Shown here: positions 1 to 64,000 of the stretch, piece by piece
Position numbering within the stretch: the first letter of the stretch is position 1
Layout of the letters: every line of letters starts with the position of its first letter
Assembly (NCBI GenBank): GCA_002383485.1
Contig: DFYY01000022.1
Span: 91,575 to 155,574, forward strand
Origin: Bacteroidales bacterium UBA4070
GTDB taxonomy: Bacteria; Bacteroidota; Bacteroidia; Bacteroidales; VadinHA17
Reading direction: 5' to 3'
Length of the DNA: 64,000 nt
Program-made: the position numbers and the translations under genes
The notes under the pieces: generated by a model
Seen by the model: the letters and a program-made list of their open reading frames with translations, nothing else
What the model was told of the DNA's origin: nothing
The model's database searches: none

Positions 1-29
1 TATAGCGGAAGAAACCAATACTCAACCCC

Positions 30-428
30 ATGAAGAGACAACTTCTACTGTTAATGACGGCGCTGGCAGTTCTGACGCTGTCATGCAACAAGGACAAGGC
101 CTCTGAGAGGTTCACGCTGCTTACATCCCATACATGGACCAGCGACAGTCTCCTTGCTGATGGTGCTGATGCCAGCGGACCGGGACAGATACTTGAAAAG
201 TTCAAGGGTGATGTACGGTTCAACGAGGACGGCACCGGCACTTTCGGCCAGTATACAGGCACATGGGCTTTCGCGGACAATGAGGTAAACCTGGCTATAG
301 ATTCTCCTGACCTGCCCTTCACCCTTACGACACATATTGTTGAGCTGAAGGCGACATCGCTAAAGGTCACCTTCACCTATCCGGGAGTGACACTGATTGA
401 TGTCAGGATGACATTCAGGCCCAAATGA
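30..428 (+). CDS. small lipoprotein of unknown function
   Basis: The ORF has an N-terminal hydrophobic signal ending in a lipobox-like LTLSC. Its stop overlaps the next start (ATGA at 425-428), which suggests co-expression with the TonB-dependent receptor. Confidence 0.6.
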   Translation: MKRQLLLLMTALAVLTLSCNKDKASERFTLLTSHTWTSDSLLADGADASGPGQILEKFKGDVRFNEDGTGTFGQYTGTWAFADNEVNLAIDSPDLPFTLTTHIVELKATSLKVTFTYPGVTLIDVRMTFRPK

Positions 429-2677
429 CTGCTTTAAGGGCAATTTTCATTACACTTTCACTGTTGCTGACCCTCCATGGTTCACAGGCACAGTCCGTTG
501 TGAGGGGAAGGGTGACTGACGTTCAGGCAGGCGAAACACTTGCCGGAGTCTACGTCATATGGGGCAAGAGTAACGGAATAAGCACTGCCGCCGATGGCTT
601 TTACTCCTTCACTGCCGGTTCAGGGCCACTCACCGTTGAATTCAGGTTTATAGGCTACAGGACGAGGACTGAAACCCTTCGCCTTGGCGCCCGTGATACA
701 GTGGTTCTGGATATTGCCCTTGAACCTGAGTCGCAGTTCCTGGACCAGGTGGTAGTCAGTGCCGACCGCATGGAACAGAAGCGTTCCGACCTTACTGTCT
801 CAATGGATGTAATCCGTTCAGAGCAGATCTTCCGGGCTCATATTACCGATGCGCAGGAGCTGATCACAAAAACACCCGGGATCGAGGTCCTTGACGGGCA
901 GGCATCTATCAGGGGAGGGAGCGGGTTCAGCTACGGTGCAGGCAGCAGGGTGCTTGCACTCATTGACGGACTGCCGATGATGTCAGCGGATGCAGGCAAC
1001 GTAAAATGGAACTTCCTCCCGCTGGAGAATCTCTCACAGGTCGAGATCATAAAAGGGGCCTCATCGGTTCTTTATGGGTCATCAGCTCTTAACGGTGTTG
1101 TCAACTTAAGGACGGCTGACGCCTCCAATATTCCCGTAACAACATTTTTTGTCGAAACCGGTTTGTACGGCAATCCTCCGAACAGTGACTGGAAGTGGTG
1201 GGACACGCCAAGGCTCTCAGGCAATGCCTCCTTTTCGCACCTGCAAAAGATAAAAAATACAGATATGGGTCTTGGCCTGAGTCTCTCATCTGACGCAGGT
1301 TACCGGAAGTATAATGATGAGTCGCTGGGAAGGATCAGTCTCAGGCTGAAACATCACAGCAGCAGGGTTGAGGGTTTGAAATACGGCCTGAACATAGCAG
1401 GAGGCAAGAGTTACAAAACCGACTTTGTGCTATGGGAAGACGCGCTGGACGGAGGGTTGAAGCAGGATACATCTACGGTTTCGAGGCTTCACGGTTATTA
1501 TTTTTCTGCTGATCCGTATTTATCATTCGGCAGGCGGGGAAAGGTTAAGCATGACATAAGAATGAGGCTTCAGTCATCCGAGAACCGGTTTCCGGTCAGG
1601 ACTGCAAACAATTCAGGCACACTTTCACTTTACGGAGAATACCAGTTCTGGTACGGCTTTTCCGAGCATCTGAGCATGACGGCAGGATTGGCGCAGACAA
1701 CGGGTCTCATCCGGTCCAACTTTTACGGTGATCACCGGGGGCTGAACATGGCAGGCTTCGCGCAGGCAGAACTGAGGTTATTCAGTCGCCTGAAGGTCAC
1801 CGGAGGAATCAGGGTTGAGCAGAACATTCTGGACGGTGAGCGTGACAGGGTTGTACCTGTATTCCGCACAGGACTGAATTTCGAGGCAGCAAGGCATACA
1901 TTCCTGAGGGCCTCTTTCGGACAGGGTTACCGCTATCCATCTGTTGCAGAGAAGCATGCCTCCACTACCCTGGGTTCGATAAGGATTTTTCCCAGTCCCT
2001 CTGTGAAGCCTGAGTCAGGATGGAGCACTGAAGCAGGGGTTATGCAGGCTTTCATGCTTGGCCGGATACGGGGTGAGGGCGATCTGTCACTGTTCCTTTC
2101 GCAGAACAGGGATATGATAGAATATATTTTCGGGGTGCACCAGGATCCCGGGACCGGCACTTCAGGACTGGGGTTCAAGGCAATAAATGTTGAGCAGTCA
2201 AGGATATGGGGCGCTGAGCTTGAACTGCATATGAGCCGGCCGGTTGGAAAGATGACAGCCTTATTAACCGGAGGATATACCTTTATACGCCCGATGGAGA
2301 TCAATGCTTACACAGGCAGAAGTACCGGTGTTTTCCTGAAGTACCGGAGATCACACAATGCGAAGTTTGGCCTTCTGGCTACAGGAAACCGTGTTGAAGC
2401 CGGACTGGATATCTTTATGAGGTCACGGACTCTTAATATTGATGATGTATTTCTGAATCCGGCGACACGGGAGTCGATTTTACCCGGCTTCTATGATTAC
2501 TGGCAGGATCACAACCGTGGCTATCTTCTGATGGACGGGAATATCGGGTTCAGGGTGAGCCGGGCGCTGAAGGTTTCTCTCGCCGTAAGGAATCTGACCA
2601 ATACCGAATACATGGGCCGTCCCGGCGATATCCAGCCTCACCGTAATTTCAGTCTGCGGTTGAGCGGGAGATTCTGA
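425..2677 (+). CDS. TonB-dependent outer-membrane receptor (CarboxypepD_reg-like N-domain, plug, barrel)
   Basis: 750 aa with a signal peptide. VRGRVTD..GETLAGVYV is a carboxypeptidase-regulatory-like segment. Plug-type motifs are IEVLDGQASIRGGSG and VEIIKGASSVLYGSSALNGVVNL. The protein ends in a C-terminal Phe. Confidence 0.85.
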   Translation: MTALRAIFITLSLLLTLHGSQAQSVVRGRVTDVQAGETLAGVYVIWGKSNGISTAADGFYSFTAGSGPLTVEFRFIGYRTRTETLRLGARDTVVLDIALEPESQFLDQVVVSADRMEQKRSDLTVSMDVIRSEQIFRAHITDAQELITKTPGIEVLDGQASIRGGSGFSYGAGSRVLALIDGLPMMSADAGNVKWNFLPLENLSQVEIIKGASSVLYGSSALNGVVNLRTADASNIPVTTFFVETGLYGNPPNSDWKWWDTPRLSGNASFSHLQKIKNTDMGLGLSLSSDAGYRKYNDESLGRISLRLKHHSSRVEGLKYGLNIAGGKSYKTDFVLWEDALDGGLKQDTSTVSRLHGYYFSADPYLSFGRRGKVKHDIRMRLQSSENRFPVRTANNSGTLSLYGEYQFWYGFSEHLSMTAGLAQTTGLIRSNFYGDHRGLNMAGFAQAELRLFSRLKVTGGIRVEQNILDGERDRVVPVFRTGLNFEAARHTFLRASFGQGYRYPSVAEKHASTTLGSIRIFPSPSVKPESGWSTEAGVMQAFMLGRIRGEGDLSLFLSQNRDMIEYIFGVHQDPGTGTSGLGFKAINVEQSRIWGAELELHMSRPVGKMTALLTGGYTFIRPMEINAYTGRSTGVFLKYRRSHNAKFGLLATGNRVEAGLDIFMRSRTLNIDDVFLNPATRESILPGFYDYWQDHNRGYLLMDGNIGFRVSRALKVSLAVRNLTNTEYMGRPGDIQPHRNFSLRLSGRF

Positions 2678-2700
2678 GGCTTTTTATCTACTTTTACCTT

Positions 2701-3207
2701 ATGTTCCGCTCCGGGCTTATAATTTCTGTTCTCATTACCCTGATGATGCCGCCGTTTTTGCAGCAGCTTGACGGACAGGATAACGCCAGGCTGACGAATC
2801 TGAAGCAGACTGACGTGCAGGACACGATCGTGCCAACTGCATCATGCCGTGACAGTGGTGGTGAGATAATTGATGAGGATCCGCCGGTTCCATGTCGAAC
2901 GATAATAAGGAAGGATGCCTGTGGCACTATCGATATTGGCAACAACCTGAACTGGTTGAATACGCTGATTGTCACCTCCTACAGTGATCAGTCGGGAATT
3001 TACAGGGGTAAGATATGGGTGTCAAACTACAGAGGTATTGACTACATTGTAACGGACATGCCGCTTATCGCCGGGTATACAGGATATCATGTTTTTCAGT
3101 GTGACGGGTCTGAGACCGTTATTAACGACAATGCGTATTTTGCTTCGCTTAAAAACAGTTATCTGATCTGGATGAGTTATTGTCCTCAACCAGGGACTAC
3201 GGACTGA
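2701..3207 (+). CDS. hypothetical secreted Cys-containing protein
   Basis: 168-aa ORF with an N-terminal hydrophobic segment. I recognise no family. Confidence 0.4.
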   Translation: MFRSGLIISVLITLMMPPFLQQLDGQDNARLTNLKQTDVQDTIVPTASCRDSGGEIIDEDPPVPCRTIIRKDACGTIDIGNNLNWLNTLIVTSYSDQSGIYRGKIWVSNYRGIDYIVTDMPLIAGYTGYHVFQCDGSETVINDNAYFASLKNSYLIWMSYCPQPGTTD

Positions 3208-3670
3208 TGTGGCTTTAGCCTCACAATATAATGATAGTCAGAAATGTATAACGAAAATAACGGGATTTTCTTCCTCGCCGTATGGCGCCTCGGCCGGACT
3301 CTTTCATCCTGAGTTTACCTTTGCAAATGAATCAGAAATGCTGCTACTCGCAGCATTCACCTTATTTTGATCCATTCGCTCCTGATCTTTGCAGGTCATT
3401 GCTCCTGTTCAAGGATTAAAATGTATAGATGAGTGATGGTGGAATTTTGCCCGGGGATACAGACTAAGACATAAGTCAATGGTTTTGCTGTCAACTGCTT
3501 AGATCATATTATCAAGATCAACCCTGAAGTCGTTATCATCAATATAAAGCGGCCTTGCTTGTCTGATCAGGACTTGAGCTTAGTAAATTTTTCATTAAAT
3601 GATCACTAAATGATACTTTGGTGAAATATTTACTTTTGTGGAAAGATAAATGGTTTTGATAAAAAAAATG

Positions 3671-3745
3671 TTATATATATGATTTTATGCAATAAGTCCA
3701 GAATATAACTATATTTATGCAATTAAATATAGTTTTATGCAGAAT
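3671..3745 (+). repeat. upstream copy of the fic-flanking direct-repeat module (three TTTATGCA boxes)
   Basis: TTTATGCA boxes end at 3691, 3721 and 3741 (spacing 30 and 20 bp), preceded by TATATAT. The module matches 5292-5366 at a constant offset of 1621 bp. Confidence 0.7.
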
Positions 3746-3772
3746 GGTTTAAATTAATGAAGTATTTGGCAT

Positions 3773-5275
3773 ATGTCTGAAAAACCAATTGGAAGTACCT
3801 GGCTAAAACAGCACTATCAACTTTCAAATATTAAATTATCTCATGAATCTTATCTTGGTACAAGATCAAAAGTTGAAATACTGCAGGATGGGACAATTAT
3901 TGACACCTACCAAAAGGCGCAATATAGTCTTAAAGTAGATACTCCGTTAAGCCATTTTGAGTTTGCTCTTAAATATGATGACGTCCAGATGAGCTTTTAT
4001 CAGGCTGTCTTAAAATCTATTCCTGAAACAGATATAGTTGAGTATATTAAATCTGCACCAGGCTCTAAATATTCCAGGAAGATTGGATTTTGGTATGAAT
4101 TTTTAACTGGAGAGCAGCTACCCATTGAAGACAGGCCAAAAATCAACTATATTGATTTAATAGACTCTAAAAGGTATTTTACAGGTTCGATTGTTAAGGA
4201 TACCCGGTGGCGCATAAACAAAAATTTATTGGGTGATGTTGGTTTTTGTCCTACTATTAAGAAAACGGATACTATATCAAAAGCACTTGAACATGATTTT
4301 TCTGAGTCTCTCTGGGAACTCACAAAAAACTATTCTCCTGAAATATTAGCAAGGGCCAATAATTATTTATACAAAAAGGAAACACGTTCATCGTACCAAA
4401 TTGAAAAAGAAGAACCAACACCAGAGCGTATTGAAAGATTTGTTAGTTTATTGAGTAATGCCGGTAAAAAAAATATTAGAGACCTTCTTAGTGAGGAATC
4501 TCTTGTATCTCTACAGAATCAGATTGTCGATCCACGTTTTGCAGCTACAGGTTTCCGGGATTTTCAAAATTATATTGGCCAGACAACATTGAATTATGAT
4601 GAAATAATTCATTACATATGTCCATCACCGGAATTTATTCCGGAGTTAATGAAAGATCTTTCAACTACTGCAATTAATATGGAAGGTGTAAATCCAATTG
4701 TAAAGGCAACTGCTGTAGCTTTTGGATTCGTATTTATACACCCATTTGAAGATGGAAATGGAAGAATTCATAGATTTTTAATTCATGATCTTTTGTCAAG
4801 GGATAATTTCTTACCCACTGGGATGATTATCCCAGTTTCAGCCCATATGGTAAATAATTTGAAACTATACGATGAAGCTCTGGAAGCATATTCTAAACCA
4901 CTTATGCAAATAATTAAATACACAAAAGATAATAAACAAAAATTAAACGTCTTAAATGCTTCCGAAGTTGAAGGATATTATAAGTTCCCAGATCTCACAG
5001 CGCAAACTGAATATTTATGTACAGTAATTGAAACAGCTATCTCCCGGGATCTTCCAAACGAATTAAATTTCCTTCAAAACTATGATGAAGCCAAGGAGTT
5101 AATGAAGCAGAGGATAGATATGCCAGATAAGCTAATAGATTCATTTATCCGATTTACTCATCAGAATAATGGAGTCTTTCCAAAAAGGAGAAGAAGCACC
5201 TTCCATATGCTAAATGATGATGAAATTGAAGCGCTTCAGTCTATTTTCAAGGCTGTCTTTACTTCAGGTAAATAA
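3773..5275 (+). CDS. Fic family protein (AMPylase-type Fic domain)
   Basis: 500 aa with the canonical Fic motif HPFEDGNGRIHR (nt 4739-4774). An upstream inhibitory-helix-like segment, ETRSSYQIEKE, lies at nt 4380-4412. The gene sits in a visibly AT-rich segment. Confidence 0.9.
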   Translation: MSEKPIGSTWLKQHYQLSNIKLSHESYLGTRSKVEILQDGTIIDTYQKAQYSLKVDTPLSHFEFALKYDDVQMSFYQAVLKSIPETDIVEYIKSAPGSKYSRKIGFWYEFLTGEQLPIEDRPKINYIDLIDSKRYFTGSIVKDTRWRINKNLLGDVGFCPTIKKTDTISKALEHDFSESLWELTKNYSPEILARANNYLYKKETRSSYQIEKEEPTPERIERFVSLLSNAGKKNIRDLLSEESLVSLQNQIVDPRFAATGFRDFQNYIGQTTLNYDEIIHYICPSPEFIPELMKDLSTTAINMEGVNPIVKATAVAFGFVFIHPFEDGNGRIHRFLIHDLLSRDNFLPTGMIIPVSAHMVNNLKLYDEALEAYSKPLMQIIKYTKDNKQKLNVLNASEVEGYYKFPDLTAQTEYLCTVIETAISRDLPNELNFLQNYDEAKELMKQRIDMPDKLIDSFIRFTHQNNGVFPKRRRSTFHMLNDDEIEALQSIFKAVFTSGK

Positions 5276-5291
5276 TCAGGGAAGATTATAG

Positions 5292-5366
5292 GTATATATT
5301 TAATTTTATGCTGTGGCCCCTTAAAATATCTAATTTTATGCATTAATATTTGTTTTTATGCAAGAG
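5292..5366 (+). repeat. downstream copy of the fic-flanking direct-repeat module
   Basis: TTTATGCT/TTTATGCA/TTTATGCA boxes end at 5312, 5342 and 5362. The 30/20-bp spacing and orientation match the upstream copy. Confidence 0.7.
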
Positions 5367-5436
5367 CCTCAATAAGTCTGTTTCAGATCTGGCTGTGACT
5401 AATTTTTAATATTTTTATATCAAAACCTGGCATTAT

Positions 5437-5463
5437 GAAAAAAGCCACTGAGTTACAGTGGCT
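5437..5463 (-). terminator. hairpin terminator downstream of tRNA-Asp
   Basis: AGCCACTG-agtta-CAGTGGCT is an 8-bp stem (5443-5463). On the minus strand it is followed by a T-run, 16 nt after the tRNA 3' end. Confidence 0.6.
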
Positions 5464-5478
5464 TATATTTTTCTTTTG

Positions 5479-5553
5479 CGGTGCGGACGGGACTCGAACC
5501 CGCGACCCTCGGCGTGACAGGCCGATATTCTAACCAAACTGAACTACCGCACC
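5479..5553 (-). tRNA. tRNA-Asp (anticodon GTC)
   Basis: The reverse complement reads GGTGCGGTAGTTCAGTTTGGTTAGAATATCGGCCTGTCACGCCGAGGGTCGCGGGTTCGAGTCCCGTCCGCACCG. It folds as a cloverleaf: acceptor GGTGCGG/CCGCACC, anticodon loop CTGTCAC, T-loop TTCGAGT. CCA is not encoded. Confidence 0.9.
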
Positions 5554-5729
5554 AAAAGCGATGCAAAATTAATCCAATTTTCCATTCCTCAAAATATTTT
5601 GTTCAAATATATTCCAGTCCGCTCCGGACCATGGTAATACAGCCGTAAAACTGCATCTCCGCGAAGGATTCATATCCGAAATCAAATGCTATTTCATCAG
5701 GTTTATTATATTTGTTTTTAAGCTTGATT

Positions 5730-6794
5730 ATGAAGAATATCTACCTGCAACTGGCAGAATATGAAACCGCAGCAAACGGACTAGTCCTGGCCACAGTAGT
5801 TGCTGCCAGCGGCTCTACACCACAGAAACCGGGAAGCTCCGCCCTTTTTCTCAATGGAAGACTTATTGCCGGTACTATTGGCGGCGGAATAGTCGAAAAT
5901 AAAGTCTCCCTCTATGCTGCCAAATGTGTTGAAGCAAGGGAATCGGCACTGCTCCGGTTCAATCTCGACCTGGATACTGATGATCCGGAAGAGGCAGTAT
6001 GTGGAGGTACATTGTCCATACTTGTTGACAGTGATCCGCTCCGGAGCAGCCAGGTGTTCCGTGAAATGGCAGAGAGTCTGCGTGCATCACGGCCAGGTGT
6101 TCTCGTTACAAGGGTGGTGCCCTGGAATGATTCAACTATCCTGATCAGCAGATGCTGGGCAACTACGGAGTGTGAACCACATGTCCCGGGCAATGACGAC
6201 GACATGATCGCCACAGAGGTAATACAGATGCTCTCGGACGGAGTCCGCGCAGGGTACCACATGCTTGAGATGACAATTCCCGGAGAACAGCACCCCGCAA
6301 CAGTATTCCTTGAACCGGTCTTTCCGCCGCAGCGACTGATCATTGCCGGTGCCGGGCATGTAGGCAGGGCTGTGGCACGCCAGGGCCGCATTCTGGGATT
6401 CGAAGTGACTGTAATTGATGACAGGCATGAATACGCGAACAGCCAGAATCTTCCCGATGCGGACAATATTATCGTTCGCGATATCGGAGAAGCAATGAGG
6501 GAGACGCCAAAGGACTCCGGCACATACATTGTAATCGTGACCCGTGGCCACAGTCATGATGCCGAGGCACTCAGACCCTGCATTGGTTCGGAAGCAGCTT
6601 ATGTAGGAATGATGGGCAGCAAGGTCAAGGTGGCAAAGATGCATGAGGATTTCATCCTGAAAGGCTGGGCAACAGAAGAGCAGTGGGAGCGGATATATAC
6701 GCCGATCGGAATCGATATCGGATCTCAGACAGTGGAGGAGATTGCTGTCAGTATTGCTGCGCAATTGATAATTAAAAGAGGCAACAGGCAGTAG
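5730..6794 (+). CDS. xdhC: XdhC/CoxI family molybdenum-hydroxylase maturation protein
   Basis: The N-terminal XdhC_CoxI-like segment is ATVVAASGSTPQKPGS..GTIGGG. The C-terminal Rossmann-like segment is IIAGAGHVGRAVARQGRILGFEVTVIDDR. I prefer the ATG at 5730 (MKNIYLQ) over the upstream TTG at 5712. Confidence 0.8.
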   Translation: MKNIYLQLAEYETAANGLVLATVVAASGSTPQKPGSSALFLNGRLIAGTIGGGIVENKVSLYAAKCVEARESALLRFNLDLDTDDPEEAVCGGTLSILVDSDPLRSSQVFREMAESLRASRPGVLVTRVVPWNDSTILISRCWATTECEPHVPGNDDDMIATEVIQMLSDGVRAGYHMLEMTIPGEQHPATVFLEPVFPPQRLIIAGAGHVGRAVARQGRILGFEVTVIDDRHEYANSQNLPDADNIIVRDIGEAMRETPKDSGTYIVIVTRGHSHDAEALRPCIGSEAAYVGMMGSKVKVAKMHEDFILKGWATEEQWERIYTPIGIDIGSQTVEEIAVSIAAQLIIKRGNRQ

Positions 6795-6861
6795 AGGGCC
6801 GGGCGTATAGTCCCGACATTGTCTGTCGGGATAGCGAAGGTGCCAGTTTGCAGGGAAGGAG
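6786..6861 (+). repeat. interspersed stop-codon-bearing hairpin element, copy A
   Basis: AGGCAGTAGAGGGCCGGGCGTAT, then hairpin TCCCGAC-attgtct-GTCGGGA (6811-6831), then AGCGAAGGTGCCAGTTTGCAGGGAAGG. Both flanks match copy B at 18416-18487. Confidence 0.65.
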
Positions 6862-6901
6862 TGGGTTTGAGTCAAAAGATTGAAATTAGTCAGGTTATAA
6901 G

Positions 6902-7498
6902 ATGACGCGGATATGGGCCATAGTGTTAGCGGCGGGAGAGTCCAGGAGAATGGGCTCACCGAAAATGCTGCTCCCATACAATGATGTGACAGTGATTGAG
7001 CAGGTTATCCTGAATCTCCTGGATTCTGACATTGACAGGGTGGTGGTTGTGCTTGGAGCCGGCCGGGAGGAGATTATGTCAGTGACGCGCAGGTATGACG
7101 TATTTCACTGCTATAATGAAGATTACAAGTTAGGGATGCTCTCCTCGGTCAAATGCGGCTTCTACTCACTTCCCCGGGGCTGCATCGGTGCACTAATCAT
7201 GCCTGGTGATCAGCCAATGACAGGGCCAGGAGAGATAAACCGCGTTATCCGTACTTTTCTGGAGAGCTGCAAGGGGCTGGTAATGGCGGCACACAATGGC
7301 AAGAGGGGACATCCCCTGATCGTGGACATGAAATATGCGGATGAGGTATTGAATCTCCCGGAGGGTGAAGGATTGAGGGTGCTGGCTGTAAGGCATCCGG
7401 AGGATGTGCTGGAGTCTGATACTGATGATTCGTCTGTGCTGAGAGATATTGACACGCTGGAAGACTATATGAATGAAATTAGTAAAACAAGAGAATGA
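6902..7498 (+). CDS. MobA/MocA-like nucleotidyltransferase (molybdenum cofactor cytidylyltransferase type)
   Basis: The N-terminus WAIVLAAGESRRMGSPKMLLPY is typical of the NTP_transf_3 family. The stop overlaps the next start (ATGA at 7495-7498). Confidence 0.75.
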   Translation: MTRIWAIVLAAGESRRMGSPKMLLPYNDVTVIEQVILNLLDSDIDRVVVVLGAGREEIMSVTRRYDVFHCYNEDYKLGMLSSVKCGFYSLPRGCIGALIMPGDQPMTGPGEINRVIRTFLESCKGLVMAAHNGKRGHPLIVDMKYADEVLNLPEGEGLRVLAVRHPEDVLESDTDDSSVLRDIDTLEDYMNEISKTRE

Positions 7499-7980
7499 TG
7501 GAAGAGACAATCCGGTTCAAGCTTAACGGCAATGAGACGGAGCTGGTTACTGATCCGAACCAGATCCTGCTCTGGGTCCTGAGAAATCATTTTGGCCTTA
7601 CCGGCACCAAATACGGTTGCGGCATAGGCTTCTGTGGCGCCTGCACCGTGCTGATAGACGGAGAGCCGGCCAGATCATGCATGATTCCTGTGAGTGATGT
7701 CGCAGGCAGGAGCGTGGTTACCATAGAGGGTCTGGAGGATGGTGGTGAGCTTCATCCTGTCCAGAAGGCCTTCATTGATCATGATGCCCTCCAATGTGGT
7801 TTCTGCACCCCGGGCATGGTGCTTACTGCGGTGGGGATGCTTGAGAAAAATCCTTCCCCGACACGCGAAGAGATAGTCGCCGGACTGGAAGAAAACCTAT
7901 GCCGGTGCGGGGCTCACAAACGTATTATCGAAGCTGTTGAAGATGCTGCCAGAATAAAAAGGGGAGGGAATGTAAAATGA
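7495..7980 (+). CDS. (2Fe-2S)-binding small subunit of a xanthine dehydrogenase/aldehyde oxidase-family enzyme (IorA-like)
   Basis: Two Cys clusters are present, CGIGFCGACTV and CGFCTPGM..CRCG. The ORF is translationally coupled on both sides. Confidence 0.85.
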   Translation: MMEETIRFKLNGNETELVTDPNQILLWVLRNHFGLTGTKYGCGIGFCGACTVLIDGEPARSCMIPVSDVAGRSVVTIEGLEDGGELHPVQKAFIDHDALQCGFCTPGMVLTAVGMLEKNPSPTREEIVAGLEENLCRCGAHKRIIEAVEDAARIKRGGNVK

Positions 7981-10136
7981 AGAGCATGACTGACAACCAA
8001 AACAGGACCGCACCCCGTCCGGGAATAAAGAGAAGAAGCTTCATCAAGGCACTGGGGGGAGGCATCGTCCTCTTCTTTGCTCCATGGAACGCAATTGATC
8101 TTATGGCGCTGCCTGCACCTCAGCGCCGGAGTCTGACGAAGGACTACAACGCCTTCCTTCATATTGCAACTGACGGTACGGTGAGTTGCTACACGGGAAA
8201 GATAGAGATGGGGCAGGGGATTATCACATCGCTGGCCCAGATGATGGCAGAGGAGCTTAATGTGCCGCTGGCGAAGGTCAAGATGGTGATGGGTGACACG
8301 GATCTGTGCCCCTGGGATGCAGGCACCTGGGGTTCTCTCACCACCAGGGCTTTCGGTCCGGCCATGAGGGCAGCTGCCGCTGAGACAAGGATGGTACTCG
8401 TGCAGATGGCTTCGGAAAAACTGGGAGTCGTGCCTGAAAGACTCGAGGTGACTGACGGTGAGGTATCTGTTTTGGGCGATCCTGCGGTACGCGTTTCCTA
8501 TGCCGAGCTGGCACAGGGAAAGAAAATGGAGAGGTATCTCGAGATAAAGCCTGCTCCGGAAGATTATACAAAGTACACACTGGTAGGCAAGCCGCTTAAG
8601 CACAGCGATGCATATGAGAAGGTTACTGGCAGGGCGAAGTATACCGGTGACCTGAGATTGCCCGGAATGCTTCATGCCCGGATATTGCGGCCCCCGTCAC
8701 ACGGAGCAAAGCTGGTGACGGCAGATCTTTCAGCTGCCGAAGCCATGGAAGGGGTCAGCGTTGTGCGTGAAGGCGATTTCATTGCGGTGCTGAGTGAAAA
8801 CCGTGATCTGGCGGATATCGCTATTGTCAGGATTAGCGCTGAATATTCATCTGATGAGCTTAATGTAGACAACTCTACTGTATTTGATCACATAAACAGG
8901 GGAGAGTACAGGCCCAACGTCGTGCGCAACGACGGAGATGTGGAGCTTGCAGCACCGCAGTGCGGAAGTCTGTTTGAGCACGAGTATCATGACCCCTATC
9001 TTGCGCATGCACCGATAGAGACACACACTGCTCTCGCAAACTTCGAGGATGGGAAGGTGACGGTCTGGGCCTCTACTCAGTCGCCTTTCGGCTTGCAGGA
9101 TACAATTGTCATGGAATTGGGTATGAGCCTTGAGACAGTGAGGGTGATCACTCCGTTTGTTGGCGGCGGTTTCGGAGGAAAGAGTCCGTCGCAGCAGGGT
9201 GTGGAGGCTGCGAGGCTGGCACGTTTGACCGGTAAGCCTGTGATGGTAGCCTGGACACGTGAGGAGGAGTTCTTCTATGATGCATTTCACCCCGCTTCTG
9301 TGGTAAAGGTAAAATCGGGCACAGACAGTGAAGGGAAGATAATGATGTGGGACTATAACGTCTACCTGGCCGGCACCCGCGGTGCTGATGTGATATATGA
9401 TGTCCCCAACGCCAGGGTCACGAGCCACAGCGAGGACAGGTCAAAGTACAGGGTTCATCCCTTCGCCACCGGTGCATGGCGTGCCCCGAACAACAACACG
9501 AACACCTTCGCCAGGGAGACGCAGATTGATATTATGGCCGCAGCAGCCGGGACTGATCCACTGGAATTCAGGCTCAGGAACCTGAAGGATGAGAAGATGA
9601 AAGGGGTCCTCAGGGCGGTAGCTGACAAATTCGGGTATGAACCGGGAAAGACGCCCTCAGGCAGGGGCATTGGCATAGCATGCGGTACCGATGCCGGCAC
9701 CTGGGTGGCATTCATGGCAGAGGTATCCGTTGACAGGACGACTGGCGCAGTAAGAATTGTCCGCCTCGCATGCGCACAGGATATGGGTCTGTGTGTCAAT
9801 CCGCAGGGAGCACTGCTCCAGATGGAGAGTTGCCTGACGATGGGCATGGGTTATACTCTGACAGAAGAGGTGAAGTATGTTGGCGGCGATGTGAAAGACA
9901 GGAACTTTGACAATTATTCCATTCCGAAGTTTTCATGGCTCCCGAAACTTGAATGTGTCATAATGGACAGGCCTGACCAGCCTTCGCAGGGAGGAGGAGA
10001 ACCTGCGATTATCGGAGTGGGAGCGGCGGTAGGCAATGCCATCTTTGATGGCACCGGCGCAAGGCTTTTCAGAGTGCCTTTTACACCGGAGAGGGTGATG
10101 GAGGCCATGGAAAAGTCGGAAGGTCGGAAGGTCTGA
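7977..10136 (+). CDS. molybdopterin-binding large subunit (IorB-like) with a Tat-type signal
   Basis: 719 aa. The N-terminal twin-arginine motif is KRRSFIKALGGG. GQG-type Moco-binding segments are present (KIEMGQGIITS). Its start overlaps the 2Fe-2S subunit stop. Confidence 0.8.
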   Translation: MKSMTDNQNRTAPRPGIKRRSFIKALGGGIVLFFAPWNAIDLMALPAPQRRSLTKDYNAFLHIATDGTVSCYTGKIEMGQGIITSLAQMMAEELNVPLAKVKMVMGDTDLCPWDAGTWGSLTTRAFGPAMRAAAAETRMVLVQMASEKLGVVPERLEVTDGEVSVLGDPAVRVSYAELAQGKKMERYLEIKPAPEDYTKYTLVGKPLKHSDAYEKVTGRAKYTGDLRLPGMLHARILRPPSHGAKLVTADLSAAEAMEGVSVVREGDFIAVLSENRDLADIAIVRISAEYSSDELNVDNSTVFDHINRGEYRPNVVRNDGDVELAAPQCGSLFEHEYHDPYLAHAPIETHTALANFEDGKVTVWASTQSPFGLQDTIVMELGMSLETVRVITPFVGGGFGGKSPSQQGVEAARLARLTGKPVMVAWTREEEFFYDAFHPASVVKVKSGTDSEGKIMMWDYNVYLAGTRGADVIYDVPNARVTSHSEDRSKYRVHPFATGAWRAPNNNTNTFARETQIDIMAAAAGTDPLEFRLRNLKDEKMKGVLRAVADKFGYEPGKTPSGRGIGIACGTDAGTWVAFMAEVSVDRTTGAVRIVRLACAQDMGLCVNPQGALLQMESCLTMGMGYTLTEEVKYVGGDVKDRNFDNYSIPKFSWLPKLECVIMDRPDQPSQGGGEPAIIGVGAAVGNAIFDGTGARLFRVPFTPERVMEAMEKSEGRKV

Positions 10137-10157
10137 AGGTCAGAAGGTCAGAAGGGC
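10118..10157 (+). repeat. tandem 8-bp repeat (NGAAGGTC, 5 units) spanning the stop codon of the Mo subunit
   Basis: GGAAGGTC GGAAGGTC TGAAGGTC AGAAGGTC AGAAGGGC. The TGA stop at 10134-10136 is the start of unit 3. Confidence 0.8.
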
Positions 10158-10243
10158 GGGAATCCTGAAGTTCCTGCCAGTGGGAAGGAGAAGAAGAGAC
10201 CGAAACGCCGCAGAATCCGAAAGGCGTGAGACAAATAAAAAAA

Positions 10244-10280
10244 GGAGGGAAGCCGTTAAGGCAACCCTCCTTTTAATTTT
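10244..10280. terminator. bidirectional hairpin terminator between convergent genes
   Basis: GGAGGG (10244-10249) pairs with CCCTCC (10265-10270). An A-run lies upstream and TTTTAATTTT downstream. It sits between the Mo subunit (+) and susD-like (-) stops. Confidence 0.6.
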
Positions 10281-10294
10281 AAGTTATACGCAGG

Positions 10295-11737
10295 TTATCT
10301 GCCGGCAGTGTACCATGAGTTCTGCTCAAGCAGGTCATTGACCTCCATCTCGCGGAAAGGAATCGGGAGAATCAGGTTGCCTGCATTGTAGGCATCGGTG
10401 CCGACGTTCGACTTCCACCTTTTAAGGTCATGAAGCCTGTGTCCTTCCCAGCAGAGTTCGAGGTATCTCTCTTCCCTGATCTGTTCCCTGGTAACATCAG
10501 TTGTGTAAAGAGGAGCATTAGCCCTGCCACGGATTTTGTTGATATCCTGTGTCGGGGTGTTCGGACCTATGTCAGTTGCAGGGTCCTCGAAATTGGCTTC
10601 TGCTCTGATAAGATACATTTCAGCCAGCCTGATGAGAGGAATATTCCTGTAATAGTCACCCCACTTGGCAGTGTTGATGCCACCCTTGTTCAGGATAGTT
10701 CCTACTCCCTTGTAGTACATCATTGTGATGTTGTCTATGGTGTATCCGGTCTCGGTATTTGACTGGTAGCGGCCGCGAAGGTCAGAGCCATTGAATCTGT
10801 CAAGGAAGACCTGCTGCACCTCGTAGTCGCCACGGCCCGCACTTGCCAGTGATGCATACATTACCGGCAGCCAGCTGATTGCGGAGGTCATGTTCTTCTG
10901 AATTGCGAAGATGTCCTCGGGTGAATTCTCAGCGTTATTGAATGCTTCCAGTGGTGTTGCCGTCAGGTCGAAGAGGCCGTTCTGTATTACCCTGTCGGCT
11001 TCCGTTGCTGCCGACGCCAGGTTGCCCATCTGCAGGTAAAGCCTTGCAAGCACGGCGCTTGCACTCATTGAAGAGGCATAGACATCATTGGCGTCAGGAA
11101 GCAGACCGCGTGCAGCAGTCAGGTCTTCAATCGCCTGGGCATAGCAGTCCTCGACGGTGTTTCTGGCCACCGGTACTGCGTCTGCGACATCGCTGGTGGG
11201 GGTAAGTACAAGAGGAATACCCAACTGGTTATTCGGTTGGTTCGGCTCATAAGGTAGTCCGAAGAACCGGGTCATCTCGAAGATGGTCCAGCCCCTGAGG
11301 AAGAGCGCTTCACCCTTCACTAAGTCAGCATCATCTGCATCAAGCAATGCAAGGACATCTTCCTGCAGCAGAGTGTTGCAGGTGTTGATGAGGCTGTATG
11401 CCTCGGTCCAGGTGTATTCCACATAGCTGTTGGTGGTAGTAGCTTCTTTCCTGTAGAATTCGCGGGGCTGCTCATAGGTGCCCATGAATCTCATATCGGT
11501 GGTGGCAGCATAAAGCTCGCTGTACTCATTAAAATATGATCCGAATATACCGTCGCTGCTGGCCTGCAGGTAAGCACCCACAAGTGCTGCCTTGATGTTG
11601 TCAGGCGTTGTAAGAGCCACCTCGGCATCAATTGACTGTTTTGGCTTGATCTCAAGCTTTTCCGTACACGAAACGAGCATTGCCAATACCGGAACAATCA
11701 AGATCCAGAATTTGTATTTGTTTATCGTATTTTTCAT
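10295..11737 (-). CDS. SusD/RagB family nutrient-binding outer-membrane lipoprotein
   Basis: 480 aa. The lipoprotein signal is LVSCTEK. The sequence is TPR-like and SusD-typical, and the gene lies immediately downstream of a SusC-type gene. Confidence 0.85.
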   Translation of the reverse strand: MKNTINKYKFWILIVPVLAMLVSCTEKLEIKPKQSIDAEVALTTPDNIKAALVGAYLQASSDGIFGSYFNEYSELYAATTDMRFMGTYEQPREFYRKEATTTNSYVEYTWTEAYSLINTCNTLLQEDVLALLDADDADLVKGEALFLRGWTIFEMTRFFGLPYEPNQPNNQLGIPLVLTPTSDVADAVPVARNTVEDCYAQAIEDLTAARGLLPDANDVYASSMSASAVLARLYLQMGNLASAATEADRVIQNGLFDLTATPLEAFNNAENSPEDIFAIQKNMTSAISWLPVMYASLASAGRGDYEVQQVFLDRFNGSDLRGRYQSNTETGYTIDNITMMYYKGVGTILNKGGINTAKWGDYYRNIPLIRLAEMYLIRAEANFEDPATDIGPNTPTQDINKIRGRANAPLYTTDVTREQIREERYLELCWEGHRLHDLKRWKSNVGTDAYNAGNLILPIPFREMEVNDLLEQNSWYTAGR

Positions 11738-11755
11738 GACTATTGGTATTTAGCG

Positions 11756-14700
11756 TTAGAATGAGAGATTTATACCAAGAGTATAGGTCCTTGCCTGCGG
11801 AGCAGTATAGAAATCATATCCCTGGATGATGTTGTTGTTCTGCGTTGAACGTCCGGCACCAAGGTAGTTGACCTCAGGGTCCCATCCCTTGTATTTGGTG
11901 AGCGTATAGAGGTTCTGCACCCCGAGGTAAACCCTTACAGAAGTCATGTTAAGACGTGCGGTAAGGCTTTTCGGCAGGGTGTAGCCGAGGTTGATGTTCC
12001 TGAATCTGACATATGATCCGTCAGAGAGATAACGGCTTGAAACCTTTGTGCCGTTTCCGTCACCGAGGCGTGCCTGGGGTACATCAGTGATGTCACCCGG
12101 ATTCTGCCATCTGTCAAGCTGATCAATAGTCTGGTTGTCAAACCAGTCACCGTTGGCCGACTGATAAACGCCACCGCCGTTGTAGATCTCATTTCCGTAT
12201 ACAAAGCTGATGAGCACATTCAGGTCAACGCCGGCGAACTCGAAGTAGTTGTTGAAGCCTCCCGTAAAGTCAGGGTTCGGGGAGCCGCAGATCTGCTTTT
12301 CTGCCAGGTTGTAGTTATTCGTAGTCTCATCACTGTCTGCGCTCAGATAGTACAGTGCGTCGCCGTTGTCCGGGTCAACGCCTGCATATTTTACAATTTT
12401 GAACACTCCGATGGGCTGTCCTTCAATCACGTAGTTTATGGAGTTGGGAGTGATCTCGGGGCCGTTGATGTCGATGATTGTATTCTTGTTGAATGCCAGG
12501 TTGAAATCGGTTGTCCAGATAAGTCTGCCGGAGAGATTGTTTGAGTGGAGGGCGAATTCAACACCCTTGTTCTCAAGTTCTCCCACGTTGCTCCATACAC
12601 CTTCGAAGCCTGAAGTGGCGGGAAGGGTCCTGTAGAGAAGCAGGTCAGTGGTTCTTTTCTGATACCAGTCAAATTCACCGGTGAGCCTGTTGTTGAAGAA
12701 GCCGAAATCAAGACCGATGTCAAGCTGGGCTGTATTTTCCCATCCCAGTTCCCTGCTTTGAAGCTGTGTGACTTCAAGACCTGTGCGTCCGGCGTAATTA
12801 ACACCTGAGTAGAGTGCCAGGTGCGCATAGTCTGGAATTCCCGAGTTTCCGGTAATGCCGTAGCTGGCTCTTACCTTCAGGTAGCTGAGCACATCCTTGA
12901 TGCCAGCCATGAAGTCTTCCTGCGATATAATCCAGCCTGCTGATCCAGCTGGGAAGAAGCCAAAGCGGTTATCAACGCCGAACCTTGATGAGCCGTCTAC
13001 GCGGCCGCTGAGCGTAAAGAAGTACTTCTCATTGATCTTGTAATTGGCACGGGCAAAGTAGGAGAGATATGATGTTGCCTCTTCCCATCCGCCGTATGAT
13101 GTTACTTCAGCTGCATTGTCGATGTTTGTGAAGTCATCTGTCGGGAATCCCTTGCCGATTATGTCAGAGCCGATGCTGTTAGACTGCTGGTATGACATGC
13201 CGCCCACAAGGTTGATGTGGTGCACGCCCAGTGTCTTGATATAGGTAAGGTAGTTTTCCCAGTTGTAGTTGATAACCCTGACCGAGCGGTTCTGTGCTTC
13301 GCCGGCAGGTCCGCCGGTGATTGTTTTTCTTCCCCAGAAGTTCTTCTCGCGCAGGTCATATATGTCAGTTCCGAACTCACTCTTGAAGGTAAGATCCTTG
13401 ATGATGTTATATGCTGCGTAGATGTTTGCGAGCGATCTGAAGGAGGTCTGGTTGTTGGTTTCGTCCCTGAGTGAGATGAGGCCGTTATAGTATATCGTCT
13501 CAGTGTTCAGTTCACCTGTTTCCGGATCATAGACCGGGGTGAGGGGTGACTGTGCGACCAATTGGAGAGGGGTTGCAAATGCGTTGTCATTCTGAACCCT
13601 TTCCATCTCGGTGCGGATGACGTTCATCTGCATCCCGAAGCTGAATTTGTCAGTTGCCTGCTGGTCAAGGTTAAGCCTTGCGCTCATCTTGTTCATGTTG
13701 TTACCGCGGAGGATACCCTTGGTATCGTCATAGGCGAGGCCGGCATAGAACCTGGTTTTGTCAGTACCGCCTGAACCGGATACGTTTATCCTGTTAAGTG
13801 ATCCCTTCTGGAATGCTTCCTTTTGCCAGTCTGTATCGAAGCCGTCATCCCAAACCGGTCCTACATACATTTCCCAGATGTCTTCTTTTGGCAGCCACTC
13901 CCAGACGAGTCCGTCAACTGTGACGTTATCCATTGATTCATTGAACAGCTCAAGGTACTGATCAGCGTTCAGCCACTGAACCAGGTGACTCGGTTCACTG
14001 ATCCCTGTTGTATACTGTACATCAAATTTCGTTGCACCCGCCTTACCTCTCTTGGTCTGGATGATCACAACGCCGTTGGAGGCTCTGGAGCCGTAGATTG
14101 CTGCGGCTGATGCATCCTTGAGGATCTGTATTGACTCCACATCGGTCATTGCCAGGTCAGCAAGCGGGCTGGTAGGCTGGTTGCCTGAGTTGGAGAGGTT
14201 CTCTGCAGTGATAGGGACGCCGTCAACCACATAGAGCGGCTGGTTATTAGCTGATACTGAGGATGATCCGCGAATTCTCATTTTTACGGTTTCGCCCAGC
14301 TTACCGCTGGCCTGTTCGATGAAAACACCGGAGGTTTTTCCCTGTATTGCTGACTCAAAGCTGGCCACCGGTACTTCGGCAATACCCTTGGTCTCTACCT
14401 TGGTAATTGCTCCGGTAAGCTCTCTCTTAATGGCTGAGCCGTAACCGACGACAATAACCTCGTCGAGGCCAACGTCGTCAAGCTCCAGCGTCACATCGAT
14501 AATATTCCTGTCACCGACAAGAACCTCCAGTGACTTCATCCCCACAAACCTGAAGACCAGTATGCTTCCCGGATCTGCTGAGATGGTGTACTTTCCGTTA
14601 AGGTCAGTCACTGTACCGACAGATGTTCCCTTAACCAGGACCGTTGCCCCGATAACGGGAAGGCCGTCACTTTTGTCTGTGATCGTTCCTGTAACTGTTT

Positions 14701-14767
14701 TCTGCTGTCCGAAGGCAGAAAAGACCAGAGTACAGATGATCAGACTTGTTAAAAGTAATTTTCTCAT
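11756..14767 (-). CDS. SusC/RagA family TonB-linked outer-membrane protein
   Basis: 1003 aa with a CarboxypepD_reg-like N-terminus (VTGTITDKSDGLPVIGATVLVKGT). The plug motif is ILKDASAAAIYGSRASNGVVIIQTKRGK. The C-terminus ends ..INLSF. Confidence 0.9.
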   Translation of the reverse strand: MRKLLLTSLIICTLVFSAFGQQKTVTGTITDKSDGLPVIGATVLVKGTSVGTVTDLNGKYTISADPGSILVFRFVGMKSLEVLVGDRNIIDVTLELDDVGLDEVIVVGYGSAIKRELTGAITKVETKGIAEVPVASFESAIQGKTSGVFIEQASGKLGETVKMRIRGSSSVSANNQPLYVVDGVPITAENLSNSGNQPTSPLADLAMTDVESIQILKDASAAAIYGSRASNGVVIIQTKRGKAGATKFDVQYTTGISEPSHLVQWLNADQYLELFNESMDNVTVDGLVWEWLPKEDIWEMYVGPVWDDGFDTDWQKEAFQKGSLNRINVSGSGGTDKTRFYAGLAYDDTKGILRGNNMNKMSARLNLDQQATDKFSFGMQMNVIRTEMERVQNDNAFATPLQLVAQSPLTPVYDPETGELNTETIYYNGLISLRDETNNQTSFRSLANIYAAYNIIKDLTFKSEFGTDIYDLREKNFWGRKTITGGPAGEAQNRSVRVINYNWENYLTYIKTLGVHHINLVGGMSYQQSNSIGSDIIGKGFPTDDFTNIDNAAEVTSYGGWEEATSYLSYFARANYKINEKYFFTLSGRVDGSSRFGVDNRFGFFPAGSAGWIISQEDFMAGIKDVLSYLKVRASYGITGNSGIPDYAHLALYSGVNYAGRTGLEVTQLQSRELGWENTAQLDIGLDFGFFNNRLTGEFDWYQKRTTDLLLYRTLPATSGFEGVWSNVGELENKGVEFALHSNNLSGRLIWTTDFNLAFNKNTIIDINGPEITPNSINYVIEGQPIGVFKIVKYAGVDPDNGDALYYLSADSDETTNNYNLAEKQICGSPNPDFTGGFNNYFEFAGVDLNVLISFVYGNEIYNGGGVYQSANGDWFDNQTIDQLDRWQNPGDITDVPQARLGDGNGTKVSSRYLSDGSYVRFRNINLGYTLPKSLTARLNMTSVRVYLGVQNLYTLTKYKGWDPEVNYLGAGRSTQNNNIIQGYDFYTAPQARTYTLGINLSF

Positions 14768-14875
14768 GTTCTGTAATGATTTAGAGTTAGATAAATGAAA
14801 TAATAATAATATAGACCGCTAAAATATCTTTGTGTGGCATTTAGATCATTGAACAAATGTAAAAAAATGTTAAAA

Positions 14876-15448
14876 TTAATCATTGGTCGCTGAATTTATG
14901 GTAACATGCGGGCTTGCTAAACAAAAGAAAGAAAAATTAACATTTCCGTATTTTCTGTTTTCAGTGAAGAATTTTTCGTGACTGAAATCATATGCAGCCG
15001 GGTGTTCCAGGATGAAAAGGGTGGATTCACTCACCGCCTCTGAGCTGAGAATCATATCGGGGATCTCCGCCAGCCATTTCAGTGCATAGGGAGGATCAGC
15101 AAAGATGATATCATACTTTTTATGGCAAATTTTCAGCCAGTCGCGCACATCCAGGCGGTGAACCTTTGCAGATTCAAATCCGAAGCTGCGGATTGTTTTG
15201 CTGATGAATTCACAGTTCCGTCTCTCGGTTTCCACTATATCGATATCCCTGGTTCCTCTTGAGGCGAACTCGTAGCTGATGGCTCCGGTTCCGCCGAAGA
15301 GGTCAAGCAGTGAGACTTCAAAAAAGTCATATCGGTTGTTAAGGATATTCATCAGCCCCTCTCGGGCGAAGTCAGTTGTTGGCCTTGCCCTGAATCCTGC
15401 CGGCGGCTCGATGAGCCGTCCCCTGAAGTTACCACCTGTTATTCGCAC
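14876..15448 (-). CDS. rsmD: 16S rRNA (guanine966-N2)-methyltransferase RsmD
   Basis: The N-terminus is MRITGGNFRGRLIEPP..RPTTDFAREGLMNIL. The SAM-binding segment is DLFGGTGA and the catalytic motif is FADPPY. Confidence 0.85.
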   Translation of the reverse strand: MRITGGNFRGRLIEPPAGFRARPTTDFAREGLMNILNNRYDFFEVSLLDLFGGTGAISYEFASRGTRDIDIVETERRNCEFISKTIRSFGFESAKVHRLDVRDWLKICHKKYDIIFADPPYALKWLAEIPDMILSSEAVSESTLFILEHPAAYDFSHEKFFTENRKYGNVNFSFFCLASPHVTINSATND

Positions 15449-16299
15449 GAAGCAGCAGTAAAAAGGTTAAGCCAGCGATGCAGCTGCACTTCGTTCATGA
15501 CATAGCTGAAGCTCTGTCTTATTACGGGTGATGCGAACCTGACATTATGGGCAAATGAGAGGAGTGCAATGTGTGCTTCGCCATAAGGTTCCACGGTGCC
15601 GCTGACAAGTATTGTTTCATCATGGCGTATCCCATTCCTGTCCATCACGCTGAACAGATAATAGGCGCCGTCCTGAGGTGAAGAAGTGGCGAAGCTGTTG
15701 CAGAATGTAAGGTTTCGCTTTTCAGCCGTTATCACGGTTACAAAATCCTTTTCGAAGTGAATATGCACATAGCAGCCGTCGTTTGTGCGGCAAACCGCAG
15801 AGACATGGCTCAGCAGCGGTTTGGTATGGTGCCACGGTGAGATTTCGCGCCAGCGGGCGGGGATGCTTTCAGTCACCTCCCTTGAAGGCGAAAAGAGTAC
15901 GACTGCATCCGGAAACGGGAGAGAATTAGATACAATAACACCACAGTCAGCCGTGCTGAAGTTAAAACGGAAGTAATCTTCGCGGAGGCCATTCTCATAC
16001 ACGGCTGCCGGAATCAGCGTCGCGTTCAGCGAAGGAGCAATAATGAAGACTTTCCTGTAGCGTCTCATAAGAAAGTCATCGGCTTCGATTATCTCTGCAA
16101 ATCTCCTTCCGGTTGTTACAGATTCATCATCGTGCGGATAGTGTCTGAGCATGACATACTTGTCCCGAAGGAGATCAAGCACGGCAAAAGAGACACCCTC
16201 TTCAGAAAGCTCCAGTGTAAGGTCGTAATTGTCAGTCGCGTTAATGTTGAGGGTCTCGTCGATAAGTTCCAGGGGATATGGCTGCGACCTGGCCATCAA
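15439..16299 (-). CDS. DUF3822-like protein
   Basis: 286 aa. The N-terminal pattern is YDLTLELSEEGVSFAVLD, and the position directly upstream of rsmD is as I recall it in Bacteroidota. Assigned from memory, not by search. Confidence 0.5.
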   Translation of the reverse strand: MMARSQPYPLELIDETLNINATDNYDLTLELSEEGVSFAVLDLLRDKYVMLRHYPHDDESVTTGRRFAEIIEADDFLMRRYRKVFIIAPSLNATLIPAAVYENGLREDYFRFNFSTADCGVIVSNSLPFPDAVVLFSPSREVTESIPARWREISPWHHTKPLLSHVSAVCRTNDGCYVHIHFEKDFVTVITAEKRNLTFCNSFATSSPQDGAYYLFSVMDRNGIRHDETILVSGTVEPYGEAHIALLSFAHNVRFASPVIRQSFSYVMNEVQLHRWLNLFTAASCE

Positions 16300-16931
16300 T
16301 CCTCCCAGTTCCCGGCGTTGTTGTTGGGCACCCTGACGTCGCCAACCTTCATGCCCGGGAATCCCGTGATCTTTGTCCTTTGATCGTTGTAGTTGACTAC
16401 AAGCTGCCTGTCGAGATCACTCAGGAAAACATCATTGAGCGCATAGGCTTCAAATACGTTTACAAGCACCATGGAGGTGGTCATTACCCTTGCGGCTGAC
16501 ATCTGGAATTCTGTTTTTCCCATTCCCGGGATATACCTCAGCTGATCAATAGGATAGCCTTTGTCGAATATTGAATCACGGACGGGGATGTAGCTTGTAT
16601 CCCTGCTGATCAGGCCTTTCTTAACGGCTTCTTTTTCAGTTGTGATGCCTGCAGCAATCATCTCATCGGTGAGTGAACCGCGCTTGAATACAAGGGGCAG
16701 GGAATCAGTCTCAAGGAAGGTTATCAGGGTGTCAAAGCTGCCGGTATAGTATCCTTTAACTGATTTAAAGGCTTCCTGTGCAGTCCTGATGTCAATAAGC
16801 CTCTCCTTTATTGCAGCTTCCCTTGCATCCTTCTCCTTGTTGAAGCGGATGGGTTTCATGATGCTTTCCACAAGAAAATATGCGAGCACAACAATGATAA
16901 TACTAAATGCGATGTTGAGAGCCGTTTTCAT
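16296..16931 (-). CDS. hypothetical membrane-anchored protein
   Basis: 211 aa with a single N-terminal TM helix (IAFSIIIVVLAYFLV). It is translationally coupled to the DUF3822-like gene. Confidence 0.5.
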   Translation of the reverse strand: MKTALNIAFSIIIVVLAYFLVESIMKPIRFNKEKDAREAAIKERLIDIRTAQEAFKSVKGYYTGSFDTLITFLETDSLPLVFKRGSLTDEMIAAGITTEKEAVKKGLISRDTSYIPVRDSIFDKGYPIDQLRYIPGMGKTEFQMSAARVMTTSMVLVNVFEAYALNDVFLSDLDRQLVVNYNDQRTKITGFPGMKVGDVRVPNNNAGNWED

Positions 16932-17008
16932 GTCTTTTGAACGATTGTTGAGTAACTTTGTGCAAATTTATAAAAAAAGCAGACTGTTATCCGGTTTGTC
17001 AAAATAAA

Positions 17009-18424
17009 ATGAGACAGGAGAACATCCATTCATTGCTATCGAAAAACCTTGGAAATATCCCGACACAGGATCAGTCTGACTGCATGAGGATGCTTGCAGG
17101 CTTCGTTTCCGACAATACAAATGATGTCATCTTTCTGCTGAAGGGTTACGCAGGAACCGGCAAGACCAGCCTGATAGCATCGCTGGTGACCACTCTTGAT
17201 ACCCTGAGGCAAAAGTCAGTATTGCTGGCCCCAACCGGCAGGGCGGCGAAGGTGTTGCGCTCATACACCGGAAAGGAGGCCTGGACAATCCACCGTAAGA
17301 TCTACAGGCAGAAGTCGGCAACTGATGGCGTGGGTAAGTTCGTCCTTGACCGCAACCTGCACAAGAATACATATTTTATAGTTGATGAGGCCTCCATGAT
17401 CCCGGATGAGTCATCTGAAGCTTCGATTTTCGGCAGTGGCAGGCTGCTGGAGGATCTCCTGGAATATGTGTACACGGGAACTGACTGCAAGCTTATACTT
17501 GTCGGGGATGTGGCACAGTTGCCACCCGTCGGGGCGATTGTCAGTCCTGCCCTTGATGAAGATGTTCTGCGAGCGACCGGTTTTGCCCTTCAGACATTTG
17601 AGTTAAGGCAGGTGATACGGCAGAGCGAAGGGTCGGGAATACTTATGAATGCCACTGCTGTAAGGCAGCAGGTCAGCGACGGAGACCTGTCAGTGCCGGA
17701 GCTGATACTCGATGGGTACGGTGATATTGAGCGACTGGGAGGAGCCGAGCTGATTGAGCGGTTGTCTGAGTCATACGACAGGTGCGGCACTGATGGCGCC
17801 ATAGTGGTGGTCAACTCGAACAACCTGGCGAACCGGTATAACCAGGGTATCCGGAGCCGGGTCTTCTTCAGGGAGGAAGAGATCAGCACTGGAGATATAG
17901 TTATGGTAGTCAAGAACAATTACTATTGGCTGAAGGATGATGACAATGCCTCGTTCATTGCCAACGGGGACATAGCAGAGGTAAAAAGGATAAGGAGATA
18001 TGGGGAGATGTACGGGATGCGTTTCGCAGACATGACTCTCTATTTTCGCGACTCGGAGATGGAGGTTGAGGCGAAGGTGAATCTTGACACTCTTATGATG
18101 AGTACCCCGTCTCTCTCACCGGAGAAGTCGCGTGAGCTTTATTTTGCAGTTCTGGCTGATCATCCGGGCATAAAATCCAAGAGAAAGCAGTACGAGGCTG
18201 TAAGGGATGATCCTTATTACAATGCACTGCAGATCAAGTTTGCCTATGCAGTGACATGTCACAAATCGCAGGGGGGGCAATGGGAGCGGGTTTTCATCGA
18301 TCAGGGCATGTTCAACCGGCAGGAACCGACAATCGATTATCTCCGGTGGTTCTATACCGCGCTTACCAGGGCTACGGAGAGAGTTTACCTTGTGAATTTC
18401 CCGGATAGTTATTTCAGGCAATAG
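17009..18424 (+). CDS. RecD-like (SF1) ATP-dependent DNA helicase
   Basis: Walker A is GYAGTGKTS and Walker B is YFIVDEASM. The C-terminal UvrD_C_2-type motif is YAVTCHKSQGGQWERVF. I prefer the ATG at 17009 (MRQENIH). Confidence 0.8.
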   Translation: MRQENIHSLLSKNLGNIPTQDQSDCMRMLAGFVSDNTNDVIFLLKGYAGTGKTSLIASLVTTLDTLRQKSVLLAPTGRAAKVLRSYTGKEAWTIHRKIYRQKSATDGVGKFVLDRNLHKNTYFIVDEASMIPDESSEASIFGSGRLLEDLLEYVYTGTDCKLILVGDVAQLPPVGAIVSPALDEDVLRATGFALQTFELRQVIRQSEGSGILMNATAVRQQVSDGDLSVPELILDGYGDIERLGGAELIERLSESYDRCGTDGAIVVVNSNNLANRYNQGIRSRVFFREEEISTGDIVMVVKNNYYWLKDDDNASFIANGDIAEVKRIRRYGEMYGMRFADMTLYFRDSEMEVEAKVNLDTLMMSTPSLSPEKSRELYFAVLADHPGIKSKRKQYEAVRDDPYYNALQIKFAYAVTCHKSQGGQWERVFIDQGMFNRQEPTIDYLRWFYTALTRATERVYLVNFPDSYFRQ

Positions 18425-18487
18425 AGGGCCTGGCGTATGAAAATGACCCGGCGGGTCATTTTAGCCAGGAGCCAGATTGCAGGGAGG
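18416..18487 (+). repeat. interspersed stop-codon-bearing hairpin element, copy B
   Basis: AGGCAATAGAGGGCCTGGCGTAT, then hairpin AAAATGACCC-ggc-GGGTCATTTT (18440-18462), then AGCCAGGAGCCAGATTGCAGGGAGG. Flanks match copy A but the hairpin sequence differs. Confidence 0.65.
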
Positions 18488-18505
18488 CCAGTATGCAATA
18501 GCGGA

Positions 18506-19144
18506 ATGACTATCTTTGCGCTTTCGCTGACCGGTGGAACTTACCTATAACCTCACCTACCGCAAAATTTTTCTCTTCTGGTGACCATTGGCGCTGACAT
18601 GGCTGATGAGTCTCTTGCGGTGCTCCCTGTTGTAGGTTCACTTGTTTTCATCTTCAGGAGCCTTGGATTGTCATACCAGGAGGTGAATATTGCCCTGATT
18701 GGCAAGCAAAAACAGAACTACCGGCTGTTAAGGAATTTTGCAGTTTACATGGGAGTGGCAGTAACTGTACTGATATCCATCCTTGCACTCACCCCGCTGG
18801 CCGACCTGTGGTTCATTAATATCTCCGGGCTGAGCCAGGAACTGGCGGATTTGTCATATCTCCCCCTGAAAATTATGATACTTTTGCCGGCCTTTACCGT
18901 CCTGCTGAACTATCAGAGATCACTGCTTCTCATCAACCGCACAACTGGTCCTATATCGGCAGCAATGGCGGTTGAGCTGGTATCAATAATTGTAATATTG
19001 CTGGTCTGCGTGGTTCTCCTTGACATGACCGGGGTGGTTGCTGCCGCTCTTGCCTTTACGGCTGGCAAAGGTATTTCAACCCTCTGTCTTTTGCCACGCC
19101 AGTCAGCTGCGGTAAGAGGCTGGCGGTCACAGGCAGGCCGCTGA
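18506..19144 (+). pseudogene. remnant of a multi-pass membrane transporter (MATE/flippase-like), internally deleted and frame-broken
   Basis: An N-terminus-like fragment, ELTYNLTYRKIFLFW-TGA-PLALTWLM, lies in one frame. A C-terminal four-helix portion lies in another (18581-19144, ..ESLAVLPVVGSLVFIFRSLGLSYQEVNIALIG..). No intact start is present. The family call is tentative. Confidence 0.5.
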
Positions 19145-19192
19145 CCCGGTATTATTCTTATTTTTGCAGCTGACGTGTCAATATTCTGAAAG

Positions 19193-19609
19193 ATGAAATC
19201 ATACCGTAAAGAGCTTACAATTGAGACACCCCACCGCAGGGATTATATCAACATCACCCGCCAGGTTGAACATTGCCTGGCCGAGAGCGGAATCAACGAA
19301 GGTCTCATTCTCGTTAATTCGATGCATATCACAAGTTCGGTTTTTATCAATGATGATGAAGGCGGTCTGCACCAGGATTTTGAGGTGTGGCTGGAGAAAC
19401 TGGCGCCTGAAAAGCCTCATTCACAGTACCGTCACAATGGATTTGAGGACAACGCTGACGCTCATATGAAGCGGCAGCTGATGGGGCGCGAGGTAGTTGT
19501 CGCAGTCACAAACGGCCGGCTCGACTTCGGCCCGTGGGAACAGATCTTCTACGGCGAGTATGACGGCATGCGGAGAAAGAGGGTGCTGGTCAAGATAATC
19601 GGGGAATGA
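19193..19609 (+). CDS. YjbQ/UPF0047 family protein (secondary thiamine-phosphate synthase-like)
   Basis: 138 aa. The pattern [38 protein letters not shown] is typical of UPF0047. Confidence 0.75.
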
Positions 19610-19654
19610 AGCAACCGGCATCCGGAAGAAGGGCAGGTAGGGGTGATTTATTGC

Positions 19655-21388
19655 CTACAGCCTCATGTCTTTAATTACAGCATCGATCCTGCTGTCAAGT
19701 TCCTTCCACAGTCTCTCGAATGAGGAGACATCGTCCATGGCGGTGCTGGCGCTGAAGTAGAACTTGATCTTCGGTTCGGTGCCGGAGGGCCTGACTGAAA
19801 TCTTGGTTCCGTCAGCCAGGAAGAACTGAAGTACATTTGATTTTTCCAGGAGCAGCGGTGTCTTCTTCCCGGTGACCAGGTCAGCTGATTCCTGTACGAG
19901 GTAGTCGCTTATCTTAACAACCCTGCTTCCTGCAATCTCCCCGGGCGGGTTACTGCGATACCCTTCCATCAGGCTCTTTATTTCCGCTGCACCCTCGGCA
20001 CCCTTTCTGACCACGCTGACCAGTTTTTCACGGAAGAGTCCGTATTCGGTGTAGATGTCAAGCAGCAGCTGCCATAGCGATTTGCCATGGTCCGCAGCCC
20101 AGGCTGCGGTTTCAGCAATCAGTGCGCATGAGGCCACGCCATCCTTGTCCCTGACGTAATCGCCCGGCAGGTATCCGAAGCTCTCCTCGCCTCCGCCTAT
20201 ATACTTTTCCTTACCTTCAAGATCGCGCATCAGCTCGGCAAAGTACTTGAAACCGGTGAGCACGTTATAACTCTTCACTCCGTTTGCTTCAGCAATCCTG
20301 TCAAGCAGGTCGGATGTGACTATGGTATTGATAATATACTCATTGCCCTTCAGGGTGCCGTTCTGTTTCTTCTGTGAGATGATATACCAGGTAAGCAGTG
20401 CTCCGGTCTGGTTGCCGTTCAGCAGCACGAATTCCCCGGAGGGTTTCCTTACTGCGATGCCCAGCCTGTCGGCGTCAGGGTCGGTGGCCATTACCAGGTC
20501 GGCATTTTTGGCACGAGCCAGGTCAAGGGCCATGGCCAATGCATCAGGTTCCTCGGGATTTGGTGAGCGCAGTGTCGGGAAGTTTCCGTCTGTGATGCTC
20601 TGTTCAGGAACCGGGTAAACATTTTTAAAACCGTATAATTTCAGGGCATCCGGAACCATTTTGTATCCGGTCCCGTGCAGAGGCGTATAGACTATGCCCA
20701 TCCCGGAGTTTCTTTTGATGATCTCGGGATTGATACTCAGTTTAAGCACCTCCTCCATGTACTTTTTATCTGTTTCTTCGCCAATTGTGACAATCCTTGA
20801 GGGATCGCCTCCTGTGGCTATCTCCGAGACTGACTTAATACTGCGGACCTCGTCAATGATCCCCTTGTCATGAGGTGATACCACCTGGCCGCCGTCGTTC
20901 CATGATACTTTATAGCCGTTATACTCCTTCGGGTTATGCGAGGCGGTAATGATTACACCGGCATCACATCCGTGCATTCTGATTGCATAAGAAAGAACCG
21001 GTGTCGGCCGCAGGGCATCAAAGAGTAGTGCCGTGAATCCGTTTGCCACGAAGATATCAGCAGCCACCTTCGCGAAATAGCTGCTGTTGTTCCGGCTGTC
21101 ATGAGCAATGGCAACCTTTATGGATGAGGGATTGGATGCATGCTTTTTCAGGTAGTTGGAGAGGCCCTGGGTTGCCATTCCGAGGGTATACCTGTTCATG
21201 CGGTTTGTTCCTGCTCCCATGATTCCGCGGAGTCCCCCGGTGCCAAACTCAAGGTCCTGGTAGAAAGCATCAATAAGAGCCTTTTCGTCATGCTCCATCA
21301 TGTGCTTCACCTCCGAGCGGGTTGCTTCATCAAACTCTTCGCCCAGCCATGCGGCGGCTTTTGTTCTGATTTCTTCAATGTTGATCAT
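19655..21388 (-). CDS. phosphoglucomutase/phosphomannomutase family phospho-sugar mutase
   Basis: The active-site motif is TASHNPKEYNGYK and the Mg-binding segment is ATDPDADRLG. I prefer the start at 21388 (MINIEEIR), which abuts the rfbD stop. Confidence 0.85.
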   Translation of the reverse strand: MINIEEIRTKAAAWLGEEFDEATRSEVKHMMEHDEKALIDAFYQDLEFGTGGLRGIMGAGTNRMNRYTLGMATQGLSNYLKKHASNPSSIKVAIAHDSRNNSSYFAKVAADIFVANGFTALLFDALRPTPVLSYAIRMHGCDAGVIITASHNPKEYNGYKVSWNDGGQVVSPHDKGIIDEVRSIKSVSEIATGGDPSRIVTIGEETDKKYMEEVLKLSINPEIIKRNSGMGIVYTPLHGTGYKMVPDALKLYGFKNVYPVPEQSITDGNFPTLRSPNPEEPDALAMALDLARAKNADLVMATDPDADRLGIAVRKPSGEFVLLNGNQTGALLTWYIISQKKQNGTLKGNEYIINTIVTSDLLDRIAEANGVKSYNVLTGFKYFAELMRDLEGKEKYIGGGEESFGYLPGDYVRDKDGVASCALIAETAAWAADHGKSLWQLLLDIYTEYGLFREKLVSVVRKGAEGAAEIKSLMEGYRSNPPGEIAGSRVVKISDYLVQESADLVTGKKTPLLLEKSNVLQFFLADGTKISVRPSGTEPKIKFYFSASTAMDDVSSFERLWKELDSRIDAVIKDMRL

Positions 21389-22257
21389 ATCCGGTTCATT
21401 TTTGATATACAATTAATCAGGCTGGTACGCCAGTGGGGAATCGAAAGGTTGTAATTTTCCCTGATTCGTGTCTTGTCAAGTACGCTGTATGACGGCCTCT
21501 TCACCCTTGAGGGCCATGCGGCGCTCCTTACGGGCAGCACGGCGCAGGGCGAACCTGCCTCCTTCACGATCTCGCTGGCCAGGTCGAACCAGCTGCAGAC
21601 ACCTTCATTAGAATAGTTGAAGATTCCGGGAACGAAATTGCTGCTGTTGCGGATCACGCCGCTGATGATATCCATTATGGCAGTTGCGAGGTCAGCTGCG
21701 TAGGTTGGTGATCCGGCCTGGTCAAAGACCACGCTTAGGCTCTGGGCCGAACCTGCCTTGCCAAGAATTGTCTTCACGAAGTTGTTGCCGTAGGATGAGT
21801 ACAGCCAGGAGGTCCTGATGATCATAGTGTCAGGCCATCTCATGGCGGCTTTTTCTCCTGCAAGCTTGCTCCGGCCATATGCTGATGCGGGTGACGGGGT
21901 GTCATCTTCAGTGTATGGCACAGGACTGGTGCCGTCAAAGACATAATCGGTCGAGATATGAATCAGCCTGCAACCTGTACCACTGAGGGCACTTACAAGA
22001 TTTTCAACTCCGCCGGCATTTATCAGTGTGGCAAGTGTCTCCTCATCCTCAGCACGGTCAACGGCAGTGTAGGCTGCACAGTTGATTACCCATGTGGGGC
22101 GGCTTGCAGCAATAAATGAATCTGTTGCGGCAGCATCTGTAATATCAAGCTCTCCTGCATCGGTGAAGATGAACTCATATCCGCTGTAACGGACTGACCG
22201 TTCCCTGATCTCGCTTCCCAGCTGTCCGGATGCCCCGGTTACCAGTATGGTTGTCAT
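21385..22257 (-). CDS. rfbD: dTDP-4-dehydrorhamnose reductase
   Basis: The Rossmann motif is ILVTGASGQLG and the sequence is RmlD-typical (STDYVFDG). The gene is coupled to rfbC. Confidence 0.85.
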   Translation of the reverse strand: MTTILVTGASGQLGSEIRERSVRYSGYEFIFTDAGELDITDAAATDSFIAASRPTWVINCAAYTAVDRAEDEETLATLINAGGVENLVSALSGTGCRLIHISTDYVFDGTSPVPYTEDDTPSPASAYGRSKLAGEKAAMRWPDTMIIRTSWLYSSYGNNFVKTILGKAGSAQSLSVVFDQAGSPTYAADLATAIMDIISGVIRNSSNFVPGIFNYSNEGVCSWFDLASEIVKEAGSPCAVLPVRSAAWPSRVKRPSYSVLDKTRIRENYNLSIPHWRTSLINCISKMNRI

Positions 22258-22814
22258 TCGCTGAAAGTGAAGTTTGAAGAGATCTCTTTGAACAGTGGCT
22301 GTTTCAGGTCTTTCGGACTGATTACCGGGGCCTCGTCCCTGATCATCCAGTCTATCCGGAGGTCAGGGTCCAGCGCATTTATGCCACGCTCATGTGCAAC
22401 GGAATAATTGTTGTCACACTTATAGAGAACTATTGCCCTCTCGCTGAGTACGGAAAACCCGTGCGCAAAACCCCTGGGAATCAAAAACTGCAGTTTCTTT
22501 TCTGAGTCGATGATGAGTCCGAACCATTTTCCGTATGTCGGGGAACCGTGTCTTAAGTCAAGTGCCACGTCATAGATCCGGCCCTCAATAACCCTTATCA
22601 GCTTGGCCTGGGCAAAAGGTTCCTCCTGGTAGTGAAGGCCCCTGATCACACCCCTGCACGAGCTGGACTCATTATCCTGCACGGGTTCGTAGACGATTTC
22701 GTTATTGCTGTATTTCAGCTTGTTGTAGCTCTCAAAGAAATAACCCCTGGCGTCATTGAAGACATCGGGTTCGATGATCAGCAGTCCGGGGAATTCAGTC
22801 CTGTGTACTTTCAT
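22254..22814 (-). CDS. rfbC: dTDP-4-dehydrorhamnose 3,5-epimerase
   Basis: 186 aa. The motifs are DARGYFFE and IRGLHYQ..QAKLIRV. Confidence 0.9.
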   Translation of the reverse strand: MKVHRTEFPGLLIIEPDVFNDARGYFFESYNKLKYSNNEIVYEPVQDNESSSCRGVIRGLHYQEEPFAQAKLIRVIEGRIYDVALDLRHGSPTYGKWFGLIIDSEKKLQFLIPRGFAHGFSVLSERAIVLYKCDNNYSVAHERGINALDPDLRIDWMIRDEAPVISPKDLKQPLFKEISSNFTFSE

Positions 22815-22816
22815 GT

Positions 22817-23689
22817 TCAGGCCTGTTCGTTTGCCACTTTGAGAAGGTACTGACCGTACTGGCTCTTGGCCAGTGGTCTGGCAAGGTCAAGAAGCTGTTC
22901 TTTTGTGATGAAGCCGCTCTTGCAGGCAATTTCCTCAATGCAGGAGGCGCTCAGACCCTGTCTTTGTTCGAGTGTTGCAATGAAGTTGGATGCCTGCAGG
23001 AGGCTGTCGAAGGTTCCCGTGTCAAGCCACGCCATTCCGCGTCCCAGAAGTTTTACTTCCAGTTTTCCCTCCTGCAGGTAGAGCCTGTTGAGATCGGTTA
23101 TCTCCAGCTCACCGCGAGGTGAGGGTTTAAGGTTTCGCGTCCGTGAGGCCACAGTGTTGTCGTAGAAGTAGAGGCCGGTGACGGCGTAGTTTGATTTGGG
23201 TTTAAGAGGTTTCTCCTCTATGCTTACAGCCTTGTGGTTTTCATCAAACTCCACAACTCCGTAGCGCTCGGGATCATTGACGGCATAACCGAATACAACT
23301 GCTCCGTCAGTCAGTGACGCGGCCTGCTTGAGGATGTGGCCAAAACCGTGGCCGTAAAAGATATTGTCACCAAGTATCATGCAGACATTGTCATCGCCAA
23401 TGAAATCCTCACCTATAATGAAAGCCTGCGCCAGGCCGTCAGGTGCGGGTTGTTCACGGTATGTGAAACTCATTCCCAGCCTGGTACCGTCACCCAGCAA
23501 TGCCCTGAAAATTGGAAGGTCACGGGGGGTTGAAATGATCAGTATGTCACGTATTCCGGCCAGCATCAGGGCAGAGAGCGGATAGTAGATCATTGGTTTG
23601 TCATATACCGGCAACAGCTGTTTGGAGATGGCTTCCGTTATAGGGTGAAGCCTGGTGCCGGATCCGCCGGCAAGGATTATGCCTTTCAT
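22817..23689 (-). CDS. rfbA: glucose-1-phosphate thymidylyltransferase
   Basis: [18 protein letters not shown] is at the preferred start (23689). The longer ORF to 23842 adds an implausible leader. Confidence 0.9.
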
Positions 23690-23894
23690 CAACACTAATT
23701 TAGTTAAACTGATGACAAAAATAGAAAAAAGCAACAATCTAAACAGTGACCTTACTATCCGGGGAGGTTTTAAATTCTTATACCCTGAAAATCTGCCCAT
23801 TGTTCGTATCCAAAAAGAAAAAATAATTATCTTTGCCAGCAATTTTCAAACAACATAATGTCTAACTTATTAATTTTCAGGCAAATTATTCAAA

Positions 23895-25886
23895 ATGAGT
23901 GAAATTAACGAAGAGACCGGCAACATTTCAAACGAGGATGTTAACGTTAATGAGACCGGAGCAGAAGTAAAAGCAGAAGCAAAAGAGGTGGTGGTTGAAT
24001 CAGCAGGTGAGATGGTTGCTGAGGAACAGCCGATTCTTAAGGAAAAGAAAGAAAAGAAGGTGAAGGCAGAAGCTGCAACAGCTGCGATGGCAGCAGCAGC
24101 CACACCTGAAGAGTTTGACTGGGATTCTTATGAGACTGACGGATTCTTATCAAAGAGAAGCCGTGCTGACCAGGAGAAACAGTATGAAGAGACCCTTTCA
24201 ACCGTCGCTGTTGACGAGGTTGTGGAAGGTAAGGTCATTTCAATGAATAACCGTGAGGTTGTCATCAACATCGGGCAGAAGTCTGAGGGAGTGGTGAGTC
24301 TTAACGAATTCCGCTACAATCCCGATCTCAAGATAGGCGACACTGTTGAAGTCTATGTTGAGAGCCAGGAGGACAAGAAGGGTCAGCTGGTGCTTTCTCA
24401 CAAGAAGGCAAGGGCTTACAATTCATGGGACCGCGTCAATTCGGCCCTTGAAAACAATGAAATCATTACCGGTTACATCAAGTGCCGCACGAAGGGTGGC
24501 ATGATCGTTGACGTCTTTGGCATCGAGTCGTTCCTTCCCGGATCACAGATTGATGTCAAGCCTATACGTGACTATGACGTATATGTTGGCAAGACCATGG
24601 AGTTCAGGGTGGTGAAGATCAACCAGGAGTTCAAGAACGTGGTTGTGTCACACAAGGCGCTCATTGAGGCCGAGCTTGAGCAGCAGAAGAAGGAGATCAT
24701 CTCGAAGCTTGAGAAGGGCCAGGTGCTCGAGGGTACTGTCAAGAACATCACCTCATACGGTGTCTTCATTGACCTCGGCGGTGTTGACGGACTCATACAT
24801 ATTACTGATCTTTCATGGGGCAGGGTCAACCATCCCGAGGAGATCGTTCAGCTTGACCAGAAGCTCAATGTAGTCATACTCGACTTTGATGATGACAAGA
24901 AGAGGATCGCCCTGGGTCTGAAGCAGCTTACACCGCATCCGTGGGATTCGCTCAGCGAGGGCCTGAAAGTGGGTGACAAGGTCAAGGGCAAGGTTGTTGT
25001 CATGGCAGACTACGGTGCATTCGTGGAGATTGCACAGGGTGTTGAAGGTCTTATCCATGTCTCCGAGATGTCATGGTCGCAGCACCTTCGCAGTGCACAG
25101 GAGTTCATGAAGGTGGGTGATGAGGTTGAAGCTGTCATACTGACGCTTGACCGTGAGGAGCGCAAGATGTCGCTTGGTATCAAGCAGCTCAAGCCGGATC
25201 CGTGGGAGAACATTGACAAGAAATACAGCATCAACTCACGCCACAAGGCGCGCGTGCGCAACTTCACCAACTTTGGTGTCTTCGTGGAGATTGAAGAGGG
25301 TGTTGACGGTCTGATACACATATCTGACCTGTCATGGACGAAGAAGATCAAGCATCCTGCTGAGTTCACATCGATTGACGCCGAGATTGACGTGGTGGTC
25401 CTCGAGATAGACAAGGAGAACAGGAGACTGAGCCTCGGTCACAAGCAGCTCGAAGAGAACCCGTGGGATGTGTTTGAGGATCTCTTTACGGTTGACTCTA
25501 TTCATGAGGGTACCGTTATCGAGGTCTTTGACAAGGGAGCCATCATTGCCCTGCCTTACGGTGTTGAAGGGTTTGCCACTCCGAAGCATCTCGTCAAGGA
25601 AGACGGAAGCCAGGCAGTGGTTGAGGACAAGCTCAACTTCAAGGTTATTGAGTTCAACAAGAGTGCCAAGAAGATCATCGTCTCACACAGCCGCATTTTC
25701 GAGGATGAGAGAAAGGGATCAGATACATCGGCAAGACGCTCAGAGGCTGACAACACCAAAAAAGCAGCACGCAAGCTAAAGGCCAGCCTTGAGAAAACTA
25801 CTCTCGGTGACATCACCGGGCTTCAGGCTCTCAAGGATGAGATGGAAGAAAAAGAGGCCAGAAGTCTAGGTAAAAAGAAAAAATAA
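23895..25886 (+). CDS. rpsA: 30S ribosomal protein S1 with an acidic/Ala-rich N-terminal extension
   Basis: Six S1-domain repeats are visible (for example [42 protein letters not shown]). About 65 aa precede the conserved FDWDSYE start region. Confidence 0.9.
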   Translation: [663 protein letters not shown]

Positions 25887-25916
25887 CCTTATTTTTAGTT
25901 GCCAAAATTATCAGCT

Positions 25917-26255
25917 ATGGACTTCAACATTCAAAACAAGAACAAGTGCACTGTAATCAGCATTGAAACTGAGAAGCTTGACACACATATTGCTCCTTCA
26001 CTCAAGTCGGAACTGGTTCTCATCTCCGGTAAGGGAGAGAGGAATATCATCCTGGATCTGAAGAAGTGTCAGTATTGTGATTCATCAGGTCTCAGCGCCA
26101 TTCTTGTTGCAAACAGGCTCTGCAAGAACGCAGGAGGTACTTTTGTCCTCTGCGGACTGAATGAGGCTGTGGAGAGGCTTATTACAATCTCGCAGCTTGA
26201 CACTGTTCTATCCATTACCGCTGATACTGAGGAAGCTGAGAAAATTATAGCCTGA
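25917..26255 (+). CDS. STAS-domain protein (anti-sigma-factor antagonist type)
   Basis: 112 aa. The SpoIIAA-like motif is DLKKCQYCDSSGLSAIL. I prefer the ATG at 25917. Confidence 0.75.
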   Translation: MDFNIQNKNKCTVISIETEKLDTHIAPSLKSELVLISGKGERNIILDLKKCQYCDSSGLSAILVANRLCKNAGGTFVLCGLNEAVERLITISQLDTVLSITADTEEAEKIIA

Positions 26256-26266
26256 GGAGAGGTGGC

Positions 26267-27181
26267 ATGGCTTTCAGGCTGACCATACTCGGAACCAGCT
26301 CAGCTCTGCCCACTTCAGACCGATATCCGACCGCTCATGTACTAAACGTGCATGAGCGGTTGTTTTTGATAGACTGCGGAGAGGGGACCCAGATGCAGAT
26401 GCGCCGGTATAAGATAAGGTTCGGTAAGATTAATCACATATTCATCAGCCACCTGCACGGCGACCATTTTTTCGGGGTCTACCCGCTGCTCTCCACGTTT
26501 AACCTGATGGGACGCAAGAATACGCTTCATCTTTATGTTCCTTCCCCGGCGGAAGAGCTGATTGCACGACACCTGGCTGATTTCGACATAAACCTCGGGT
26601 ATGAACTTATCGTGCATACCGTCTCAGGCCGGTCCCTGAAGAGCATCCTGGTTGATAAGCGGGTAGAGGTTTTCTCATTTCCGCTGAAGCACCGTATCAC
26701 AACTTATGGTTATCTCTTTCGCGAGAAAACTCCTGACAGGAACATGATCAGTGAAAAGATTGAGGAATACAATCTCACTATTGAGGAGATAGCCACGGCC
26801 AGGAGGGGCGGTGACATTGTACGGCCATCCGGTCAGGTCATCGCGTGCGGGGAGGTCACCCTTGAGCCCCGCCATCCGGCCACCTACGCCTTCTGCAGTG
26901 ATACGGGCAGGGTCAAAAAGCTTGCTTCCTGGATCAGGGGCGTTGACCTTCTTTACCACGAAGCCACCTTCGGTGATGATCATGATCCGCTGGCGCTGAA
27001 GACAGGACATTCCACAGCACGCCAGGCCGCAACAGTGGCGCTCGAAGCCGGAGCGAAGCATCTTCTGCTGGGACACTTCTCGGCACGGTACCGTTCACCG
27101 GCCGTGCTCGAGACAGAGGCAAGAGAGGTTTTTCCCGACAGCGCAGCGGCACGCGAGGGTGCTACATATGAGATAGGCTGA
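26267..27181 (+). CDS. rnz: ribonuclease Z
   Basis: The metallo-beta-lactamase motif is FISHLHGDH. The N-terminus FRLTILGTSSALPT..LIDCGEGTQ is typical. Confidence 0.85.
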   Translation: MAFRLTILGTSSALPTSDRYPTAHVLNVHERLFLIDCGEGTQMQMRRYKIRFGKINHIFISHLHGDHFFGVYPLLSTFNLMGRKNTLHLYVPSPAEELIARHLADFDINLGYELIVHTVSGRSLKSILVDKRVEVFSFPLKHRITTYGYLFREKTPDRNMISEKIEEYNLTIEEIATARRGGDIVRPSGQVIACGEVTLEPRHPATYAFCSDTGRVKKLASWIRGVDLLYHEATFGDDHDPLALKTGHSTARQAATVALEAGAKHLLLGHFSARYRSPAVLETEAREVFPDSAAAREGATYEIG

Positions 27182-27242
27182 TGACGGTAAATCCGCATAT
27201 TGATTATCTTTGCCACCTACATAACAGCATTAATCCACACCC

Positions 27243-28772
27243 GTGCAGGAAAAGATACTGATCCTCGATTTCGGATCCCAATACACGCAACTGATTGCCA
27301 GGCGAGTAAGGGAACTGAACGTATACTGTGAAATTCATCCATATAACCATTTTCCGAAACCCGACAGCACTGTCAGGGGGGTAATCCTCTCAGGCAGTCC
27401 GTGGTCAGTCCGTGATGAAAAGGCCCCTTTTCCGGATCTTGCCGGAATCAAGGGACTGATACCTTTGCTGGGTGTCTGTTACGGTGCCCAGTACCTGACC
27501 CATATGTACGGAGGTGAGGTTCTGCCTTCAAACACCCGTGAATACGGCAGGGCGAAGCTGGTCTCGGCAGACCCGGCAGACCCTCTGTTCGCAGGTGTAA
27601 CCCCCGGCTCCCAGGTGTGGATGTCACACGGCGATACAATCGTCAGAATTCCTGAAAATTACGTAATCACCGGTTCAACCGGGGATGTCAGCGTGGCAGC
27701 ATTCAGAATCCGGGGCGAACAGACCTGGGGAATACAGTTCCACCCGGAGGTGTACCATACAACTGAAGGAAGCACGATACTCGGAAATTTCGTGAAAGGC
27801 ATATGCGGTTGCCCCGGCAACTGGACCCCTGAATCATTTGTGGAGATGACCGTTCGCTCACTGAGGGAACAGATCGGAGATGACAGGGTAGTGCTTGGTC
27901 TCTCCGGCGGAGTAGATTCATCCGTGGCAGCGATACTGCTTGACAGGGCCATTGGCGACAGACTGACCTCCATCTTTGTTGATAACGGGCTGTTGCGCAA
28001 GAATGAGTATGAGGCAGTCCTCGATGCATACCGGAGAATGGGCCTCAACGTTCTGGGGGTAAACGCCTCGGCAGAGTTTGTTGAGGAGCTTAGCGGGGTT
28101 AATGACCCGGAGACGAAAAGAAAAATAATAGGAAGGATATTTATTGAAGTATTTGACCGTGAGGCACATAAAGTGCAGAACGTAAAATGGCTGGCACAGG
28201 GAACGATTTATCCTGACGTCATTGAATCGGTTTCGGTTAACGGTCCTTCGGCAACAATCAAGTCGCATCACAACGTTGGCGGATTGCCGGAGAAGATGCA
28301 TCTGAAGGTGGTTGAACCGCTGCGGCTCCTCTTCAAGGATGAGGTGAGACGTGTGGGGCGGGCGCTCGACATGCCTGCCGAGATACTTGACCGGCACCCC
28401 TTCCCGGGGCCCGGGCTGGCTATCAGGATAGTGGGAGAGGTGACTCCTGCCAAGCTGGAGATACTTCGCGATGCGGATGAGATCTTTATATCGGGGCTCA
28501 GGAGGAGCGGCTATTATAATAAGGTATGGCAGGCCGCCGTGATACTCCTTCCCGTGCAGTCGGTGGGTGTCATGGGTGATGAGCGTACCTATGAGAATGC
28601 CGTGGTGCTGAGGGCCGTGACATCAACGGATGGCATGACGGCTGACTGGAGCCACCTGCCTCATGAGTTCCTGGCGGAAATCTCAAACCAGATCATCAAC
28701 AGGGTGAGAGGTGTCAACAGGGTGGTATATGACATCAGCTCCAAACCGCCTTCAACAATAGAATGGGAATGA
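27243..28772 (+). CDS. guaA: GMP synthase (glutamine-hydrolysing)
   Basis: GATase motifs are [20 protein letters not shown] and GVCYGAQ. The PP-loop is LSGGVDSSV and the C-terminus is ..PPSTIEWE. The start is GTG. Confidence 0.95.
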
Positions 28773-28803
28773 TATTTGCACAGAGAAGAAGAAACGACAG
28801 GAG

Positions 28804-30411
28804 ATGTTTAAAAGACTAACAATTATATCTGCTGTGCTGCTGATTATGCATGGCACGGCACTCAGGGCGCAAGGCCTGACACAGGAGACGTTCAAGATCG
28901 GAAAGACGCTTGCCCTGCTCGAGGCAATTTATGTTGACAGTGTTGATATTTCGGCCCTGGCAGAGCAGATGATCATAAGCACGCTGCGCAATCTTGACCC
29001 GCATTCGGTTTACATACCTGCAAAGGATGTGCAGGAGGAGAATGAGCCGCTGCAGGGAAATTTCGAAGGGATAGGTATCCAGTTCAATCTATTGAATGAT
29101 ACAATTTTAATCATTTCACCAACACCCGGAGGCCCGTCGGAGAAGGTGGGAATACAGGCTGGCGACAGGATTATATCCATTGCAGGGGAGAAGGTGACCG
29201 GCGTCGGGATATCCACCACCGGGGTGCAGAAGCGGCTCAGGGGCGCGAAGGGGACGAAGGTGGATGTGCTGATTTTCAGGAAGGGTGAAAAGGAGTTGCT
29301 CAACTTCACCATCACGCGTGACAAGATACCGGTTAACAGCCTTGATGCTGCCTATATGGTATCGGATAAGGTTGGTTACATAAAGCTTAGCCGGTTTTCC
29401 GAGCAGACAGCCCTGGAGTTTGCCGGGGCAATTGAAAAACTTCGTGGCACGGGTCTGGAGCACCTGGTAATTGACCTTCGCGGCAATTCCGGGGGATACA
29501 TGATTCCGGCTGTTCAGATAGCTGACGAGCTGCTCTCCGGCGATGAACTTATCGTTTACCTTGAAGGTCTTCATACATCGAGGCAGGAATACAAGTCGGT
29601 TCCCTCGGGTTCGTTGACCCGTTCGCGGGTGGTGGTGCTGATAGACGAAGGATCTGCCTCTGCCAGTGAGATTCTGGCAGGAGCTCTGCAGGATTGGGAC
29701 AGGGGAGTTGTCATTGGCCGCAGGAGTTTTGGAAAGGGGCTGGTGCAGAACGGCTTCGGCCTGCCTGACGGCTCGGAAATAAGACTTACCATCGCTCGCT
29801 ATTATACCCCCTCCGGCCGGTCCATTCAGACACCTTACAACGAAGGGTTCGACAAGTATTTCCAGACCTATTACAAAAGATATTTCAACGGTGAGCTAAT
29901 TCATCCAGACAGTCTTAACCTGCCTGATTCGCTCAAGGCCTTCACGGTAAGGAACAAAAGGCTCGTATACGGTGGCGGCGGCATTTCCCCTGACATATTC
30001 ATTCCCATTGACACAGCCTACTATTCTGATTATTACCGTGACCTGATAAGGAGTTCAACACTCACCAACTACATGCTTGCCTACACTGATCTCAACCGCA
30101 GGCAGCTGACCCGCAGATTTAAAAGTTTTTCTGATTTCAGCAGGGGATTTGAGATTGACGGTGCGGCCATAGAGGAGATGAAAGCAGCAGGAGAGAAGAA
30201 CGGTGTTAAGTTTGACCAGGCGCAATATGATGTTTCGGCGCCGGAGATAAAGAGGATCATGAAGGCGCTGGTAGCGCGTGACCTGTGGGATATGAATGAA
30301 TATTTCATGGTTATCAATGAGGATGACTATGCAATTCTGAGGGCACTTGAAGTGCTGAATACCCCGGAGCTTTATGACCAGCTCCTGGGATTCCGGAAGG
30401 AGGTTCAATGA
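28804..30411 (+). CDS. S41 family C-terminal processing peptidase
   Basis: Signal peptide present. The PDZ segment is GPSEKVGIQAGDRIISI. S41 core motifs are RGNSGGY and DEGSASASEILAGALQD. Confidence 0.85.
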   Translation: MFKRLTIISAVLLIMHGTALRAQGLTQETFKIGKTLALLEAIYVDSVDISALAEQMIISTLRNLDPHSVYIPAKDVQEENEPLQGNFEGIGIQFNLLNDTILIISPTPGGPSEKVGIQAGDRIISIAGEKVTGVGISTTGVQKRLRGAKGTKVDVLIFRKGEKELLNFTITRDKIPVNSLDAAYMVSDKVGYIKLSRFSEQTALEFAGAIEKLRGTGLEHLVIDLRGNSGGYMIPAVQIADELLSGDELIVYLEGLHTSRQEYKSVPSGSLTRSRVVVLIDEGSASASEILAGALQDWDRGVVIGRRSFGKGLVQNGFGLPDGSEIRLTIARYYTPSGRSIQTPYNEGFDKYFQTYYKRYFNGELIHPDSLNLPDSLKAFTVRNKRLVYGGGGISPDIFIPIDTAYYSDYYRDLIRSSTLTNYMLAYTDLNRRQLTRRFKSFSDFSRGFEIDGAAIEEMKAAGEKNGVKFDQAQYDVSAPEIKRIMKALVARDLWDMNEYFMVINEDDYAILRALEVLNTPELYDQLLGFRKEVQ

Positions 30412-31544
30412 AGCTTCTTGCCAAGACACATTACGGCCTGGAGGAGGTGCTGGCGGAAGAGCTGAACGGATTGGGCGCTGCCGGCGTCATTGCCCTGAAC
30501 AGGGCCGTTGCCTTTGAAGGCTCGAAGCTGATGCTTTACACTGTCAATTACAGGAGTCGTCTTGCTCTCTCCGTGCTGATGCCGGTAGCTTCATTCGGGG
30601 TGGCCGGTCAGAAGGATCTGTATAACGGAGCCGTGGCTGTTGACTGGGATCATTACCTTGATCCCCGGATGAGCTTTGCCGTGACGGCCGTAGTAAATTC
30701 AAAGCATTTTGCCCACAGCGGATATGCCGGCCTGGTAGTAAAGGACGCAATTGCTGATTTCTTCCGCAGGCTGAACCTGGACAGGCCCTCCGTGGATGTC
30801 CGTGAGCCGGACCTCCTGGTAAACGTGCATATCAGCAATGACAGGGTTACCCTCTCTCTTGATTCTTCCGTTGTGCCTCTATACAAGCGCGGTTACCGGC
30901 AGGGGGGCGGAGAGGCACCGCTGAGCGAGGTGCTTGCCGCGGGGATGATTGCCCTCTCAGGATGGAAGGCTGATACGCCCCTCGCTGACGGCATGTGCGG
31001 CTCCGGGACCATTGTCGCTGAGGCCGGACTGATGGCTGGCAACATTGCTCCGGGGAAGTTCAGGAAGAGTTTTGGCTTCATGAGATGGAAGGATTATGAC
31101 GCGGCCCTGTTCCGGTCGGTGAAGTTCGATGCCGAAAAGCGCGAGCGAAAGTCGCCCGTGAAGCTGTCTGGGAGTGATATCTCTTCAGAAGCGTGTGCCA
31201 TCGCTCTGCGTAATATCAAGGCTGCGGGGCTGGAAGGTATGGCGGAGATTGAGGAGAAGGATTTTTTCGCTTCGCCGCCGCCTGCTGAAGAAGGTACACT
31301 TATCATCAACCCTCCGTACGGCCATCGTCTTGGATCGCCGGATATGGCTGAGTTTTACGGGAAGATTGGTACCACCCTCAAACACAGGTATGAGGGGTAC
31401 AGGGCATGGATTCTATCGGGTGACACTGCCGCCCTGAAGCAGGTTGCCCTGAAGCCGTCTCGCAAGTACACCCTGCTCAACGGCGACATTGAATGCCGGT
31501 ACCAGGGGTATGAATTGTATGGCGGGAGCAGGAAAAGGGTGTGA
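30408..31544 (+). CDS. THUMP-domain class I SAM-dependent RNA methyltransferase
   Basis: The SAM-binding segment is DGMCGSGT and the catalytic motif is IINPPYG. The start overlaps the previous stop (ATGA). Confidence 0.8.
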   Translation: MKLLAKTHYGLEEVLAEELNGLGAAGVIALNRAVAFEGSKLMLYTVNYRSRLALSVLMPVASFGVAGQKDLYNGAVAVDWDHYLDPRMSFAVTAVVNSKHFAHSGYAGLVVKDAIADFFRRLNLDRPSVDVREPDLLVNVHISNDRVTLSLDSSVVPLYKRGYRQGGGEAPLSEVLAAGMIALSGWKADTPLADGMCGSGTIVAEAGLMAGNIAPGKFRKSFGFMRWKDYDAALFRSVKFDAEKRERKSPVKLSGSDISSEACAIALRNIKAAGLEGMAEIEEKDFFASPPPAEEGTLIINPPYGHRLGSPDMAEFYGKIGTTLKHRYEGYRAWILSGDTAALKQVALKPSRKYTLLNGDIECRYQGYELYGGSRKRV

Positions 31545-31635
31545 TACCGTAAAATTGAGTGCGGTTAGTTGGGTATTCGCAACAATAATCTATTTTTGTT
31601 ACTCGTTCTAGCTTATATACTTTCACATAGGCCCG

Positions 31636-32190
31636 ATGAGCTTTGACCTTGAAAACCTTGTAAGCGACCTGGACATCAGGGGTGCAATCCTTTATTACAA
31701 GGGGAACGTTGAATCGGATACGATTACCAGAGCCCTGGACCTCGTGGAAAGAAAGTTGCTTGCTACGCGCGAAGCCCCCAGGCTGAGGAAAAAGGTCTAC
31801 AATGTGCTTGTGGAGAGCCTGCAGAACCTCTACCATCATTCTGACAGGGTGCCCAGGGGATACCATGCGGCAAGACCTGACAGGTTCGGGCTTGTGGTAA
31901 TGGAGAAGATAGGCAGTGGATACAGGGTGACGACATGCAATTTTGTGTCCGGTGTGAGAGTTAAAGAGCTTGAGGAGAAGTTGACAAGGATCAACCGTTC
32001 CACTCCCGAGGAGATCAAGGAACTCTACAAGGATATCCTTAATCACCAGGAGATAACGGAGAAGGGACTTGGCGGACTGGGGTTGCTTGACATTGCCAGG
32101 AAGACGGGTCACCGGATTGATTTCAGGTTTAAAAAATATGATAACCTGAATACTGCTTTCAGGCTTACTGCCGTAGTGGCACCATTATAG
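31636..32190 (+). CDS. SiaB-like small protein kinase
   Basis: 184 aa. The pattern ILYYKGNVESDTITRALDLVERKL...RLRKKVYNVLVESLQNLYHHS matches the SiaB family as I remember it, and the gene is paired with a DUF1987 gene. Confidence 0.65.
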   Translation: MSFDLENLVSDLDIRGAILYYKGNVESDTITRALDLVERKLLATREAPRLRKKVYNVLVESLQNLYHHSDRVPRGYHAARPDRFGLVVMEKIGSGYRVTTCNFVSGVRVKELEEKLTRINRSTPEEIKELYKDILNHQEITEKGLGGLGLLDIARKTGHRIDFRFKKYDNLNTAFRLTAVVAPL

Positions 32191-32220
32191 GAGACTAACA
32201 TAAACAGATATCAGAAAGCT

Positions 32221-32601
32221 ATGGAACCGATCATTATTGAAGGAACGCCGAAAACCCCGTCCATTAAGTTTGATGCCAGGGAGGGCGTATTTGAGATCAA
32301 GGGCAGGTCAATTCCCGAAAACTCGGTGGAGTTTTACAAGCCTCTCAATGAGTGGCTTGATCAGTACATGCAGGTACCTCTTGACAAGACTGTGGTTAAT
32401 ATCAGGCTGGAGTATTTCAACACCAGTTCCTCGAAGTGTATCCTTGATGTATTCAAGAGGCTGGAATCAATTCACAGGTCAAAGCATGATGTGGAGATAA
32501 ACTGGTTCTACGAGGAGGATGATGAGGACATGCTTGAGGCAGGCGAGGACTATGATTCCATCATCAAGGTCCCTTTCAAGATGATTGAGATTATTGAATA
32601 A
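32221..32601 (+). CDS. DUF1987/SiaC-like regulatory phosphoprotein
   Basis: 126 aa. The N-terminus is IIEGTPKTPSIKFDAREGVFEIKGRSIPENSVEFYKPLNEWL and the C-terminal half is acidic. Confidence 0.7.
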   Translation: MEPIIIEGTPKTPSIKFDAREGVFEIKGRSIPENSVEFYKPLNEWLDQYMQVPLDKTVVNIRLEYFNTSSSKCILDVFKRLESIHRSKHDVEINWFYEEDDEDMLEAGEDYDSIIKVPFKMIEIIE

Positions 32602-32640
32602 TACCCTGTAATCAGGGTTTAAGATCGGTTAAAATATTTA

Positions 32641-32682
32641 GCGGGGGTATCAGCCATACAGCTGATATCCCCGCTTTGTTTT
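32641..32682. terminator. strong bidirectional hairpin terminator
   Basis: GCGGGGGTATCAGC-cataca-GCTGATATCCCCGC forms a 14-bp stem with one mismatch, followed by TTTGTTTT. It lies between convergent genes. Confidence 0.7.
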
Positions 32683-32709
32683 GCTGTCGTATGCTGTTAT
32701 CAGCATCAG

Positions 32710-35700
32710 TTATCTCTTTTCGCATCTTTCACGCCTGTCCTTCATCACTCTCCTGAATTTTTCCGATGACTCCAGGATCCTGCGAAGAACCCTGAAATAG
32801 AGAAGTATGTAAAGAGCTGCCGTCATGACCCAGATAACAGCGGTATTGACTGCCATGGTGCCGGCATAAAGGCCGAAAACCTGCTTGCGCGGAGCATAGA
32901 AGTGCGCCTTGACCAGCGGATGAGGCGGGTCAAAGAATATCTGATCATAATTCTGGTAGAGCCTGTCGCGGTACCGTTTGATCTTGTCCTTCTCATTATC
33001 ATTCTTCACGAATTCCTCCAGAGACTCATTCGTGTACTGCTTTTTCATCCTTATAAAAGCATCCCTGTCAGTGCGCTCGAAAGCCATGATCTTCCGGTCA
33101 CGGGCCTGCACGGCATCCCTGGATACCTCTATATAATAACGCCTGACCTTCTCTATATAATCCCGTGCAGCAGCAATGGATTCCCTGGTTATTGCGTCAG
33201 GATTCAGCATGCCATGATCGAACGGGACTGCGGTTGTGAATTGTGCCTCTTCAATGATTTCGTTACGGATCAGCATCATATCATTCCTGTCAGGGTTACC
33301 GAGGCGCTCTCTTTCGATATTGCTATCGAGCCTGGAGAGGATGCTCTTCATCTCATTATACCATATGTCTTTCCGGAACTTGGCGATACTGATGACCTTG
33401 TCATAATCGTAGAATTGTTTCTCAAAGCGGTTGTTGATGAATTGTTCCACGGCCAGTGCCTCGTAGCCCCATCGTGCAGCAATAATCTCCCCGTAGAGGG
33501 GGATTGAGACAGGGGAGGAGATGTTCGGGTTCAGCTTGTCATATTTGACGATGATACCGCTGAGGATTATCTGGGGGATGACCAGGAACGGGATGAGGAT
33601 GTAGATGGTCACTACGGTCTTGAAGCTGTCAGAGATCAGCAGACCCATCATGTTTGAAGTGGCCCAGCAGGAGAAGAGCACCAGCCAGTACTCGAACCAC
33701 ATGCCCCTGATGCCGAGGATGGAGTTGCCAATGAGCACAAAGGAGGCTGCCTGGATGGCCGAGATCAGGAACTGAACCCCAATTTTGGACAGGAGGTAAC
33801 TATTCCAGCTCAGGTTCAGGAAAGCCTCGCGTTTAAGGATTTTCCTGTCTTTAATGATCTCTTCTGCACTGACAGTCAGACCCATGAAGATGGCCACTAT
33901 CACTGACATGAAGATGTATACCGGGAGGTTTGTGTTCTGCAGAAGGGTATATGAGGGAGTGCTTACACTCTCGTCAAAATAGCGTATTATGAAGGCCAAA
34001 AAGAGAGCCAGTACCGGTGCCTCCAGCAAGGTGATAACCATATACTGGGCATCGGAGAGCTTGGCAAGGATGTCGCGTCTGATAAAGACCGAGAACTGTT
34101 TCATCTTGCCCGGCGTCTTCAGGGTAATCTCAGGGATGCCATTGCCGGACCCGGGCCGGGGCGGCCTCTCATCCTTCCTTGAATTGAAGTGGTTGCTCCA
34201 CTCGGCAGGAGATACCTTGCGTGTCATGGTGGGACGGCCGAACTCGTCCAGCACCTTTGACTCAACAATACTGAAGATCTGTTCAGGGTTAACGTTTCCG
34301 CAGGCAGGACATTCACTGTCATTGTATTTCGGCAGATGCATCATGTCCTTAAAGTAACCTATGGCTCCCACGGGTATACCATAATAGATCATGTACCCTC
34401 CGGTATCAAGGAAGATAAGCCTGTCAAACATCTTGAAGATATCCGAGGAGGGCTGATGTATGACGACGAAAATCAGCTTGCCCTTAAGCTTCAGATCATT
34501 AAGCAGGTCAAGGATGTTTTCCGAGTCGAGTGATGAAAGTCCCGATGTGGGTTCGTCAAGGAACAGTATAGCTGGTTCCCTTATCAGTTCAAGGGAGATG
34601 TTGAGTCTTTTACGCTGTCCGCCGGAGATCTTCTTGTTGAGCGGTGAACCTACCTTCATATCCTTTATCTCATGCAGCCCGAGGCTGTGAAGCACCTCAT
34701 CAACTTTCCCTGCGATGGTCTCATTGTCAAGGTTGCCGAAGCACAGTTTGGCATTATAGAAGAGGTTTTCAAAGACAGTCAGCTCTTCTATAAGGAGGTC
34801 ATCCTGTGATACATATCCGATAAGGCCCTTTATCTTGTCCGCATCAGTATGAATATTGACCCCGTTAATCAGAACCTCGCCTGAATCGGGCTTGTTGGTT
34901 CCGTTGAGTACGCTCAGCAGGGTTGATTTACCGGCACCCGAGGCCCCCATGATGCCGACGAGTCGTCCTGACTCTTCTGCGAAGCTCATGCGGTGAAGTC
35001 CTACCTGTCCTCCCTTGAACTTGTACTCAATGTTATTCACCTCGTAAACCACCCTTGAGGCGAGGGCACTTTCATCAAGGAACTGCCTGATTACTTCAGA
35101 GTAGTATATGGGCTTGCTGTTCATGAATTTAAGTGATGCACCCCGCTCAAACAGGTAGACCTTGTCCTCATGCCTGAGCTGACCGCTGAGCAGCAGTTCG
35201 CCGGTGCCGAATGACCTGACGAACAGCATGTCTGCCTGCGGCAGGTTGAGTACTCTGACCTGCCCGCGGAAGGCATCGTTCACGATATGCCTTGTCTTTT
35301 CATATTTTGAAATTCGGTCGCTGTCGATTACAAGTACCTGTGATGACTCAAGCACCTCTTCCCGTGATGAGAGCACGAACTGCTGGATAAGCTGGTAATC
35401 CTCAGGGTTGATATTGAAGCCCTCGGCGGCGGTGATAATAAACTCCAGTTCCGTGCTGCTCACACCGTTGTTGTCTGAGCGGCAGTATTCGAGTAACTGC
35501 ACCAGCACAACTATCTTCTGGTTGAGCGTGAGCTGCATCCCTATATCAAAGCAGATCTTTATTATCCTTACCGAGATGGAGGAATTTCGGCGGGCTTCCT
35601 TACCCTTTTTAAGCCTCTCCTGGGCCTCCGCGTAATATTTCTCAAAGATTTTCAGGTATGCCTTTACCCCCTCCTGATTGAGATGTGGCCTGAGAAAGGC

Positions 35701-35820
35701 CTCAACGACCTGCCTCCTGTCGTTCTCATTACCCTGTGCCGGAGCAATGATGGCAAACAGGTGCATCAGTGTATTGAGTATCTTTTCGTTCATCCCGGAG
35801 AGGTCCAGTAACCTTGCCAC
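32710..35820 (-). CDS. large ABC-G-type ATPase/permease fusion with long N- and C-terminal extensions
   Basis: 1036 aa. Walker A is GASGAGKST, the signature is ISGGQRKRL and Walker B is LFLDEPTSGL, followed by an ABC-2-type multi-TM region. About 270 aa precede the ATPase and about 270 aa follow the TM block, ending in one more TM helix. Confidence 0.8.
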   Translation of the reverse strand: MARLLDLSGMNEKILNTLMHLFAIIAPAQGNENDRRQVVEAFLRPHLNQEGVKAYLKIFEKYYAEAQERLKKGKEARRNSSISVRIIKICFDIGMQLTLNQKIVVLVQLLEYCRSDNNGVSSTELEFIITAAEGFNINPEDYQLIQQFVLSSREEVLESSQVLVIDSDRISKYEKTRHIVNDAFRGQVRVLNLPQADMLFVRSFGTGELLLSGQLRHEDKVYLFERGASLKFMNSKPIYYSEVIRQFLDESALASRVVYEVNNIEYKFKGGQVGLHRMSFAEESGRLVGIMGASGAGKSTLLSVLNGTNKPDSGEVLINGVNIHTDADKIKGLIGYVSQDDLLIEELTVFENLFYNAKLCFGNLDNETIAGKVDEVLHSLGLHEIKDMKVGSPLNKKISGGQRKRLNISLELIREPAILFLDEPTSGLSSLDSENILDLLNDLKLKGKLIFVVIHQPSSDIFKMFDRLIFLDTGGYMIYYGIPVGAIGYFKDMMHLPKYNDSECPACGNVNPEQIFSIVESKVLDEFGRPTMTRKVSPAEWSNHFNSRKDERPPRPGSGNGIPEITLKTPGKMKQFSVFIRRDILAKLSDAQYMVITLLEAPVLALFLAFIIRYFDESVSTPSYTLLQNTNLPVYIFMSVIVAIFMGLTVSAEEIIKDRKILKREAFLNLSWNSYLLSKIGVQFLISAIQAASFVLIGNSILGIRGMWFEYWLVLFSCWATSNMMGLLISDSFKTVVTIYILIPFLVIPQIILSGIIVKYDKLNPNISSPVSIPLYGEIIAARWGYEALAVEQFINNRFEKQFYDYDKVISIAKFRKDIWYNEMKSILSRLDSNIERERLGNPDRNDMMLIRNEIIEEAQFTTAVPFDHGMLNPDAITRESIAAARDYIEKVRRYYIEVSRDAVQARDRKIMAFERTDRDAFIRMKKQYTNESLEEFVKNDNEKDKIKRYRDRLYQNYDQIFFDPPHPLVKAHFYAPRKQVFGLYAGTMAVNTAVIWVMTAALYILLYFRVLRRILESSEKFRRVMKDRRERCEKR

Positions 35821-35947
35821 AGGTCCTGAGAAATATATAACGGCATCGGATCACCTATATTATCCGGGGGCTGTCAATATGACATGAATCAGGCCGCCCG
35901 GAGGGTATGGCAAAAAAATTGAACAGAATATATAAAAGGTCGGAAAA

Positions 35948-38539
35948 ATGAACTTTGAAAATTTTACAATTAAAGCACAGGAATCTGTTCAGAAGGCTGT
36001 GACCATTGCTGCGGGCAAGGGTCACCAGGCCATTGAGTGCGGCCACCTGCTCAAGGGGATTATGACAGAGGCCGAGAACATTGTATCATATATAATGTCC
36101 AAGACCGGTGTTAATGCTGCGGTATTCGGGAAAGCGCTTGACGCGATTATTGACGGCTACCCGCGGGTCAGTGGCGGTGAACCCTATTTCTCACAGGAGT
36201 CCTCCGGAGTTTTCCGAAGGGCGGAAGAGTATGCTGCCAGGATGCAGGACCGGTTTGTCTCCGTGGAGCATATCCTGCTGGCATTGACTGACTCAGCCGC
36301 AAGTGTGTCGAAGCTGATGAAGGAGAACGGTCTCGATGCCGGTGCACTGAACGCAGCCATTGCCGATCTGCGAAAAGGGGCGAAGGTGAACAGCCAGACA
36401 TCGGAGGAGACCTATGACTCACTGAACAGGTACGCCATTGACCTGAACGAGCGTGCCAGGGCCGGTAAGCTCGACCCGGTCATCGGCCGTGATGAAGAGA
36501 TCAGGAGGGTACTCCAGATATTGTCACGCAGGACAAAGAACAACCCCATTCTCGTTGGTGAACCCGGAGTGGGTAAGACAGCCATTGCGGAAGGCATAGC
36601 ACACAGGATAGTGCGCGGTGACGTGCCGGAGGACCTGATGCAGAAGCGGATCTTTTCACTTGACATGGGAGCCCTTATTGCGGGAGCAAAATACAAAGGT
36701 GAGTTCGAGGAGCGGCTAAAATCCGTTGTCAATGAGGTCATTGCCTCTGACGGTGATGTGATACTGTTCATTGACGAGATACATACTCTTGTTGGCGCCG
36801 GCAAAGGCGAAGGAGCGATGGATGCCGCCAATATCCTCAAGCCTGCACTGGCTAAAGGAGAGCTTCGGGCTATCGGTGCCACGACGCTGAACGAATACCA
36901 GAAATATTTTGAGGCTGATAAAGCTCTTGAGCGCCGTTTCCAGGTAATTATCATAGACGAGCCTGACAGGGCTGATGCCATCTCCATCCTGCGGGGACTG
37001 AGGGAGAAATATGAGACACATCATAAGGTAATTATCAGGGATGAAGCTATTATCTCGGCTGTTGACCTGTCATACCGCTACATCACAGACAGGTTCTTGC
37101 CTGACAAGGCTATTGACCTCATTGACGAGGCTGCTGCCAGGCTCAGGCTGGAAATGAACTCTGTTCCGGAGGAGATAGATACGGCTGAGAGGCAGATCAG
37201 ACAGTTGGAGATTGAGCGTGAGGCAGTGCGCCGTGACGGTGACATGGTTAAGGAGCAGGAACTGTCGAAGGAGATAGCTGATCTTGCGGCCGGACGTGAT
37301 GACCTGAAGGCGCGATGGAGATCTGAGAAGGAGTTGGTGGAAGCGCTTCAGAAGAACAAGCGTGAGGCTGAGGAACTGAGGTTCGAAGCCGAACGGGCGG
37401 AGCGGGCAGGCGACTATGGCAAGGTTGCCGAAATCCGATATGGTAAGCTGGTAGAGAATGAACGGGAGGTGGAACGTCTGAGCAGGGAGATAGCCGGCAA
37501 GCGTGGCGCAGGATCAATGGTGCGTGATGACGTCCGCGCTGATGATATAGCGGAGATTGTCTCAAGGTGGACGGGCATACCCGTATCACGGATGCTTGAG
37601 AGCGAAAAGGAAAAGCTCCTCAGGCTGGAGGAAGAGCTGCATCGGAGGGTGGTAGGCCAGGATGAAGCCATCAGGGCCGTCTCTGATGCTGTCCGCCGGT
37701 CCAGGGCAGGACTACAGGATGAAAAGAGACCGGTAGGCTCATTCATCTTCCTGGGTACTACCGGTGTTGGAAAGACTGAGCTGGCCCGAGCACTGGCAGA
37801 ATACCTGTTCAATGATGAGAACCTCATGACCCGCATTGACATGACAGAGTACCAGGAGCGTCACAGTGTCTCAAGGCTCATCGGGGCTCCTCCCGGTTAT
37901 GTGGGGTATGACGAAGGCGGTCAGCTCACCGAAGCTATCAGGCACAAACCCTATTCAGTGGTCCTGCTTGACGAGATAGAAAAGGCTCACCCGGATGTAT
38001 TCAACATACTGCTCCAGGTGCTGGACGACGGCAGATTGACGGATAACAAGGGCAGAACTGTCAACTTCCGGAACGCCATAGTGATAATGACCTCCAACCT
38101 TGGCTCGTCGCTCATCCGTGAAAGCATAGCTGACAGCGACGGTGAGATGAGTGAGGAGAGGGCTGACAAACTACGTGATGAGCTGATACAGATGCTGCGC
38201 AGCACCCTCAGGCTTGAGTTTGTAAACCGGGTTGATGAGATAGTGATGTTCCGTCCTCTTACACGTGATCAGATCAGTGAGATCGTCAGGATGCAGTTCG
38301 GACGGCTATCCGTTATGCTTGAGGAGAAAGGCATCCGCAGCGAGATTACTGACAGGGCCGTTGCCTGGCTGGCAGACAGGGGTTTTGACCCTCTCTTTGG
38401 CGCAAGGCCTGTTAAACGACTGATACAGAAAGAGATAGTAAACGAACTGTCACGTGAGCTTATCGCTGGCACGATTGACAGGAACAAGAGTGTAAGGATT
38501 GATGCAGAGGCAGGCAGGCTTGTTTTTACGAATGCCTAG
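35948..38539 (+). CDS. clpB: ATP-dependent chaperone ClpB
   Basis: 863 aa with a Clp_N domain and two AAA+ modules (GEPGVGKTAI, GTTGVGKTELA) separated by a coiled-coil middle domain. Confidence 0.95.
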   Translation: MNFENFTIKAQESVQKAVTIAAGKGHQAIECGHLLKGIMTEAENIVSYIMSKTGVNAAVFGKALDAIIDGYPRVSGGEPYFSQESSGVFRRAEEYAARMQDRFVSVEHILLALTDSAASVSKLMKENGLDAGALNAAIADLRKGAKVNSQTSEETYDSLNRYAIDLNERARAGKLDPVIGRDEEIRRVLQILSRRTKNNPILVGEPGVGKTAIAEGIAHRIVRGDVPEDLMQKRIFSLDMGALIAGAKYKGEFEERLKSVVNEVIASDGDVILFIDEIHTLVGAGKGEGAMDAANILKPALAKGELRAIGATTLNEYQKYFEADKALERRFQVIIIDEPDRADAISILRGLREKYETHHKVIIRDEAIISAVDLSYRYITDRFLPDKAIDLIDEAAARLRLEMNSVPEEIDTAERQIRQLEIEREAVRRDGDMVKEQELSKEIADLAAGRDDLKARWRSEKELVEALQKNKREAEELRFEAERAERAGDYGKVAEIRYGKLVENEREVERLSREIAGKRGAGSMVRDDVRADDIAEIVSRWTGIPVSRMLESEKEKLLRLEEELHRRVVGQDEAIRAVSDAVRRSRAGLQDEKRPVGSFIFLGTTGVGKTELARALAEYLFNDENLMTRIDMTEYQERHSVSRLIGAPPGYVGYDEGGQLTEAIRHKPYSVVLLDEIEKAHPDVFNILLQVLDDGRLTDNKGRTVNFRNAIVIMTSNLGSSLIRESIADSDGEMSEERADKLRDELIQMLRSTLRLEFVNRVDEIVMFRPLTRDQISEIVRMQFGRLSVMLEEKGIRSEITDRAVAWLADRGFDPLFGARPVKRLIQKEIVNELSRELIAGTIDRNKSVRIDAEAGRLVFTNA

Positions 38540-38886
38540 TAGGGAGAGTTGAGGCGGAAGCTTTCGAGGCAGGTTGCCCTGTCAGGGTAGATGTCAAGTG
38601 ACTGATTCAGTTGCAGCAGGTCAAAGAGTTCACTCGCTCCGGGGGAGAGGGAGCAGAGCCTGTAGGTACAGTAGTTTGACCGTGCCACCCGGAGCAGGTG
38701 AAGGAACATGGCAAAAGCGGTGCTGTCAAGGTAGTTGACGCCGCTCATGTCAATCACCACCCTGGTGTATGGGGTTTCAAACATTTTCATGATGACAGGT
38801 CTGATCACGTCAACATTGAGAGCATTGATACGGTCTGTTCTGAAGCTGATTGCATCAACCCCGTCAACTCTGTCAGTTATAACCAT
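38536..38886 (-). CDS. STAS-domain protein
   Basis: 116 aa. The motif VVIDMSGVNYLDSTAFAMFL is SpoIIAA-like with a conserved Ser. It lies 6 bp downstream of the Hpt gene. Confidence 0.7.
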   Translation of the reverse strand: MVITDRVDGVDAISFRTDRINALNVDVIRPVIMKMFETPYTRVVIDMSGVNYLDSTAFAMFLHLLRVARSNYCTYRLCSLSPGASELFDLLQLNQSLDIYPDRATCLESFRLNSPY

Positions 38887-38892
38887 GCCGTC

Positions 38893-39246
38893 TCAGATAT
38901 TTTTTCCAAGGTAATCGTTCACTTCTTCCATTACCCTGGCTGAGTCAGCCTCGAAAACGGCAATGAAACCCTCATATCTCTCCTTCTGTTCACCGCCTTT
39001 TGCCAGCAATTCGAACTCCTTGAGCATCTTTGCCGTTTCGTCCATTCCCAGGACAGTAACGGACCCTTTCGCTTTGTGTGCAAGCAGTCCCAGCTCTGGA
39101 TATTTTTCCTCCTTAAGCAGGTTCTTCATACCTGTCAGAAACTCGGGAACCTGGTTGCCGAAAATTCCCGCAATTTCAGCCATAATTTCCCTGTCACCGC
39201 CTGAAATGCTCAGCAGGTATTCAGGTTTGAAAATCGTGTATTCCAT
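38893..39246 (-). CDS. Hpt (histidine phosphotransfer) domain protein
   Basis: 117 aa. The HxxKG motif is LAHKAKGSVTVLGM. Confidence 0.7.
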   Translation of the reverse strand: MEYTIFKPEYLLSISGGDREIMAEIAGIFGNQVPEFLTGMKNLLKEEKYPELGLLAHKAKGSVTVLGMDETAKMLKEFELLAKGGEQKERYEGFIAVFEADSARVMEEVNDYLGKNI

Positions 39247-39397
39247 CTCTCCGGGTCTGTTTCAGGATACAAATATAGGAATTATGAATTCATCGAAGCA
39301 TGAGAAATGTCTTGCCGGACATTTCAAAAATGATTTTAAGCAGGTTTTATTGATCTGAAAAAACCTACTTTTGTTTTATAACCAAAAGCTTAATGAA

Positions 39398-40507
39398 ATG
39401 AAAAACACTCCCTTTATCAAATTCCATGAGGCACTCAGAGCCAGGATATTGCCCTTTGCCGGTTACAATATGCCCATAGAGTACAGGGGGATCAACGAGG
39501 AGCATCTCACGGTTCGTTCAGGAGTGGGTGTTTTTGATGTTTCCCATATGGGTGAATTCTGGGTCAATGGTCCGCGTGCCCTTGATTTTCTGCAGCATAT
39601 AACCTCCAATGATGTTTCTGCACTGACTGACGGGAAGGTGCAGTACACCTGTTTTCCAAATGGCAGGGGCGGCATTGTTGATGATCTGCTTGTATACCGT
39701 TTCAGTGCCGAAAAGTATCTTCTTGTGGTGAATGCAGCCAATATAGAGAAGGACTGGGAGTGGTGCGTGAAGCATGCAGCCGCTTTCGGCATCACCGCAG
39801 GTCCGGGTAAGGATATGAACAACGCATCTGACGCAACGGCACAGCTGGCAGTACAGGGTCCGCTTGCCCTCAGGGCGATGCAGAAACTGACTGCAGAACC
39901 CATTCTGGATATGGAGTACTACACATTCAAGGTACTGAAGTTTGCCGGAATTGATGACGTTATACTCTCCACCACGGGGTATACCGGTTCAGGCGGGTGT
40001 GAGATCTACGTCAGGAATGCCGATGCTCCACGCCTGTGGGAAAAGGTCTTCAGGGCAGGTGAGGAGTTTGGCATCAGGCCCATCGGTCTTGCTGCCAGGG
40101 ATACCCTCCGCCTGGAGATGGGATTCTGCCTGTACGGCAATGACATAAATGACACTACTTCCCCGATTGAAGCCGGGCTTGGATGGATCACCAAATTCGT
40201 TCCCGGAAAGGACTTTATAGACCGTGAACTGCTGATGAAGCAAAAGGAGGAGGGAACAGAGAGGCGGCTCAAAGGCTTCGTGATGGTTGACAAGGGAATT
40301 CCCCGTCAGCACTATGAGGTTGTTGATGCCGCGGGAAACCTTATCGGAGAGGTCACCTCAGGCACCATGTCGCCCTCACTCAAACAGGGTATAGGCATGG
40401 CTTACCTTAACAAAGGCTTCTGGAAGAGCGACACGGAAATTTTCATACGGGTCAGGGGCCGGGATCTCAGGGCAAAGGTGGCTGCAACACCGTTTTACAA
40501 ACAGTAA
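39398..40507 (+). CDS. gcvT: glycine cleavage system aminomethyltransferase GcvT
   Basis: The motif is [11 protein letters not shown] and the length and sequence are GcvT-typical. I prefer the ATG at 39398. Confidence 0.9.
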
Positions 40508-40534
40508 ATCCGACCAGACAGCTTATAGTCCGAC

Positions 40535-41251
40535 ATGACAGAGAAAAGCCTGGAAATATGCTTTACACCTGCTGCCTTTGACGCACACGCTGACAGCGGG
40601 GCCATTGTCGTGATTGTTGATGTGCTTCGTGCCACCAGTTCCATCTGTACCGCCTTCGCAAACGGTGTAAGGGAGATAATCCCGGTAACCACTGTGGAGG
40701 AAGCCAGGGAGATGAAATCGAAGGGATTCCTTGTGGCAGCCGAACGTGACGGATATGTGCTTGATTTTGCCGATTTCGGAAATTCGCCATTTAACTTCTC
40801 TGCGGAGAAGATAAAGGGGAGGAGCGTGGTCTACAGTACAACCAATGGTACGGGTATCATGAAGAGAGCCTCCGGCAGTCATGATGTGGTCATCGGGTCA
40901 TACCTGAACATCTCGGCTGTTTGCAGGTGGCTTGAAGAGCAGGACCGCAAGGTGATCATCGTCTGTGCCGGATGGAAGAACCGGTTCAGCCTCGAGGATG
41001 CCGTATGTGCAGGAGCTATGGCACTGAAACTGCTCGATGGGGGCAGGTTCACCACCATATGTGACTCAGTGCATGCCGCTACCGACCTGTGGAAGGCCGC
41101 CAGGGAAGATCTGGCCGGATACATTGACAAGACAGCTCAACGATCACGACTCAGAGCAAAGGGACTTGATGACTGTATCGGTTATTGTCATACATTTGAC
41201 ATGACGGATGCCATACCCGTGCTTCGGGAGGGAAAACTTGTCGCTCTCTGA
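40535..41251 (+). CDS. 2-phosphosulfolactate phosphatase (ComB) family protein
   Basis: 238 aa. The N-terminus is AIVVIVDVLRATSSICTAFANGV, with a GNSP segment. Confidence 0.7.
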   Translation: MTEKSLEICFTPAAFDAHADSGAIVVIVDVLRATSSICTAFANGVREIIPVTTVEEAREMKSKGFLVAAERDGYVLDFADFGNSPFNFSAEKIKGRSVVYSTTNGTGIMKRASGSHDVVIGSYLNISAVCRWLEEQDRKVIIVCAGWKNRFSLEDAVCAGAMALKLLDGGRFTTICDSVHAATDLWKAAREDLAGYIDKTAQRSRLRAKGLDDCIGYCHTFDMTDAIPVLREGKLVAL

Positions 41252-41328
41252 AAGGAGACATGGCAGTTACATCTCTCATCGTAACGGAAGAAGTAAAATA
41301 AATCTATTAAACGAAAAATTTACCGGAA

Positions 41329-42399
41329 ATGAAAAAACACAATTTCTACGCAGGACCCTCAATCATGCCTCAGTACACAAATGAGAAAGTGATTGAAGCA
41401 ATCAGGGATTTCGCAGGAACAGGACTTTCAATAATGGAGGTCTCACATCGCAGCAAGGAGTTTGAAGCAGTGATGGAAAGTGCGGTTAACCATATCAGGG
41501 AGTTGCTTGATGTTCCTGCCGGATACTCGGTTATTTTCCTCGGAGGAGGAGCAAGCCTTCAGTTTGCCATGATTCCGATGAACATGCTTGAAAAGAAGGC
41601 TGCATACATCAACACCGGAGAGTGGGCCGGCAAGGCACTCAAGGAAGCGAAGCTGTTTGGCGAGGTGATTGAGGTGGCTTCCTCAAAGGACCGCAACTTC
41701 AACTATATCCCGAAGAATTTCGATATTCCGTCAGACGTTGATTATTTCCACATCACGACGAACAACACCATTTTCGGTACCCAGTGGAAGAAGGATCCGG
41801 ATGTAAAGGTTCCGCTTGTGGCGGACATGTCGTCTGATATCTTCAGCCGCCCGGTTGATGTGTCAAAGTACTCGATCATCTACGGAGGTGCCCAGAAGAA
41901 CCTGGCACCGGCAGGTGTCACCTTCGTGATAGTGAAGGACTCGGCGCTCGGTAAAGTGACGCGGCCCATACCTACTATGCTCAATTACAAGACACACATT
42001 GATAAGGGGTCTATGTTCAACACCCCGCCGGTACTTCCGGTCTTTGCAGCCCTGAAGACCCTCGAGTGGCTTAAGCAGAAGGGCGGGCTGAAAGCGATGC
42101 AGAAAATCAATGAGGAGAAAGCAGCCCTGCTATACGGTGAGATTGAGCGTAACAAGCTCTTCCAGGCCACCGTTCCTGATCCGGAAGACAGGTCGGTTAT
42201 GAATGTATGCTTCGTTATGTCAGATAATTACAAAGAGCTCGAGAAGGAATTCGGCGATTTCGCCAAGTCTAAAGGCATGGTCGGCATCGCCGGGCACCGT
42301 TCAGTAGGAGGATTCCGTGCATCGCTCTACAATGCTCTTCCGATTGAGAGTGTGAGTGCTCTCGTTGAATGCATGAAGGAATTTGCAAACAAATACTAG
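41329..42399 (+). CDS. serC: phosphoserine aminotransferase
   Basis: The N-terminus is HNFYAGPS and the sequence is class V aminotransferase-like, with [10 protein letters not shown] containing the PLP lysine. Confidence 0.9.
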
Positions 42400-42411
42400 A
42401 AGGAGGTTGAT

Positions 42412-43338
42412 ATGAAGATACTTGTAGCCACAGACAAGCCGTTTGCTCCGGTAGCTGTCACCCGGATACGGGAGGTGGTTGAGAAGGCAGGGCATACACT
42501 TGCGCTTCTGGAGAAGTACAAGACGCCTCAGGAACTGCATGCAGCCGTTGCTGATGCTGATGCAATGATAGTACGGTCAGACATAGTGGATGCGGCAGTG
42601 ATTGCTGCAGCCCCGAAACTGAAGATAGTTGTCAGGGCAGGGGCCGGTTATGATAACCTGGATCTGAATGCATGCACCCAAGGTAATGTTGTTGCTATGA
42701 ACACCCCCGGTCAGAATTCCAATGCCGTTGCCGAACTGGCTTTTGGCATGATGGTCTATGCTGCCCGGGGTGGCTTCGACGGTAAGTCGGGTTCTGAGCT
42801 GATGGACAAGACCCTCGGCATACATGCCTTCGGCAACGTGGGCAGGTGCATGGCCCGTATTGCGACAGGCTTCGGAATGAAGATCTTCGCCTACGATCCG
42901 TTCGTTGACAGCAAGGCAATAGCCGCAGCTGGCGTCACTCCGGTAGATACAATTGAGGAGCTGTACTCGAAATGCCAGTACGTGTCATTGCATATTCCTG
43001 CAAATGAAAAGACAAAGGGTTCAATAGGTGAGAGGCTGCTGTCACTTATGCCGGAGGGAGCCGTGCTTGTCAACACCGCACGCAAGGAGGTTATCAATGA
43101 GGCTGAATTGGTGGCACTGATGGAAAAAAGAGGCGATCTGAAGTACCTGTCAGACATCGCTCCTGACAATGCTGAGCTTTTTACCCGGAAGTTTGCCGGC
43201 CGCTATTTCTTCACGCCGAAGAAGATGGGTGCCCAGACTGAGGAGGCTAACATCAATGCAGGTGTGGCTGCCGCCCGCCAGATAGTATCATTCTTTGCCA
43301 CAGGCGATGAAGCCTTCAGAGTGAACAAACCCAGATAG
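42412..43338 (+). CDS. serA: D-3-phosphoglycerate dehydrogenase-type 2-hydroxyacid dehydrogenase
   Basis: 308 aa. The NAD-binding segment is GIHAFGNVGRCMA. The position between serC and DUF1015 is the usual Bacteroidota arrangement. Confidence 0.75.
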   Translation: MKILVATDKPFAPVAVTRIREVVEKAGHTLALLEKYKTPQELHAAVADADAMIVRSDIVDAAVIAAAPKLKIVVRAGAGYDNLDLNACTQGNVVAMNTPGQNSNAVAELAFGMMVYAARGGFDGKSGSELMDKTLGIHAFGNVGRCMARIATGFGMKIFAYDPFVDSKAIAAAGVTPVDTIEELYSKCQYVSLHIPANEKTKGSIGERLLSLMPEGAVLVNTARKEVINEAELVALMEKRGDLKYLSDIAPDNAELFTRKFAGRYFFTPKKMGAQTEEANINAGVAAARQIVSFFATGDEAFRVNKPR

Positions 43339-43356
43339 AATAGATATACTTCAGAT

Positions 43357-44607
43357 ATGGCTGTTGTTAAACCTTTCCGGGGGCTGAGGCCCCCGGCCCA
43401 CCTGGCATCAGAGATAGCCTGCCTCCCGTATGACGTCATGAACTCTGCGGAGGCGGCCGTAATGGCCAGGGGCAATGAGAAATCACTCCTTCATATTACA
43501 AAATCCGAGATTGACTTGCCGGAGGGCACCGACGTGCACGCGGAAGAGGTCTATCGCAAGGCGGTTGAAAATTTTAATGAATGGCAGAAGCGTGGATGGC
43601 TTGTTGATGACCGACAGAACCATTTCTACATCTACGCGCAGACCATGGACGGCCGTACCCAGTACGGCATCGTCGGAGCGGCTGCCGTGGCTGACTATCT
43701 CTCCGGGGTAATCAAGAAACATGAGCTCACCCGCCCGGACAAGGAGGAAGACCGCATGGTGCATGTCAGGACTAACAATGCCAATATTGAACCTGTCTTC
43801 TTTGCATACCCGGCAGTGAAGGAGCTTGACAAGATCGTTGAGAGGATTGTGAAGAAGGAAAAGCCGGAGTATGATTTCGTTGCCAGCGACGGCATCGGTC
43901 ACCATTTCTGGGTCGTCTGGGATGAGAAGACCAACAGGGAGATAGAAAGACTGTTCGCTGAGAAGGTGCCCTTTATGTATGTTGCTGACGGTCATCACCG
44001 TACGGCAGCAGCGGCACTGGTGGGGAAGGAAAAAAAGGAAAAAAATCACTCTCACAGGGGTGATGAGGAGTATAACTTCTTTATGGCTGTGATCTTTCCC
44101 GATAACCAGCTTAAGATATTAGAGTACAACCGTGTGGTGAAGGATCTGAACGGTATGACACCGGTTCAGTTTCTTGACAGACTGCAGGAGTCCTTCGAGG
44201 TAAAGGAGAAGGGTACGCGAACCTACAGGCCACGGAAGCTGCATAATTTCGGGATGTATCTTGATGGCAAATGGTACAGTCTTACGGCCAGGAAAGGTAC
44301 TTACAATGATGAGGATCCTATTGGTGTACTAGATGTAACCATTCTCACGGACAGGGTATTGTTGCCCCTGCTTGACATTCAGGACCTGAGGCGGTCAAAG
44401 AGGATTGATTTCGTTGGTGGCATAAGGGGACTGGGTGAGCTTAAGAAGAGGGTTGACAGTGGTGAGATGAAGGTTGCGTTTGCACTTTATCCCGTCTCCA
44501 TGAAACAGCTGATTACAATTGCTGATACAGGCAATATCATGCCTCCCAAGACAACATGGTTTGAGCCAAAGCTAAGGAGCGGCCTGGTAATTCACAAGCT
44601 GGACTGA
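43357..44607 (+). CDS. DUF1015 family protein
   Basis: The N-terminus VKPFRGLRP...LPYDV and the internal ADGHHR motif are typical of DUF1015. Confidence 0.8.
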   Translation: MAVVKPFRGLRPPAHLASEIACLPYDVMNSAEAAVMARGNEKSLLHITKSEIDLPEGTDVHAEEVYRKAVENFNEWQKRGWLVDDRQNHFYIYAQTMDGRTQYGIVGAAAVADYLSGVIKKHELTRPDKEEDRMVHVRTNNANIEPVFFAYPAVKELDKIVERIVKKEKPEYDFVASDGIGHHFWVVWDEKTNREIERLFAEKVPFMYVADGHHRTAAAALVGKEKKEKNHSHRGDEEYNFFMAVIFPDNQLKILEYNRVVKDLNGMTPVQFLDRLQESFEVKEKGTRTYRPRKLHNFGMYLDGKWYSLTARKGTYNDEDPIGVLDVTILTDRVLLPLLDIQDLRRSKRIDFVGGIRGLGELKKRVDSGEMKVAFALYPVSMKQLITIADTGNIMPPKTTWFEPKLRSGLVIHKLD

Positions 44608-44625
44608 GCAAAAGCCGTCGCTGCA

Positions 44626-45306
44626 ATGAGCCGAATTGCCGAAAGCATAGGAAGACTGACTGAATCACTCCCGTCAGGTGTTACCGTTGTTGCTGTCACG
44701 AAGACGAGAACGCCGGAGGAGGCTCAGGAAGCTTACAATGCCGGCCTCCGTATTTTCGGAGAGAACAGGGTACAGGAGATGGTCTCGAAGAAGGCAAAGT
44801 TGCCGGCCGACATATCATGGCATCTGATTGGTCACCTGCAGTCAAACAAGGTTAAACAGGCTGTGTCTGCAGCTTCAATGATAGAATCAGTTGACACGCT
44901 CAGGCTGCTGCATATGATTGATGCTGAAGCCGTGGCACAGGGACGCAGCATCGATTGTCTTCTGCAGGTGCATATCGCTTCAGAGGAGACCAAGTCGGGG
45001 TTCTCCGTTGATGAAGCTGAAGAGACTGACTGGACGGCGGTCTCGCGGGCGCTGAAGGCGGCTCGCATCTGTGGGTTGATGGGTATGGCAACCTTCACTG
45101 ATGACAGGGAGAAGGTAAGGGCAGAATTCAGGCGCCTGCGTGAGCTCTTCAGCCGGATGAGGGATAGTCATTTCACCGGCAGCAGACAGTTCAGAGAGAT
45201 ATCAATGGGCATGTCAGGCGACTGGCAGGTGGCAATCGAGGAGGGAAGTACGATGATACGGGTAGGAACACTTATATTTGGGGAACGATTAAATAAAGCA
45301 AGATGA
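44626..45306 (+). CDS. yggS: YggS family pyridoxal-phosphate homeostasis protein
   Basis: 226 aa. The motif VAVTKT contains the PLP lysine; HLIGHLQSNKV is also present. Confidence 0.85.
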   Translation: MSRIAESIGRLTESLPSGVTVVAVTKTRTPEEAQEAYNAGLRIFGENRVQEMVSKKAKLPADISWHLIGHLQSNKVKQAVSAASMIESVDTLRLLHMIDAEAVAQGRSIDCLLQVHIASEETKSGFSVDEAEETDWTAVSRALKAARICGLMGMATFTDDREKVRAEFRRLRELFSRMRDSHFTGSRQFREISMGMSGDWQVAIEEGSTMIRVGTLIFGERLNKAR

Positions 45307-46280
45307 GCACACTCAGCACACGTTACATGGGGCTCGAACTCAAGAGTCCAATCATAGTTGGAAGTTCAAATTTCACATCCAGGATAGAATCGATCAAAGA
45401 GGCTGAAGCAGCCGGTGCCGGAGCCGTTGTCCTCAAGTCTCTTTTTGAGGAACAAATCGTTTCCATGGCTCACTCATTGTCTTCGAGGGAGTCTTATCCC
45501 GAGGCTGATGACTACCTGCTGTACTACACGCGGACCAACAGTGTTGATGCTTATCTTGACCTGGTGGCCGGGGCCCGGAAGAGTGTGAGCATTCCGGTAA
45601 TAGCCAGCATAAACTGTTTTTCACCGAAGGGATGGATTGATTTTGCCCTTGAGATTGAGAAGGCAGGCGCCAGTGCGCTGGAGGTGAACATCTTTTTCAT
45701 CCCCACAGACAAGCATCAGAACAGCAACGATTCGGAGAAGGTCTATTTCATGATCATTGACAACCTGAAGAAGCGGCTGAAGATACCCGTGAGTGTAAAG
45801 ATCGGTCTCCGGTTCTCGAATCTGCTCAATTTCGTATGGAGGATGTATAATCACGGTGCAGCCGGCATTGTGTTGTTCAACAGGTTTTACGAACCTGATT
45901 TTGATATCAACAATCTCAGCATTGTTCCGGCCTCCGTGCTTTCCAGTCCCGTGGAGCAGCGTTATGTGTTGCGATGGATTGGGATGATAAGCGGCCAGGA
46001 TATGAAGATTGACATCTCGGCTTCCACGGGGGTTCACACCGGGGAAGATGCCATCAAATATCTGCTTGCCGGCGCCACCACGGTACAGGTCTGCTCTGCG
46101 CTCTACAAGCGTGGTTTCACCGTGATCAGCGAGATCAATGATGCGTTGCACAAGTGGATGGAGATGAAGGAATTCCGCATTGTTGATGATTTCAGGGGTA
46201 TGCTGAACTACAGGAATGTGGAGAATCCTTCGCTCTTCGAGAGAGCCCAGTTCATGAAGCACTACAGCTCCTACATTTAG
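45303..46280 (+). CDS. dihydroorotate dehydrogenase-like protein (class 1 fold, function uncertain)
   Basis: 325 aa. The N-terminus is YMGLELKSPIIVGSS, TIM-barrel DHOD-like. The start overlaps the yggS stop. Confidence 0.65.
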   Translation: MSTLSTRYMGLELKSPIIVGSSNFTSRIESIKEAEAAGAGAVVLKSLFEEQIVSMAHSLSSRESYPEADDYLLYYTRTNSVDAYLDLVAGARKSVSIPVIASINCFSPKGWIDFALEIEKAGASALEVNIFFIPTDKHQNSNDSEKVYFMIIDNLKKRLKIPVSVKIGLRFSNLLNFVWRMYNHGAAGIVLFNRFYEPDFDINNLSIVPASVLSSPVEQRYVLRWIGMISGQDMKIDISASTGVHTGEDAIKYLLAGATTVQVCSALYKRGFTVISEINDALHKWMEMKEFRIVDDFRGMLNYRNVENPSLFERAQFMKHYSSYI

Positions 46281-46471
46281 CAGCCCCTTCCGTGCCATTG
46301 ATACTCACTTCGCGCTGCGCTTAAGAAAGCCATTCATTACTCTTTGCTGATCATTGCGGCATTTCTTCTCCGGAACAAATTCATCGTGAAATAATAACTT
46401 CACTGCAAATGCGTTTATAAAAATGTAAATTGGACTTATAAAGGCCTGTGAAATCAAAAACCAAAATTATT

Positions 46472-47392
46472 ATGAACAGTAAGCTTAAGATTCTGCCACT
46501 GATACTGGGCGTAACCGCCCTTGCCTTCTGCCTGGCTGCCACATCGTGCAAGAGCAAAACCAGGGGTGAGGTTAACAGGGACAAGGAGGAGGCAGTCAGT
46601 CCCGATGAGCAGACGATGGAGCAGATAAAAAGTGCTGAGAAGGTATTCAATGCCCTGCCCACACCGCTTGAGGTGGCCCAGCTGATAAAGGAAGCAGGAG
46701 CGAGGTTTGACGCAACACTGCTCAATCCGGTGGAGAACAAGACCAATTATACCACCAGCAAGAGTATGGCGCTGAATCTTGGTACTTATGTTTGCGATCT
46801 GAGTTTTGCCAGCATGTATGATGAGACTTCTCTGCTTGTGAATTACATGGAGGCAGCGGAAGATATGGCAACCGGTCTTGGCATTATCGATGCCATTGAT
46901 GAATCAACCATAGAAAGGCTGGAGCAGAATATAAACAACCGTGACGTGATTATGGAGATCGTCTCTGAGACCTTTCTCAATTCACAGGCTTACCTGGAAG
47001 ATGATGAGCAGCATGCCATTGCCGCAACAATAATTGCCGGCGGATTCATTGAAGGGCTCTACATCTCAACCAACATGGTTGACATGAAGAACTATAAGGG
47101 AAACAAGCTGGTGACAACCATAGCTGACCAGAAAATGTCAGTTGATGACATGATCCGTTTGCTGGAGACTTACACTGACAATACTGCAATCCGTGAACTG
47201 CTGGGACCGATTCATGAGCTTAAGGGTCTCTTTGACAAAATAGAACGTTCAATCGAGCCCTCAAGTGCCCAGTATAATGAAAAGATCGGTATGACCGAGA
47301 TCACCGGCGCTGCACGATCGGAGATGAAGCAGGATACATTTTTGGCAATCAAGGTGAAGGTTGCAGAGATCAGAAACACATATGTAAAATAG
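46472..47392 (+). CDS. hypothetical lipoprotein
   Basis: The signal peptide has lipobox-like LAATSC. No family recognised. I prefer the ATG at 46472. Confidence 0.5.
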   Translation: MNSKLKILPLILGVTALAFCLAATSCKSKTRGEVNRDKEEAVSPDEQTMEQIKSAEKVFNALPTPLEVAQLIKEAGARFDATLLNPVENKTNYTTSKSMALNLGTYVCDLSFASMYDETSLLVNYMEAAEDMATGLGIIDAIDESTIERLEQNINNRDVIMEIVSETFLNSQAYLEDDEQHAIAATIIAGGFIEGLYISTNMVDMKNYKGNKLVTTIADQKMSVDDMIRLLETYTDNTAIRELLGPIHELKGLFDKIERSIEPSSAQYNEKIGMTEITGAARSEMKQDTFLAIKVKVAEIRNTYVK

Positions 47393-47398
47393 ATACCG

Positions 47399-47842
47399 AT
47401 GAGACAGCTTATACAGACATTACTGGTAACGGCATTGCTCACCCTTCTCGTTCCGGGCGAGGCTGCCGCACAGTGCAAGGGTTTTGCCAAATCGATCTGC
47501 AAGAAGGAACTGGGTGCCTATCTTCATGACGGCAACTATCATGCTGCCGTTCTGGTTGAGGGGGAAGAGGCTGAACTCTACAAGACATTCTACTCTGATC
47601 TGGAGTACCGGCTGACCATCTGCTCTGCTGACGGCATGCCACCGGTTGAGTTTACCATTTATGATGCCACAGGCAAGGTGCTCTACAATAACAAGGATGA
47701 AGGACTGGCGAAGACCTGGGACTTCAAGCTGGAATCGAGCCAGCAGCTTAAGGTTGTAGTCAGGGTAACCACCTTCGGGATCAGGGATCAGCTTCCTGTC
47801 AGCGGATGTGTGGCCATCATGTTTGGCTTCAAGGCGAAATAG
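47399..47842 (+). CDS. hypothetical secreted protein
   Basis: 147 aa with a signal peptide ending ..GEAAAQ. No family recognised. Confidence 0.45.
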   Translation: MRQLIQTLLVTALLTLLVPGEAAAQCKGFAKSICKKELGAYLHDGNYHAAVLVEGEEAELYKTFYSDLEYRLTICSADGMPPVEFTIYDATGKVLYNNKDEGLAKTWDFKLESSQQLKVVVRVTTFGIRDQLPVSGCVAIMFGFKAK

Positions 47843-47866
47843 CTAATGGCATAGGAATGAACAGGG

Positions 47867-47906
47867 CAGGGTGCACAGGAGACTGGCACCCTGTTTCATT
47901 TTTTCC
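47867..47906. terminator. hairpin terminator shared by convergent genes
   Basis: CAGGGTGC (47867-47874) pairs with GCACCCTG (47886-47893), followed by TTTCATTTTTT. Confidence 0.55.
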
Positions 47907-48435
47907 CGTGAGCTATCTGTTCTCTGCATCCGGTGCAGAGCGAAGAGCTCTTGAGATCTATCTCCTCTACGTATGTGCTGGACCGCATTACGCATGCATG
48001 ATTCTGGCAGTGAATAAGCCCGAACGTGTGTCCCAGCTCGTGAATCACCTCCTTAACGGTCCGTGAGAGGAGCAGTTTTTCATCCTGCTTCATTCCGTAA
48101 AGCTCATTGCGCAGACGGAATACAGAGGCAATTGCGTCGCTCTTTCCCAGGATGGCCTGGCCGAAGATATATGTGAGGATCGGAATATAGATATCCACTC
48201 TGAACAAACCCACCAGCTTGGTGTAATGTGATGCTGTGCAGAGTGGAATATGGCGCAGCAGCCTGTCTCCGTCATACTGTCTTCGGGTGGGATTATAGAA
48301 AGGGTTAAGGTCAAGATGGCACTCTTCGGTCATGACGCCGGTCCTGTATTCATTACCGACAGCCGTGGCCACCTGCCTCAGAAATTCCCTGTCAAACTGG
48401 CTGCAGGAAAGCAATATAATCCTCTTTTCTTCCAA
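47896..48435 (-). CDS. archaemetzincin-like zinc metalloprotease
   Basis: HELGHTFGLIHCQNHACVM...CTGC closely matches the archaemetzincin signature HEXXHXXGX3CX4CXM...CXXC. The start is uncertain. TTG at 48435 gives about 179 aa and avoids overlap with the regulator gene; the longest ORF extends to 48549. Confidence 0.7.
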   Translation of the reverse strand: MEEKRIILLSCSQFDREFLRQVATAVGNEYRTGVMTEECHLDLNPFYNPTRRQYDGDRLLRHIPLCTASHYTKLVGLFRVDIYIPILTYIFGQAILGKSDAIASVFRLRNELYGMKQDEKLLLSRTVKEVIHELGHTFGLIHCQNHACVMRSSTYVEEIDLKSSSLCTGCREQIAHGKK

Positions 48436-48455
48436 TGTGCAGGTATCAGGACAGG

Positions 48456-49796
48456 TTACTTCTTTTGCTTCAGGCCATACTTTCTGATCTTGTTGTAGAG
48501 GGTCACCCTGTCGACATTCAGCGCCCTGGCCGAGCGGGAAACATTCCACTCATATTTTGAGAGGATCTGTTCAATATGCTTCTTTTCAATTTCCTCCAGG
48601 CTCTCAACCGGGCTGTCAACAGCCTCCCTGCCCATTGGCAGATCCTTAAGTCTTATCTCCCTGCCGTTACCAATAACAATGGCGCGTTCAATCATGTTTT
48701 CCAGTTCCCTTACATTACCCGGAAATTCGAATTTCTCCAGTTGTTTCATTGCGGTGGGCTCTATGGCGATCAGGTCACGACTCATGGAGGTGCAGTATTT
48801 CCTGATGAAATGATTGACAAGCAGAGGGATGTCATCCGGTCTCTCGCGCAGCGGCGGGATGGTAATATTGACTACGTTCAGCCTGTAGTACAGGTCTTCG
48901 CGGAAGGTGCCGTTATGGACCATTGTCTTCAGGTCACGGTTGGTAGCACAGATGACCCTGAAATCAGATGTTATTTCCTTGTTACCACCTACCCTGTGAA
49001 AGCTTTTGGTTTCCAGTACCCTGAGCAGCTCAATCTGCATCTTGGGAGAGACGGTTGCGATCTCGTCAAGGAAAATTGTTCCGCCGTCGGCCATCTCGAA
49101 CCGTCCCTTACGGTTGAAGGTAGCTCCGGTGAAGGCGCCTTTCTCGTGGCCGAAGAGTTCACTCTCAAGGAGGCTTTCTGTCAACGCCCCGCAATGAACA
49201 CTGACCAGGGGGAAGTACCTTCTGGGGGAGTTGGCATGTATGGCCCTGGCAACCAGCTCTTTGCCAGTACCGCTCTCTCCGGTAATTATAACTGAGGAAT
49301 TAGACTGAGCAACACTCTCAATCTGCTCCAGGAGTCTCCGGATTGCTTCACTCTGTCCTATGATATCATCGATATCCTCCAGGGTGGTCACTCTCTTTTT
49401 AAGAGCTTCGTTTTCCTTGCTGAGACTGATCTGGGCCCCGGCATTGCGAATGAGGTGCGAGAGATCGTCAGGGTCAAACGGTTTGGTGACGTAATCATAC
49501 GCACCGTCCTTCAGCGCCTGTACCGCCGTCTCCACTGAGGCAAAGGCAGTCATAATGATGACGATGGATTCGCTGTTGAGTGCCTTTATCCTTCTCTGAA
49601 GCTCCAGCCCGTCCATCCCCGGCATCTTAATGTCAACCAGGATGATGTTGAATACTCTGTGTTCAAGGAGTTGGAGAGCTTTTTTTGCATTTTCTGCGGC
49701 TTCAACCTCGTAGCCGTCCTCGATGAACCAGTTGAGAAGGGAATCCCTTACAGAGTCCTCGTCATCAACTATCAGTATGGAAATCTTTTCTGCCAT
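48456..49796 (-). CDS. sigma-54-dependent response regulator (REC, AAA+ EBP and Fis-type HTH)
   Basis: The REC domain is ILIVDDE..DIKMPGMDG. The AAA+ Walker A is GESGTGKE, and the GAFTGA loop is present (HEKGAFTGA). A C-terminal HTH is present. Confidence 0.9.
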   Translation of the reverse strand: MAEKISILIVDDEDSVRDSLLNWFIEDGYEVEAAENAKKALQLLEHRVFNIILVDIKMPGMDGLELQRRIKALNSESIVIIMTAFASVETAVQALKDGAYDYVTKPFDPDDLSHLIRNAGAQISLSKENEALKKRVTTLEDIDDIIGQSEAIRRLLEQIESVAQSNSSVIITGESGTGKELVARAIHANSPRRYFPLVSVHCGALTESLLESELFGHEKGAFTGATFNRKGRFEMADGGTIFLDEIATVSPKMQIELLRVLETKSFHRVGGNKEITSDFRVICATNRDLKTMVHNGTFREDLYYRLNVVNITIPPLRERPDDIPLLVNHFIRKYCTSMSRDLIAIEPTAMKQLEKFEFPGNVRELENMIERAIVIGNGREIRLKDLPMGREAVDSPVESLEEIEKKHIEQILSKYEWNVSRSARALNVDRVTLYNKIRKYGLKQKK

Positions 49797-49806
49797 CTCC
49801 GGATGT

Positions 49807-51456
49807 TTATGTTGTTTTCAGCGGAAGAGTCATTGAAATGGTTGTTCCCCGGCCAACTTCCGAGTCGACTTCTATCTTGCCATTGTGGTTCTGTACAATG
49901 CCGTGCACGATGGCCAGGCCGAGTCCTATCCCGGATGCATCATGCTTGGTAGTAAAGAACGGTTCAAAAATGTGTGCTATATCTTCCTGTGCAATGCCTG
50001 ATCCGTTATCAGTTACCTCAATTCTGACACTCCTGTCATCGGGGTTCATGGTACGTATCATTATTTCCCCGTTGTCTGATACTGCTTCGGATGCATTCAC
50101 CAGCAGGGCAACGCAGGCCTGCTTAACCTGGTTGGCACTGCATCGGATCAGGTCTGCCTTTGCCTCAATCTTCGGGATGAAGCTGATGTTTGAGATCTTC
50201 GCATGATGGAGCATAATCTCGTAGGTACTTCTGATGATCTCGTTGAGATGATGCTCCTCAAAATCTTCCTGATCCTTGCGTGAGAAACCCAGTAATCCCT
50301 TTACAATATCACCACACCGTTTCGTCTCAGCCTCAATAAGTTTGAGCTGGTTCAGGATGTTTTGTCGCCTGACGGGCGTAAGGTCTTGGTTCTCAATTTG
50401 TTTGCGAACAAGTTTGGTGTAAACCAGTATGCCTGAGAGCGGGTTATTGATTTCATGTGCCACCGAGGCTGACAGTTTGCCGAGGGAGGCAATCCTTTCA
50501 ACGTTCATCAGTTCATTGTTGGCTTCAGACAGTTCCTCCGATTTTTTCTGGACCTTATACTCGAGCTGTTTCGACCAGTTTTCGAGCTCGCTGGTTGCGT
50601 TGTTAATGTTCTCCAGCATATTGTTGAATGCATGGGAAACCAGTTTCATATCATCAAGGAGGTCAGGCGTGACTTCGAGTCTTGTGCCCACTTCTCCCCT
50701 GGAGACAGCTTCGCTGGCCTGAATGAGGCTATGCAACGGGTCCTTTATCCTTTTGCGCGTGAACCATATCAGGGTGGTCACGATAATACCTGAGATCAGC
50801 AGTGCCATGAGAAGAAACTGAACTGATGATTTTTTCAGTGCACTGTCAAGATCTTTCAGCGGCATGCGGATGATCAGTGATCCAAGGACCTCTTCATTCT
50901 TAGTGTGCGCATGACAGCTGGCAGTGTAGCATGATAACTCGTTCAGAATCGGCCTGCGGATAAGCATATGCCTCTGGCCCGGCTGATTAGGCTTCATGGC
51001 GCAGTCACTCTTCTCATCAATAATCATATAGCTTCTCTCTTTCCTGGTAAATATCTCTCCGAGGTCTGAGTGACAGGAGATACAGTCAGGATTGCTGTGA
51101 TTTTCAGCATCAGCGGCAAAGGAAGAATAAGCAAGTATGTCATTCTGGTCGTACAGGTTGACGTCATCAATACCGGGCATCGTGTTGATGATGTCGAGGG
51201 TGCTGTGCAGAGTCCCCTTGTCATTCTCGAGCATCGATTTGTAAAGGGATCCTTCTACTATAGCCCCCACATTGTTGCCGTTCTGCCGGAGGACTGTGTT
51301 GAAATAATTAACATAAACAGTTCTGAAGATTGCGTTGAAAGCAATAAACATGATAATTGCAGCAAGGGAGATGATGGTTACCACCCTGCCATAGATGGTT
51401 GACCTGAACCTGAAATATTTCCGGAAATTCCGGAATGGATTGCCTGAATCCTTCAT
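49807..51456 (-). CDS. sensor histidine kinase with a Cys/His-rich periplasmic domain
   Basis: Two TM helices flank a domain of about 160 aa carrying CISCH and CYTASCH. These are followed by a HAMP-like segment, the H-box SVAHEINNPL and HATPase motifs (DNGSGI, GIGLGL). I prefer the start at 51456 (MKDSGNPF). Confidence 0.85.
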   Translation of the reverse strand: MKDSGNPFRNFRKYFRFRSTIYGRVVTIISLAAIIMFIAFNAIFRTVYVNYFNTVLRQNGNNVGAIVEGSLYKSMLENDKGTLHSTLDIINTMPGIDDVNLYDQNDILAYSSFAADAENHSNPDCISCHSDLGEIFTRKERSYMIIDEKSDCAMKPNQPGQRHMLIRRPILNELSCYTASCHAHTKNEEVLGSLIIRMPLKDLDSALKKSSVQFLLMALLISGIIVTTLIWFTRKRIKDPLHSLIQASEAVSRGEVGTRLEVTPDLLDDMKLVSHAFNNMLENINNATSELENWSKQLEYKVQKKSEELSEANNELMNVERIASLGKLSASVAHEINNPLSGILVYTKLVRKQIENQDLTPVRRQNILNQLKLIEAETKRCGDIVKGLLGFSRKDQEDFEEHHLNEIIRSTYEIMLHHAKISNISFIPKIEAKADLIRCSANQVKQACVALLVNASEAVSDNGEIMIRTMNPDDRSVRIEVTDNGSGIAQEDIAHIFEPFFTTKHDASGIGLGLAIVHGIVQNHNGKIEVDSEVGRGTTISMTLPLKTT

Positions 51457-51614
51457 TTGTCCGGTGATTATATTACCTGGCCATTTGTCCTGATAACAAT
51501 TCCCTGTGACCAGTTGCCCGAAGATGGGCAATTGATCGCAAGGAGTGTGTAATTTTTCTACAATGTACAAATATTCCCTGACTTCCGGAAATGAGTCTGT
51601 TGTGATCCGGTAAA

Positions 51615-52396
51615 TTATTTAAGGAATTCTTTCTGGAGCCTGTTCCATTCTTCAGAATTAAGGGTTGACAGTATATGGTCAACAGGTTCTACTCCGTCCT
51701 GCATATAAACGGCGGCAGTTTCATTTCCTGCTCTGCCGGCAGCACCCGCCTAAAATCCCTGATCCTTTCCAGTTCTTTTCTAAGCCAGTCAGTTGCCCCT
51801 TCAGCCACGGCAAAGCCCGTAACTTCTGCCATCCAGTCGGAGGGTCTGATTGAGCATATCCATCCTTTCCCGTACGGATCATCATGCAGAATCGACGGGT
51901 CCTCTCCAATTGCATGGTTCAGGCAGGTTACCATTCCGCTCAGGGGGGAGACAACTGCAAGTCTTTTGTCTCCCAGGGATATCTTGAGCAGTTTTTCGCC
52001 CCTGGTCAGTCTGCTGCCAGGTTCCTTAAGCACTTATGGCTTTTGTGAAGCATGCAGCATTGCAGGCAGGATCATTGCAATGCATGCACTGCCGCTTGAC
52101 ATAAACTTCGCCTTTGCTGGTCTTATAGGCATTGATCACAGTTCTCCTGATCTCATCCATCTTTCATTCCAGGCCGGCAACAGGCACATCTTCGAAACTT
52201 GGCGCCGGAAGACCGTGAGCCTCTGGCAGGCAGACTCACAGCCCTGGCAGCCGGCACAACGGGTTGAATTATAGAGCATTCCTACAAACTCTGGTTTGTC
52301 CAGGGTTTGCGGTGCAGCACTGATCCGGCTTCCCGTTGCGAGAGTAACGCCGGTGACCCAGAGTGCCTTAAAGAAACTTTGTCTGTCTGTACTCAT
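51615..52396 (-). pseudogene. mosaic, frame-disrupted gene: Tat-signal 4Fe-4S ferredoxin N-terminus joined to a GcvH-like domain
   Basis: My own three-frame reading of the minus strand. It starts with the Tat-like RQSFFKALWVTG and CAGCQGCESAC. A frameshift falls near 52220-52228, then AHGLPAPSFEDVPVAGLE. An in-frame TGA lies at 52164-52166, then KMDEIRR..KRQCMHCNDPACNAAC. A stop lies at 52026-52028, then a GcvH-like segment (SPLSGMV..DDPYGKGWI). A further frameshift falls near 51749-51757, and the tail ..VYMQDGVEPVDHILSTLNSEEWNRLQKEFLK is homologous to the C-terminus of the 555-aa neighbour. Confidence 0.6.
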
Positions 52397-52478
52397 AATG
52401 TTTTCAATCTGGTGAATTGAAGCAAATGATTGTAAATAAACTGTTTAATGATCTCTGGCATTTCAGCCGGATACTCTG

Positions 52479-54146
52479 TTACTGGTTCATGAACCTGATC
52501 TGGTATTCTTCCCATACCTCAGGCCCGAATTCATCAAGAAGCCCCTCTTTGAGTTCACCGCCGTCCTGCAGCACCACATGAGTCAGCCTGACATCGTTCG
52601 CACCTGTCACTGTTGCCACGAAGTCCTTCAGGCGCGCAAATTCTTCAGCTATCTGTTCCCTGTACTTTGTTGCTGCAGTCATAAGGCGCGATTCATTAAG
52701 CCAGTTTTCCGGCTCGATTCCGTATATCCAACCCTCTGCATAAGGGGAGGAGCGGAGCAGAGCCGTATCACCGGTGAGTTTTTCGTTACGCGAAATTATT
52801 GTACCGCTGACGGGTGAGATGATATCAAGTTGCCTGCCTCTCTGGATTACCGATGCAAGGCGTTCTCCCCTGCGGATCTTTTCACCTGCTGCTCTGAGTG
52901 TGACACGTGAAACTGTGCCGGTGACATGCTGCAGAAAATCGTCAATCCCCAGTGTAAGGGTTCCGTTTTTCTCCATGAATGCCCATGTATGGCTTTTGCC
53001 GTAGAGTATTCCGGCCGGTACTGTGACTGTGGCGGGTCCGAATGATCCCACCTCAACAGGCTGTTCACTGACGACGGTCTCAGGAGCACGTGATCTGCTT
53101 AACCGGTAGAGGAGGTATGAAATAATTGAGACTGCTGCTATCACCCCTGCTATCCATATCCATCCACCGGTGCCGGCCTTACGGTGATCTGTAGCCCGGA
53201 TCAGTTCTGTTTCAGGAGCCAGCATCTCTCTTTTGACCATTCCCTCTCCACCCGGAAGAGGTGTAAAACCTGCCTCAGCTATAAGCTCCTGCCCGCCTGA
53301 TAACAACCAGCGGACGAAATCAGCCTTAACTCCTTCGGCAGGCCTGGTTTCTGAGGCGCAGAAGATGCTGCTGAATAGTTCTTTCGGATATTTTCCTATA
53401 TATACACCACGGTTGAAACTGTTATAGTCACCGTAAAACTGTTCAAAATAGTCGGACTGACCATTGGCATTTACATCAATGGGGATGATGCCGATACCTT
53501 CCGGAAGGGCTGTTCCTGTTTCACCTGTCAGGGAAGCCAGCCTGCAGAAGAGGATCATGCCGGGATTCTTTTTGAGGAGGTCTGTTACCTCTCCGGTTGA
53601 AGAGAGACGCGATGCATTTATTGATGCTGCCTCAACGCCGGTAAAGCGTGCAAGGGCATCGACAGCATCGCTCCCGGAAGGAATGCCGGTGGTTACCTGC
53701 AGGGTGCCGTTGTTCCCCAGCAGCCTGCCCCAGGTCAGGGGAGCATCAGCTGTCAGCAGTACGCCGAACATTTGCGGGTCAATTCCTCTTGACATGATTG
53801 CATCATAAAAGGGATTTGCGGTACCCGTCACCGGAACCAGTATGTCACGGGCAACAATTACCTTCCATTCATCCTTCATGTCAACAATGTCAGCCGGAGT
53901 AGCTGAAAAGAACCTGATATCTGCCTGACCGCCTTCACCTGATGGCAGCACTTTCACCACTCTGCCCGGGTACTCGGAGAGGTATCCTTTTACCCATGAT
54001 CCTGCCAGGTTTTCAATCTCCTGCGATACCGAAACGGTAACCGATTCTGCTTTGCCAGCCGGGTGTCTGTCTGACTCTGTCTGTCCGCTCATTATTCCTG
54101 CCTGCAGCAGAATCAGACCTGCGATAATTGCGATAACTCTTTTCAT
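52479..54146 (-). CDS. membrane protein: periplasmic PstS-like substrate-binding domain, one TM helix, cytoplasmic GcvH-like domain
   Basis: 555 aa with a signal peptide. A type-2 binding-protein-like region of about 300 aa follows, a tentative call (..LTWGRLLG..GSDAVDALARF..). The TM helix is GWIWIAGVIAAVSIISYLLY. The C-terminal segment is HTWAFMEKNGTLTLGIDDF...SPVSGTI...SSPYAEGWIY, a glycine-cleavage-H fold pattern without the lipoyl lysine. Confidence 0.7.
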   Translation of the reverse strand: MKRVIAIIAGLILLQAGIMSGQTESDRHPAGKAESVTVSVSQEIENLAGSWVKGYLSEYPGRVVKVLPSGEGGQADIRFFSATPADIVDMKDEWKVIVARDILVPVTGTANPFYDAIMSRGIDPQMFGVLLTADAPLTWGRLLGNNGTLQVTTGIPSGSDAVDALARFTGVEAASINASRLSSTGEVTDLLKKNPGMILFCRLASLTGETGTALPEGIGIIPIDVNANGQSDYFEQFYGDYNSFNRGVYIGKYPKELFSSIFCASETRPAEGVKADFVRWLLSGGQELIAEAGFTPLPGGEGMVKREMLAPETELIRATDHRKAGTGGWIWIAGVIAAVSIISYLLYRLSRSRAPETVVSEQPVEVGSFGPATVTVPAGILYGKSHTWAFMEKNGTLTLGIDDFLQHVTGTVSRVTLRAAGEKIRRGERLASVIQRGRQLDIISPVSGTIISRNEKLTGDTALLRSSPYAEGWIYGIEPENWLNESRLMTAATKYREQIAEEFARLKDFVATVTGANDVRLTHVVLQDGGELKEGLLDEFGPEVWEEYQIRFMNQ

Positions 54147-54188
54147 GATGTACTTTTTTCACTGATAACTTTTCTGAAAACAGGCTTT

Positions 54189-54203
54189 CCAAAAAGCATG
54201 CCA
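54189..54203 (-). promoter_or_regulatory. sigma-54 promoter-like element upstream of the 555-aa gene
   Basis: The minus strand reads TGGCATGCTTTTTGG. The -24 GG is intact and the spacing is correct, but the -12 dinucleotide is GG rather than GC. It lies about 44 nt upstream of the ATG at 54146. Confidence 0.3.
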
Positions 54204-54493
54204 ATACTTGTAATGAACACATTATCAATTATATAATAAAAAAAGTACATGTGGTTAATTTACTGAAGTGTTGATAAATTACACACAAATCTTCTTCAGA
54301 GATTGTGAAAGACAATGAATCAGAATATTAACATTATGTTTAAAATATATACATATGTTTAAAAGTACAACACATATCTCTGAATCAGCTGTGTGTTAAT
54401 TAATGAGGTTTTATGGATTTCCTGGTTAACTGCGAACATAAGGGTGTGGTTGCATGTTTTCCAGTATCTGTTGTACACAGTGACTACTTTGTA

Positions 54494-54501
54494 TATATTT
54501 G
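54494..54501 (+). promoter_or_regulatory. Bacteroidota-type -7 promoter box (TAnnTTTG) upstream of zwf
   Basis: TATATTTG lies 38 nt upstream of the zwf ATG, with a TTG about 20 nt further upstream. Confidence 0.35.
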
Positions 54502-54538
54502 TTATCATTGAGTATTGGAAAAGAAAACTGGCAGATTG

Positions 54539-56059
54539 ATGAGCAGACCTGAGAATCAGATAATAGTAATATTCGGGGGGAGGGGTGACCTTGCCATGCG
54601 GAAAATTGTGCCGGCGCTTTATGCGCTTCATACCCAGGGGCTGATGCCTGAGAGGTATGCGATCGTGTCTACCGGAAGGAGCAAGCTTGAAGATGAAAAG
54701 TATCGTTCTGAAGTAATCGGTGCACTTGGTGATGACAGTGGCGGAGAGGGGCAGGAATCTGCCAAACGTTTTGCAGGGTCATTTCACTATATATCTGTTG
54801 ATCCTTCCATTCCTGAAGATTTTAATATTCTTTCAGAAACCCTTGTCAGGCTGAGAAAGGAGTATGGGATTTCATCCAATACTCTTTATTACCTGTCGCT
54901 TCCTCCGGAGATATATGCTGACATCTCACGAAACCTGGCGCTTGGCGGTCTCAACGTTAAGGATGATGGCTGGAAAAGGATGATCATTGAGAAGCCGTTT
55001 GGCTATGACTATGAGAGCGCGGTTGAGCTTAACCGGATACTGCTGGACAACTGGGAGGAGAGTCAGCTTTACCGGATTGATCATTATCTGGGAAAAGAGA
55101 CGGTTCAGAATATTCTGGTAACCAGGTTTTCAAACGGCATTTTTGAGCCGCTTTGGAACCGCAACTATGTGCATCATGTAGAAATAACATCCTCCGAGAG
55201 TCTGGGGGTGGAGCAGCGGGGCTCATATTATGAAGGTACGGGTGCGCTCCGCGACATGGTTCAGAACCACCTGCTGCATCTTGTCGGATTCATAGCAATG
55301 GAGCCTCCCTCCTCAATCGATTCGACATCCATAAGAAACGAACTTGTAAAGGTTTTTGAATCGCTCCGTCCGATAAAGCCTGAAGAAGTCAGTCATGCGG
55401 CTATCCGGGGCCAGTATACCGGAGCCCATGTCAGGGGGGAATGGCTGAAGGGTTATCGGGAGGAGGAAGGTGTTGATCCCGCATCTGTGACTGAAACATT
55501 CGCAGCAATAAAATTTTACATTGACAACTGGAGATGGGGTGGTGTGCCATTCTACATCAGGACCGGCAAGAGGCTTCCCACGAGGGTGACAGAAGCTGTG
55601 ATCCATTTTAAGCCTACTCCTCATTACCTCTTCTCCGGGAAAGGTACTTGCGATGGATGTAACCAGTTGATAATAAGGATACAGCCTGATGAAGGAATCC
55701 TGATCAAGTTCGGGATGAAGATACCCGGTGCCGGGTTCAACGTCAGGAACGTAAACATGGACTTTCATTATTCCGATCTTGCCGAAGGTTATATCCCGGA
55801 TGCCTATGAGCGCCTGATATATGATTGCATGAACGGCGATTCAACTCTTTACACCCGCTCAGATGCCGTTTTGGCTGCCTGGAAATTTCTCAATCCCATA
55901 CTCCGGGCCTGGAAGAATGACCATTCGGTGCCTGTCTACGGTTATCCGGCTGGTACATGGGGACCGGGAAATGCCGATGATCTTATTGAAGAACCGGAAC
56001 TGACATGGCGTTATCCGTGTAAAAATCTTGCAGATGATGGCGTTTATTGCGAATTATAA
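54539..56059 (+). CDS. zwf: glucose-6-phosphate dehydrogenase
   Basis: The NADP-binding N-terminus is IVIFGGRGDLAMRK and the active-site motif is RIDHYLGKE. Confidence 0.95.
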   Translation: MSRPENQIIVIFGGRGDLAMRKIVPALYALHTQGLMPERYAIVSTGRSKLEDEKYRSEVIGALGDDSGGEGQESAKRFAGSFHYISVDPSIPEDFNILSETLVRLRKEYGISSNTLYYLSLPPEIYADISRNLALGGLNVKDDGWKRMIIEKPFGYDYESAVELNRILLDNWEESQLYRIDHYLGKETVQNILVTRFSNGIFEPLWNRNYVHHVEITSSESLGVEQRGSYYEGTGALRDMVQNHLLHLVGFIAMEPPSSIDSTSIRNELVKVFESLRPIKPEEVSHAAIRGQYTGAHVRGEWLKGYREEEGVDPASVTETFAAIKFYIDNWRWGGVPFYIRTGKRLPTRVTEAVIHFKPTPHYLFSGKGTCDGCNQLIIRIQPDEGILIKFGMKIPGAGFNVRNVNMDFHYSDLAEGYIPDAYERLIYDCMNGDSTLYTRSDAVLAAWKFLNPILRAWKNDHSVPVYGYPAGTWGPGNADDLIEEPELTWRYPCKNLADDGVYCEL

Positions 56060-56088
56060 TTAGTTTTATATCCTGATTATCATACATC

Positions 56089-56832
56089 ATGTCACATTCA
56101 GTCAGAGTGTTCCCCACCCGTGAAGCCCTGGCTCAAAGTTTTGCGGCGATACTGATCAAGGATCTGGACCGCATAGAGCCTGATCACTTCTATACTATAG
56201 CACTGTCAGGCGGATCAACGCCTGAATATATCTTCCGCTACCTGTCAGAATACTATGCCGAAAGGATCAGCTGGGAGAAGCTGTTGGTATTCTGGGGCGA
56301 CGAACGGTGTGTGCCCCCTGAGGACGAAGAGAGCAACTACAGGATGGCTTACGAGAGCCTGCTTCAGAACGTGCCGATACCTGATGCAAACATATTCAGG
56401 ATTCGCGGAGAGGATGACCCTGCAATTGAAGCCCGCCAGTATTCGGAACTGGTGAGCAGCACGGTTCCTGAATACCGCGATCTGCCTCAATTTGACCTTA
56501 TGCTGCTGGGACTGGGTGATGACGGGCATATCGCCTCCATCTTCCCTGACAGGCCGGATCTCCTGACAACCGGTCAGCTCTTTGAGGTGGTTACCAGGCC
56601 TGACGGGAAACAGAAAAGAATCACTGCTACAGGGCGGCTGATAAACAATTCCTCGAAAATTTATTACATTGTAACCGGAAAGGGTAAGTCATCCATCGTG
56701 TCAGCCATCATCGAAGGGAAAAGCGGATCTGATCTTTATCCGGCTTCCGGAATCATGCCCGGGTCAGGTCATCTGGTCTGGATGCTTGATACAGAAGCAG
56801 CTTCCATGCTTAAGGCCGGGGAAAATAAATAA
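56089..56832 (+). CDS. pgl: 6-phosphogluconolactonase
   Basis: The motifs are IALSGGSTP and LLGLGDDGHIASIFP. Confidence 0.9.
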   Translation: MSHSVRVFPTREALAQSFAAILIKDLDRIEPDHFYTIALSGGSTPEYIFRYLSEYYAERISWEKLLVFWGDERCVPPEDEESNYRMAYESLLQNVPIPDANIFRIRGEDDPAIEARQYSELVSSTVPEYRDLPQFDLMLLGLGDDGHIASIFPDRPDLLTTGQLFEVVTRPDGKQKRITATGRLINNSSKIYYIVTGKGKSSIVSAIIEGKSGSDLYPASGIMPGSGHLVWMLDTEAASMLKAGENK

Positions 56833-56849
56833 TCATTAAATATAGTGGT

Positions 56850-57986
56850 ATGATCGCAGGAATTCTCAGGGAATCCGGAGGTGAACAGAGGGTCGCTCTT
56901 CTTCCCGGCGAGACAGCAGCAGTAATTAAACTCGGACTGAAGGTCGTGGTGGAAAAAGGTGCGGGGGATGGCGCCTTTGTCACCGATGAGGAGTACCGGT
57001 CAGCGGGTGCCTCAGTTGCTGTCCGCAGCGAGGTGATAACAGGTGCCGATCTGTTGTTTACGGTTAATCCTCCGCCATTGGATGATCTCCCGCTATTCAG
57101 GGAGGGACAGATACTGTTCACCGTGCTGGATCCATCCAGCAACAGGGACTGGCTGGAGAAGGCTCGCACCATGGGCCTGACGGTTCTGGCGCTTGATCTC
57201 GTTCCCCGTATCACGCGTGCCCAGTCTATGGATATTCTCTCTTCCATGGCTACCGTTGCAGGTTACAAGGCCGTTCTGGAAGCAGCATCGCTTTTACCCA
57301 GATTCTTTCCGATGTTTATGTCAGCCGCCGGCACAATCAAACCTGCCAGGGTACTCATTCTTGGTGCAGGAGTTGCAGGTTTGCAGGCTATTGCAGTAGC
57401 GCGCAAGCTTGGAGCCGTGGTGGAGGTATTCGATGTGAGATCGGCAGTAAAGGACGAGGTTAAGAGCCTCGGAGGCAAGTTTATTGAGGTGGAAGGAGCA
57501 CGGGAAGACAGTGCTGCCGGTGGATATGCGGTTGAACAGACCGATGAGTTCAGAAAGAAGCAGCAGGATCTTATACAGCAGCGAGCGGCAGCGGCTGATG
57601 TCATAATTGCCACTGCCCAGATACCGGGCAGAAGAGCCCCGGTGCTGGTTCTGAAGGAGACGGTTGCCAGGATGAAGCAGGGTTCAGTAATCATTGACCT
57701 GGCTGCATCCTCCGGAGGTAACTGCGAACTGACTGAAAACGGGAGACATGTGATTGCAAATGGTGTTACAATCGTGGGCCGATCGGACTACCCCTCAGTG
57801 ATGTCAGTTGATGCCAGCAGGATGTTTGGAAATAACCTTCTCAACCTGCTCAGGATAATGACTGACAAGGATGGGAACGTCAGGCCTGACCCTGCTGACG
57901 AGATAGTTATGGGGACAACGGCAGTCAGCGGAGGAGAGTACCGCAGTCCGAGAGTGAAACAGTTGCTTGACATAAAACAGATCTGA
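56850..57986 (+). CDS. pntA: NAD(P) transhydrogenase alpha subunit, part 1 (dI)
   Basis: Alanine-dehydrogenase-like fold. The NAD-binding segment is VLILGAGVAGLQAIAVARKLGA. Confidence 0.9.
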   Translation: MIAGILRESGGEQRVALLPGETAAVIKLGLKVVVEKGAGDGAFVTDEEYRSAGASVAVRSEVITGADLLFTVNPPPLDDLPLFREGQILFTVLDPSSNRDWLEKARTMGLTVLALDLVPRITRAQSMDILSSMATVAGYKAVLEAASLLPRFFPMFMSAAGTIKPARVLILGAGVAGLQAIAVARKLGAVVEVFDVRSAVKDEVKSLGGKFIEVEGAREDSAAGGYAVEQTDEFRKKQQDLIQQRAAAADVIIATAQIPGRRAPVLVLKETVARMKQGSVIIDLAASSGGNCELTENGRHVIANGVTIVGRSDYPSVMSVDASRMFGNNLLNLLRIMTDKDGNVRPDPADEIVMGTTAVSGGEYRSPRVKQLLDIKQI

Positions 57987-57988
57987 AA

Positions 57989-58291
57989 ATGGAAGGAATT
58001 CTTGATTTTTTCATGGCAAACAGGGGTACCATATATATGGTTATTCTCTCTGTTTTTCTTGGCATTGAGGTGATCAGCCATGTGCCGGCAATACTTCATA
58101 CTCCTCTTATGTCAGGAGCAAATGCCATACACGGCGTGGTAATAATAGGAGCAATCATCGTCATGGGTCATGCCGAAACTACCGGTGCAATGATACTTGG
58201 ATTCCTGGCTGTGGTACTGGGAACCCTCAACGTAGTAGGAGGATTCGTAGTGACCGACAGGATGCTTGAGATGTTCAAAAAGAAGAAGTAA
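57989..58291 (+). CDS. NAD(P) transhydrogenase alpha subunit, part 2 (membrane)
   Basis: 100 aa with three predicted TM helices, positioned between the dI and beta subunit genes. Confidence 0.85.
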   Translation: MEGILDFFMANRGTIYMVILSVFLGIEVISHVPAILHTPLMSGANAIHGVVIIGAIIVMGHAETTGAMILGFLAVVLGTLNVVGGFVVTDRMLEMFKKKK

Positions 58292-58328
58292 CCCAACATT
58301 AAGTCTGACAGTTTCAAACCACCGCCCC

Positions 58329-59765
58329 ATGAACGACGTAATGCATTTTTCCACAGGCCTTTCCATCCTCGAGATTTCCTACATTCTGGCTTCTGTCTTA
58401 TTCATACTCGGACTGAAGATGCTCAGTCACCCTCTCACGGCGAGAAGGGGTAATTCCCTTGCAGCCGTAGGTATGGTACTGGCTATTGCTGCAACACTGC
58501 TGTTTCACGAAAAGGATGGCGAGCCTATAGGGAATATTGGCTGGGTCCTTGCTGCAATGGCAATCGGAACTGCCATCGGGTGGGTGATAGCCAGGAGGGT
58601 GAAGATGACAGACATGCCTCAGCTGGTCTCATTCTTTAACGGAATGGGCGGTGCTGCCGCGGCGCTCATCTCACTGATGGAGTTTCCGCATGTAAGCGGG
58701 GAACTCATAATGAAGAGCGGTATGTCCAACGGTCATGTGCTTGCAATTCTGCTTGGTCTGGTAATCGGTACGGTCTCCTGGGCCGGAAGTATGATTGCCT
58801 TTGGCAAGCTCGACGGCCGTATCGGCGATCTGAGAGTGAAAGCCATGAAGTATGTCAACCTCTCAATCCTGGCCGCTATAATCATATTCATTATCTATAT
58901 TATGACACGTGATGTTGCAGCCTCATCCGAACTGACTCACCTTGTGATCATCCTCTTCTTTGTCTCGGTCGTATATGGAGTGTTGTTCGTCATACCCATC
59001 GGAGGGGCCGACATGCCTGTCGTGATTTCGTTGCTGAACAGTTTCACCGGAGTTGCGGCAGCCATGGGTGGTTTTCTTTACCAGAACCAGGCGATGCTGA
59101 CTGGTGGTATCCTTGTAGGTTCAGCCGGTACAATTCTTACAATCCTCATGTGCCGGGCAATGAACCGTTCGCTCCTGAATGTGATAATTGGTGTGTTCGG
59201 TGGTGGAGGGGCTGCAGTGACAGGCGTTGCCGGCACGGTTAAGGAGATAACAGTGTCCGATGCCGCGGTGCTTCTCAGCTATTCAAAAAAGGTTGTGATT
59301 GTGCCCGGTTACGGTCTTGCAGTAGCACAGGCACAGCATATATGTCATGAACTTGATAAAATGCTTGAGGAGAAGGGAGTGGAGGTCAGGTATGCCATCC
59401 ACCCCGTTGCCGGCCGCATGCCCGGGCACATGAACGTGCTTCTGGCGGAGGCGGATGTGCCGTATGAACAGCTAATAGAGAGTGATGAGATTAATGCGGA
59501 TATGCCAAATACTGACGTGATCGTTGTGATCGGGGCCAATGACGTCGTAAATCCGGCGGCTGAAGATGATCCTTCGAGCCCGATATACGGTATGCCTATC
59601 GTCAGGGCACGTGAGGCAAGAAATATCATTGTCATGAAACGGGGGATGGGTAAAGGCTACGCTGCCATTGAAAATATGCTCTTCTTCCATGACAAGACCC
59701 GGATGCTTTTCGGCGATGCCAAATCAACGTTGCAGGCATTGGTCAATGAGGTAAAAGCGTTGTAA
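58329..59765 (+). CDS. pntB: NAD(P) transhydrogenase beta subunit
   Basis: A multi-TM N-terminal half and a C-terminal dIII domain (VIVPGYGLAVAQAQH, GANDVVNPAA). I prefer the ATG at 58329. Confidence 0.9.
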   Translation: MNDVMHFSTGLSILEISYILASVLFILGLKMLSHPLTARRGNSLAAVGMVLAIAATLLFHEKDGEPIGNIGWVLAAMAIGTAIGWVIARRVKMTDMPQLVSFFNGMGGAAAALISLMEFPHVSGELIMKSGMSNGHVLAILLGLVIGTVSWAGSMIAFGKLDGRIGDLRVKAMKYVNLSILAAIIIFIIYIMTRDVAASSELTHLVIILFFVSVVYGVLFVIPIGGADMPVVISLLNSFTGVAAAMGGFLYQNQAMLTGGILVGSAGTILTILMCRAMNRSLLNVIIGVFGGGGAAVTGVAGTVKEITVSDAAVLLSYSKKVVIVPGYGLAVAQAQHICHELDKMLEEKGVEVRYAIHPVAGRMPGHMNVLLAEADVPYEQLIESDEINADMPNTDVIVVIGANDVVNPAAEDDPSSPIYGMPIVRAREARNIIVMKRGMGKGYAAIENMLFFHDKTRMLFGDAKSTLQALVNEVKAL

Positions 59766-59825
59766 ATAAGGCAATAGTCAGTAGACAATTGGCAGTAGTG
59801 GAGCTATTCATAGTATATGTCAACC

Positions 59826-60935
59826 CTATTCCCTGCTGCCTTTGTCTATGACATCAGAAATATGTCCCCAATACTTCAGATGGAACTTCAGGCTCTTCTT
59901 GTCAAGCATTGAATGCAGGGTGGCAGGTTTGTCATCAGGTGCGAATCTGACCGGGGCACGGTCCTCGTAAAGAGCTGAAACCTCCGGATGAAACTGTACG
60001 GAGAAGACGTTAGGATACTTCCTGTGCACTATTCCTTCGATTATTTTACCGTCGTCTGAACGTGCCGTCACCTCAAATACCGGGGCCAGATCATTTATAG
60101 CCTGGTGATGACTGCTGTAAACTACCGGCTGCATCTTTCGTGAAACCTTTACGGTCTTTCCAAAGAACATGCTTTCAGTGAACCTTACAGGATGCATGTT
60201 GATACCCATGAAGTCATTGCCTTCCCTGATATTCTGCCAGTAATTGCGGTGAAGGTTCTTGCGGTCAATCAATACATGTGTCTCCGGTTTGGTGCTTTCG
60301 TACAGCTGAGCCGGAATATCCTGCCAGAGCGTTCCTCCGGCTGCTACGTTCATCGACTGCAGTCCGAGGCAGAAGCCTGTGACCATATATCCCGGGTTCT
60401 CCTCGAGGAGAGGTCTGTAGGCCGCATTGCGTGTGCTCCCCAGCAGGTGAAAGAGGAAGCTGACCTCAAAATAGTGTCGCCCGGGATCAGTGGTTTCCGA
60501 ATACCAGTTCTCCTGCCCGTATAAAGCCGGGGGGATGTCCTGTCCCCCGAAGAAAATGATTCCGACTGAGTTACGAAACATCTTTCTGAAATCATCACTG
60601 CACGCATTCTGTTTGTAGATCATCTCCTCTGAAAGAGGTGCGTTTACTTCATACAGGTGGAAGCGGGTCAGACCATTGGCTGCAATATACTCAGCCGACT
60701 GGTTGAAGTCGTACTTCTGGCTGGAGTGGTAGACGCCGACGAAATCAATTATCCCGTCATCTGTGTTAAGAATTCCGTTATGCAGAAGGAAGCTTACTAC
60801 GCCAATGTTATCGGCGGTGGGATTTGCAAGTATTACATACTTTTTATCCTTGCTGAAGTCGCTCCTGAAGAAATCCTGTGAAAAGAGGGAGACTGACAGG
60901 AAGGTAACCGTGATGAGCAGAAAGAACCTTTTCAT
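59826..60935 (-). CDS. secreted class I glutamine amidotransferase-like / peptidase C26 (gamma-glutamyl hydrolase-type) protein
   Basis: The signal peptide is at the preferred start (MKRFFLLITVTFLSVSLFSQ). The nucleophile elbow is GFCLGLQ, with SSHHQAI and VQFHPE also present. Confidence 0.75.
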   Translation of the reverse strand: MKRFFLLITVTFLSVSLFSQDFFRSDFSKDKKYVILANPTADNIGVVSFLLHNGILNTDDGIIDFVGVYHSSQKYDFNQSAEYIAANGLTRFHLYEVNAPLSEEMIYKQNACSDDFRKMFRNSVGIIFFGGQDIPPALYGQENWYSETTDPGRHYFEVSFLFHLLGSTRNAAYRPLLEENPGYMVTGFCLGLQSMNVAAGGTLWQDIPAQLYESTKPETHVLIDRKNLHRNYWQNIREGNDFMGINMHPVRFTESMFFGKTVKVSRKMQPVVYSSHHQAINDLAPVFEVTARSDDGKIIEGIVHRKYPNVFSVQFHPEVSALYEDRAPVRFAPDDKPATLHSMLDKKSLKFHLKYWGHISDVIDKGSRE

Positions 60936-61130
60936 AATATGATTTATTTCGTGTGAATTTAGCACCAAAAGGGGATAATTGCAATCGCTTCTGCTGAAGA
61001 AGCATAAATCGGGCTTCATTGGAAATCAGCAACCCCCTTGGGACAACAGCCCCGGTTGATCAATAGACATGGATTAAAAAATCTCAACTACCTGGATACT
61101 TATATTGATAAAACAATTATTTTTGTTTCG

Positions 61131-61146
61131 TCATTTCCCGAAATGA
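61131..61146. promoter_or_regulatory. palindrome TCATTTC-CC-GAAATGA abutting the arsR-family start codon
   Basis: Perfect 7-bp inverted repeat ending 2 nt before the ATG at 61148. Confidence 0.4.
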
Positions 61147-61147
61147 A

Positions 61148-61465
61148 ATGGAGCCAAAGCAGACGAGGAAGAAATATTACACCGCTGACCAGGAGAAACT
61201 GGCAAGGTATGCTAAAGCCCTGTCGCATCCTGTAAGGGTGTTTGTAATGGACTTTCTTGCAAACAATCTCGACAAGTGCTGTTACAGCGGCGATATGGCG
61301 GAGGAGCTGCCTATTGCCCGTTCGACTCTTTCGGAGCATCTGAAGGAGTTGAAGAAGGCAGGTCTTATTCAGGGTGAGATCAACCCTCCCTACATCAAAT
61401 ACTGTATCAACCGTGAGAATTGGGATGAGGCGAAGGATTTGCTCGACAGATTTTTCAGGCGGTAA
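61148..61465 (+). CDS. ArsR/SmtB family metalloregulatory transcription factor
   Basis: 105 aa. The wHTH pattern is LARYAKALSHPVRVFVMDFL, and a vicinal Cys pair (DKCCYSGD) sits at the usual alpha-3 sensing position. Confidence 0.85.
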   Translation: MEPKQTRKKYYTADQEKLARYAKALSHPVRVFVMDFLANNLDKCCYSGDMAEELPIARSTLSEHLKELKKAGLIQGEINPPYIKYCINRENWDEAKDLLDRFFRR

Positions 61466-61480
61466 AAAAATTTATAATTG

Positions 61481-61502
61481 TATTTCGCCGTTTTACGAAA
61501 TA
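61481..61502. promoter_or_regulatory. operator-like palindrome TATTTCG-N8-CGAAATA
   Basis: 7-bp arms with spacer ccgtttta, 16 nt upstream of the thioredoxin-like gene. It is near-identical to the site at 62933-62953. Confidence 0.45.
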
Positions 61503-61517
61503 ATTGAAAGAAAAGAA

Positions 61518-61751
61518 ATGGAAATCAAGATTCTGGGTCCCGGGTGTCCTAAATGCAAAATCCTGGAAAAGCTTACACGTGAAGTGGTTGAACAGAGTGG
61601 TATTGATGCGACCGTCACCAAGGTTGATGACATTGTCGCAATAATGAATTATGGTGTGATGACAACACCGGCACTTGTTATTGACGGGAAGGTGGTTGTG
61701 AAAGGCCGGGTACCCTCAGCCGAAGAGATCAGGAAATTATTGACCAATTAA
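61518..61751 (+). CDS. small thioredoxin-fold protein (redox-active disulfide protein 2 type)
   Basis: 77 aa. The start is MEIKILGPGCPKC with a CXXC motif. I prefer the ATG at 61518. Confidence 0.8.
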   Translation: MEIKILGPGCPKCKILEKLTREVVEQSGIDATVTKVDDIVAIMNYGVMTTPALVIDGKVVVKGRVPSAEEIRKLLTN

Positions 61752-61763
61752 TACTGCACTGCA

Positions 61764-62216
61764 ATGAAAAAAGTTCTGCCTGTTTTGGCTGTTGTCGCCG
61801 TGGCTGCGGCAGTTATTGCAATTCTGGCTTTCAGGAGCGGCGCTTCCCGTGAAGAAGCGGTTACCGCCGGCCTGTCGGGTGATAAAGTGGAGGTTCTCTA
61901 TTTCCATCTGACCCGGCGTTGTGTCACGTGTCAAGCCGTTGAAAATGTGTCAAGAGAGGCCGTTAAAGAACTTTACCCGGCTGAGGTTGGAAAGGGAACC
62001 GTTGTTTTCAGGACTCTTAATATTGAAGACAAGTCCTCAGAGGCTGACGCCGCAAGGGCCAAGGCTACCGGACAGTGCCTTCTGGTTATAAGCGGTGATA
62101 CCAGGATTGACCTTACAAGCGAGGGTTTCATGAATGCACGAAACAGCCCTGAGAAGCTGAAGGAAGTGATTAAAAAGACTGTTGACCCACTGCTGACTGC
62201 ATTAAAGAGTAATTGA
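61764..62216 (+). CDS. membrane-anchored thioredoxin-like protein (possibly the family named ArsF in databases)
   Basis: 150 aa with an N-terminal TM helix and a CVTC motif (LTRRCVTCQ). The family name is recalled from memory only. Confidence 0.55.
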   Translation: MKKVLPVLAVVAVAAAVIAILAFRSGASREEAVTAGLSGDKVEVLYFHLTRRCVTCQAVENVSREAVKELYPAEVGKGTVVFRTLNIEDKSSEADAARAKATGQCLLVISGDTRIDLTSEGFMNARNSPEKLKEVIKKTVDPLLTALKSN

Positions 62217-62917
62217 TGGAGTTACTGCAGAAGATACTGGAGAACTCTCAGTACTCATTTATTACGGCGGCGATTCTGGGACTGATGACAGCCATCAGCC
62301 CCTGTCCGCTTGCAACCAATATTTCAGCAATTGGCTTCATCAGCCGTGACCTGACCGACAGGAAGAGAGTTTTCCTCAACGGGCTGGTGTATACACTGGG
62401 AAGGGCGATTACCTATGTTGGTATTGCGCTCATCATTTTTTTCGGAGCCAGCCAGATGGATATCTCAGGCTGGTTTCAGCGATGGGGTGAAAAGGTTCTT
62501 GGTCCGGTGCTGATTATTATCGGCCTTTTCATGCTCGATATTATAAAGCTGAGACTTCCGGGAGGTATGGGCTCTTTAACCGAGAAGCTTGGAGAGAAGG
62601 GCAGAAAGAGCTACCTGAGCACCCTGTTGTTGGGGATATTGTTTGCGATGGCTTTCTGCCCGTACAGCGGGGTTCTCTATTTCGTCATGCTTATTCCGAT
62701 GACAGTGGCAAGTGCCGAAGGGCTTTATCTCCCGTTGATTTTTGCCATTGCAACCGGCATTCCGGTGATAATCTTTGCGTGGCTGCTGGCATATGCCGTC
62801 GGGAATATAGGGAAAGTATACAGTTCCCTGAAGAGCTTCGAACTATGGTTCAGGAGGGTAGTTGCCGTACTTTTTATCGGTGTCGGTATATGGTATATAT
62901 TTTCAGTGTGGTATTGA
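62213..62917 (+). CDS. CcdA/DsbD-like thiol-disulfide transfer membrane protein
   Basis: 234 aa and multi-TM. The conserved SPCPL motif lies in the first helix. The start overlaps the previous stop (ATGA). Confidence 0.7.
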   Translation: MMELLQKILENSQYSFITAAILGLMTAISPCPLATNISAIGFISRDLTDRKRVFLNGLVYTLGRAITYVGIALIIFFGASQMDISGWFQRWGEKVLGPVLIIIGLFMLDIIKLRLPGGMGSLTEKLGEKGRKSYLSTLLLGILFAMAFCPYSGVLYFVMLIPMTVASAEGLYLPLIFAIATGIPVIIFAWLLAYAVGNIGKVYSSLKSFELWFRRVVAVLFIGVGIWYIFSVWY

Positions 62918-62932
62918 TTTTTTTTGCAAACA

Positions 62933-62953
62933 TATTTCGTGTTTTTACGAAAT
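62933..62953. promoter_or_regulatory. second copy of the operator-like palindrome ATTTCG-N8-CGAAAT
   Basis: tATTTCG-tgttttta-CGAAATg lies 18 nt upstream of the permease ATG. Confidence 0.45.
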
Positions 62954-62970
62954 GATAACTATAGTCTGAT

Positions 62971-64000
62971 ATGGAATTGAAGAAAGAGATAAAGACCCTG
63001 ATGTGGATCATTGCAGTCTTTGTTTTTGCGTTTTTCATGCCGATTGAAAGCGCCCGGTTCAATACGGCTCTTGCGGCAACCCTGGACCTGGTTAAGTGGT
63101 ATGCAAGGGAGCACGTTATTTTGTGTCTCCTGCCTGCCTTCTTCATTGCAGGCGTCATCTCCGTTTTTGTAAGTCAGGGCTCGGTAATAAAGTATTTCGG
63201 GGCAAATGCGAAGAAATGGCTGGCATATACGGTGGCTGCCGTATCAGGAACGATACTGGCGGTCTGTTCCTGCACCATCCTGCCGCTTTTTTCGAGTATC
63301 CACAAGCGTGGCGCAGGGCTCGGTCCGGCAATAGCATTTCTTTATTCAGGTCCGGCCATAAATATTCTTGCCATTATTCTTACTGCAAGGATCCTCGGTT
63401 TTGAGATGGGGGTGGCCAGGGTCATCGGTGCAGTCTCATTCAGCGTTATAATCGGGTGGATTATGGCTCTGATCTATCGCAAGGAGGAGTTACAGAAGAA
63501 GGCAGACCAGATGAATATTGTTGCAGCGCCGGAAAAGAGACCAATGTGGAAGACCATGACTCACTTCTTTACGCTTGTGCTCATACTGGTCTTTGCCAAC
63601 TGGGGCAGCCCGGCCGCCAATGATACCTCAAGTGCATGGTACTATATTTTTTCATACAAGTGGTACATAACGGGATTTTTCAGCCTCGTCCTTGCCTGGT
63701 CGCTTGTAAGGATTCTGAAGATAAAATGGCAGTGGGTTCTGGCAGCAGCAGTTGTAACCATAATTTCGGTGTTCCTGTCGAATGCCTTTATTGAAAGTGC
63801 AAAGATCAGACCACTTGTTCCAATGGTAGTTGGTCTGGTCGCATTGAGCATAATTACACTTCTGGACAAGCAGGACGAGGAAAACCGGGAATGGACTCTG
63901 TCAACCTGGGGTTTTGCAAAACAGATTATCCCATTGCTGGGAATAGGGGTAGTGATCGCCGGTTTCCTGCTTGGCTCAACTCATGATGGACAAAGCATTG
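62971..64000 (+). CDS. COG0701/ArsP-type permease with a vicinal Cys pair (3' end outside the window)
   Basis: Not in the ORF track because no stop is reached. My translation from the ATG at 62971 is open to the window end: MELKKEIKTLMWIIAVFVFAFFMP...AVCSCTILPLFSSIHKRGAGLGPAIAFLYSGPAINILAI. Confidence 0.75.
   Translation, partial: MELKKEIKTLMWIIAVFVFAFFMPIESARFNTALAATLDLVKWYAREHVILCLLPAFFIAGVISVFVSQGSVIKYFGANAKKWLAYTVAAVSGTILAVCSCTILPLFSSIHKRGAGLGPAIAFLYSGPAINILAIILTARILGFEMGVARVIGAVSFSVIIGWIMALIYRKEELQKKADQMNIVAAPEKRPMWKTMTHFFTLVLILVFANWGSPAANDTSSAWYYIFSYKWYITGFFSLVLAWSLVRILKIKWQWVLAAAVVTIISVFLSNAFIESAKIRPLVPMVVGLVALSIITLLDKQDEENREWTLSTWGFAKQIIPLLGIGVVIAGFLLGSTHDGQSI

What the first reader, a model, noticed from the sequence alone, without database searches (positions are those of the whole stretch)
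3671..5366. fic gene bracketed by two direct-repeat modules, each with three TTTATGCA boxes at the same 30/20-bp phasing
- **Box positions:** upstream of fic, TTTATGCA ends at 3691, 3721 and 3741. Downstream, TTTATGC(T/A) ends at 5312, 5342 and 5362.
- **Match:** orientation, order and centre-to-centre spacing (30 then 20 bp, whole helical turns) are the same in both sets, at a constant offset of 1621 bp.
- **Alignment:** my ungapped hand alignment of 3671-3745 with 5292-5366 is about two thirds identical. The identity is concentrated in the boxes and in a TATATAT tract before box 1.
- **Interpretation:** helically phased triplets of a short box look like cooperative protein-binding sites (operator, iteron-like or recombinase arm-type sites). 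Bracketing one gene with them suggests a discrete cassette, or the remnant of a tandem cassette array whose next member was lost.
- **Novelty:** I do not recognise the motif.
Basis: seen in the sequence. Interest (0 to 1): 0.6.

Follow-up and report, generated by a model that had tools for sequence, protein, structure and literature searches.

The report
Phased operator arrays bracketing a Fic gene
The two repeat modules around this fic gene are real and conserved, and the upstream one is the local form of a phased direct-repeat array found before almost every member of a large, unstudied family of 500-residue Fic enzymes, whose box sequence changes with the protein, most likely because the enzyme binds its own DNA.

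Summary
Two 70-nt modules lie at 3672-3741 and 5293-5362, 71% identical and 1621 bp apart. Each has three TTTATGC(A/T) boxes at 30 and 20 bp, and they flank a 500-aa Fic ORF (3773-5275).

- **Conservation:** both modules are conserved in orthologous cassettes that sit in many different Bacteroidales contexts.
- **Family-wide array:** in 68 relatives down to 42% identity, and on proteobacterial plasmids, the upstream region holds 3-11 direct box copies. Of 221 adjacent spacings, 161 are 19-21, 29-31 or 49-51 bp, against 6 of 93 in shuffles.
- **Co-variation:** each box has a T-rich 5' half and a 3' half that differs by protein subfamily (TTTTACAGTA, TTTTACTGCA, ATTTTACCC and others).

Best reading: the boxes are a cognate operator array, probably bound by the Fic protein itself. 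The binding domain is unidentified, and the N-terminal domain matches no solved fold.

The downstream module exists only in the TTTATGCA clade. It may be a distal operator for looping. One ortholog pair (L021 and L071) shows fic gain or loss with junctions in the modules.

In the window the cassette sits in a decayed islet at tRNA-Asp; related loci carry a resolvase pseudogene there. ArgR boxes share the 8-mer but fit poorly. Binding has not been tested.

The parts
3672..3741 (+). Module 1 (M1): TATAT tract plus three TTTATGCA boxes (3684-3691, 3714-3721, 3734-3741) at 30 and 20 bp. Box 3 ends 31 nt before the fic ATG. This is the proposed operator/promoter array of fic.
   Evidence: It is conserved in all 22 distinct orthologous loci. 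M1 copies from different loci are 90% identical on average.
3773..5275 (+). fic ORF, 500 aa. It has the Fic motif HPFEDGNGRIHR, an SSYQIEK stretch that resembles an inhibitory helix, an N-terminal domain (1-165) with no detectable relative among solved structures, and a C-terminal helical region with a basic FPKRRR patch.
   Evidence: More than 4,700 homologues have E<=1e-10. The N-terminal domain profile finds 1,241 clusters at 50% identity.
5293..5362 (+). Module 2 (M2): a second triplet (TTTATGCT 5305-5312, TTTATGCA 5335-5342 and 5355-5362) in the same orientation and phasing, starting 18 nt after the stop codon. It is specific to the TTTATGCA clade.
   Evidence: It is conserved as its own type: M2 copies from different loci are 86% identical, while M1 and M2 are 69% identical within a locus and 70% between loci. 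It is decayed in some loci and absent from other subfamilies.
3571..3671 (+). Conserved leader upstream of M1. In other loci it directly follows the stop codon of a resolvase pseudogene. It contains a 24-nt imperfect palindrome (3582-3605 / 3611-3634).
   Evidence: blastn homology to L001, L003 and L007 starts at 3571. The inverted repeat is I2. Resolvase remnants are shown.
5363..5385 (+). Short conserved right flank of the cassette (CAAGAGCCTC...). Homology to other loci fades here.
5442..5464 (.). Bidirectional terminator-like hairpin between M2 and the tRNA gene.
5478..5553 (-). tRNA-Asp (GTC). Its 3' end faces the AT-rich islet that carries the cassette.
   Evidence: The islet at about 3420-5470 has 26-36% GC against about 52% in the flanks. 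Related islets begin with a partial copy of the tRNA-Asp 3' end.
3262..3330 (+). Degenerate copy of a conserved chromosomal feature. In L003 and L071 this feature begins GGTGCGGACGGGATTGATCTCC, like the 3' end of tRNA-Asp. It marks the tRNA-Asp insertion hot spot.
   Evidence: alignment A6.

Best explanation
**What the modules are.** They are copies of an operator array typical of a large, uncharacterised family of about 500-aa Fic (AMP-transferase-type) proteins. Nearly every member carries 3-11 direct copies of a 9-10-bp box in the 100-280 bp before its start codon. The copies sit at alternating 30 and 20/21 bp, so all lie on one face of the helix. The 5' half of the box is T-rich and constant. 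The 3' half is specific to the protein subfamily.

**Who binds them.** The Fic ORF is the only gene that always travels with the boxes, and the box changes with it. The most likely binder is therefore the Fic protein itself, binding cooperatively as an oligomer and repressing or tuning its own promoter.
- Candidate specificity regions are the hypervariable three-strand stretch at residues 29-57 of the N-terminal domain and the basic region at 466-480.

**Module 2.** In the TTTATGCA clade, which includes this window, a second triplet lies directly after the stop codon. M1-fic-M2 moves as one unit of about 1.7 kb. M2 most plausibly serves as a distal operator that loops to M1, geometrically like lambda OL/OR around cI. 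As a side effect, the two direct repeats allow loss or gain of fic.

**Setting in the window.** The unit is cargo of a decayed AT-rich islet at the 3' end of tRNA-Asp. Related loci carry a truncated resolvase gene in that islet.

**Shown:** conservation, phasing, co-variation, unit boundaries and one presence/absence polymorphism.

**Inferred:** protein binding, the identity of the binder, repression and looping.
For: **Conservation**
- Both modules are conserved in orthologous cassettes that lie in unrelated gene contexts.
- M1 copies are 90% identical across loci and M2 copies 86%. Fic DNA in the same comparisons is 79-93% identical.

**Family-wide phasing**
- I analysed 68 metagenomic relatives with 42-86% identity to the family member P0107.
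- 64 of them have at least 3 copies of one 9-mer upstream, and 43 have at least 4. Shuffled sequences never exceed 3.
- Of 221 adjacent spacings, 73 are 19-21 bp, 64 are 29-31 bp and 24 are 49-51 bp. The shuffles give 3, 3 and 0 of 93. Real downstream DNA gives 6, 4 and 2 of 89.
- L152 has 11 boxes spaced 30, 20, 30, 19, 30, 20 and so on.
- The same triplets occur before family members on plasmids of Rhodovastum, Rhizobium and Sulfitobacter, and box pairs 30 bp apart in Pantoea.

**Co-variation**
- The box is TTTATGCA in the window clade and in its 60-70% relatives.
- It is TTTTACCGTA, TTTTACWGT or TTTTACAGTA in another clade. Other groups have TTTTACTGCA, TTATTGCA, ATTTTACCC, TTTTGTWGCA or TTTTTCCATAG.
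- Protein stretches that are conserved within a box group but differ between groups cluster at residues 29-57 and 466-480.

**Precedent**
- Other Fic proteins bind DNA. CccR represses its own promoter (PMC9755527). CbFic2 activity is switched by DNA binding (PMC10628234). CbFic2 (8CIL) is the best structural match of the full-length model.

**Cassette behaviour**
- Homology between contexts runs from 3571, 3633 or 3668-3675 to 5355-5366.
- L071 equals L021 minus fic and one module, with the junction at or near box 3.
Against: - No binding experiment exists.
- No known DNA-binding fold or Pfam domain was found in the protein. The N-terminal domain model has pLDDT 87 but its best Foldseek E-value against the PDB is 0.41. 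Pfam finds nothing outside the Fic core.
- Co-variation with the protein is confounded with host phylogeny, so a host factor whose specificity drifts is not excluded. I found no genome with two paralogues carrying different boxes.
- The constant half of the box is a T-tract. T-tracts phased at multiples of 10 bp also give intrinsically curved DNA.
- M2 is decayed in several loci (L019, L060, L021 box 2, L045 box 3), so it is dispensable for fic.
- Nothing tested here shows looping.
- The Bacteroidota promoter of fic was not located.
- A Deinococcus relative showed no array.
Confidence: 0.55

Rival explanations
1. The modules are recombination sites, res-like or arm-type, for the small serine recombinase encoded next to the cassette. 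Two sites in direct repeat would let the recombinase excise or capture fic as a circular cassette.
For: - A resolvase-type gene (PF00239) lies directly upstream of M1 in L023, upstream of hipBA and a solo module in L091, and as remnants in L001, L003, L007, L049, L128 and L130. In the window only its conserved 3' flank is left.
- Each module has three subsites in direct orientation, as resolution would require.
- L021 and L071 differ by fic plus one module.
- Solo modules occur in L049, L071 and L091.
Against: - The same 30/20 array, with other boxes, occurs before family members that have no resolvase nearby. Resolvase remnants are found only in the TTTATGCA clade.
- Every resolvase copy seen lacks the N-terminal catalytic region. 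The Pfam match starts at model position 55, and L023 has an in-frame stop.
- Both modules stay conserved where no resolvase remnant exists (L004, L009, L021, L045).
- By established knowledge, res subsites are inverted repeats bound by dimers. These boxes are single and direct.
- M1 and M2 show no sequence homogenisation.
Confidence: 0.1
2. The boxes are ARG-box half-sites. The arginine repressor ArgR binds both modules, so fic would belong to the arginine regulon.
For: - The genome-wide scan for the triple pattern returned about 35 Clostridia loci. In those inspected the pattern lies 80-160 nt upstream of argG or argC.
- One Bacteroidaceae locus (L028) has it 38 nt upstream of argR, and a Prevotella locus (L067) has it at an ArgR-like ORF identified by eye.
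- Tandem ARG boxes are typically about 21 bp apart (established knowledge).
Against: - Real ARG boxes in those loci carry a left half-site (TGAAT, TGTAT or TGCAT) four bases before ATGCA. The Fic modules have TWTGW there, which is out of register (reading).
- Other Fic subfamilies keep the architecture with boxes unrelated to ARG boxes, such as TTTTACAGTA and ATTTTACCC.
- All boxes are direct repeats, not palindromes.
- No arg gene is linked to the cassette.
Confidence: 0.05
3. The arrays are not sites for a cassette-encoded protein. They are phased T-tracts that form curved promoter-upstream DNA or bind a host nucleoid or regulatory protein. Box differences would then reflect host lineage. 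M2 would be a functionless relic of an old duplication.
For: - The constant part of every box is a run of 4-5 T, and spacings are multiples of about 10 bp.
- No DNA-binding fold was detected in Fic.
- M2 decays in several loci.
- Subfamilies and host taxa are confounded.
Against: - Within each locus the variable 3' half of the box is copied faithfully 3-11 times, which curvature alone does not require.
- The arrays are tied to this one gene family across phyla and on plasmids.
- M2 keeps its own conserved type, including inter-box positions, at 86% identity across contexts.
Confidence: 0.17
4. M1-fic-M2 is a circularly permuted form of the usual six-box upstream array. A circular fic cassette carrying two adjacent triplets would have opened or integrated between them, leaving one triplet on each side of the gene.
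For: - Many subfamilies have two triplets upstream, about 43-51 bp apart.
- The conserved right flank after M2 is about 16-22 nt and the conserved left flank before M1 box 1 is about 19-25 nt. Together they would put M2 box 3 roughly 50 bp before M1 box 1 in a circle (reading; approximate).
- The unit is found in many contexts with boundaries at the outer edges of the modules.
Against: - The boundaries are not sharp.
- No circular form, integrase or target-site signature was seen.
- The L071 solo module is not what precise excision of such a circle would leave.
- The cassette is absent from viral contigs.
Confidence: 0.08

Closest known systems
CccR of Yersinia pseudotuberculosis and CbFic2 of Coxiella burnetii (Fic enzymes with a C-terminal winged HTH)
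   Same: These Fic-domain proteins bind DNA. CccR represses its own promoter (PMC9755527). DNA binding switches CbFic2 between AMPylation and deAMPylation (PMC10628234). CbFic2 (8CIL) is the best structural match of the full-length model.
   Different: - Those proteins are about 380 aa, with a DUF4172 N-terminus and a DeoR-type wHTH. This protein is 500 aa and has neither Pfam domain.
- Its N-terminal domain has no detectable relative among solved structures.
- The CccR operator is one inverted 10-bp repeat with a 26-bp spacer. Here there are 3-11 direct repeats at 30/20 bp, plus a second set after the gene.
Lambda OL/OR tripartite operators flanking cI
   Same: Two sets of three operator sites lie on either side of the regulator's own gene, 1.6 kb apart here and 2.4 kb in lambda. 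In lambda they cooperate by looping (established knowledge).
   Different: - Lambda sites are 17-bp palindromes 23-24 bp apart and serve divergent promoters. Here the boxes are direct repeats at 30 and 20 bp.
- The regulator here would be an enzyme.
- Looping is untested.
Direct-repeat arrays bound cooperatively by small DNA-binding proteins (ParR-parC centromeres, plasmid iterons)
   Same: Multiple direct repeats are phased on one DNA face, their sequence co-evolves with the cognate protein, and they overlap a promoter to give autoregulation (established knowledge).
   Different: - No partition ATPase or rep gene is present.
- The period alternates between 30 and 20 bp instead of being uniform.
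- The associated protein is a Fic enzyme.
ARG boxes (ArgR operators) of Clostridia and Bacteroidaceae
   Same: They share the 8-mer TTTATGCA and can occur three times at similar spacing.
   Different: ARG boxes are palindromic and sit before arg genes. The left half-site is missing in the Fic modules, and sister subfamilies use unrelated boxes.
res sites of Tn3/gamma-delta-type resolvases
   Same: Each site has three subsites, two sites in direct repeat flank a segment, and a resolvase gene lies next door.
   Different: The subsites are not inverted repeats, all resolvase copies are truncated, and the architecture exists without any resolvase in other subfamilies.

Membership tests
Fic/DOC (Fido) enzymes, PF02661 | Fic core with the motif HxFx(D/E)GNGRxxR | tested here: met
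   PF02661 has E=3.4e-14 at residues 239-341. HPFEDGNGRIHR is read in the translation, and most of its residues are invariant across the family. Foldseek matches solved Fic structures.
Class II Fic (intramolecular inhibitory helix) | (S/T)xxxE(G/N) helix N-terminal to the Fic core | tested here: inconclusive
   SSYQIEK at 206-212 lies in helix 205-211 of the model. S206, S207, I210 and E211 are invariant. The residue after Glu is Lys, not Gly or Asn.
Fic-wHTH autoregulators (CccR, SoFic, CbFic2 type) | DUF4172 N-terminal domain and C-terminal winged HTH | tested here: not met
   Pfam at E<=10 gives no DUF4172 and no HTH hit in residues 1-168 or 345-500. TM-scores to 8CIL and 3EQX are only 0.37-0.42 on the query.
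Fic-wHTH autoregulators (CccR, SoFic, CbFic2 type) | Palindromic operator in the gene's own promoter | tested here: not met
   The boxes are direct repeats. The CccR site is AGATAATCAT-N26-ATGATAATCT (PMC9755527).
ArgR operator (ARG box) | 18-bp imperfect palindrome with both half-sites | tested here: not met
   Only the right half (wwwwATGCA) is present. The left half reads TWTGW instead of TGNAT.
ArgR operator (ARG box) | Location before arginine metabolism genes | tested here: not met
   The cassette carries only fic, whereas the true hits precede argG, argC or argR.
Serine-resolvase res site | Adjacent intact resolvase, and subsites that are inverted repeats | tested here: not met
   All resolvase copies are truncated; the Pfam match covers model positions 55-141 of 145. 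The window keeps only the gene's 3' flank. The boxes are direct repeats.
Integron gene cassette (attC) | Imperfect inverted repeats forming a folded attC, with a tyrosine integrase and attI nearby | tested here: not met
   No such inverted repeat spans either module, and no integrase ORF is adjacent.
tRNA-targeted integrative island | Direct repeat of the tRNA 3' end at the far border of the island | tested here: inconclusive
   GCGGTGCGGACGGGACT is present at the island border in L023 and L091. In the window only a degenerate ACGGGATT at 3262 remains, and it belongs to an older feature.
Looping operator pairs (lambda OL/OR type) | Physical contact between the two operator sets through oligomers of the regulator | not testable with these tools
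   Only the geometry is seen: two triplets in the same orientation, 1619-1621 bp apart in four orthologues.

The most novel reading that the evidence does not exclude
The box arrays are a DNA partner that controls the enzyme, not merely an operator. Fic molecules would be held on 3-11 phased sites of their own locus, and on both flanks in this clade. While bound they would be kept inactive or in the deAMPylating state, as DNA binding does for CbFic2. Loss or dilution of the element, whether islet or plasmid, would free active Fic. The repeat array would then act as a DNA 'antitoxin' or addiction device, read by a new N-terminal DNA-reading domain whose hypervariable hairpin sets the box code.
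Probability: 0.1. Interest if true: 0.85.

Novelty: new variant of a known kind. Interest (0 to 1): 0.62.

Why it matters
- **A first functional handle.** Fic enzymes are widespread AMP-transferases, and the regulation of most is unknown. This is a very large family, with 1,241 clusters at 50% identity for the N-terminal domain alone. It occurs in environmental Bacteroidota and on plasmids of Pseudomonas aeruginosa, Pantoea and rhizobia.
- **A testable recognition code.** Each subfamily has its own box in a fixed 30/20-bp architecture. If the protein reads these boxes, the family offers a natural series of matched protein and DNA specificities carried by a domain of unknown fold.
- **A link between DNA binding and enzyme control.** It would connect DNA binding to control of a potentially toxic enzyme.
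- **A clean system for long-range operator cooperation.** The bracketed version in this window adds a second operator set 1.6 kb away.
- **Annotation value.** The arrays mark the true start and the regulatory region of these genes.

Tried and rejected
- **RNA element:** Rfam at a permissive threshold on window 2500-6500 and L003 found only the tRNA.
- **att repeat in the window:** I looked for a tRNA-derived direct repeat flanking the islet. None is clear, although related islets have one.
- **ArgR operators:** considered after the genome scan and rejected on half-site register and family-wide box variation.
- **Resolvase res sites:** rejected because the architecture exists without a resolvase.
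- **Tandem-array remnant:** the sequence after M2 box 3 shows no convincing similarity to the fic 5' region. No ORF starts at the matching distance.
- **Promoter scan:** the sigma-70 scan is uninformative for Bacteroidota. By eye, box 2 with its preceding CTA reads TAnnTTTA, a 7 of 8 match to the Bacteroidetes -7 element, but the -33 spacing is off. The promoter stays unassigned.
- **Specificity columns:** a strict filter gave no columns. A relaxed within-group versus between-group comparison points to residues 29-57 and 466-480, but phylogeny confounds it.
- **Mobile-element links:** the cassette is absent from viral contigs. No Fic remnant lies next to the Pseudomonas triple box.
- **Literature:** searches for ARG boxes in Bacteroides and for Fic with direct-repeat operators returned nothing.
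Full report
**1.

- TTTATGCA occurs five times in the 64-kb window. All five are on the + strand, at the stated positions, and inside the two modules. The sixth box is TTTATGCT at 5305-5312.
- The gapped triple pattern matches twice in the window and never in 100 shuffles.
- The modules, 3672-3741 and 5293-5362, form a 70-nt ungapped direct repeat. They are 71% identical and 1621 bp apart.
- They flank a 500-aa ORF (3773-5275) whose only Pfam domain is Fic/DOC at residues 239-341. The ORF has a canonical HPFEDGNGRIHR motif.

**2. Setting in the window**

- The cassette lies in an AT-rich islet at about 3420-5470. Its GC content is 26-36%, against about 52% in the flanks.
- The islet abuts the 3' end of tRNA-Asp(GTC) at 5478-5553 on the minus strand. 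A bidirectional terminator-like hairpin sits at 5442-5464.
- The 100 nt before module 1 (3571-3671) are homologous to a leader found in other loci. There the leader directly follows the stop codon of a small serine recombinase gene.
- That gene matches PF00239 only from model position 55 onward. It is truncated or interrupted in every copy seen: L091, L023, L007, L003, L001 and L049.
- In L023 and L091 the islet starts with a partial copy of the tRNA-Asp 3' end, GCGGTGCGGACGGGACT.
- The window therefore holds a decayed islet at a tRNA-Asp hot spot. An older tRNA-like relic survives at 3262-3330.

**3. The modules are conserved and the unit is discrete**

- Fic orthologues of 70-96% identity occur in many Bacteroidales MAGs beside unrelated neighbour genes.
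- Module 1 is present in all 22 distinct loci, including its inter-box sequence. Module 2 is present in most loci but decayed in some: L019, L060, box 2 of L021, box 3 of L045, and L012.
- blastn homology to the window begins at 3571, 3633 or 3668-3675, depending on the locus. It ends at 5355-5366 (5261 in the 70%-identical L009 and L010), with about 10-20 nt of weaker similarity beyond.
- M1 copies from different loci are 90% identical and M2 copies 86%. M1 against M2 is 69% within a locus and 70% between loci.
- The two modules are therefore old paralogous types. Each is conserved, and there is no gene conversion between them.

**4. Presence/absence polymorphism**

- L071 (a Rikenellaceae MAG) shares both flanks with L021.
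- L021 has M1-fic-M2. L071 has one hybrid module that is M1-like on the left and is followed by the right flank of M2. The junction is at or near box 3, TTTTATGCAAAA.
- Other solo modules occur after a resolvase remnant (L049) and directly after a hipBA pair in a sister islet (L091).
- This is only one clean event. It is compatible with deletion between direct repeats as well as with site-specific recombination.

**5. The decisive comparison: the array is a property of the whole protein family**

- *Distant relatives first sampled.* Relatives of 51-60% identity have their own box in several phased copies upstream and no downstream module. The boxes are TTTTACCGTA in L011 and L095, ATTTTACWGT in L094, TTTTTCCATAG in L093, and TTTATGCAA or TTTATACAA in L092.
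- *Metagenome scan.* A scan with a family alignment returned 80 loci at 42-86% identity to P0107. Of these, 68 could be analysed.
  - 64 have at least 3 copies of one 9-mer with at most one mismatch in the 280 nt before the ATG. 43 have at least 4. Shuffles never exceed 3.
  - Of 221 adjacent spacings, 73 are 19-21 bp, 64 are 29-31 bp and 24 are 49-51 bp. That is 161 of 221, against 6 of 93 in shuffles and 12 of 89 in real downstream DNA.
  - L152 has 11 boxes with a strict alternation of 30 and 20 bp.
- *Box structure.* Box consensuses share a T-run followed by a lineage-specific half. Related proteins have related boxes.
- *Downstream copies.* These occur only in the TTTATGCA clade.
- *Other phyla.* The family is also on plasmids of Pseudomonas (125 records), Rhizobium, Pantoea and others, at 30-36% identity over the full length. 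The 30/20 triplets are visible before the Rhodovastum, Rhizobium and Sulfitobacter genes, and box pairs 30 bp apart before the Pantoea gene.
- *Family size.* The N-terminal domain profile finds 1,241 clusters at 50% identity. The domain is always at the N-terminus of proteins of about 490-540 aa when they are complete.

**6. Mechanism**

- Spacings in multiples of about 10 bp argue for recognition of double-stranded DNA on one face, not of RNA.
- Faithful copying of a lineage-specific half-box within each locus argues for a sequence-specific protein, not curvature alone.
- The only gene that always accompanies the array and changes with it is fic. Binding and autoregulation by Fic itself is therefore the most economical reading.
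- There is precedent. CccR represses its own promoter (PMC9755527). CbFic2 is switched by DNA binding (PMC10628234) and is the best structural match of the full-length model.
- The architecture differs, however. There is no DUF4172 and no HTH by Pfam, and the repeats are direct rather than palindromic.
- The AlphaFold model of residues 1-165 is confident (pLDDT 87) but has no Foldseek match in the PDB (best E=0.41).
- The stretch at residues 29-57, which forms three beta strands, is conserved within box groups and different between them. So is the basic region at 466-480. These are candidates only.

**7. Module 2**

- Its own type is conserved across contexts, which argues for function. Its decay in some loci shows it is not needed for fic itself.
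- A distal operator that loops to M1 fits the geometry. The closest analogue is lambda OL/OR on either side of cI. This is inference.
- An alternative is circular permutation of the common six-box array. It is suggested by flank lengths that would place M2 about 50 bp before M1 in a circle. The boundaries are too soft to rely on.

**8. Rivals**

- *ArgR.* The genome scan for the triple pattern returned 78 stretches. About 30 are Fic cassettes. About 35 are Clostridia loci, and those inspected lie before argG or argC. Others lie before argR-like genes in Bacteroidaceae and Prevotella. TTTATGCA is thus half of an ARG box. The Fic modules lack the left half-site, however, and sister subfamilies use unrelated boxes.
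- *Resolvase res sites.* These fail because the architecture exists without any resolvase and all resolvase copies are defective.
- *Host factor or curved DNA.* This remains the main alternative (about 0.17).

**9. Verdict**

- The finding is real and non-random, and it opens onto a family-wide regulatory architecture.
- Two full-text searches of the held paper library found no report of it.
- I rate it as a new variant of a known kind: autoregulatory operator arrays and DNA-binding Fic proteins.
- The binder and the role of module 2 are still to be shown experimentally.

Noticed in passing
window 3420-5553: An AT-rich islet (26-36% GC against about 52%) is inserted next to the 3' end of tRNA-Asp(GTC). 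Sister islets (L023, L091) start with a 17-nt partial copy of the tRNA 3' end followed by a truncated small serine recombinase. Cargo differs between islets: fic in some, hipBA in L091.
   Followed up: partly
window 3262-3330; L003 5878-5960; L071 5196-5270; L049 1259-1330: A conserved element of about 60 nt begins like the 3' end of tRNA-Asp (GGTGCGGACGGGA) and continues TTGATCTCC...CCCTTTCATCCTGAGGTTACC. It lies about 190 nt from the real tRNA-Asp in several genomes. It may be a relic att site or a tRNA pseudogene. It has no Rfam match.
   Followed up: partly
window 3582-3634: A 24-nt imperfect palindrome (79% complementary, 5-nt gap) lies in the leader just after the resolvase stop codon of related loci. 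It is conserved in L003. It could be a terminator or a recombinase site.
   Followed up: no
L041 3058-3114 and L044 1519-1575 (Pseudomonas chromosomal contigs): Three copies of TCGTTTTTATGCA sit at exactly 30 and 20 bp, directly after a RES-Xre toxin-antitoxin pair, and are followed by a strong terminator about 40 nt later. No Fic gene or remnant is nearby. The architecture is the same as in the Fic arrays, but the partner is unknown.
   Followed up: partly
L014 6622-6676 (Parabacteroides distasonis An863): Three TTTATGC boxes at module-like spacing lie about 80 nt upstream of a small ORF, which is followed by a weak RelE-family toxin hit (PF06296, E=5.8e-5). No Fic gene is present.
   Followed up: no
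L091 797-902: The region between the resolvase remnant and hipB contains a TTTTACAA...TTGTAAAA palindrome, probably the HipB operator. The solo TTTATGCA module follows hipA at 2640-2710.
   Followed up: no
L015-L090 (about 35 Clostridia loci); L028; L067: Clostridial argG and argC promoters and a Bacteroidaceae argR promoter carry three TTTATGCA-containing ARG boxes at about 30 and 20 bp. This explains most non-Bacteroidales hits of the pattern scan.
   Followed up: partly
L023 60-230 (read on the minus strand): Five or six tandem copies of a unit of about 22 nt (ATCCGGACAGTGATTCCTG-like) lie downstream of module 2 in one cassette locus.
   Followed up: no
L003 6145-6265: A 60-nt segment containing a tRNA 5' fragment (GGCCGATATTCTAA...) is duplicated in tandem right after tRNA-Asp. 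This is further evidence of rearrangement at the hot spot.
   Followed up: no
L042 and L004/L005, upstream of module 1: Some cassettes have a fourth box 20 bp upstream of box 1 (TTTTTATGCA in L042, TTTTATGT in L004). In the window the matching position, about 3664-3671, is degenerate. The ancestral M1 may therefore have had two pairs of boxes spaced 20-30-20.
   Followed up: partly
window 5712-10136: Downstream of the tRNA lies an XdhC-type ORF (PF13478 and PF02625). By eye the following ORFs resemble a MobA-like nucleotidyltransferase and the small and large subunits of a molybdenum hydroxylase. They are unrelated to the finding.
   Followed up: no

Follow-up and report, generated by a model that had tools for sequence, protein, structure and literature searches.

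Does the recurrence of about 80 nucleotides behind two unrelated genes mark a genuine element, and if so, what might such an element do? The question arose from a preliminary description of the window, the whole 64-kb stretch of DNA analysed here, which had reported two interspersed copies of one hairpin-bearing sequence, copy A after xdhC and copy B after the gene for a RecD-like helicase. Both copies lie where they had been placed, and our analysis confirmed that these two look-alikes of about 80 bases are genuine copies of one noncoding element, conserved and so far uncatalogued. Their similarity is limited to about 80 nt, with a column identity of 81%. Even with three mismatches allowed, the window has exactly two occurrences of the shared 5' block, AGGCARTAGAGGGCCKGGCGTAT, against 0.00 expected from shuffled sequences, and the shared 3' block, GCCAGWTTGCAGGGA, is found within the window at these two places only. 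The covariance-model scan that had been suggested as a check, run on the window with filters off, returned copies A and B alone, the next best match scoring 13 bits. The features of both copies are listed below; throughout the text wA and wB stand for copies A and B of the window, and L-numbers for the related loci compared.

6783 to 6862, + strand: core of copy A, about 80 nt, between xdhC and a mocA-like gene; 96.1 bits with model R1 and 94.9 bits with model R2.
6778 to 6798, + strand: three heptamers, GAGGCAA CAGGCAG TAGAGGG, encoding the XdhC tail G-N-R-Q and the TAG stop at 6792-6794.
6810 to 6832, + strand: apical hairpin of copy A (A-type), GUCCCGACA / UGUCGGGAU with a 5-nt loop, from the fold and pair counts.
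6863 to 6901, + strand: A/U-rich spacer from core A to the mocA-like ATG at 6902, unpaired in the consensus fold.
18413 to 18491, + strand: core of copy B, between the RecD-like helicase gene and the remnant of a gene for a 471-aa membrane protein; 97.1 bits with R1 and 85.3 bits with R2.
18415 to 18428, + strand: two heptamers, CAGGCAA TAGAGGG, encoding the final R-Q of the helicase and the TAG stop at 18422-18424.
18440 to 18462, + strand: apical hairpin of copy B (B-type), AAAAUGACCC / GGGUCAUUUU with the loop GGC, from the fold.

The element had been thought to supply the last codons and the TAG stop of its host genes. XdhC and the helicase do both end in RQ followed by TAG, and to that extent the idea stands; the supplier, however, is a run of AGGCARN heptamers directly preceding the core, and not the hairpin core. 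Comparison with orthologues lacking the core located the source of these endings, since XdhC of L062 still ends in GSRQ* and the helicase of L057 in GNRQ*, from heptamers alone, and we therefore assign the RQ-TAG tails to the heptamers. In L050 the core begins past the xdhC stop codon, and helicase orthologues with a longer array end in GNRQ or GIRQ. The units are arranged head-to-tail in noncoding DNA and vary in number (two to three in the window, four in L050, L057 and L062, about 12 in L055), as is characteristic of intergenic heptanucleotide tandem repeats. The string AGGCARNAGGCAR is enriched in the window, with seven occurrences against 1.56 expected, and AG dinucleotides recur along the heptamer run with a period of 7 nt.

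A possible third, degenerate copy behind the Mo-subunit gene, at 10150-10190, did not survive. No model match falls there, the nearest one (10111-10163) reaching 8.8 bits with E = 4.6, and the candidate has in common with the core only the short strings TGCCAGT and GGGAAGGAG. It follows a repeat of another kind:

10115 to 10159, + strand: octamer tandem repeat GTCGGAAG, 5.6 units, detected by TRF and overlapping the Mo-subunit stop codon; not a copy of the element.

Octamer arrays occupy the end of the Mo-subunit gene in all nine species examined. Stop-containing short tandem repeats provide a clean example of rewritten C-termini in unrelated proteins, namely XdhC, phosphoglucomutase, the Mo subunit and the RecD-like helicase, and such repeat-made C-termini matter for gene calling and for the comparison of orthologues in metagenome-assembled genomes.

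The expectation that relatives would carry more copies was borne out by seven further members in related Bacteroidales MAGs, which brings those known to nine. Their sites are the orthologous xdhC/mocA-like and helicase/transporter junctions, the 5' leader of one tryptophanase gene and a single further locus. Copy A has orthologues in L052, L055, L054 and L050/L051, and copy B in L056 (11405-11491), with an identical copy in L048. Orthologous copies have site-specific substitutions and flanks in common (wB with L056, L050 with L054, and the spacers of wA and L050), which argues for vertical descent. On the other hand, none of the three orthologous sites is occupied in every species compared: L062, L057, L058 and L059-L061 lack the core, in L053 it has decayed, and the xdh operons of L053 and L062 are otherwise intact, yet have lost the element. 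Upstream of tnaA it is missing in three of four species, so an association with this gene was discarded as not conserved; the intergenic DNA there is too divergent (L041 versus L059 and L061) for insertion boundaries to be placed.

Beyond these loci the element appeared scarce. The 64-kb window has two copies, and about 245 kb of related loci contributed no additional ones, a low copy number that fits poorly with a dispersed selfish repeat. An exact-pattern scan of 185,579 GTDB species genomes gave 25 matches, one true and 24 by chance or in coding sequence, with a pattern that fits only three of the nine known members and would miss the other six. Several of these 24 lie in a conserved protein-coding stretch common to L022, L024, L029 and L030, which we take to be putatively RtcB-like. 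A metagenome scan with a strict pattern recovered only copy B again, the 14 matches of an exact 5'-block scan of viral contigs were all due to chance as judged by the covariance model, and blastn against plasmids and phages gave no match. In Rfam 15, the sole match of the window at the gathering score was a tRNA at 5479-5553, and at E <= 10 both loci gave only spurious matches to a eukaryotic lncRNA and a snoRNA, with no family that fits. Among the matches of the species-genome scan, the locus L040 of Eisenbacteria (26 bits) has a similar layout and was set aside as probably a chance match driven by G+C content. The taxonomic range of the element is very narrow, a group of uncultured Bacteroidales.

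The apical hairpin had been described as variable in sequence and constant in structure, and the comparison upheld this. The 9-bp hairpins of A and B are of the same length and in exact alignment register between conserved arms, and five of their nine pairs differ on both sides. Among the members, 96% of the cells of this hairpin, P4, are paired, and in eight of nine pairs both partners have changed; when the partners are shifted by 1-3 columns, pairing falls from 83% to 23-41%, and none of 500 shuffles attained the observed score. The core is predicted to form an irregular single rod composed of P1 (GCARU/RUUGC), P2 (GGCC/G.GCC), P3 (CGU/GCG) and the apical P4, the last apparently free in sequence provided that pairing is kept. 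P1-P3 are nearly invariant, so no covariation is available for them, and a first version of helix 3 was paired in 52% of cells. The number of independent covariation events is likewise small, since the members represent about four independent loci and three hairpin types. Within the helices, G-U cells (about 24) outnumber A-C/C-A cells (5), which favours the + (sense) strand as the one that folds.

Conservation of the core exceeds the neutral rate. Between the window and L052 it keeps 88% identity, and between L055 and L052 it keeps 90%, whereas identity at the four-fold synonymous sites of the genes alongside (xdhC, mocA-like and Fer2) is 25-45% for these comparisons, so that such sites are saturated. 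Around 50 nt of the arms are invariant, internal loops included. The spacer at 6863-6901 is in turn 79% identical to that of L050, against merely 31-45% at four-fold synonymous sites.

Position and orientation are also constant to a large extent. In eight of the nine members the element is sense-oriented and closely precedes a start codon, and in the seven where the gap was measured (wA, L050, L054, L052a, L055, L041 and wB, but not L056) the core ends 27-42 nt upstream of it, as would be consistent with a cis-regulatory RNA; the exception, L052b, has no co-oriented gene close downstream. The downstream cistrons comprise the mocA-like gene and Mo-hydroxylase subunits, an ANKH-like membrane transporter and, in one genome, tryptophanase. 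At the helicase site, core and downstream gene occur together in L056 and are both missing from L057 and L058. In the window, the gene behind copy B is degraded:

18534 to 19144, + strand: degraded gene with a conserved GTG start at 18534, an in-frame TGA at 18582-18584 and a deletion of about 690 nt relative to L056.
18581 to 19144, + strand: 187-aa C-terminal ORF, 74% identical to residues 293-469 of the 471-aa protein of L056.

Copy B is intact even though this adjoining gene is a pseudogene. The 471-aa protein has no match in Pfam, NCBIfam or the PDB, and one of its homologues matches Pfam ANKH with E = 1e-4. As for signals in or around the core, both the spacer and the start codon stay unpaired in the consensus fold, no expression platform, terminator or start-codon sequestration is predicted, and long-range pairing of downstream sequence with the 3' arm was convincing in L052b only. 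Scanning for sigma-70-type promoters found nothing at the element, and informal inspection by eye for Bacteroidetes -33/-7 and sigma-54 motifs found none with proper spacing. The AUG of the B-type hairpin opens an ORF of 37 aa in the window and of 30 aa in L041; a leader peptide was rejected, because the frame is lost in L056 and A-type hairpins lack the AUG.

Taken as a whole, these data lead us to prefer, tentatively and with not quite even confidence, a vertically inherited and selected noncoding module of about 80 nt that would act in cis as a sense-strand mRNA structure for some factor. The UAG-carrying heptamers would end the upstream reading frame, so that the structure might be kept free of ribosomes. 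Given some 50 invariant nucleotides that extend into the internal loops, the arms could constitute a sequence-specific docking site for a trans-acting factor, either a protein or a small ligand, with P4 serving as a structural clamp only. If the element is transcribed, the bound factor might set the fate of the mRNA of the downstream cistron, through processing, stability or read-through.

The strongest competitor of this cis-acting structure, still unlikely in our judgement, is a non-autonomous palindromic repeat, low in copy number and akin to ERIC/IRU, Correia or REP units, which would insert or recombine in heptamer arrays at gene boundaries and be passively co-transcribed, the similarity of its copies being due to recent spread or gene conversion and not to function. 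The varying occupancy of all three orthologous sites would be expected of such a repeat, and so would the overall shape of the element, an imperfect palindrome with the short terminal complementarity GCAAU...AUUGC. ERIC-type units are also known to fuse with gene 3' ends and to replace stop codons (PMC2759123). Moreover, A-type and B-type hairpins are both found at the orthologous xdhC site, the B-type being seen in L041, L050, L054 and L056 as well as in wB, and a loop motif, CCGGCNGGCGG, is common to L050 and L056, paralogues of one species, while it was not seen in wA, wB, L052a, L054 or L055 and persists as a remnant in the decayed copy of L053. Both the discordant hairpin types and the shared loop motif indicate gene conversion, and gene conversion between copies can mimic purifying selection. 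Against this repeat stand the two copies in 64 kb with none extra in the related DNA, the single true match of the species-genome scan (bearing in mind that its pattern fits a third of the members), the empty plasmid, phage and viral collections and the site-specific flanks that orthologues share by descent. Neither long terminal inverted repeats nor target-site duplications are visible, the latter after comparison of filled and empty sites in wA/L062 and wB/L057. The preliminary description had named a REP/MITE-like element as one option. A high-copy REP/MITE identity is not supported, given the low copy number in the DNA scanned, the absence of duplications in these comparisons and a GTAG tag that is not conserved, GTAG being present only in wA and just upstream of the L050 core, with AATAG, GGAG or GCAG in the others.

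The selected cis-acting structure could be extended to an undescribed class of regulatory RNA limited to anaerobic Bacteroidales, although we regard this as improbable. The core would then be a sensor domain that binds either a small heterocyclic metabolite or a heptad-reading multimeric protein, co-ordinating the Mo-hydroxylase operon with an ANKH/MOP-type exporter and also, in some species, with tryptophanase; the heptamer stop array would end translation and thereby leave the sensor clear of ribosomes. Each type of ligand can also be considered on its own. A metabolite-binding riboswitch aptamer with a small regulon of Mo-hydroxylase operon, exporter-like protein and tryptophanase would account for conserved nucleotides that gather in the internal loops beside a variable peripheral hairpin, as well as for the location consistently 5' of genes among which a heterocycle theme could be common. 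Nevertheless, the lack of a predicted expression platform, a tnaA link in one of four species, losses from otherwise intact xdh operons, the very narrow taxonomic range and the want of any Rfam similarity make it quite improbable.

A second type of ligand would be a ring-shaped antiterminator resembling HutP, which would read NAG triplets 7 nt apart on two faces, the 5' heptamers (GAG-N4-CAG-N4-UAG) and the 3' arm (AAG-N4-CAG-N4-CAG), and whose binding would remodel the rod between them. Several observations are consistent with it: in most members AG dinucleotides keep one 7-nt phase over the 5' flank and another over the 3' arm, nine of the 11 heptamers read in the L055 array end in NAG, and the hairpins of L050 and L056 are longer by 7 and 8 nt, respectively. 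In Bacillus the HutP target is laid out alike: two groups of three XAG, spaced by 4 nt, flank a stem in a stop-to-start gap (PMC2425495). However, the Bacillus linker of 12-17 nt (PMC2425495) contrasts with one of about 43 nt here, the A-type hairpin does not resemble a terminator, and the NAG phase is complete in wA, L052a, L055 and L050 but partial in wB, L056, L054, L041 and L052b. The periodicity may also be a mere inheritance from heptamers made by slippage, and we consider this protein target very doubtful.

Equally doubtful is a function at the 3' end of the upstream gene, as an intrinsic terminator or as a hairpin that blocks 3' exonucleases. The element abuts or overlaps the stop codons of xdhC and the helicase gene, the B-type hairpin has an A-tract/U-tract arrangement, and REP-type hairpins do stabilise upstream mRNA (PMC3733652). 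Yet neither copy was called in the intrinsic terminator scan: the A-type stem lacks a U-tract and is followed by UAGCG, and the B-type has its four U's within the stem, while canonical terminators are present elsewhere in the genome, for instance at 10230-10275. Some 50 invariant arm nucleotides also far exceed the needs of a generic stability hairpin. A purely 3'-end role, an option in the preliminary description, is also not supported by L041, where the element lies in the tryptophanase 5' leader, the upstream gene is divergent and the only co-oriented upstream ORF is a putative leader ORF of 24 aa about 130 nt upstream, none being full-length, nor by the strong members, all of which end 27-42 nt before the next start codon.

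Finally, a DNA-level recombination or attachment site is highly improbable, for although the copies are direct repeats that bracket an 11.6-kb segment from 6783 to 18491 with xdh genes, SusC/D and helicase, and L058 is devoid of its xdh and SusC/D part, the G-U pairs denote single-strand pairing on one strand, the A and B hairpins differ as attL/attR cores would not, no recombinase gene lies inside the segment, its synteny is kept in seven species and the L041 copy is solitary.

Should the cis-acting structure prove functional, it would represent an uncatalogued structured RNA motif for a phylum whose post-transcriptional control is poorly known and which for the most part is not known to use Shine-Dalgarno-led initiation, Hfq or ProQ, and it would define a small regulon centred on an uncharacterised molybdenum hydroxylase, in organisms of anaerobic digesters. 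If it were merely a low-copy palindromic repeat, the finding would be an ordinary one.

Among known systems, the ERIC/IRU (RU-1) units of Enterobacteria resemble the element as imperfect palindromes in transcribed intergenic regions, transcription being presumed in our case, that are present or absent at orthologous sites. ERIC units can also fuse to the 3' ends of ORFs, adding C-terminal residues and a new stop codon (PMC2759123). They are nevertheless 127 bp long, restricted to Enterobacteria, numerous in each genome and devoid of a leading heptamer array, whereas the present element is low in copy number and overlaps coding sequence through its heptamers, not through its palindrome. REP/BIME sequences are hairpin repeats located mostly downstream of coding regions and are probably RNA elements (PMC3733652), but REPs are high-copy units of 20-40 bp, as opposed to about 80 nt here, with a conserved GTAG or CGTC tag and mobilised by RAYT. 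Compared with MITEs such as Correia or ERIC, the terminal complementarity is only 5 bp, GCARU/RUUGC. With the HutP-bound hut terminator of Bacillus subtilis the resemblance is one of layout only. Within the same order, the BrickBuilt MITE of Porphyromonas gingivalis is an intergenic element that combines tandem short repeats with conserved flanking subunits (PMC4596501), a likeness drawn from its description; it differs in its 23-nt repeats, inverted-repeat ends, 19 copies per genome and promoter activity. TAACTGA heptanucleotide repeats have been reported in Beggiatoaceae, Cyanobacteria and a few Bacteroidetes, including one Bacteroidales species (PMC4679880). These and the cyanobacterial STRRs are, like the AGGCARN arrays, intergenic tandem heptamers of variable copy number, near start codons and oriented with the downstream ORF; what sets the present arrays apart is their unit, their overlap with the upstream stop codon and their coupling to a structured core.

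In the window, both copies named in the preliminary description lie where it had placed them, and a covariance model built from the two, run with filters off, scored them at 96-97 bits against 13 bits for the next best match.

6783-6862: copy A of the conserved ~80-nt core, between xdhC and a mocA-like gene
18413-18491: copy B of the core, after the RecD-like helicase gene
6810-6832 and 18440-18462: apical hairpins of copies A and B, of equal length and in the same alignment register

With up to three mismatches, the 23-nt 5′ block AGGCARTAGAGGGCCKGGCGTAT occurs in the window only at 6786 and 18416 (0.00 matches in window shuffles), and the 3′ block GCCAGWTTGCAGGGA is confined to the same two loci. 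The copies share 81% of alignment columns, similarity being restricted to ~80 nt. A nine-sequence model likewise returned only these two copies. The third copy suspected at 10150-10190 was recovered by neither model and is ruled out; directly before it, positions 10115-10159 are taken up by a tandem array of octamers (GTCGGAAG x5.6). The element is real, and its family is absent from Rfam, where no family matched it.

Orthologous loci in other genomes (L-numbers) were retrieved via XdhC and helicase homologues, and showed conserved synteny of xdhC, mocA-like, Fer2, MoCoBD, SusD, SusC, helicase and YjbQ genes. Further copies, for which the preliminary description had proposed scanning relatives, were found at L041, L050/L051, L052, L054, L055 and L056.

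Scores of the core at orthologous loci
xdhC/mocA-like junction, L052: 87.9 bits
xdhC/mocA-like junction, L055: 71.1 bits
xdhC/mocA-like junction, L054: 69.7 bits
xdhC/mocA-like junction, L050/L051: 59.5 bits
3′ of helicase, L056: 59.2 bits

At the xdhC/mocA-like junction the core is decayed in L053 and absent from L062, where UAGGCAG heptamers alone separate the genes; 3′ of the helicase it is absent from L058 and from L057, in which CAGGCAR heptamers remain. L052b (9461-9538), a more divergent member, lies 3′ of a PAP2 gene. In that region (L052 9400-9745) a hairpin using the stem sequence of copy A, GUCCCGAC...GUCGGGAC, stands before it; after it come a stretch with complementarity to the 3′ arm of L052b, CUCUCCUCC...CCCUGCAA, and, further on, two hairpins resembling terminators. 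The region could be an independent small transcript. No MoCoBD gene was called in the L050 MAG contig (13047-14819), L051 carrying a 721-aa gene at 11129-13294, and the XdhC proteins of both loci are identical; a frameshift or assembly problem may explain the missing call. The region 5′ of xdhC next to a tRNA gene (5479-5553, minus strand; window 3773-5553) varies among strains and species and looks like a tRNA-linked integration hotspot.

Contents beside the tRNA gene 5′ of xdhC
Window: Fic-domain gene
L004: integrase fragment
L053: integrase and ~10 unknown genes
L002: small unknown ORFs

Beyond these loci, one genome per species was scanned for the exact pattern; of 25 matches, only the one at L041 3610-3688 (minus strand; MAG titled Rikenella sp.) proved to be a true member. 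A pattern scan of metagenomes recovered copy B and nothing else, no element came from the viral, plasmid and phage collections, and the nine-member model found no additional copy over 309 kb of sequence. The window matches contig DDXJ01000066.1 of the Bacteroidales MAG GCA_002347145.1, and its near-identical contigs derive from anaerobic-culture metagenomes. A 26-bit match in an Eisenbacteria MAG (L040 5232-5321), keeping the block order AGAGGGCCGGGCGUAU, hairpin, GCCCGG, GCCAG, lies in a 73% G+C context and is probably due to chance.

The interpretation with most support is that the core forms an RNA structure on the sense strand, passed on vertically and under selection. Four-fold synonymous sites of xdhC, mocA-like and Fer2 genes retain 25-45% identity when the window or L055 is compared with L052, L050 and L054, a divergence close to saturation; the core, in contrast, keeps 88% identity (window versus L052) and 90% identity (L055 versus L052). 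The preliminary description rightly recognised a hairpin conserved in structure and variable in sequence, since both sides changed in 5 of 9 pairs between copies A and B and in 8 of 9 in the nine-member alignment, which was fitted to the model and holds ~4 independent loci with only three hairpin types. In this alignment 96% of apical-hairpin cells are paired, sliding the partners by 1-3 columns lowered overall pairing from 83% to 23-41%, and none of 500 shuffles matched the observed covariation score. The remaining stems, P1 (GCARU/RUUGC), P2 (GGCC/G.GCC) and P3 (CGU/GCG), are near invariant and hence neither supported nor contradicted by covariation; a first version of helix 3, with only 52% of cells paired, was dropped. 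G-U pairs (~24 cells) exceed A-C/C-A combinations (5 cells), favouring pairing on the sense strand; a DNA site is a less likely reading.

The main rival is a low-copy palindromic repeat of ERIC or Correia type, whose copies would be kept alike by conversion. Patchy presence among loci and discordant hairpin types agree with it, and the loop motif CCGGCNGGCGG common to the paralogues L050 and L056 of one species points to gene conversion between copies. However, copy number is low, flanks are shared in a site-specific manner and target-site duplications are lacking.

Tandem AGGCARN heptamers abut the 5′ side of the core, with 2-3 units in the window, 4 in each of L050, L057 and L062, and ~12 in L055 (11072-11140), where the array between the xdhC stop and the core (GCAATAG GCAGAAG ...) shows NAG at the end of 9 of the 11 units read. 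XdhC and the helicase do both end in R-Q-TAG, as had been described, but the last codons and stop come from the heptamers and not from the hairpin core: XdhC of L062 and the helicase of L057 carry G-x-R-Q-type tails without any core, and in L050 the core starts 3′ of the xdhC stop. Because the heptamers read ...GGC AAC AGG CAG TAG, G-x-R-Q ends occur in 16/120 XdhC homologues and GNRQ or GIRQ in four helicase homologues. L041 carries the same string outside coding sequence (GGCAAUUGGCAGCAGAGGG), and AGGCARNAGGCAR is over-represented in the window (7 observed versus 1.56 expected). A third window gene with its stop inside the motif is pgm (phosphoglucomutase, minus strand, 19651-19667), ending in heptamer-like units (...AGGCTGTAGGCAATAA; ...AGGCTG TAG GCAATAA). 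Intergenic heptamer repeats are known from a few Bacteroidetes (PMC4679880), and ERIC/RU-1 units replace 3′ ends of genes (PMC2759123). Likewise, the MoCoBD (Mo-subunit) gene ends in ~2 to ~10 copies of a short tandem repeat, mostly octamers GGTCTGAR/AGTCTGAA (window, L051-L057, L062), which provides the stop codon in eight of nine species examined, the L054 ORF continuing past it; in L051 and L056 the array includes a small hairpin, UCCGCCAGCUGGCGGA, with a purine tract, GGGAAGGAGAAGAAGA, following. This architecture parallels that of heptamers and core.

The core ends shortly before the next start codon, separated from it by an A/U-rich spacer for which the consensus fold shows no pairing.

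Distance from core end to next start codon
Copy A: 39 nt
L050: 38 nt
L054: 39 nt
L052, first member: 27 nt
L055: 27 nt
L041: 40 nt
Copy B: 42 nt, to a conserved GTG

At the helicase site, core and a 471-aa membrane-protein gene are both present in L056 (intact, 11429-12844) and both absent from L057 and L058. In the window a remnant is left (18534-19144), interrupted by an in-frame TGA at 18582 and altered by the loss of ~690 nt and a shift of frame; a 187-aa C-terminal ORF persists. The family has ~1000 representatives and no Pfam or NCBIfam model, save one homologue weakly matching ANKH (E = 1e-4). In L041 the element sits between divergently oriented genes, before the tryptophanase ATG (NCBIfam TnaA, 803 bits); the core was not found at three syntenic tnaA loci. 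A short ORF 5′ of tnaA is conserved in three species (L059 9775-9850; L061 ~9855-9945; L041 ~3810-3860, minus strand), with synonymous-type changes (...N-R-K-L-I/R-F-R/Q-N-I-K-N-R-D-A-F), and could serve the Bacteroidales tryptophanase as a TnaC-like leader peptide; three AAATCG(C/T) heptamers directly precede the ATG.

As a selected RNA structure, the element would act in cis on the downstream cistron, its invariant arms serving as a specific recognition site for a putative factor and the apical hairpin as a structural clamp. Terminator and riboswitch readings are less likely; neither a terminator nor start-site sequestration was predicted at the element. By analogy, NAG triplets in both flanks might weakly point to binding sites of a HutP-like protein. 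The 7-nt triplet spacing in both flanks follows the same layout as the HutP-bound hut terminator (PMC2425495), but the linker is far longer and several members keep the NAG phase only in part.

Follow-up and report, generated by a model that had tools for sequence, protein, structure and literature searches.

The minus-strand gene string of the 64,000-nucleotide window analysed here, from Bacteroidales bacterium UBA4070, is read as a Bacteroidota-specific, sigma-54-dependent signal-transduction operon that probably activates itself, a reading to which we assign a probability of about 0.7. Its function would probably be haem-based periplasmic sensing. The initial annotation knew of no described system with this combination, and our literature searches likewise returned no description of the cluster; a sensory operon of this kind is undescribed in the literature searched and present in hundreds of Bacteroidota species.

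In relatives, the full form comprises seven co-directional genes in fixed order. Gene 1 encodes a PstS-like/H-protein-like membrane protein and is followed by genes for an Fe-S protein resembling HmcB/HybA, an NrfD subunit resembling HmcC/HybB, another H-like protein, a kinase bearing two haem-c motifs, a sigma-54 activator and an archaemetzincin. This order occurs in about 55 of the 80 Bacteroidota loci fetched, at identities down to 32%, and a relative of gene 1 is encoded in 397 species genomes. Conserved co-occurrence of the families, on which the proposed linkage depended, is borne out: about 55 seven-gene loci and about 17 reduced ones, spanning Bacteroidales, Prolixibacteraceae, Lentimicrobiaceae and others, keep one order on one strand. 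Carriers include the cultured Sunxiuqinia elliptica CGMCC 1.9156 (L074). The features of the window copy are collected in Table 1.

Table 1. Coordinates of the operon features in the window.
Feature	Position	Strand	Description
Sigma-54-type -24/-12 element	54188..54203	-	TGGCATGCTTTTTGGA; 57 nt from first T to gene 1 ATG
Upstream dyad 1	54356..54372	-	TGTTGTACTTTTAAACA; putative site for the operon's sigma-54 activator
Upstream dyad 2	54337..54353	-	TGTATATATTTTAAACA; begins 19 nt after dyad 1
Upstream dyad 3	54269..54285	-	TGTGTAATTTATCAACA; proximal site, ~82 nt upstream of the -24 element
Gene 1	52479..54146	-	555 aa; signal peptide, PstS-like periplasmic domain, one transmembrane helix, cytoplasmic H-protein-like domain
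5' stub of hmcB/hybA-like gene	52036..52396	-	Tat-exported 4x[4Fe-4S] protein; ~120 of 291 codons kept
Deletion junction	52027..52036	-	~2.07 kb missing relative to L001 (12114-14185) and L004
3' remnant of second membrane-anchored H-protein-like gene (gcvH2)	51615..52027	-	Pfam GCV_H
Internal 17-mer	51546..51562	-	TGTAGAAAAATTACACA; resembles the upstream dyads (fourth dyad)
Conserved stem-loop	51502..51543	-	directly after the internal 17-mer
Sensor histidine kinase	49807..51456	-	549 aa; TM helix, periplasmic sCache-like domain, TM helix, HAMP, HisKA, HATPase
NtrC-family response regulator	48456..49796	-	REC, sigma-54 AAA+ domain with GAFTGA, Fis-type HTH
Archaemetzincin (Peptidase_M54)	47896..48435	-	179 aa; TTG start, HELGHTFGLIH, four Cys
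Downstream hairpin	47867..47893	-	3' of last gene, between convergent genes; z = -3.8

Re-annotation of the window confirms a real, co-directional gene string on the minus strand. All five units originally reported are present, but the string holds six, including two stubs that a deletion has fused; the interval described as a ferredoxin remnant also contains the overlooked 3' remnant of a second GcvH-like gene (E = 4e-10). The reported gaps of 82 nt (52479 to 52396), 10 nt (49807 to 49796) and 20 nt (48456 to the TTG at 48435) were recovered. The 158-nt gap before the kinase was not; it depends on a TTG at 51570, whereas orthologues and a conserved non-coding element inside the TTG-51570 extension place the kinase start at ATG 51456. 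The TTG start suggested for the protease is supported: the homologous codon is TTG in 51 loci and ATG in a further 19, and in many cases an in-frame stop immediately precedes it. AT-rich DNA does bound the string upstream (GC 0.29-0.39 across 54000-54450). Downstream, the hairpin described as a terminator exists, but without a T-run and uncalled by the terminator scan; L001 and L004 retain it, as does L005 more weakly.

The "lost redox enzyme" suspected from the remnant can now be specified as an HmcBC/HybAB-type Fe-S and NrfD pair together with the second H-like protein, which a deletion of 2.07 kb took out. Its break points and the shared synteny were mapped. The missing segment takes in the whole of hmcC, the greater part of hmcB and the 5' part of the second gcvH-like gene. 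Of the HmcB/HybA-like gene only the 5' third survives, now fused to the 3' part of the gene for the second H-like protein, and no NrfD-type gene is left; intact relatives carry both genes of the HmcB/HmcC (HybA/HybB) module. The microhomology ATGCT(C/G)AAG is found at both deletion ends in intact relatives. An assembly artefact is unlikely because the deletion is common to three independent assemblies. Both stubs are decaying in the window, as indicated by extra lesions relative to L002 and by a mismatch to L002 of 1.37% in the stub remnant versus 0.36% in the kinase gene. The hmcB/hybA-like stub is frameshifted and has an additional 1-bp deletion at 52225/52224, and the gcvH2 remnant combines a frameshift common to L002 with a window-specific TAG at 51691-51689. 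On a neighbour-joining tree, parsimony requires at least nine changes of state and puts the seven-gene form at the root, which suggests repeated losses of the redox module in other lineages. A reduced four-gene form with the same cis elements is found in about 17 other genomes (at least 15), representing several independent loss events, and the window copy would be a still-working four-gene version of the operon.

The sigma-54-like element noticed earlier before gene 1 is conserved at the same place in relatives, with TGGCAY-N5-TTG lying 36-113 nt upstream of the gene 1 start codon in 67 of the 71 loci with upstream DNA, usually as the sole match per 21-kb locus. In the window, the TGGCAC-like -24 element with its invariant GG reads TGGCAT (54203-54198). 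TGGCATGCTTTTTGGA is the only intergenic match in the 64 kb; the other two fall within an rpsA-like ORF (23895-25886), and about 1.6 matches per 64 kb are expected by chance over both strands. The "GG" at -12, previously given as a reason for doubt, is not a local defect, because the base after TTG is almost never C across the family (G in 38 loci, A in 22, T in 6, C in 1). Where the consensus -12 element, TTGC(W), carries its GC ten bases after the GG of the -24 element, G is the family norm, a consistent departure in which TTG and spacing are conserved and the canonical C is almost absent. Neither the window nor the fetched loci yielded an rpoN gene.

Three 17-bp dyads, TGTTGA-N5-TCAACA, with the 6-5-6 geometry of NtrC sites, are located further upstream, dyads 1 and 2 forming a tandem pair that most loci carry 150-190 nt before the -24 element. 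Altogether, 76 upstream regions contain 139 dyads, a density of 7.95 per kb versus 0.157 per kb overall (about 50-fold enrichment), with clusters at -190 to -150 and at -100 to -90, the latter holding 62 of the 139. From these sequence features we infer promoter use and autoregulation: the phosphorylated regulator would bind the dyads and activate sigma-54 RNA polymerase, with transcription covering the PstS-like/H-like membrane protein and, in intact relatives, also the Fe-S/NrfD module and the second H-like protein. Read-through into the kinase, regulator and archaemetzincin genes would then provide positive feedback.

The kinase is the only operon protein with haem-c motifs. CXXCH and CX4CHAH are invariant in its sensor in 70 of 70 complete orthologues. 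The AlphaFold model of the sensor (pLDDT 73) exhibits a Cache/PDC-like fold, with the WalK extracellular sCache domain as best match. Kinase residues 1-269, however, give no match to Pfam PF11845 (DUF3365, the described haem-Cache family) even at E <= 1. In the search run, this sensor family was found only in Bacteroidota. Judging from the motifs, the periplasmic Cache-like domain may bind haem c covalently and sense a redox-active or gaseous periplasmic signal. The regulator translation reads EKGAFTGA and shows the NtrC-family domains (Response_reg 2e-32, Sigma54_activat 3e-71, AAA_lid_14, HTH_8 7e-13); it is assigned to no named orthologue because its scores miss the AtoC, ZraR and NtrC equivalog cut-offs. 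The archaemetzincin scores 156 bits against NF033823 (cut-off 145), with HELGHTFGLIHC...C...CTGC in its translation. The literature search found no paper linking archaemetzincins to Bacteroidetes, and to our knowledge the family is generally without an established physiological role.

Gene 1 encodes a true H-protein fold (Foldseek against 3ab9 and 3a8j, TM-score 0.92-0.94, rmsd 1.2-1.6 Å) with 34% identity to E. coli GcvH and a Pfam GCV_H score of 79 bits; it stays far below the NCBIfam GcvH cut-off (80 versus 117 bits). In a gapless phmmer alignment, the E. coli lipoyl-lysine at the ESVKA hairpin tip lies opposite invariant Gly437. A Lys follows one residue after this Gly and is Arg in the window (K438R). 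The periplasmic part shows the type II periplasmic binding fold of the PstS family, with Foldseek matches to 4jwo, 4omb and 1twy (E = 2e-13 to 4e-11, TMt 0.53-0.65, ~15% identity); the PBP_like_2 profile matches the window protein no better than E = 0.11, and some relatives have precomputed matches. The two predicted structure models used, with pLDDT of 78 and 73, are of moderate confidence only. The PstS-like protein could act as a ligand-binding co-receptor or feedback partner.

Could the operon be an illusion, produced by conserved synteny of unrelated genes and a TGGCA-N5-TTG that is a chance or non-sigma-54 motif? The missing canonical C at -12 fits such a motif, and synteny extends to the flanking genes in about 40 loci of the Bacteroidales clade. 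Flanks nevertheless vary between lineages, and distant clades keep the seven genes together despite different neighbours, while the motif is conserved amid divergent intergenic DNA, at the right position and strand, adjoining a sigma-54 activator gene and preceded by dyads of NtrC-type geometry, which makes this explanation very improbable. A dying relic in this strain, in which the remaining genes became useless after loss of the redox module and are drifting to pseudogenes, deserves more weight and is still unlikely. It draws on the frameshift and nonsense lesions in both stubs, some window-specific, and on gene 1, where 8 synonymous and 8 non-synonymous differences from L002, plus K438R, may reflect relaxed constraint in this strain; the protein departs from consensus at 4 of 110 columns conserved at >=90%, K438R among them, against 0-2 in close relatives. 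Conversely, the four remaining ORFs are full length with intact motifs, and divergence from L002 is no more than 0.36-0.37% in the kinase and regulator genes. The promoter and every dyad are preserved, and about 17 other genomes with the reduced form keep the same four genes and cis elements after several independent losses. The remaining genes look functional, since their ORFs are intact, gene 1 is near consensus and the archaemetzincin exceeds its NCBIfam cut-off.

The string may also form more than one transcription unit. The internal 17-mer occurs in 45 loci, including those without the three deleted genes, and the stem-loop behind it (-26 kcal/mol, z = -5.7) shows compensatory changes at all 14 pairs. 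Dyad and hairpin together suggest transcriptional punctuation and may form a sub-promoter or attenuator that fixes how much basal or read-through expression the regulatory genes receive, in the manner of glnLp and its neighbouring NtrC site in E. coli glnALG. If the hairpin were a terminator, it could split the string into two units and weaken the feedback loop: the sigma-54 promoter would drive only the cargo genes and stop there, and the kinase, regulator and archaemetzincin genes would rely on a separate promoter at or beyond the 17-mer, where the regulator modulates rather than amplifies. Such a division is a tentative but serious possibility, given that the pre-kinase gap is always the largest in the string (median ~160 nt versus 2-61 nt elsewhere), that both the strongly conserved 17-mer and the covarying hairpin lie in it, and that these persist in lineages without the three cargo genes. 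Against it, the Bacteroidetes-type -7 motif (TAnnTTTG) is not enriched in the gap (0.30 per kb versus a background of 0.33), the hairpin has no clear T-run behind it and there is no second sigma-54 element. Division into two units refines the self-activating sigma-54 operon rather than contradicting it.

Comparison with known systems begins with E. coli glnALG (glnA-ntrB-ntrC), in which the sigma-54 promoter glnAp2 and 17-bp 6-5-6 dyads precede a cargo gene followed by kinase and activator under positive autoregulation, with glnLp and an NtrC site in the gap before the kinase gene. The operon shares the sigma-54 promoter, upstream 17-bp dyads, cargo followed by kinase and activator genes, and a further, here putative, activator-type site before the kinase gene. 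It differs in its dyad (TGTTGA-N5-TCAACA versus TGCACC-N5-GGTGCA), unrelated cargo, a -12 without C, a protease gene after the regulator, and a membrane-bound kinase with a periplasmic sensor. Fe-S and NrfD-like subunits are components of the Desulfovibrio Hmc/Nhc complexes and of E. coli hydrogenase 2 HybA/HybB (PMC8076601, PMC6303296). Intact relatives similarly encode a Tat-exported protein that is tail-anchored and carries four [4Fe-4S] motifs, along with an NrfD-family membrane protein of ~405 aa, matching the Pfam families Fer4_11 and NrfD, with HmcB/HybA and HmcC/HybB as best matches. The L001 proteins remain below every equivalog cut-off (HmcB 326 versus 420 bits, HmcC 405 versus 550, HybA 246 versus 263, HybB 252 versus 450), and the operon lacks a catalytic or multihaem partner (HmcA, HybOC) and HmcDEF, the pair itself being absent from the window. 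In sCache_haem sensors (DUF3365/Tll0287; Geobacter GSU0582/GSU0935; PMC12889525, PMC3460858), for which WalK is the structural reference as it is for the operon kinase, an extracytoplasmic Cache/PAS-like fold with CXXCH is likewise fused to HAMP and kinase modules. The operon kinase instead has two motifs and a fifth invariant Cys, is missed by PF11845, and in the model places its motifs between strands 2/3 and 4/5 rather than in a strand 3/4 insertion. The H-like proteins share the fold of glycine-cleavage H protein and LbpA-type relatives, yet carry an invariant Gly at the lipoyl-lysine position and are membrane-tethered, in gene 1 with fusion to the periplasmic PstS-like domain and a conserved C-terminal extension of ~55 aa. 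The archaemetzincin possesses the HEXXHXXGXXH and Cys-rich zinc site of AmzA and AMZ1/2, and differs from them in the fixed position of its gene directly behind a sigma-54 response-regulator gene in every locus examined.

The string comprises four intact genes and two gene stubs on the minus strand, running from 54146 to 47896 (see the table). The gaps of 82, 10 and 20 nt that the initial annotation placed between the genes are correct, and its TTG start for the archaemetzincin at 48435 is supported by the homologous codon, with TTG used by 51 loci and ATG by 19. Its 158-nt gap before the kinase gene does not hold, as it depends on a TTG at 51570 situated within a conserved non-coding element; the start codon of the kinase gene is ATG 51456. 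The cytoplasmic domain of the gene 1 product matches Pfam GCV_H with 79 bits. An AlphaFold model of this protein (pLDDT 78), searched against the PDB, assigns the N-terminal domain to the PstS-type phosphate-binding-protein fold (4jwo, TM 0.65, 15% identity) and the C-terminal domain to a true H-protein fold (E. coli GcvH, TM 0.92-0.94, 34% identity). The PstS-like domain also carries a conserved loop, D-x-N-x-N-G-x-x-D-x-x-E (residues 224-235), which resembles an EF-hand calcium-binding loop; D224, N226, N228 and E235 are invariant.

Features of the operon and its surroundings in the window
Feature	Position	Strand	Description
Gene 1	54146-52479	minus	555 aa; signal peptide, periplasmic domain, one TM helix, cytoplasmic domain
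Loop of PstS-like domain	53442-53477		Gene 1 residues 224-235
Codon 438 of gene 1	52833-52835		H-like domain
Kinase	51456-49807	minus	HAMP, HisKA, HATPase
Regulator	49796-48456	minus	Full NtrC-type activator: REC, sigma-54 AAA+ with GAFTGA, HTH_8
Archaemetzincin (last gene)	48435-47896	minus	Score above NCBIfam cut-off
Upstream dyads	54372-54356, 54353-54337, 54285-54269	minus	
17-mer in TTGTAGAAAAWTTAMACA	51562-51546	minus	Gap before kinase gene
Internal hairpin	51543-51502	minus	-26 kcal/mol, z = -5.7
TGTTAATTATTTCAACA	51297-51313		Within kinase ORF
zwf, pgl, pntA/pntB-type genes	54539-59765	plus	Divergent from operon

Relatives of gene 1 occur in 397 genomes in a scan of one genome per species, and the 80 best loci all belong to Bacteroidota, Sunxiuqinia elliptica among them. 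The initial annotation had proposed checking whether these families co-occur elsewhere, and they do: tblastn with the seven proteins of L001, one of the fetched Bacteroidota loci carrying relatives of the operon, recovered about 55 loci in which order and strand agree, the most distant having 32% identity in gene 1. The same order is also present on two further metagenome contigs. Neighbours outside the seven genes are common only to members of the same clade, and clustering of all flanking ORFs gave no additional conserved neighbours past clade-level synteny.

L001 (77% identity in gene 1) has the same flanks as the window, but seven genes: gene 1, a 291-aa Fer4_11 protein with a Tat signal, a 405-aa NrfD protein, a 236-aa membrane-anchored GCV_H protein, kinase, regulator and M54 (archaemetzincin). 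By blastn, window 54687-52036 aligns to L001 9457-12113 and window 52027-47303 to L001 14186-18912, so about 2.07 kb is absent from the window, comprising the 3' two-thirds of the Fe-S gene, the entire NrfD gene and ~99 codons from the 5' end of the second H-like gene. The "ferredoxin remnant" of the initial annotation is indeed an Fe-S gene stub; the whole interval is a deletion scar that also contains a gcvH2-like stub. The motif ATGCT(C/G)AAG occurs at both break points in intact relatives, which suggests that the scar arose by microhomology-mediated illegitimate deletion. Two other assemblies of nearly the same strain, L002 (NCBI, 99.26% identity) and L003 (JGI), share the deletion. Relative to L002, the window's Fe-S stub has lost one further base pair (52225/52224) and its H-like stub shows a GAG->TAG change at 51691-51689, representing strain-level pseudogene decay or possibly sequencing errors. 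The remnant mismatches L002 at 1.37%, compared with 0.36-0.37% for the kinase and regulator genes, and on sequence grounds the stubs are decaying pseudogenes. The lost Fe-S protein combines four cluster motifs with a membrane anchor at its C-terminus, and the lost pair is nearest in NCBIfam to HmcB/HmcC and HybA/HybB, below equivalog cut-offs.

Loss of this module has occurred more than once. About 17 loci are reduced to gene 1, kinase, regulator and M54. Parsimony on a rough neighbour-joining tree of kinase and regulator, which gives an approximate count, places the seven-gene form at the root with at least nine changes of state, which are read as repeated independent losses. An Fe-S stub like that of the window is retained in loci L019 (11742-11972) and L021 (11743-11934), while locus L083 (11888-12592) has kept the second H-like gene with the Fe-S and NrfD genes gone; these loci show that loss at differing stages. 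One candidate cause of the recurrent deletion, recombination between the two H-like coding regions, was rejected because the reduced loci have the gene-1-type C-terminus (VVLQDGGEL...PEVWEEFQ), not the gcvH2-type.

Upstream of gene 1, the pattern TGGCAY-N5-TTG is found on the correct strand in 67 of the 71 loci with enough upstream DNA, its first T lying 36-113 nt (median 60) from the gene 1 start. It is usually unique per 21-kb locus, with a chance expectation of ~1.6 per 64 kb on both strands. The other two matches in the window fall within an rpsA-like ORF; the 64-kb window holds no other intergenic sigma-54 match, and a second match in the loci is rare and at no conserved place. The initial annotation had been cautious about the GG of this element. 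Directly after TTG, 38 loci have G, 22 have A, 6 have T and a single one has C, so that GG is the family norm. Upstream regions anchored on the -24/-12 element additionally contain conserved 17-mers, TGTWKA-N5-TMAACA (ideal TGTTGA-N5-TCAACA), as two tandem copies at -190 to -150 and one copy at -100 to -90. In total, 139 such sites occur in 76 upstream regions, with a density of 7.95/kb versus 0.157/kb overall. Binding by NtrC-type activators fits 6-5-6 dyads and a tandem pair, and we infer that the upstream dyads are bound by the operon's own regulator. No RpoN box was found in six frames of the window and 83 loci, although at ~20 kb per genome this coverage is too small for the absence to be informative. 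The zwf, pgl and pntA/pntB-type genes keep their place beside the operon in about 36-38 loci of the Bacteroidales clade, and the promoter of zwf must lie in the same 392-bp AT-rich region as the dyads.

Among the gaps in the string, the one preceding the kinase gene is invariably the widest, with a median of ~160 nt, and contains TTGTAGAAAAWTTAMACA in 45 loci, module-less loci included. The 17-mer within it agrees with the dyad consensus at every position or at all but one and is directly followed by a hairpin of lineage-variable sequence in which pairing is kept, with compensatory changes in 14 of 14 pairs. The hairpin does not belong to a known RNA family, since Rfam returned only two sub-threshold chance matches for 47700-54700 at E <= 1. 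The Bacteroidetes -7 motif TAnnTTTG shows no enrichment in any internal gap, and no housekeeping-type promoter could be placed internally. We interpret the internal element as a point of control where the cargo genes give way to the regulatory ones; it may act as operator-promoter, as attenuator or as stabilising 5' stem. A palindrome fitting the dyad consensus, TGTTAATTATTTCAACA, lies inside the kinase ORF, and 36 of 70 orthologous kinase genes have such a match at this position; it may serve as an additional regulator site or simply reflect conserved codons (VNYFNT).

The label "glycine cleavage system H protein", under which databases and public pipelines list the H-like proteins, is misleading. 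In a gapless alignment, the lipoyl-lysine of E. coli GcvH stands opposite an invariant Gly of the H-like domain; the residue after it, position 438, is Lys in ~90% of sequences but Arg in the window. Because lipoylation is sensitive to where the lysine sits, the H-like domains are probably not lipoylated. Positive residues after the membrane helix predict a cytoplasmic location for both. Used as a query, the second H-like protein retrieved nothing beyond its own 236-aa family in this operon. All 42 seven-gene loci encode Lys438, and Arg438 is limited to module-less loci (the window lineage and the loci L009 and L014), representing only two or three independent events; the pattern is a lead, not a result.

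The periplasmic segment of the kinase retains CXXCH (125-129 in the numbering of the window protein), Cys152 and CX4CHAH (176-184) in all 70 complete orthologues, and these motifs are also kept in loci lacking the Fe-S/NrfD pair. The sensor model (pLDDT 73) consists of a long helix and a five-stranded sheet, with its best match to the WalK sCache domain, followed by CusS, CitA and DctB. A search with the sensor returned Bacteroidota fragments only. In one locus (L066, 14692-18069), two tandem copies of the haem-motif kinase gene precede the regulator gene.

From these elements we infer a mechanism in which a periplasmic signal would act on the putative haem-bearing Cache domain, perhaps with the PstS-like protein taking part, and the kinase would then phosphorylate the regulator. 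The regulator would assemble on the dyads and open the sigma-54 promoter, and transcription would yield more receptor and, in intact strains, also the quinone-linked Fe-S module and the second H-like protein; read-through would yield more kinase, regulator and protease. Only the four-gene core is left in this strain, where it is probably functional, because it is stably kept elsewhere. A bolder reading of the full seven-gene system would combine sensing and respiration. The HmcBC-type quinone-linked Fe-S module, having no enzyme partner of its own, would wire the menaquinone pool to two haems of the Cache-like sensor, the two membrane-tethered, non-lipoylated H-protein-like domains would serve as cytoplasmic signalling adaptors, and the archaemetzincin would be the dedicated regulatory protease of the pathway. 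Repeated module loss hints that the H-like domains are coupled to the redox module, as does the occurrence of Lys438->Arg only in lineages without it. Taken jointly, the roles proposed for the module, the adaptors and the protease are improbable; the protease role, if true, would give bacterial archaemetzincins their first defined physiological function.

The analysis sharpens a vague hint into a concrete prediction for poorly studied environmental Bacteroidota, covering the promoter, four activator sites, operon structure and sensor type, with Sunxiuqinia elliptica as a cultured carrier. It gives a fixed genetic context to three protein types of no known bacterial role, namely membrane-tethered H-protein-like domains without the lipoyl-lysine, the PstS-like/H-like fusion and archaemetzincin. 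The repeated independent loss of the HmcBC-like pair is a natural experiment, marking receptor, kinase, regulator and protease as the core and the rest as optional.

The cluster is undescribed in the literature searched, and a 2025 sigma-54 regulon survey mentions none of its cargo families. Its regulatory logic is classical NtrC-type, and the internal element would have its counterpart in glnLp and the associated NtrC site of E. coli glnALG. The lost pair has its closest NCBIfam counterparts in the Desulfovibrio Hmc complex and E. coli hydrogenase 2, both at sub-equivalog level. The haem-c Cache sensors described recently (PMC12889525) act as sensors of NO or redox state and embody the same concept as the kinase sensor; the latter differs in having no match to the family profile and in carrying its two motifs in different loops, and it may work like these sensors while not being classed as a member.

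Follow-up and report, generated by a model that had tools for sequence, protein, structure and literature searches.

The 64-kb stretch of DNA analyzed here, hereafter the window, holds on its minus strand (52396-51615) the joined remains of two genes, codons 1 to ~121 of a HybA/HmcB-type Tat ferredoxin and codons ~96-234 of a membrane-anchored GcvH-like protein. Translating this strand in its three frames between 52480 and 51560 recovered every piece, frameshift and stop described in a previous, sequence-only reading of this DNA, and mapped the lesions exactly. The ferredoxin piece opens in frame 0 at the ATG at 52396, reads MSTDRQSFFKALWVTGVTLATG with a degraded Tat motif, and extends to the first cysteine motif, CAGCQGCESAC (codons 1-57, 52396-52226; tblastn residues 1-57, 81% identity). 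The frameshift expected near 52220-52228 is a 1-bp deletion between 52225 and 52224, beyond which the piece goes on in frame 2 as EAHGLPAPSFEDVPVAGLE, a stop, KMDEIRRTVINAYKTSKGEVYVKRQCMHCNDPACNAACFTKAISA and a second stop (codons 59-121, 52223-52035; tblastn residues 59-121, 86% identity). The first of these stops is the in-frame TGA at 52166-52164, as previously described, and it is followed by the second cysteine motif, CMHCNDPACNAAC, and by the TAA at 52028-52026. The middle of the GcvH-like piece lies in frame 0 at 52033-51752 (codons ~96-189 of a 234-aa family), is devoid of the N-terminal transmembrane helix and of the first barrel strands, and opens mechanically as a 114-aa ORF with a GTG start that runs out of frame to 51689. 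A further 1-bp deletion between 51751 and 51750, where a frameshift had been suspected near 51749-51757, changes GATTTTA-GGCG from the TTCATGGCA of the intact gene. The C-terminal helical tail, AGAAGRAGNETAAVYMQDGVEPVDHILSTLNSEEWNRLQKEFLK, is then read in frame 2 (codons ~191-234, 51749-51615; tblastn residues 199-233, 66% identity) and closes as ...AAVYMQDGVEPVDHILSTLNSEEWNRLQKEFLK at the original stop codon, TAA 51617-51615.

Both pieces belong to recognizable families, and their motifs are not fortuitous. Pfam reports GCV_H for the GcvH-like piece (E=6.8e-10, profile positions 38-104 out of 122 in total), which is 70-73% identical to intact proteins of 234-236 residues, while the ferredoxin piece reaches 83% identity with intact 291-residue ferredoxins; its match with the 4Fe-4S dicluster Pfam models is weak because the piece is short. 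When the concatenated conceptual protein was used as a query, it returned 102 relatives falling into two families, ferredoxins of ~289-291 residues and GcvH-like proteins of ~234-236 residues. All 102 matches cover one half and never both, and a natural ferredoxin-GcvH fusion family was thus rejected. The previously reported likeness between the tail of the remnant and the C-terminus of the upstream 555-aa protein extends to the whole 234-aa family, which matches the final ~200 residues of the 555-aa protein in an alignment reaching its last codon (32-37% identity). Elsewhere in the 64 kb, the long ORFs are all intact and densely packed, so the disruption is local, and tblastn finds no other ferredoxin or NrfD-like sequence in the window.

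Measured against its intact homologues, the remnant is incomplete on several counts. The twin arginine, DRRSFFK or DRRDFFK in intact homologues, reads DRQSFFK; cysteine motifs I and II are kept and motifs III and IV (CMGCRYCMVSC and CDMC...CAEQC in homologue P0011) are deleted; the C-terminal anchor and the adjoining NrfD/HybB-like partner gene are both missing from the window. Likewise, the GCV_H barrel lacks its first strands (residues 55-95 of the 234-aa model), and no continuous ORF crosses the junction between the two halves, which carries a 4-nt offset and a TAA in all carriers. The remnant is presumably non-functional. From what is known of the two families, no working product would be expected from a ferredoxin piece with two of the four cysteine motifs and no C-terminal anchor, nor from a GcvH-like piece without its membrane helix and first barrel strands.

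The intact locus in related genomes

The related genomes hold the intact ancestral locus, which the sequence-only reading had suggested looking for, and the gene lost between the two fragments is NrfD-like. The locus of the best ferredoxin homologue shares the flanks of the window, with glucose-6-phosphate dehydrogenase (G6PD) and 6-phosphogluconolactonase upstream and a peptidase M54 downstream. Its genes come in the order 556-aa PstS-like/GcvH-like protein, 291-aa ferredoxin, 410-aa NrfD/HmcC-like protein, 234-aa GcvH-like protein, 548-aa kinase and 446-aa sigma-54 regulator. Complete ferredoxin, NrfD-like and GcvH-like genes occupy the syntenic position in L006, L010 and L014; in L005, the apparent absence of an NrfD gene call was traced to a run of Ns in the scaffold, with no lesion. 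The proposal of a deletion that joined a ferredoxin gene onto a paralogue of the neighboring gene, with subsequent decay, is borne out by this syntenic locus. That the same event had removed oxidoreductase partners holds in part: one partner was lost, an NrfD/HmcC/HybB-like membrane subunit, but no catalytic oxidoreductase subunit was encoded in the ancestral cluster.

HybA/HybB and HmcB/HmcC each pair a tail-anchored Tat ferredoxin with a quinone-interacting membrane subunit of the NrfD family. These families, from Escherichia coli hydrogenase-2 and the Desulfovibrio Hmc complex, respectively, score best with the intact orthologues: the ferredoxin reaches 325 bits with HmcB (3e-97) and 246 bits with HybA (6e-73), and the membrane subunit 404 bits with HmcC (6e-121) and 250 bits with HybB (6e-74), all four scores lying under the NCBIfam curated cut-offs. 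The intact ferredoxins exhibit a DRRSFFK twin-arginine leader, four cysteine motifs and a hydrophobic C-terminus, and the intact orthologue satisfies TIGR01409; their genes form an overlapping tandem with the NrfD-like genes. The Tat signal, the four motifs, the hydrophobic tail and the overlapping tandem are all shared with the Hmc and Hyb pairs. A tandem of a HybA-like tail-anchored ferredoxin and a HybB/NrfD-like subunit located beside periplasmic c-type cytochromes, as well as the Hmc complex, has been described in a preprint on tail-anchored Tat substrates (bioRxiv 10.1101/2023.11.02.564894). Unlike the Hmc and Hyb systems, however, the present cluster is devoid of a hydrogenase, of the HmcA cytochrome and of HmcDEF, and comprises instead a pair of GcvH-like membrane proteins, together with a kinase bearing two haem-c motifs and a sigma-54 regulator; the window itself keeps only ~121 ferredoxin codons, the NrfD-like gene being gone.

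The AlphaFold model of the intact 234-aa protein (pLDDT 76) displays a transmembrane helix (residues 14-35), a GcvH barrel (residues ~55-170) and a helical tail (residues 172-233). Foldseek aligns it with H-proteins, including the GcvH-L protein 5a35, with TM scores of 0.82-0.88, and the family thus shares the GcvH fold by both Pfam GCV_H and structure. It differs from GcvH in other respects, as it is membrane-anchored, carries an extra helical tail of ~60 residues and scores below the gcvH equivalog cut-offs. Moreover, the column of the lipoyl-lysine (K65 in E. coli) is occupied by G, E or D in the GcvH-like family and the lysine is not conserved there; of the 29 members, 24 have K and five have R at the position that follows, while the 555-aa paralogue lacks such a lysine altogether. 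The copy in the window further misses the first ~40% of the domain.

A deletion and two stages of decay

Aligned at the DNA level with the intact locus, the window resolves into two blocks of 82% and 76% identity that lie 2,060 bp apart in the intact locus and meet at TGCTTAAG. The missing segment comprises ferredoxin codons ~122-291, the whole NrfD-like gene and codons 1 to ~95 of the GcvH-like gene. In a single event, a deletion of ~2,060 bp joined the front of the ferredoxin gene to the back of the GcvH-like gene and took out the NrfD-like gene in between. In intact relatives, a 9-nt word, ATGCTTAAG (Met-Leu-Lys), occurs in both genes in the same codon phase, 2,060-2,061 bp apart; it is exact in both genes of L006 and L007, while L010 has ATGCTCAAG and ATGCTGAAG. 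Replication slippage or illegitimate recombination at this microhomology is the most likely origin of the deletion. The repeat-mediated join is not clean, however. At the junction CCATAAGTGCTTAAGG (52039-52024), ferredoxin homology ends in ...GCCAT and GcvH-like homology starts with GCTTAAGG, and the observed order is GCCAT, AAGT, GCTTAAGG. The four extra nucleotides, AAGT, put the two halves out of frame and create the TAA at 52028-52026, which is the stop noted in the sequence-only reading, whereas a clean join at ATGCTTAAG would encode an in-frame chimera, ...CFTKA-MLK-EPGSRL.... Such a junction could arise either from a clean repeat join followed by a 4-nt insertion, or, if the GcvH-like gene broke 6 nt upstream, from a further 2-nt deletion and a substitution; the nearest intact relative with which the junction can be compared is only ~82% identical in the 555-aa protein.

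Two haplotypes of the remnant are found in public data. The window haplotype, with all its lesions, is found unchanged in L090 and L091; L092 matches it as well, except for a run of Ns that also accounts for the offset of L092. The recurrences come from a Logan assembly of SRR5324056, from ERZ922796 (SRR636559) and, apart from a run of Ns, from GCA_003536475.1, and the exact 114-aa ORF is present on thirteen contigs. Four other assemblies (GCA_030153585.1, GCA_030153505.1, ERZ15186024 and ERZ28615700) carry a sister haplotype with ~98% identity over the remnant and 99.0-99.7% in the genes that flank it. The deletion, the out-of-frame junction with its TAA, the 1-bp deletion in the tail (51751/51750) and the change of the Tat twin arginine to Arg-Gln are common to both haplotypes. 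Two lesions are found in the window haplotype only, namely the 1-bp deletion at 52225/52224 (CTGCC-AGAGG, CTGCCTAGAGG in the sister haplotype), which is the same in L090, L091 and L092, and the nonsense TGA at 52166-52164, which is CGA in the sister haplotype and Arg in intact orthologues. In the sister haplotype, the ferredoxin piece remains a 123-aa ORF and the GcvH-like piece a 186-aa ORF, the latter being cut to 114 aa by a new stop in the window haplotype. The tail deletion and the loss of the twin arginine would have followed the large deletion before the haplotypes separated, and the further 1-bp deletion and the CGA-to-TGA change would have come later in the window haplotype, so that the two public haplotypes represent successive decay stages of one pseudogene.

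These comparisons bear on two readings in which the lesions would not be real decay. The sequence-only reading had left room for assembly or sequencing indels that broke one or two intact genes, and three of the lesions are indeed small indels of 1-4 nt that resemble sequencing errors. Small corrections cannot recreate a ferredoxin, the NrfD-like gene or a complete GcvH-like gene, however, as ~2 kb of ancestral sequence is absent; the junction and the tail frameshift are found in the four assemblies of the distinct sister haplotype, the 1-bp deletion and TGA of the window are identical from other read sets (SRR5324056, SRR636559/ERZ922796 and GCA_003536475.1), and the other long ORFs of the window are intact. 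With at least five independent assemblies of two haplotypes in agreement, sequencing or assembly error is refuted as the source and retains a negligible probability. Programmed recoding, in which the TGA would encode selenocysteine or be read through and programmed frameshifts would yield one chimeric protein, could draw on the in-frame TGA and on frame shifts of a single nucleotide. Yet at these sites the sister haplotype reads CGA (Arg) and shows no gap, intact orthologues also have Arg, the orthologous genes are separate and uninterrupted in 45 species, and the chimera would miss parts essential to both folds. Since Rfam reports no RNA element, SECIS included, at E<=1 in the region and the lesions are not conserved, recoding was likewise rejected as extremely improbable.

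The substitutions separating the two haplotypes are consistent with decay as well. Over the remnant, they comprise 13 nonsynonymous and 2 synonymous changes (pN 0.021, pS 0.011), and the resulting ratio of 1.9, calculated from only 15 substitutions, is indistinguishable from neutral (p=0.54). For the same pair of haplotypes, eight flanking genes pooled display 26 nonsynonymous and 32 synonymous changes (pN/pS 0.25), which differs from the remnant (Fisher p=0.004), and the 555-aa gene alone has a pN/pS of 0.26. The substitutions in the remnant thus fit neutral evolution, while the flanking genes are constrained; the 555-aa gene, the kinase and the regulator are intact and under purifying selection. 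It could nonetheless be argued that the lesions gave rise to new small proteins, a 123-aa exported mini-ferredoxin or a soluble 114/186-aa GcvH-like fragment, retained because they modulate the neighboring sensor system. Gene calls in the sister haplotype do include the 123-aa and 186-aa ORFs, and the remnant outlasted the split of the two haplotypes inside an operon that is probably transcribed. Against this stand the pN/pS of ~1.9 compared with 0.25 in the neighbors, the two breaks of the 123-aa ORF and the shortening of the 186-aa ORF to 114 aa in the window haplotype, the lost twin arginine (RQ), the two remaining cysteine motifs out of four without an anchor, the barrel deprived of its first strands, and the clean removal of the module in ten related species. 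We consider such small proteins very unlikely. 

The remnant is instead, with high confidence, a genuine and recently formed pseudogene, produced by one deletion of ~2.06 kb followed by small lesions and neutral drift. Its age can be approached from the changes accumulated since the split from L010, the nearest intact relative, polarized with L006 as the outgroup. The stem leading to the remnant carries 28 nonsynonymous and 29 synonymous changes, and the functional L010 lineage 27 and 29. These similar proportions indicate that the genes were constrained for most of the time since the split and that the inactivation is comparatively recent. The remnant thereby resembles other bacterial pseudogenes formed by microhomology deletion, with a short direct repeat at the breakpoints, loss of the intervening gene, frameshifts and a nonsense mutation, neutral substitutions and complete removal in related lineages; it differs from the usual cases only by the 4-nt filler at its junction and by the two decay stages available in public data.

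The surviving sensor cluster and its lost module

The genes on either side of the remnant are preserved. Upstream, the intact 555-aa gene (52479-54146, minus strand) encodes a signal peptide, a PstS-like periplasmic domain, a transmembrane helix, a cytoplasmic GcvH-like domain (Pfam GCV_H, 2.9e-22) and a helical tail. The relationship of its N-terminal domain with PstS is distant and was seen in a profile search alone (profile against PDB PstS proteins, E=3e-6), single-sequence searches with this domain being uninformative. Downstream, an intact sensor histidine kinase of 549 aa (49807-51456, minus strand) starts at the ATG at 51456 and not at the upstream TTG at 51570, in agreement with the 549 aa given by gene callers in L090. 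Its periplasmic domain bears CXXCH and CX4CH motifs, within NPDCIxCH and SCYxxxCHAH, that are invariant in 57 out of 57 homologues, and probably binds two c-type haems, a reading for which Pfam returns E=0.18. The ensuing intact sigma-54-dependent response regulator (446 aa; 48456-49796, minus strand) comprises Sigma54_activat (3.3e-71), Response_reg and HTH_8 domains.

A sigma-54-type promoter-like motif, TGGCATGCTTTTTGGA, lies at 54203-54188 on the minus strand, 57 nt upstream of the 555-aa gene. The corresponding pattern, TGGCAY-N5-TTG, occurs within 250 nt upstream of the orthologous 555-aa gene in 69 out of 74 loci (median position -59), for a background of 0.003 per 280 nt. In the loci scanned, the ferredoxin, GcvH-like and kinase genes are never preceded by it, and the window and 64 loci have no sigma-54 promoter directly 5' of the ferredoxin gene. 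Between the 555-aa gene and the remnant there is no terminator, and consensus promoters and terminators are counted there at background. Judging from these sequence patterns, the motif probably serves as promoter for the entire cluster, remnant included; the remnant thus probably sits on the transcript from this promoter and may be passively transcribed. As the regulator is a sigma-54 activator and the sigma-54-type promoter is conserved, autoregulation of an operon that once held the lost module is a reasonable assumption. The sequence-only reading had regarded the remnant as part of a redox module tied to the adjacent sensor system. This link is supported by the six-gene synteny in 45 out of 57 loci and by the conserved promoter in 69 out of 74; the sensor would presumably have been the controlling side.

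A scan limited to a single genome for each species gave 80 loci that encode a homologue of the 555-aa protein, all in Bacteroidota and mostly in Bacteroidales, of which 57 species-level loci also hold the kinase and the regulator. Loci belonging to named or cultivable taxa include L071 (Draconibacterium orientale), L070 (Mariniphaga) and L088 (Bacteroidales bacterium 6E). The module is complete in 45 of the 57 loci; ten have cleanly lost the three genes, the 555-aa gene being followed directly by the kinase after a gap of 165-343 bp, and two are relics. The second relic, L021, has retained residues 213-284 of the ferredoxin together with 17 codons from the start of the NrfD-like gene, and its breakpoints differ from those of the window. 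On a neighbor-joining tree of the regulator and kinase, the losses are scattered: L064 stands alone within an intact clade, the intact L023 is nested inside a group formed by L021, L019, L026 and L016, and a grade of lost lineages lies outside the otherwise intact clade of the window. This scatter indicates that the loss of exactly these three genes is recurrent. The HybA/NrfD-like electron-transfer pair and its GcvH-like companion are therefore dispensable and have been lost repeatedly from a conserved sigma-54-controlled sensor cluster.

The same tree bears on the possibility that the fragments were acquired, the lineage having first been without the module and a partial copy having been inserted by recombination with a relative. 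The module is missing from several lineages that branch immediately outside the clade of the window, and loss followed by re-gain is formally conceivable. The closest relatives (L010, L006 and L014), however, have the full module in the same place, the intergenic flanks of the remnant are collinear with theirs, and the divergence of the remnant from L006 matches that of L010 with a similar ratio of nonsynonymous to synonymous changes, as expected if a functional gene had been inherited vertically until recently. Acquisition is accordingly very unlikely, and the pseudogene is best explained by deletion in place. Taken alone, it is an ordinary pseudogene, the value of which lies in its two-stage decay series, in the recurrence of the loss and in its pointing to an uncharacterized conserved cluster.

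The ancestor would have had a cluster of six genes, the first four following the sigma-54-type promoter. In order, these would encode the 555/556-aa PstS-like/transmembrane/GcvH-like protein, a 291-aa HybA/HmcB-type ferredoxin with four clusters, exported by Tat and tail-anchored, a 410-aa quinone-interacting membrane subunit resembling NrfD/HmcC/HybB, and the 234-aa transmembrane/GcvH-like protein, with the sensor kinase, bearing two predicted haem-c motifs, and the sigma-54 response regulator as genes five and six. Literature searches for this cluster (GcvH-like/NrfD/kinase; HmcB/HmcC in Bacteroidetes; haem-c kinase/sigma-54/menaquinone) returned no published description. We tentatively propose, as a speculative though conceivable function, that it might constitute an undescribed self-regulating redox sensor of the envelope, in which the menaquinone pool would be linked to the kinase haems through the ferredoxin/NrfD pair, the non-lipoylated GcvH-like domains would serve as cytoplasmic adaptors, and the three middle genes would be an optional input. 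If so, the three-gene losses in the window, in L021 and in the ten clean loci would mark the input branch as an optional add-on to a core made up of the PstS-like protein, the kinase and the regulator.

As regards annotation, public assemblies call two or three small "hypothetical" or "GcvH" genes in this region (114, 123 and 186 aa), which should be marked as one pseudogene remnant.

A second relic and the gene calls of the remnant

Another relic of the module of ferredoxin, NrfD-like and GcvH-like genes is found at positions 9655-10240 of locus L021 (WOYX01000004.1), where the 555-aa-type gene and kinase gene of another species flank it. It retains frameshifted ferredoxin residues 213-284 and codons 1-17 of the NrfD-like gene, and it arose independently of the remnant in the window. 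Public gene calls break up the remnant itself, at loci L001 and L002 as in the three independent assemblies of the window haplotype (L090-L092), into distinct small genes that are 123, 186 or 114 aa long. These calls are annotation artefacts of the pseudogene, and the 114- and 186-aa GcvH-like fragments in the collection carry the GCV_H Pfam match.

The 555-aa protein and its promoter motif

Searched alone, the periplasmic N-terminal domain of the 555-aa protein (window 53157-54146, minus strand) did not return any significant Pfam match. A 30-sequence profile of this domain finds PstS phosphate-binding proteins of known structure (4gd5, E=3e-6), and the 555-aa architecture is therefore a PstS-like domain, a transmembrane helix, a non-lipoylated GcvH-like domain and a helical tail. 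Upstream of the gene by ~59 nt, a sigma-54-type promoter motif, TTGGCAY-N5-TTG(A/G)A (window 54188-54203, minus strand; orthologous positions in loci L005-L089), is conserved in 69 of 74 related loci, and is kept both with and without the module.

The sensor kinase and its upstream region

The periplasmic part of the sensor kinase (gene at 49807-51456, minus strand; periplasmic part about 51100-50880) contains a CXXCH motif (NPDCISCH) and a CX4CH motif (SCYTASCHAH), both invariant in 57/57 homologues, as is a third conserved cysteine. The kinase is probably a redox sensor of the di-haem c type. Its true start is likely the ATG at 51456, the mechanical ORF start, a TTG at 51570, being located upstream. 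A non-coding block, TTTGTAYWTTGTAGAAAATTTAMACA, is conserved some 120 nt ahead of the kinase start; after it comes an inverted repeat, TGTGATC...GGTCACA (together about 51573-51500, minus strand). The block has the same sequence in the window and in the related locus L006, whereas their coding flanks share ~80% identity, and 25 of 70 loci show a recognisable form of it; it may serve as a kinase promoter or operator, or as a 5' leader.

The peptidase M54 gene

The mechanical ORF of the archaemetzincin-like peptidase M54 gene (47896-48549, minus strand; 217 aa) runs ~90 nt into the 3' end of the regulator gene. Since gene callers assign 172 aa to this gene in relatives, its start in the window is probably internal to the 217-aa ORF.
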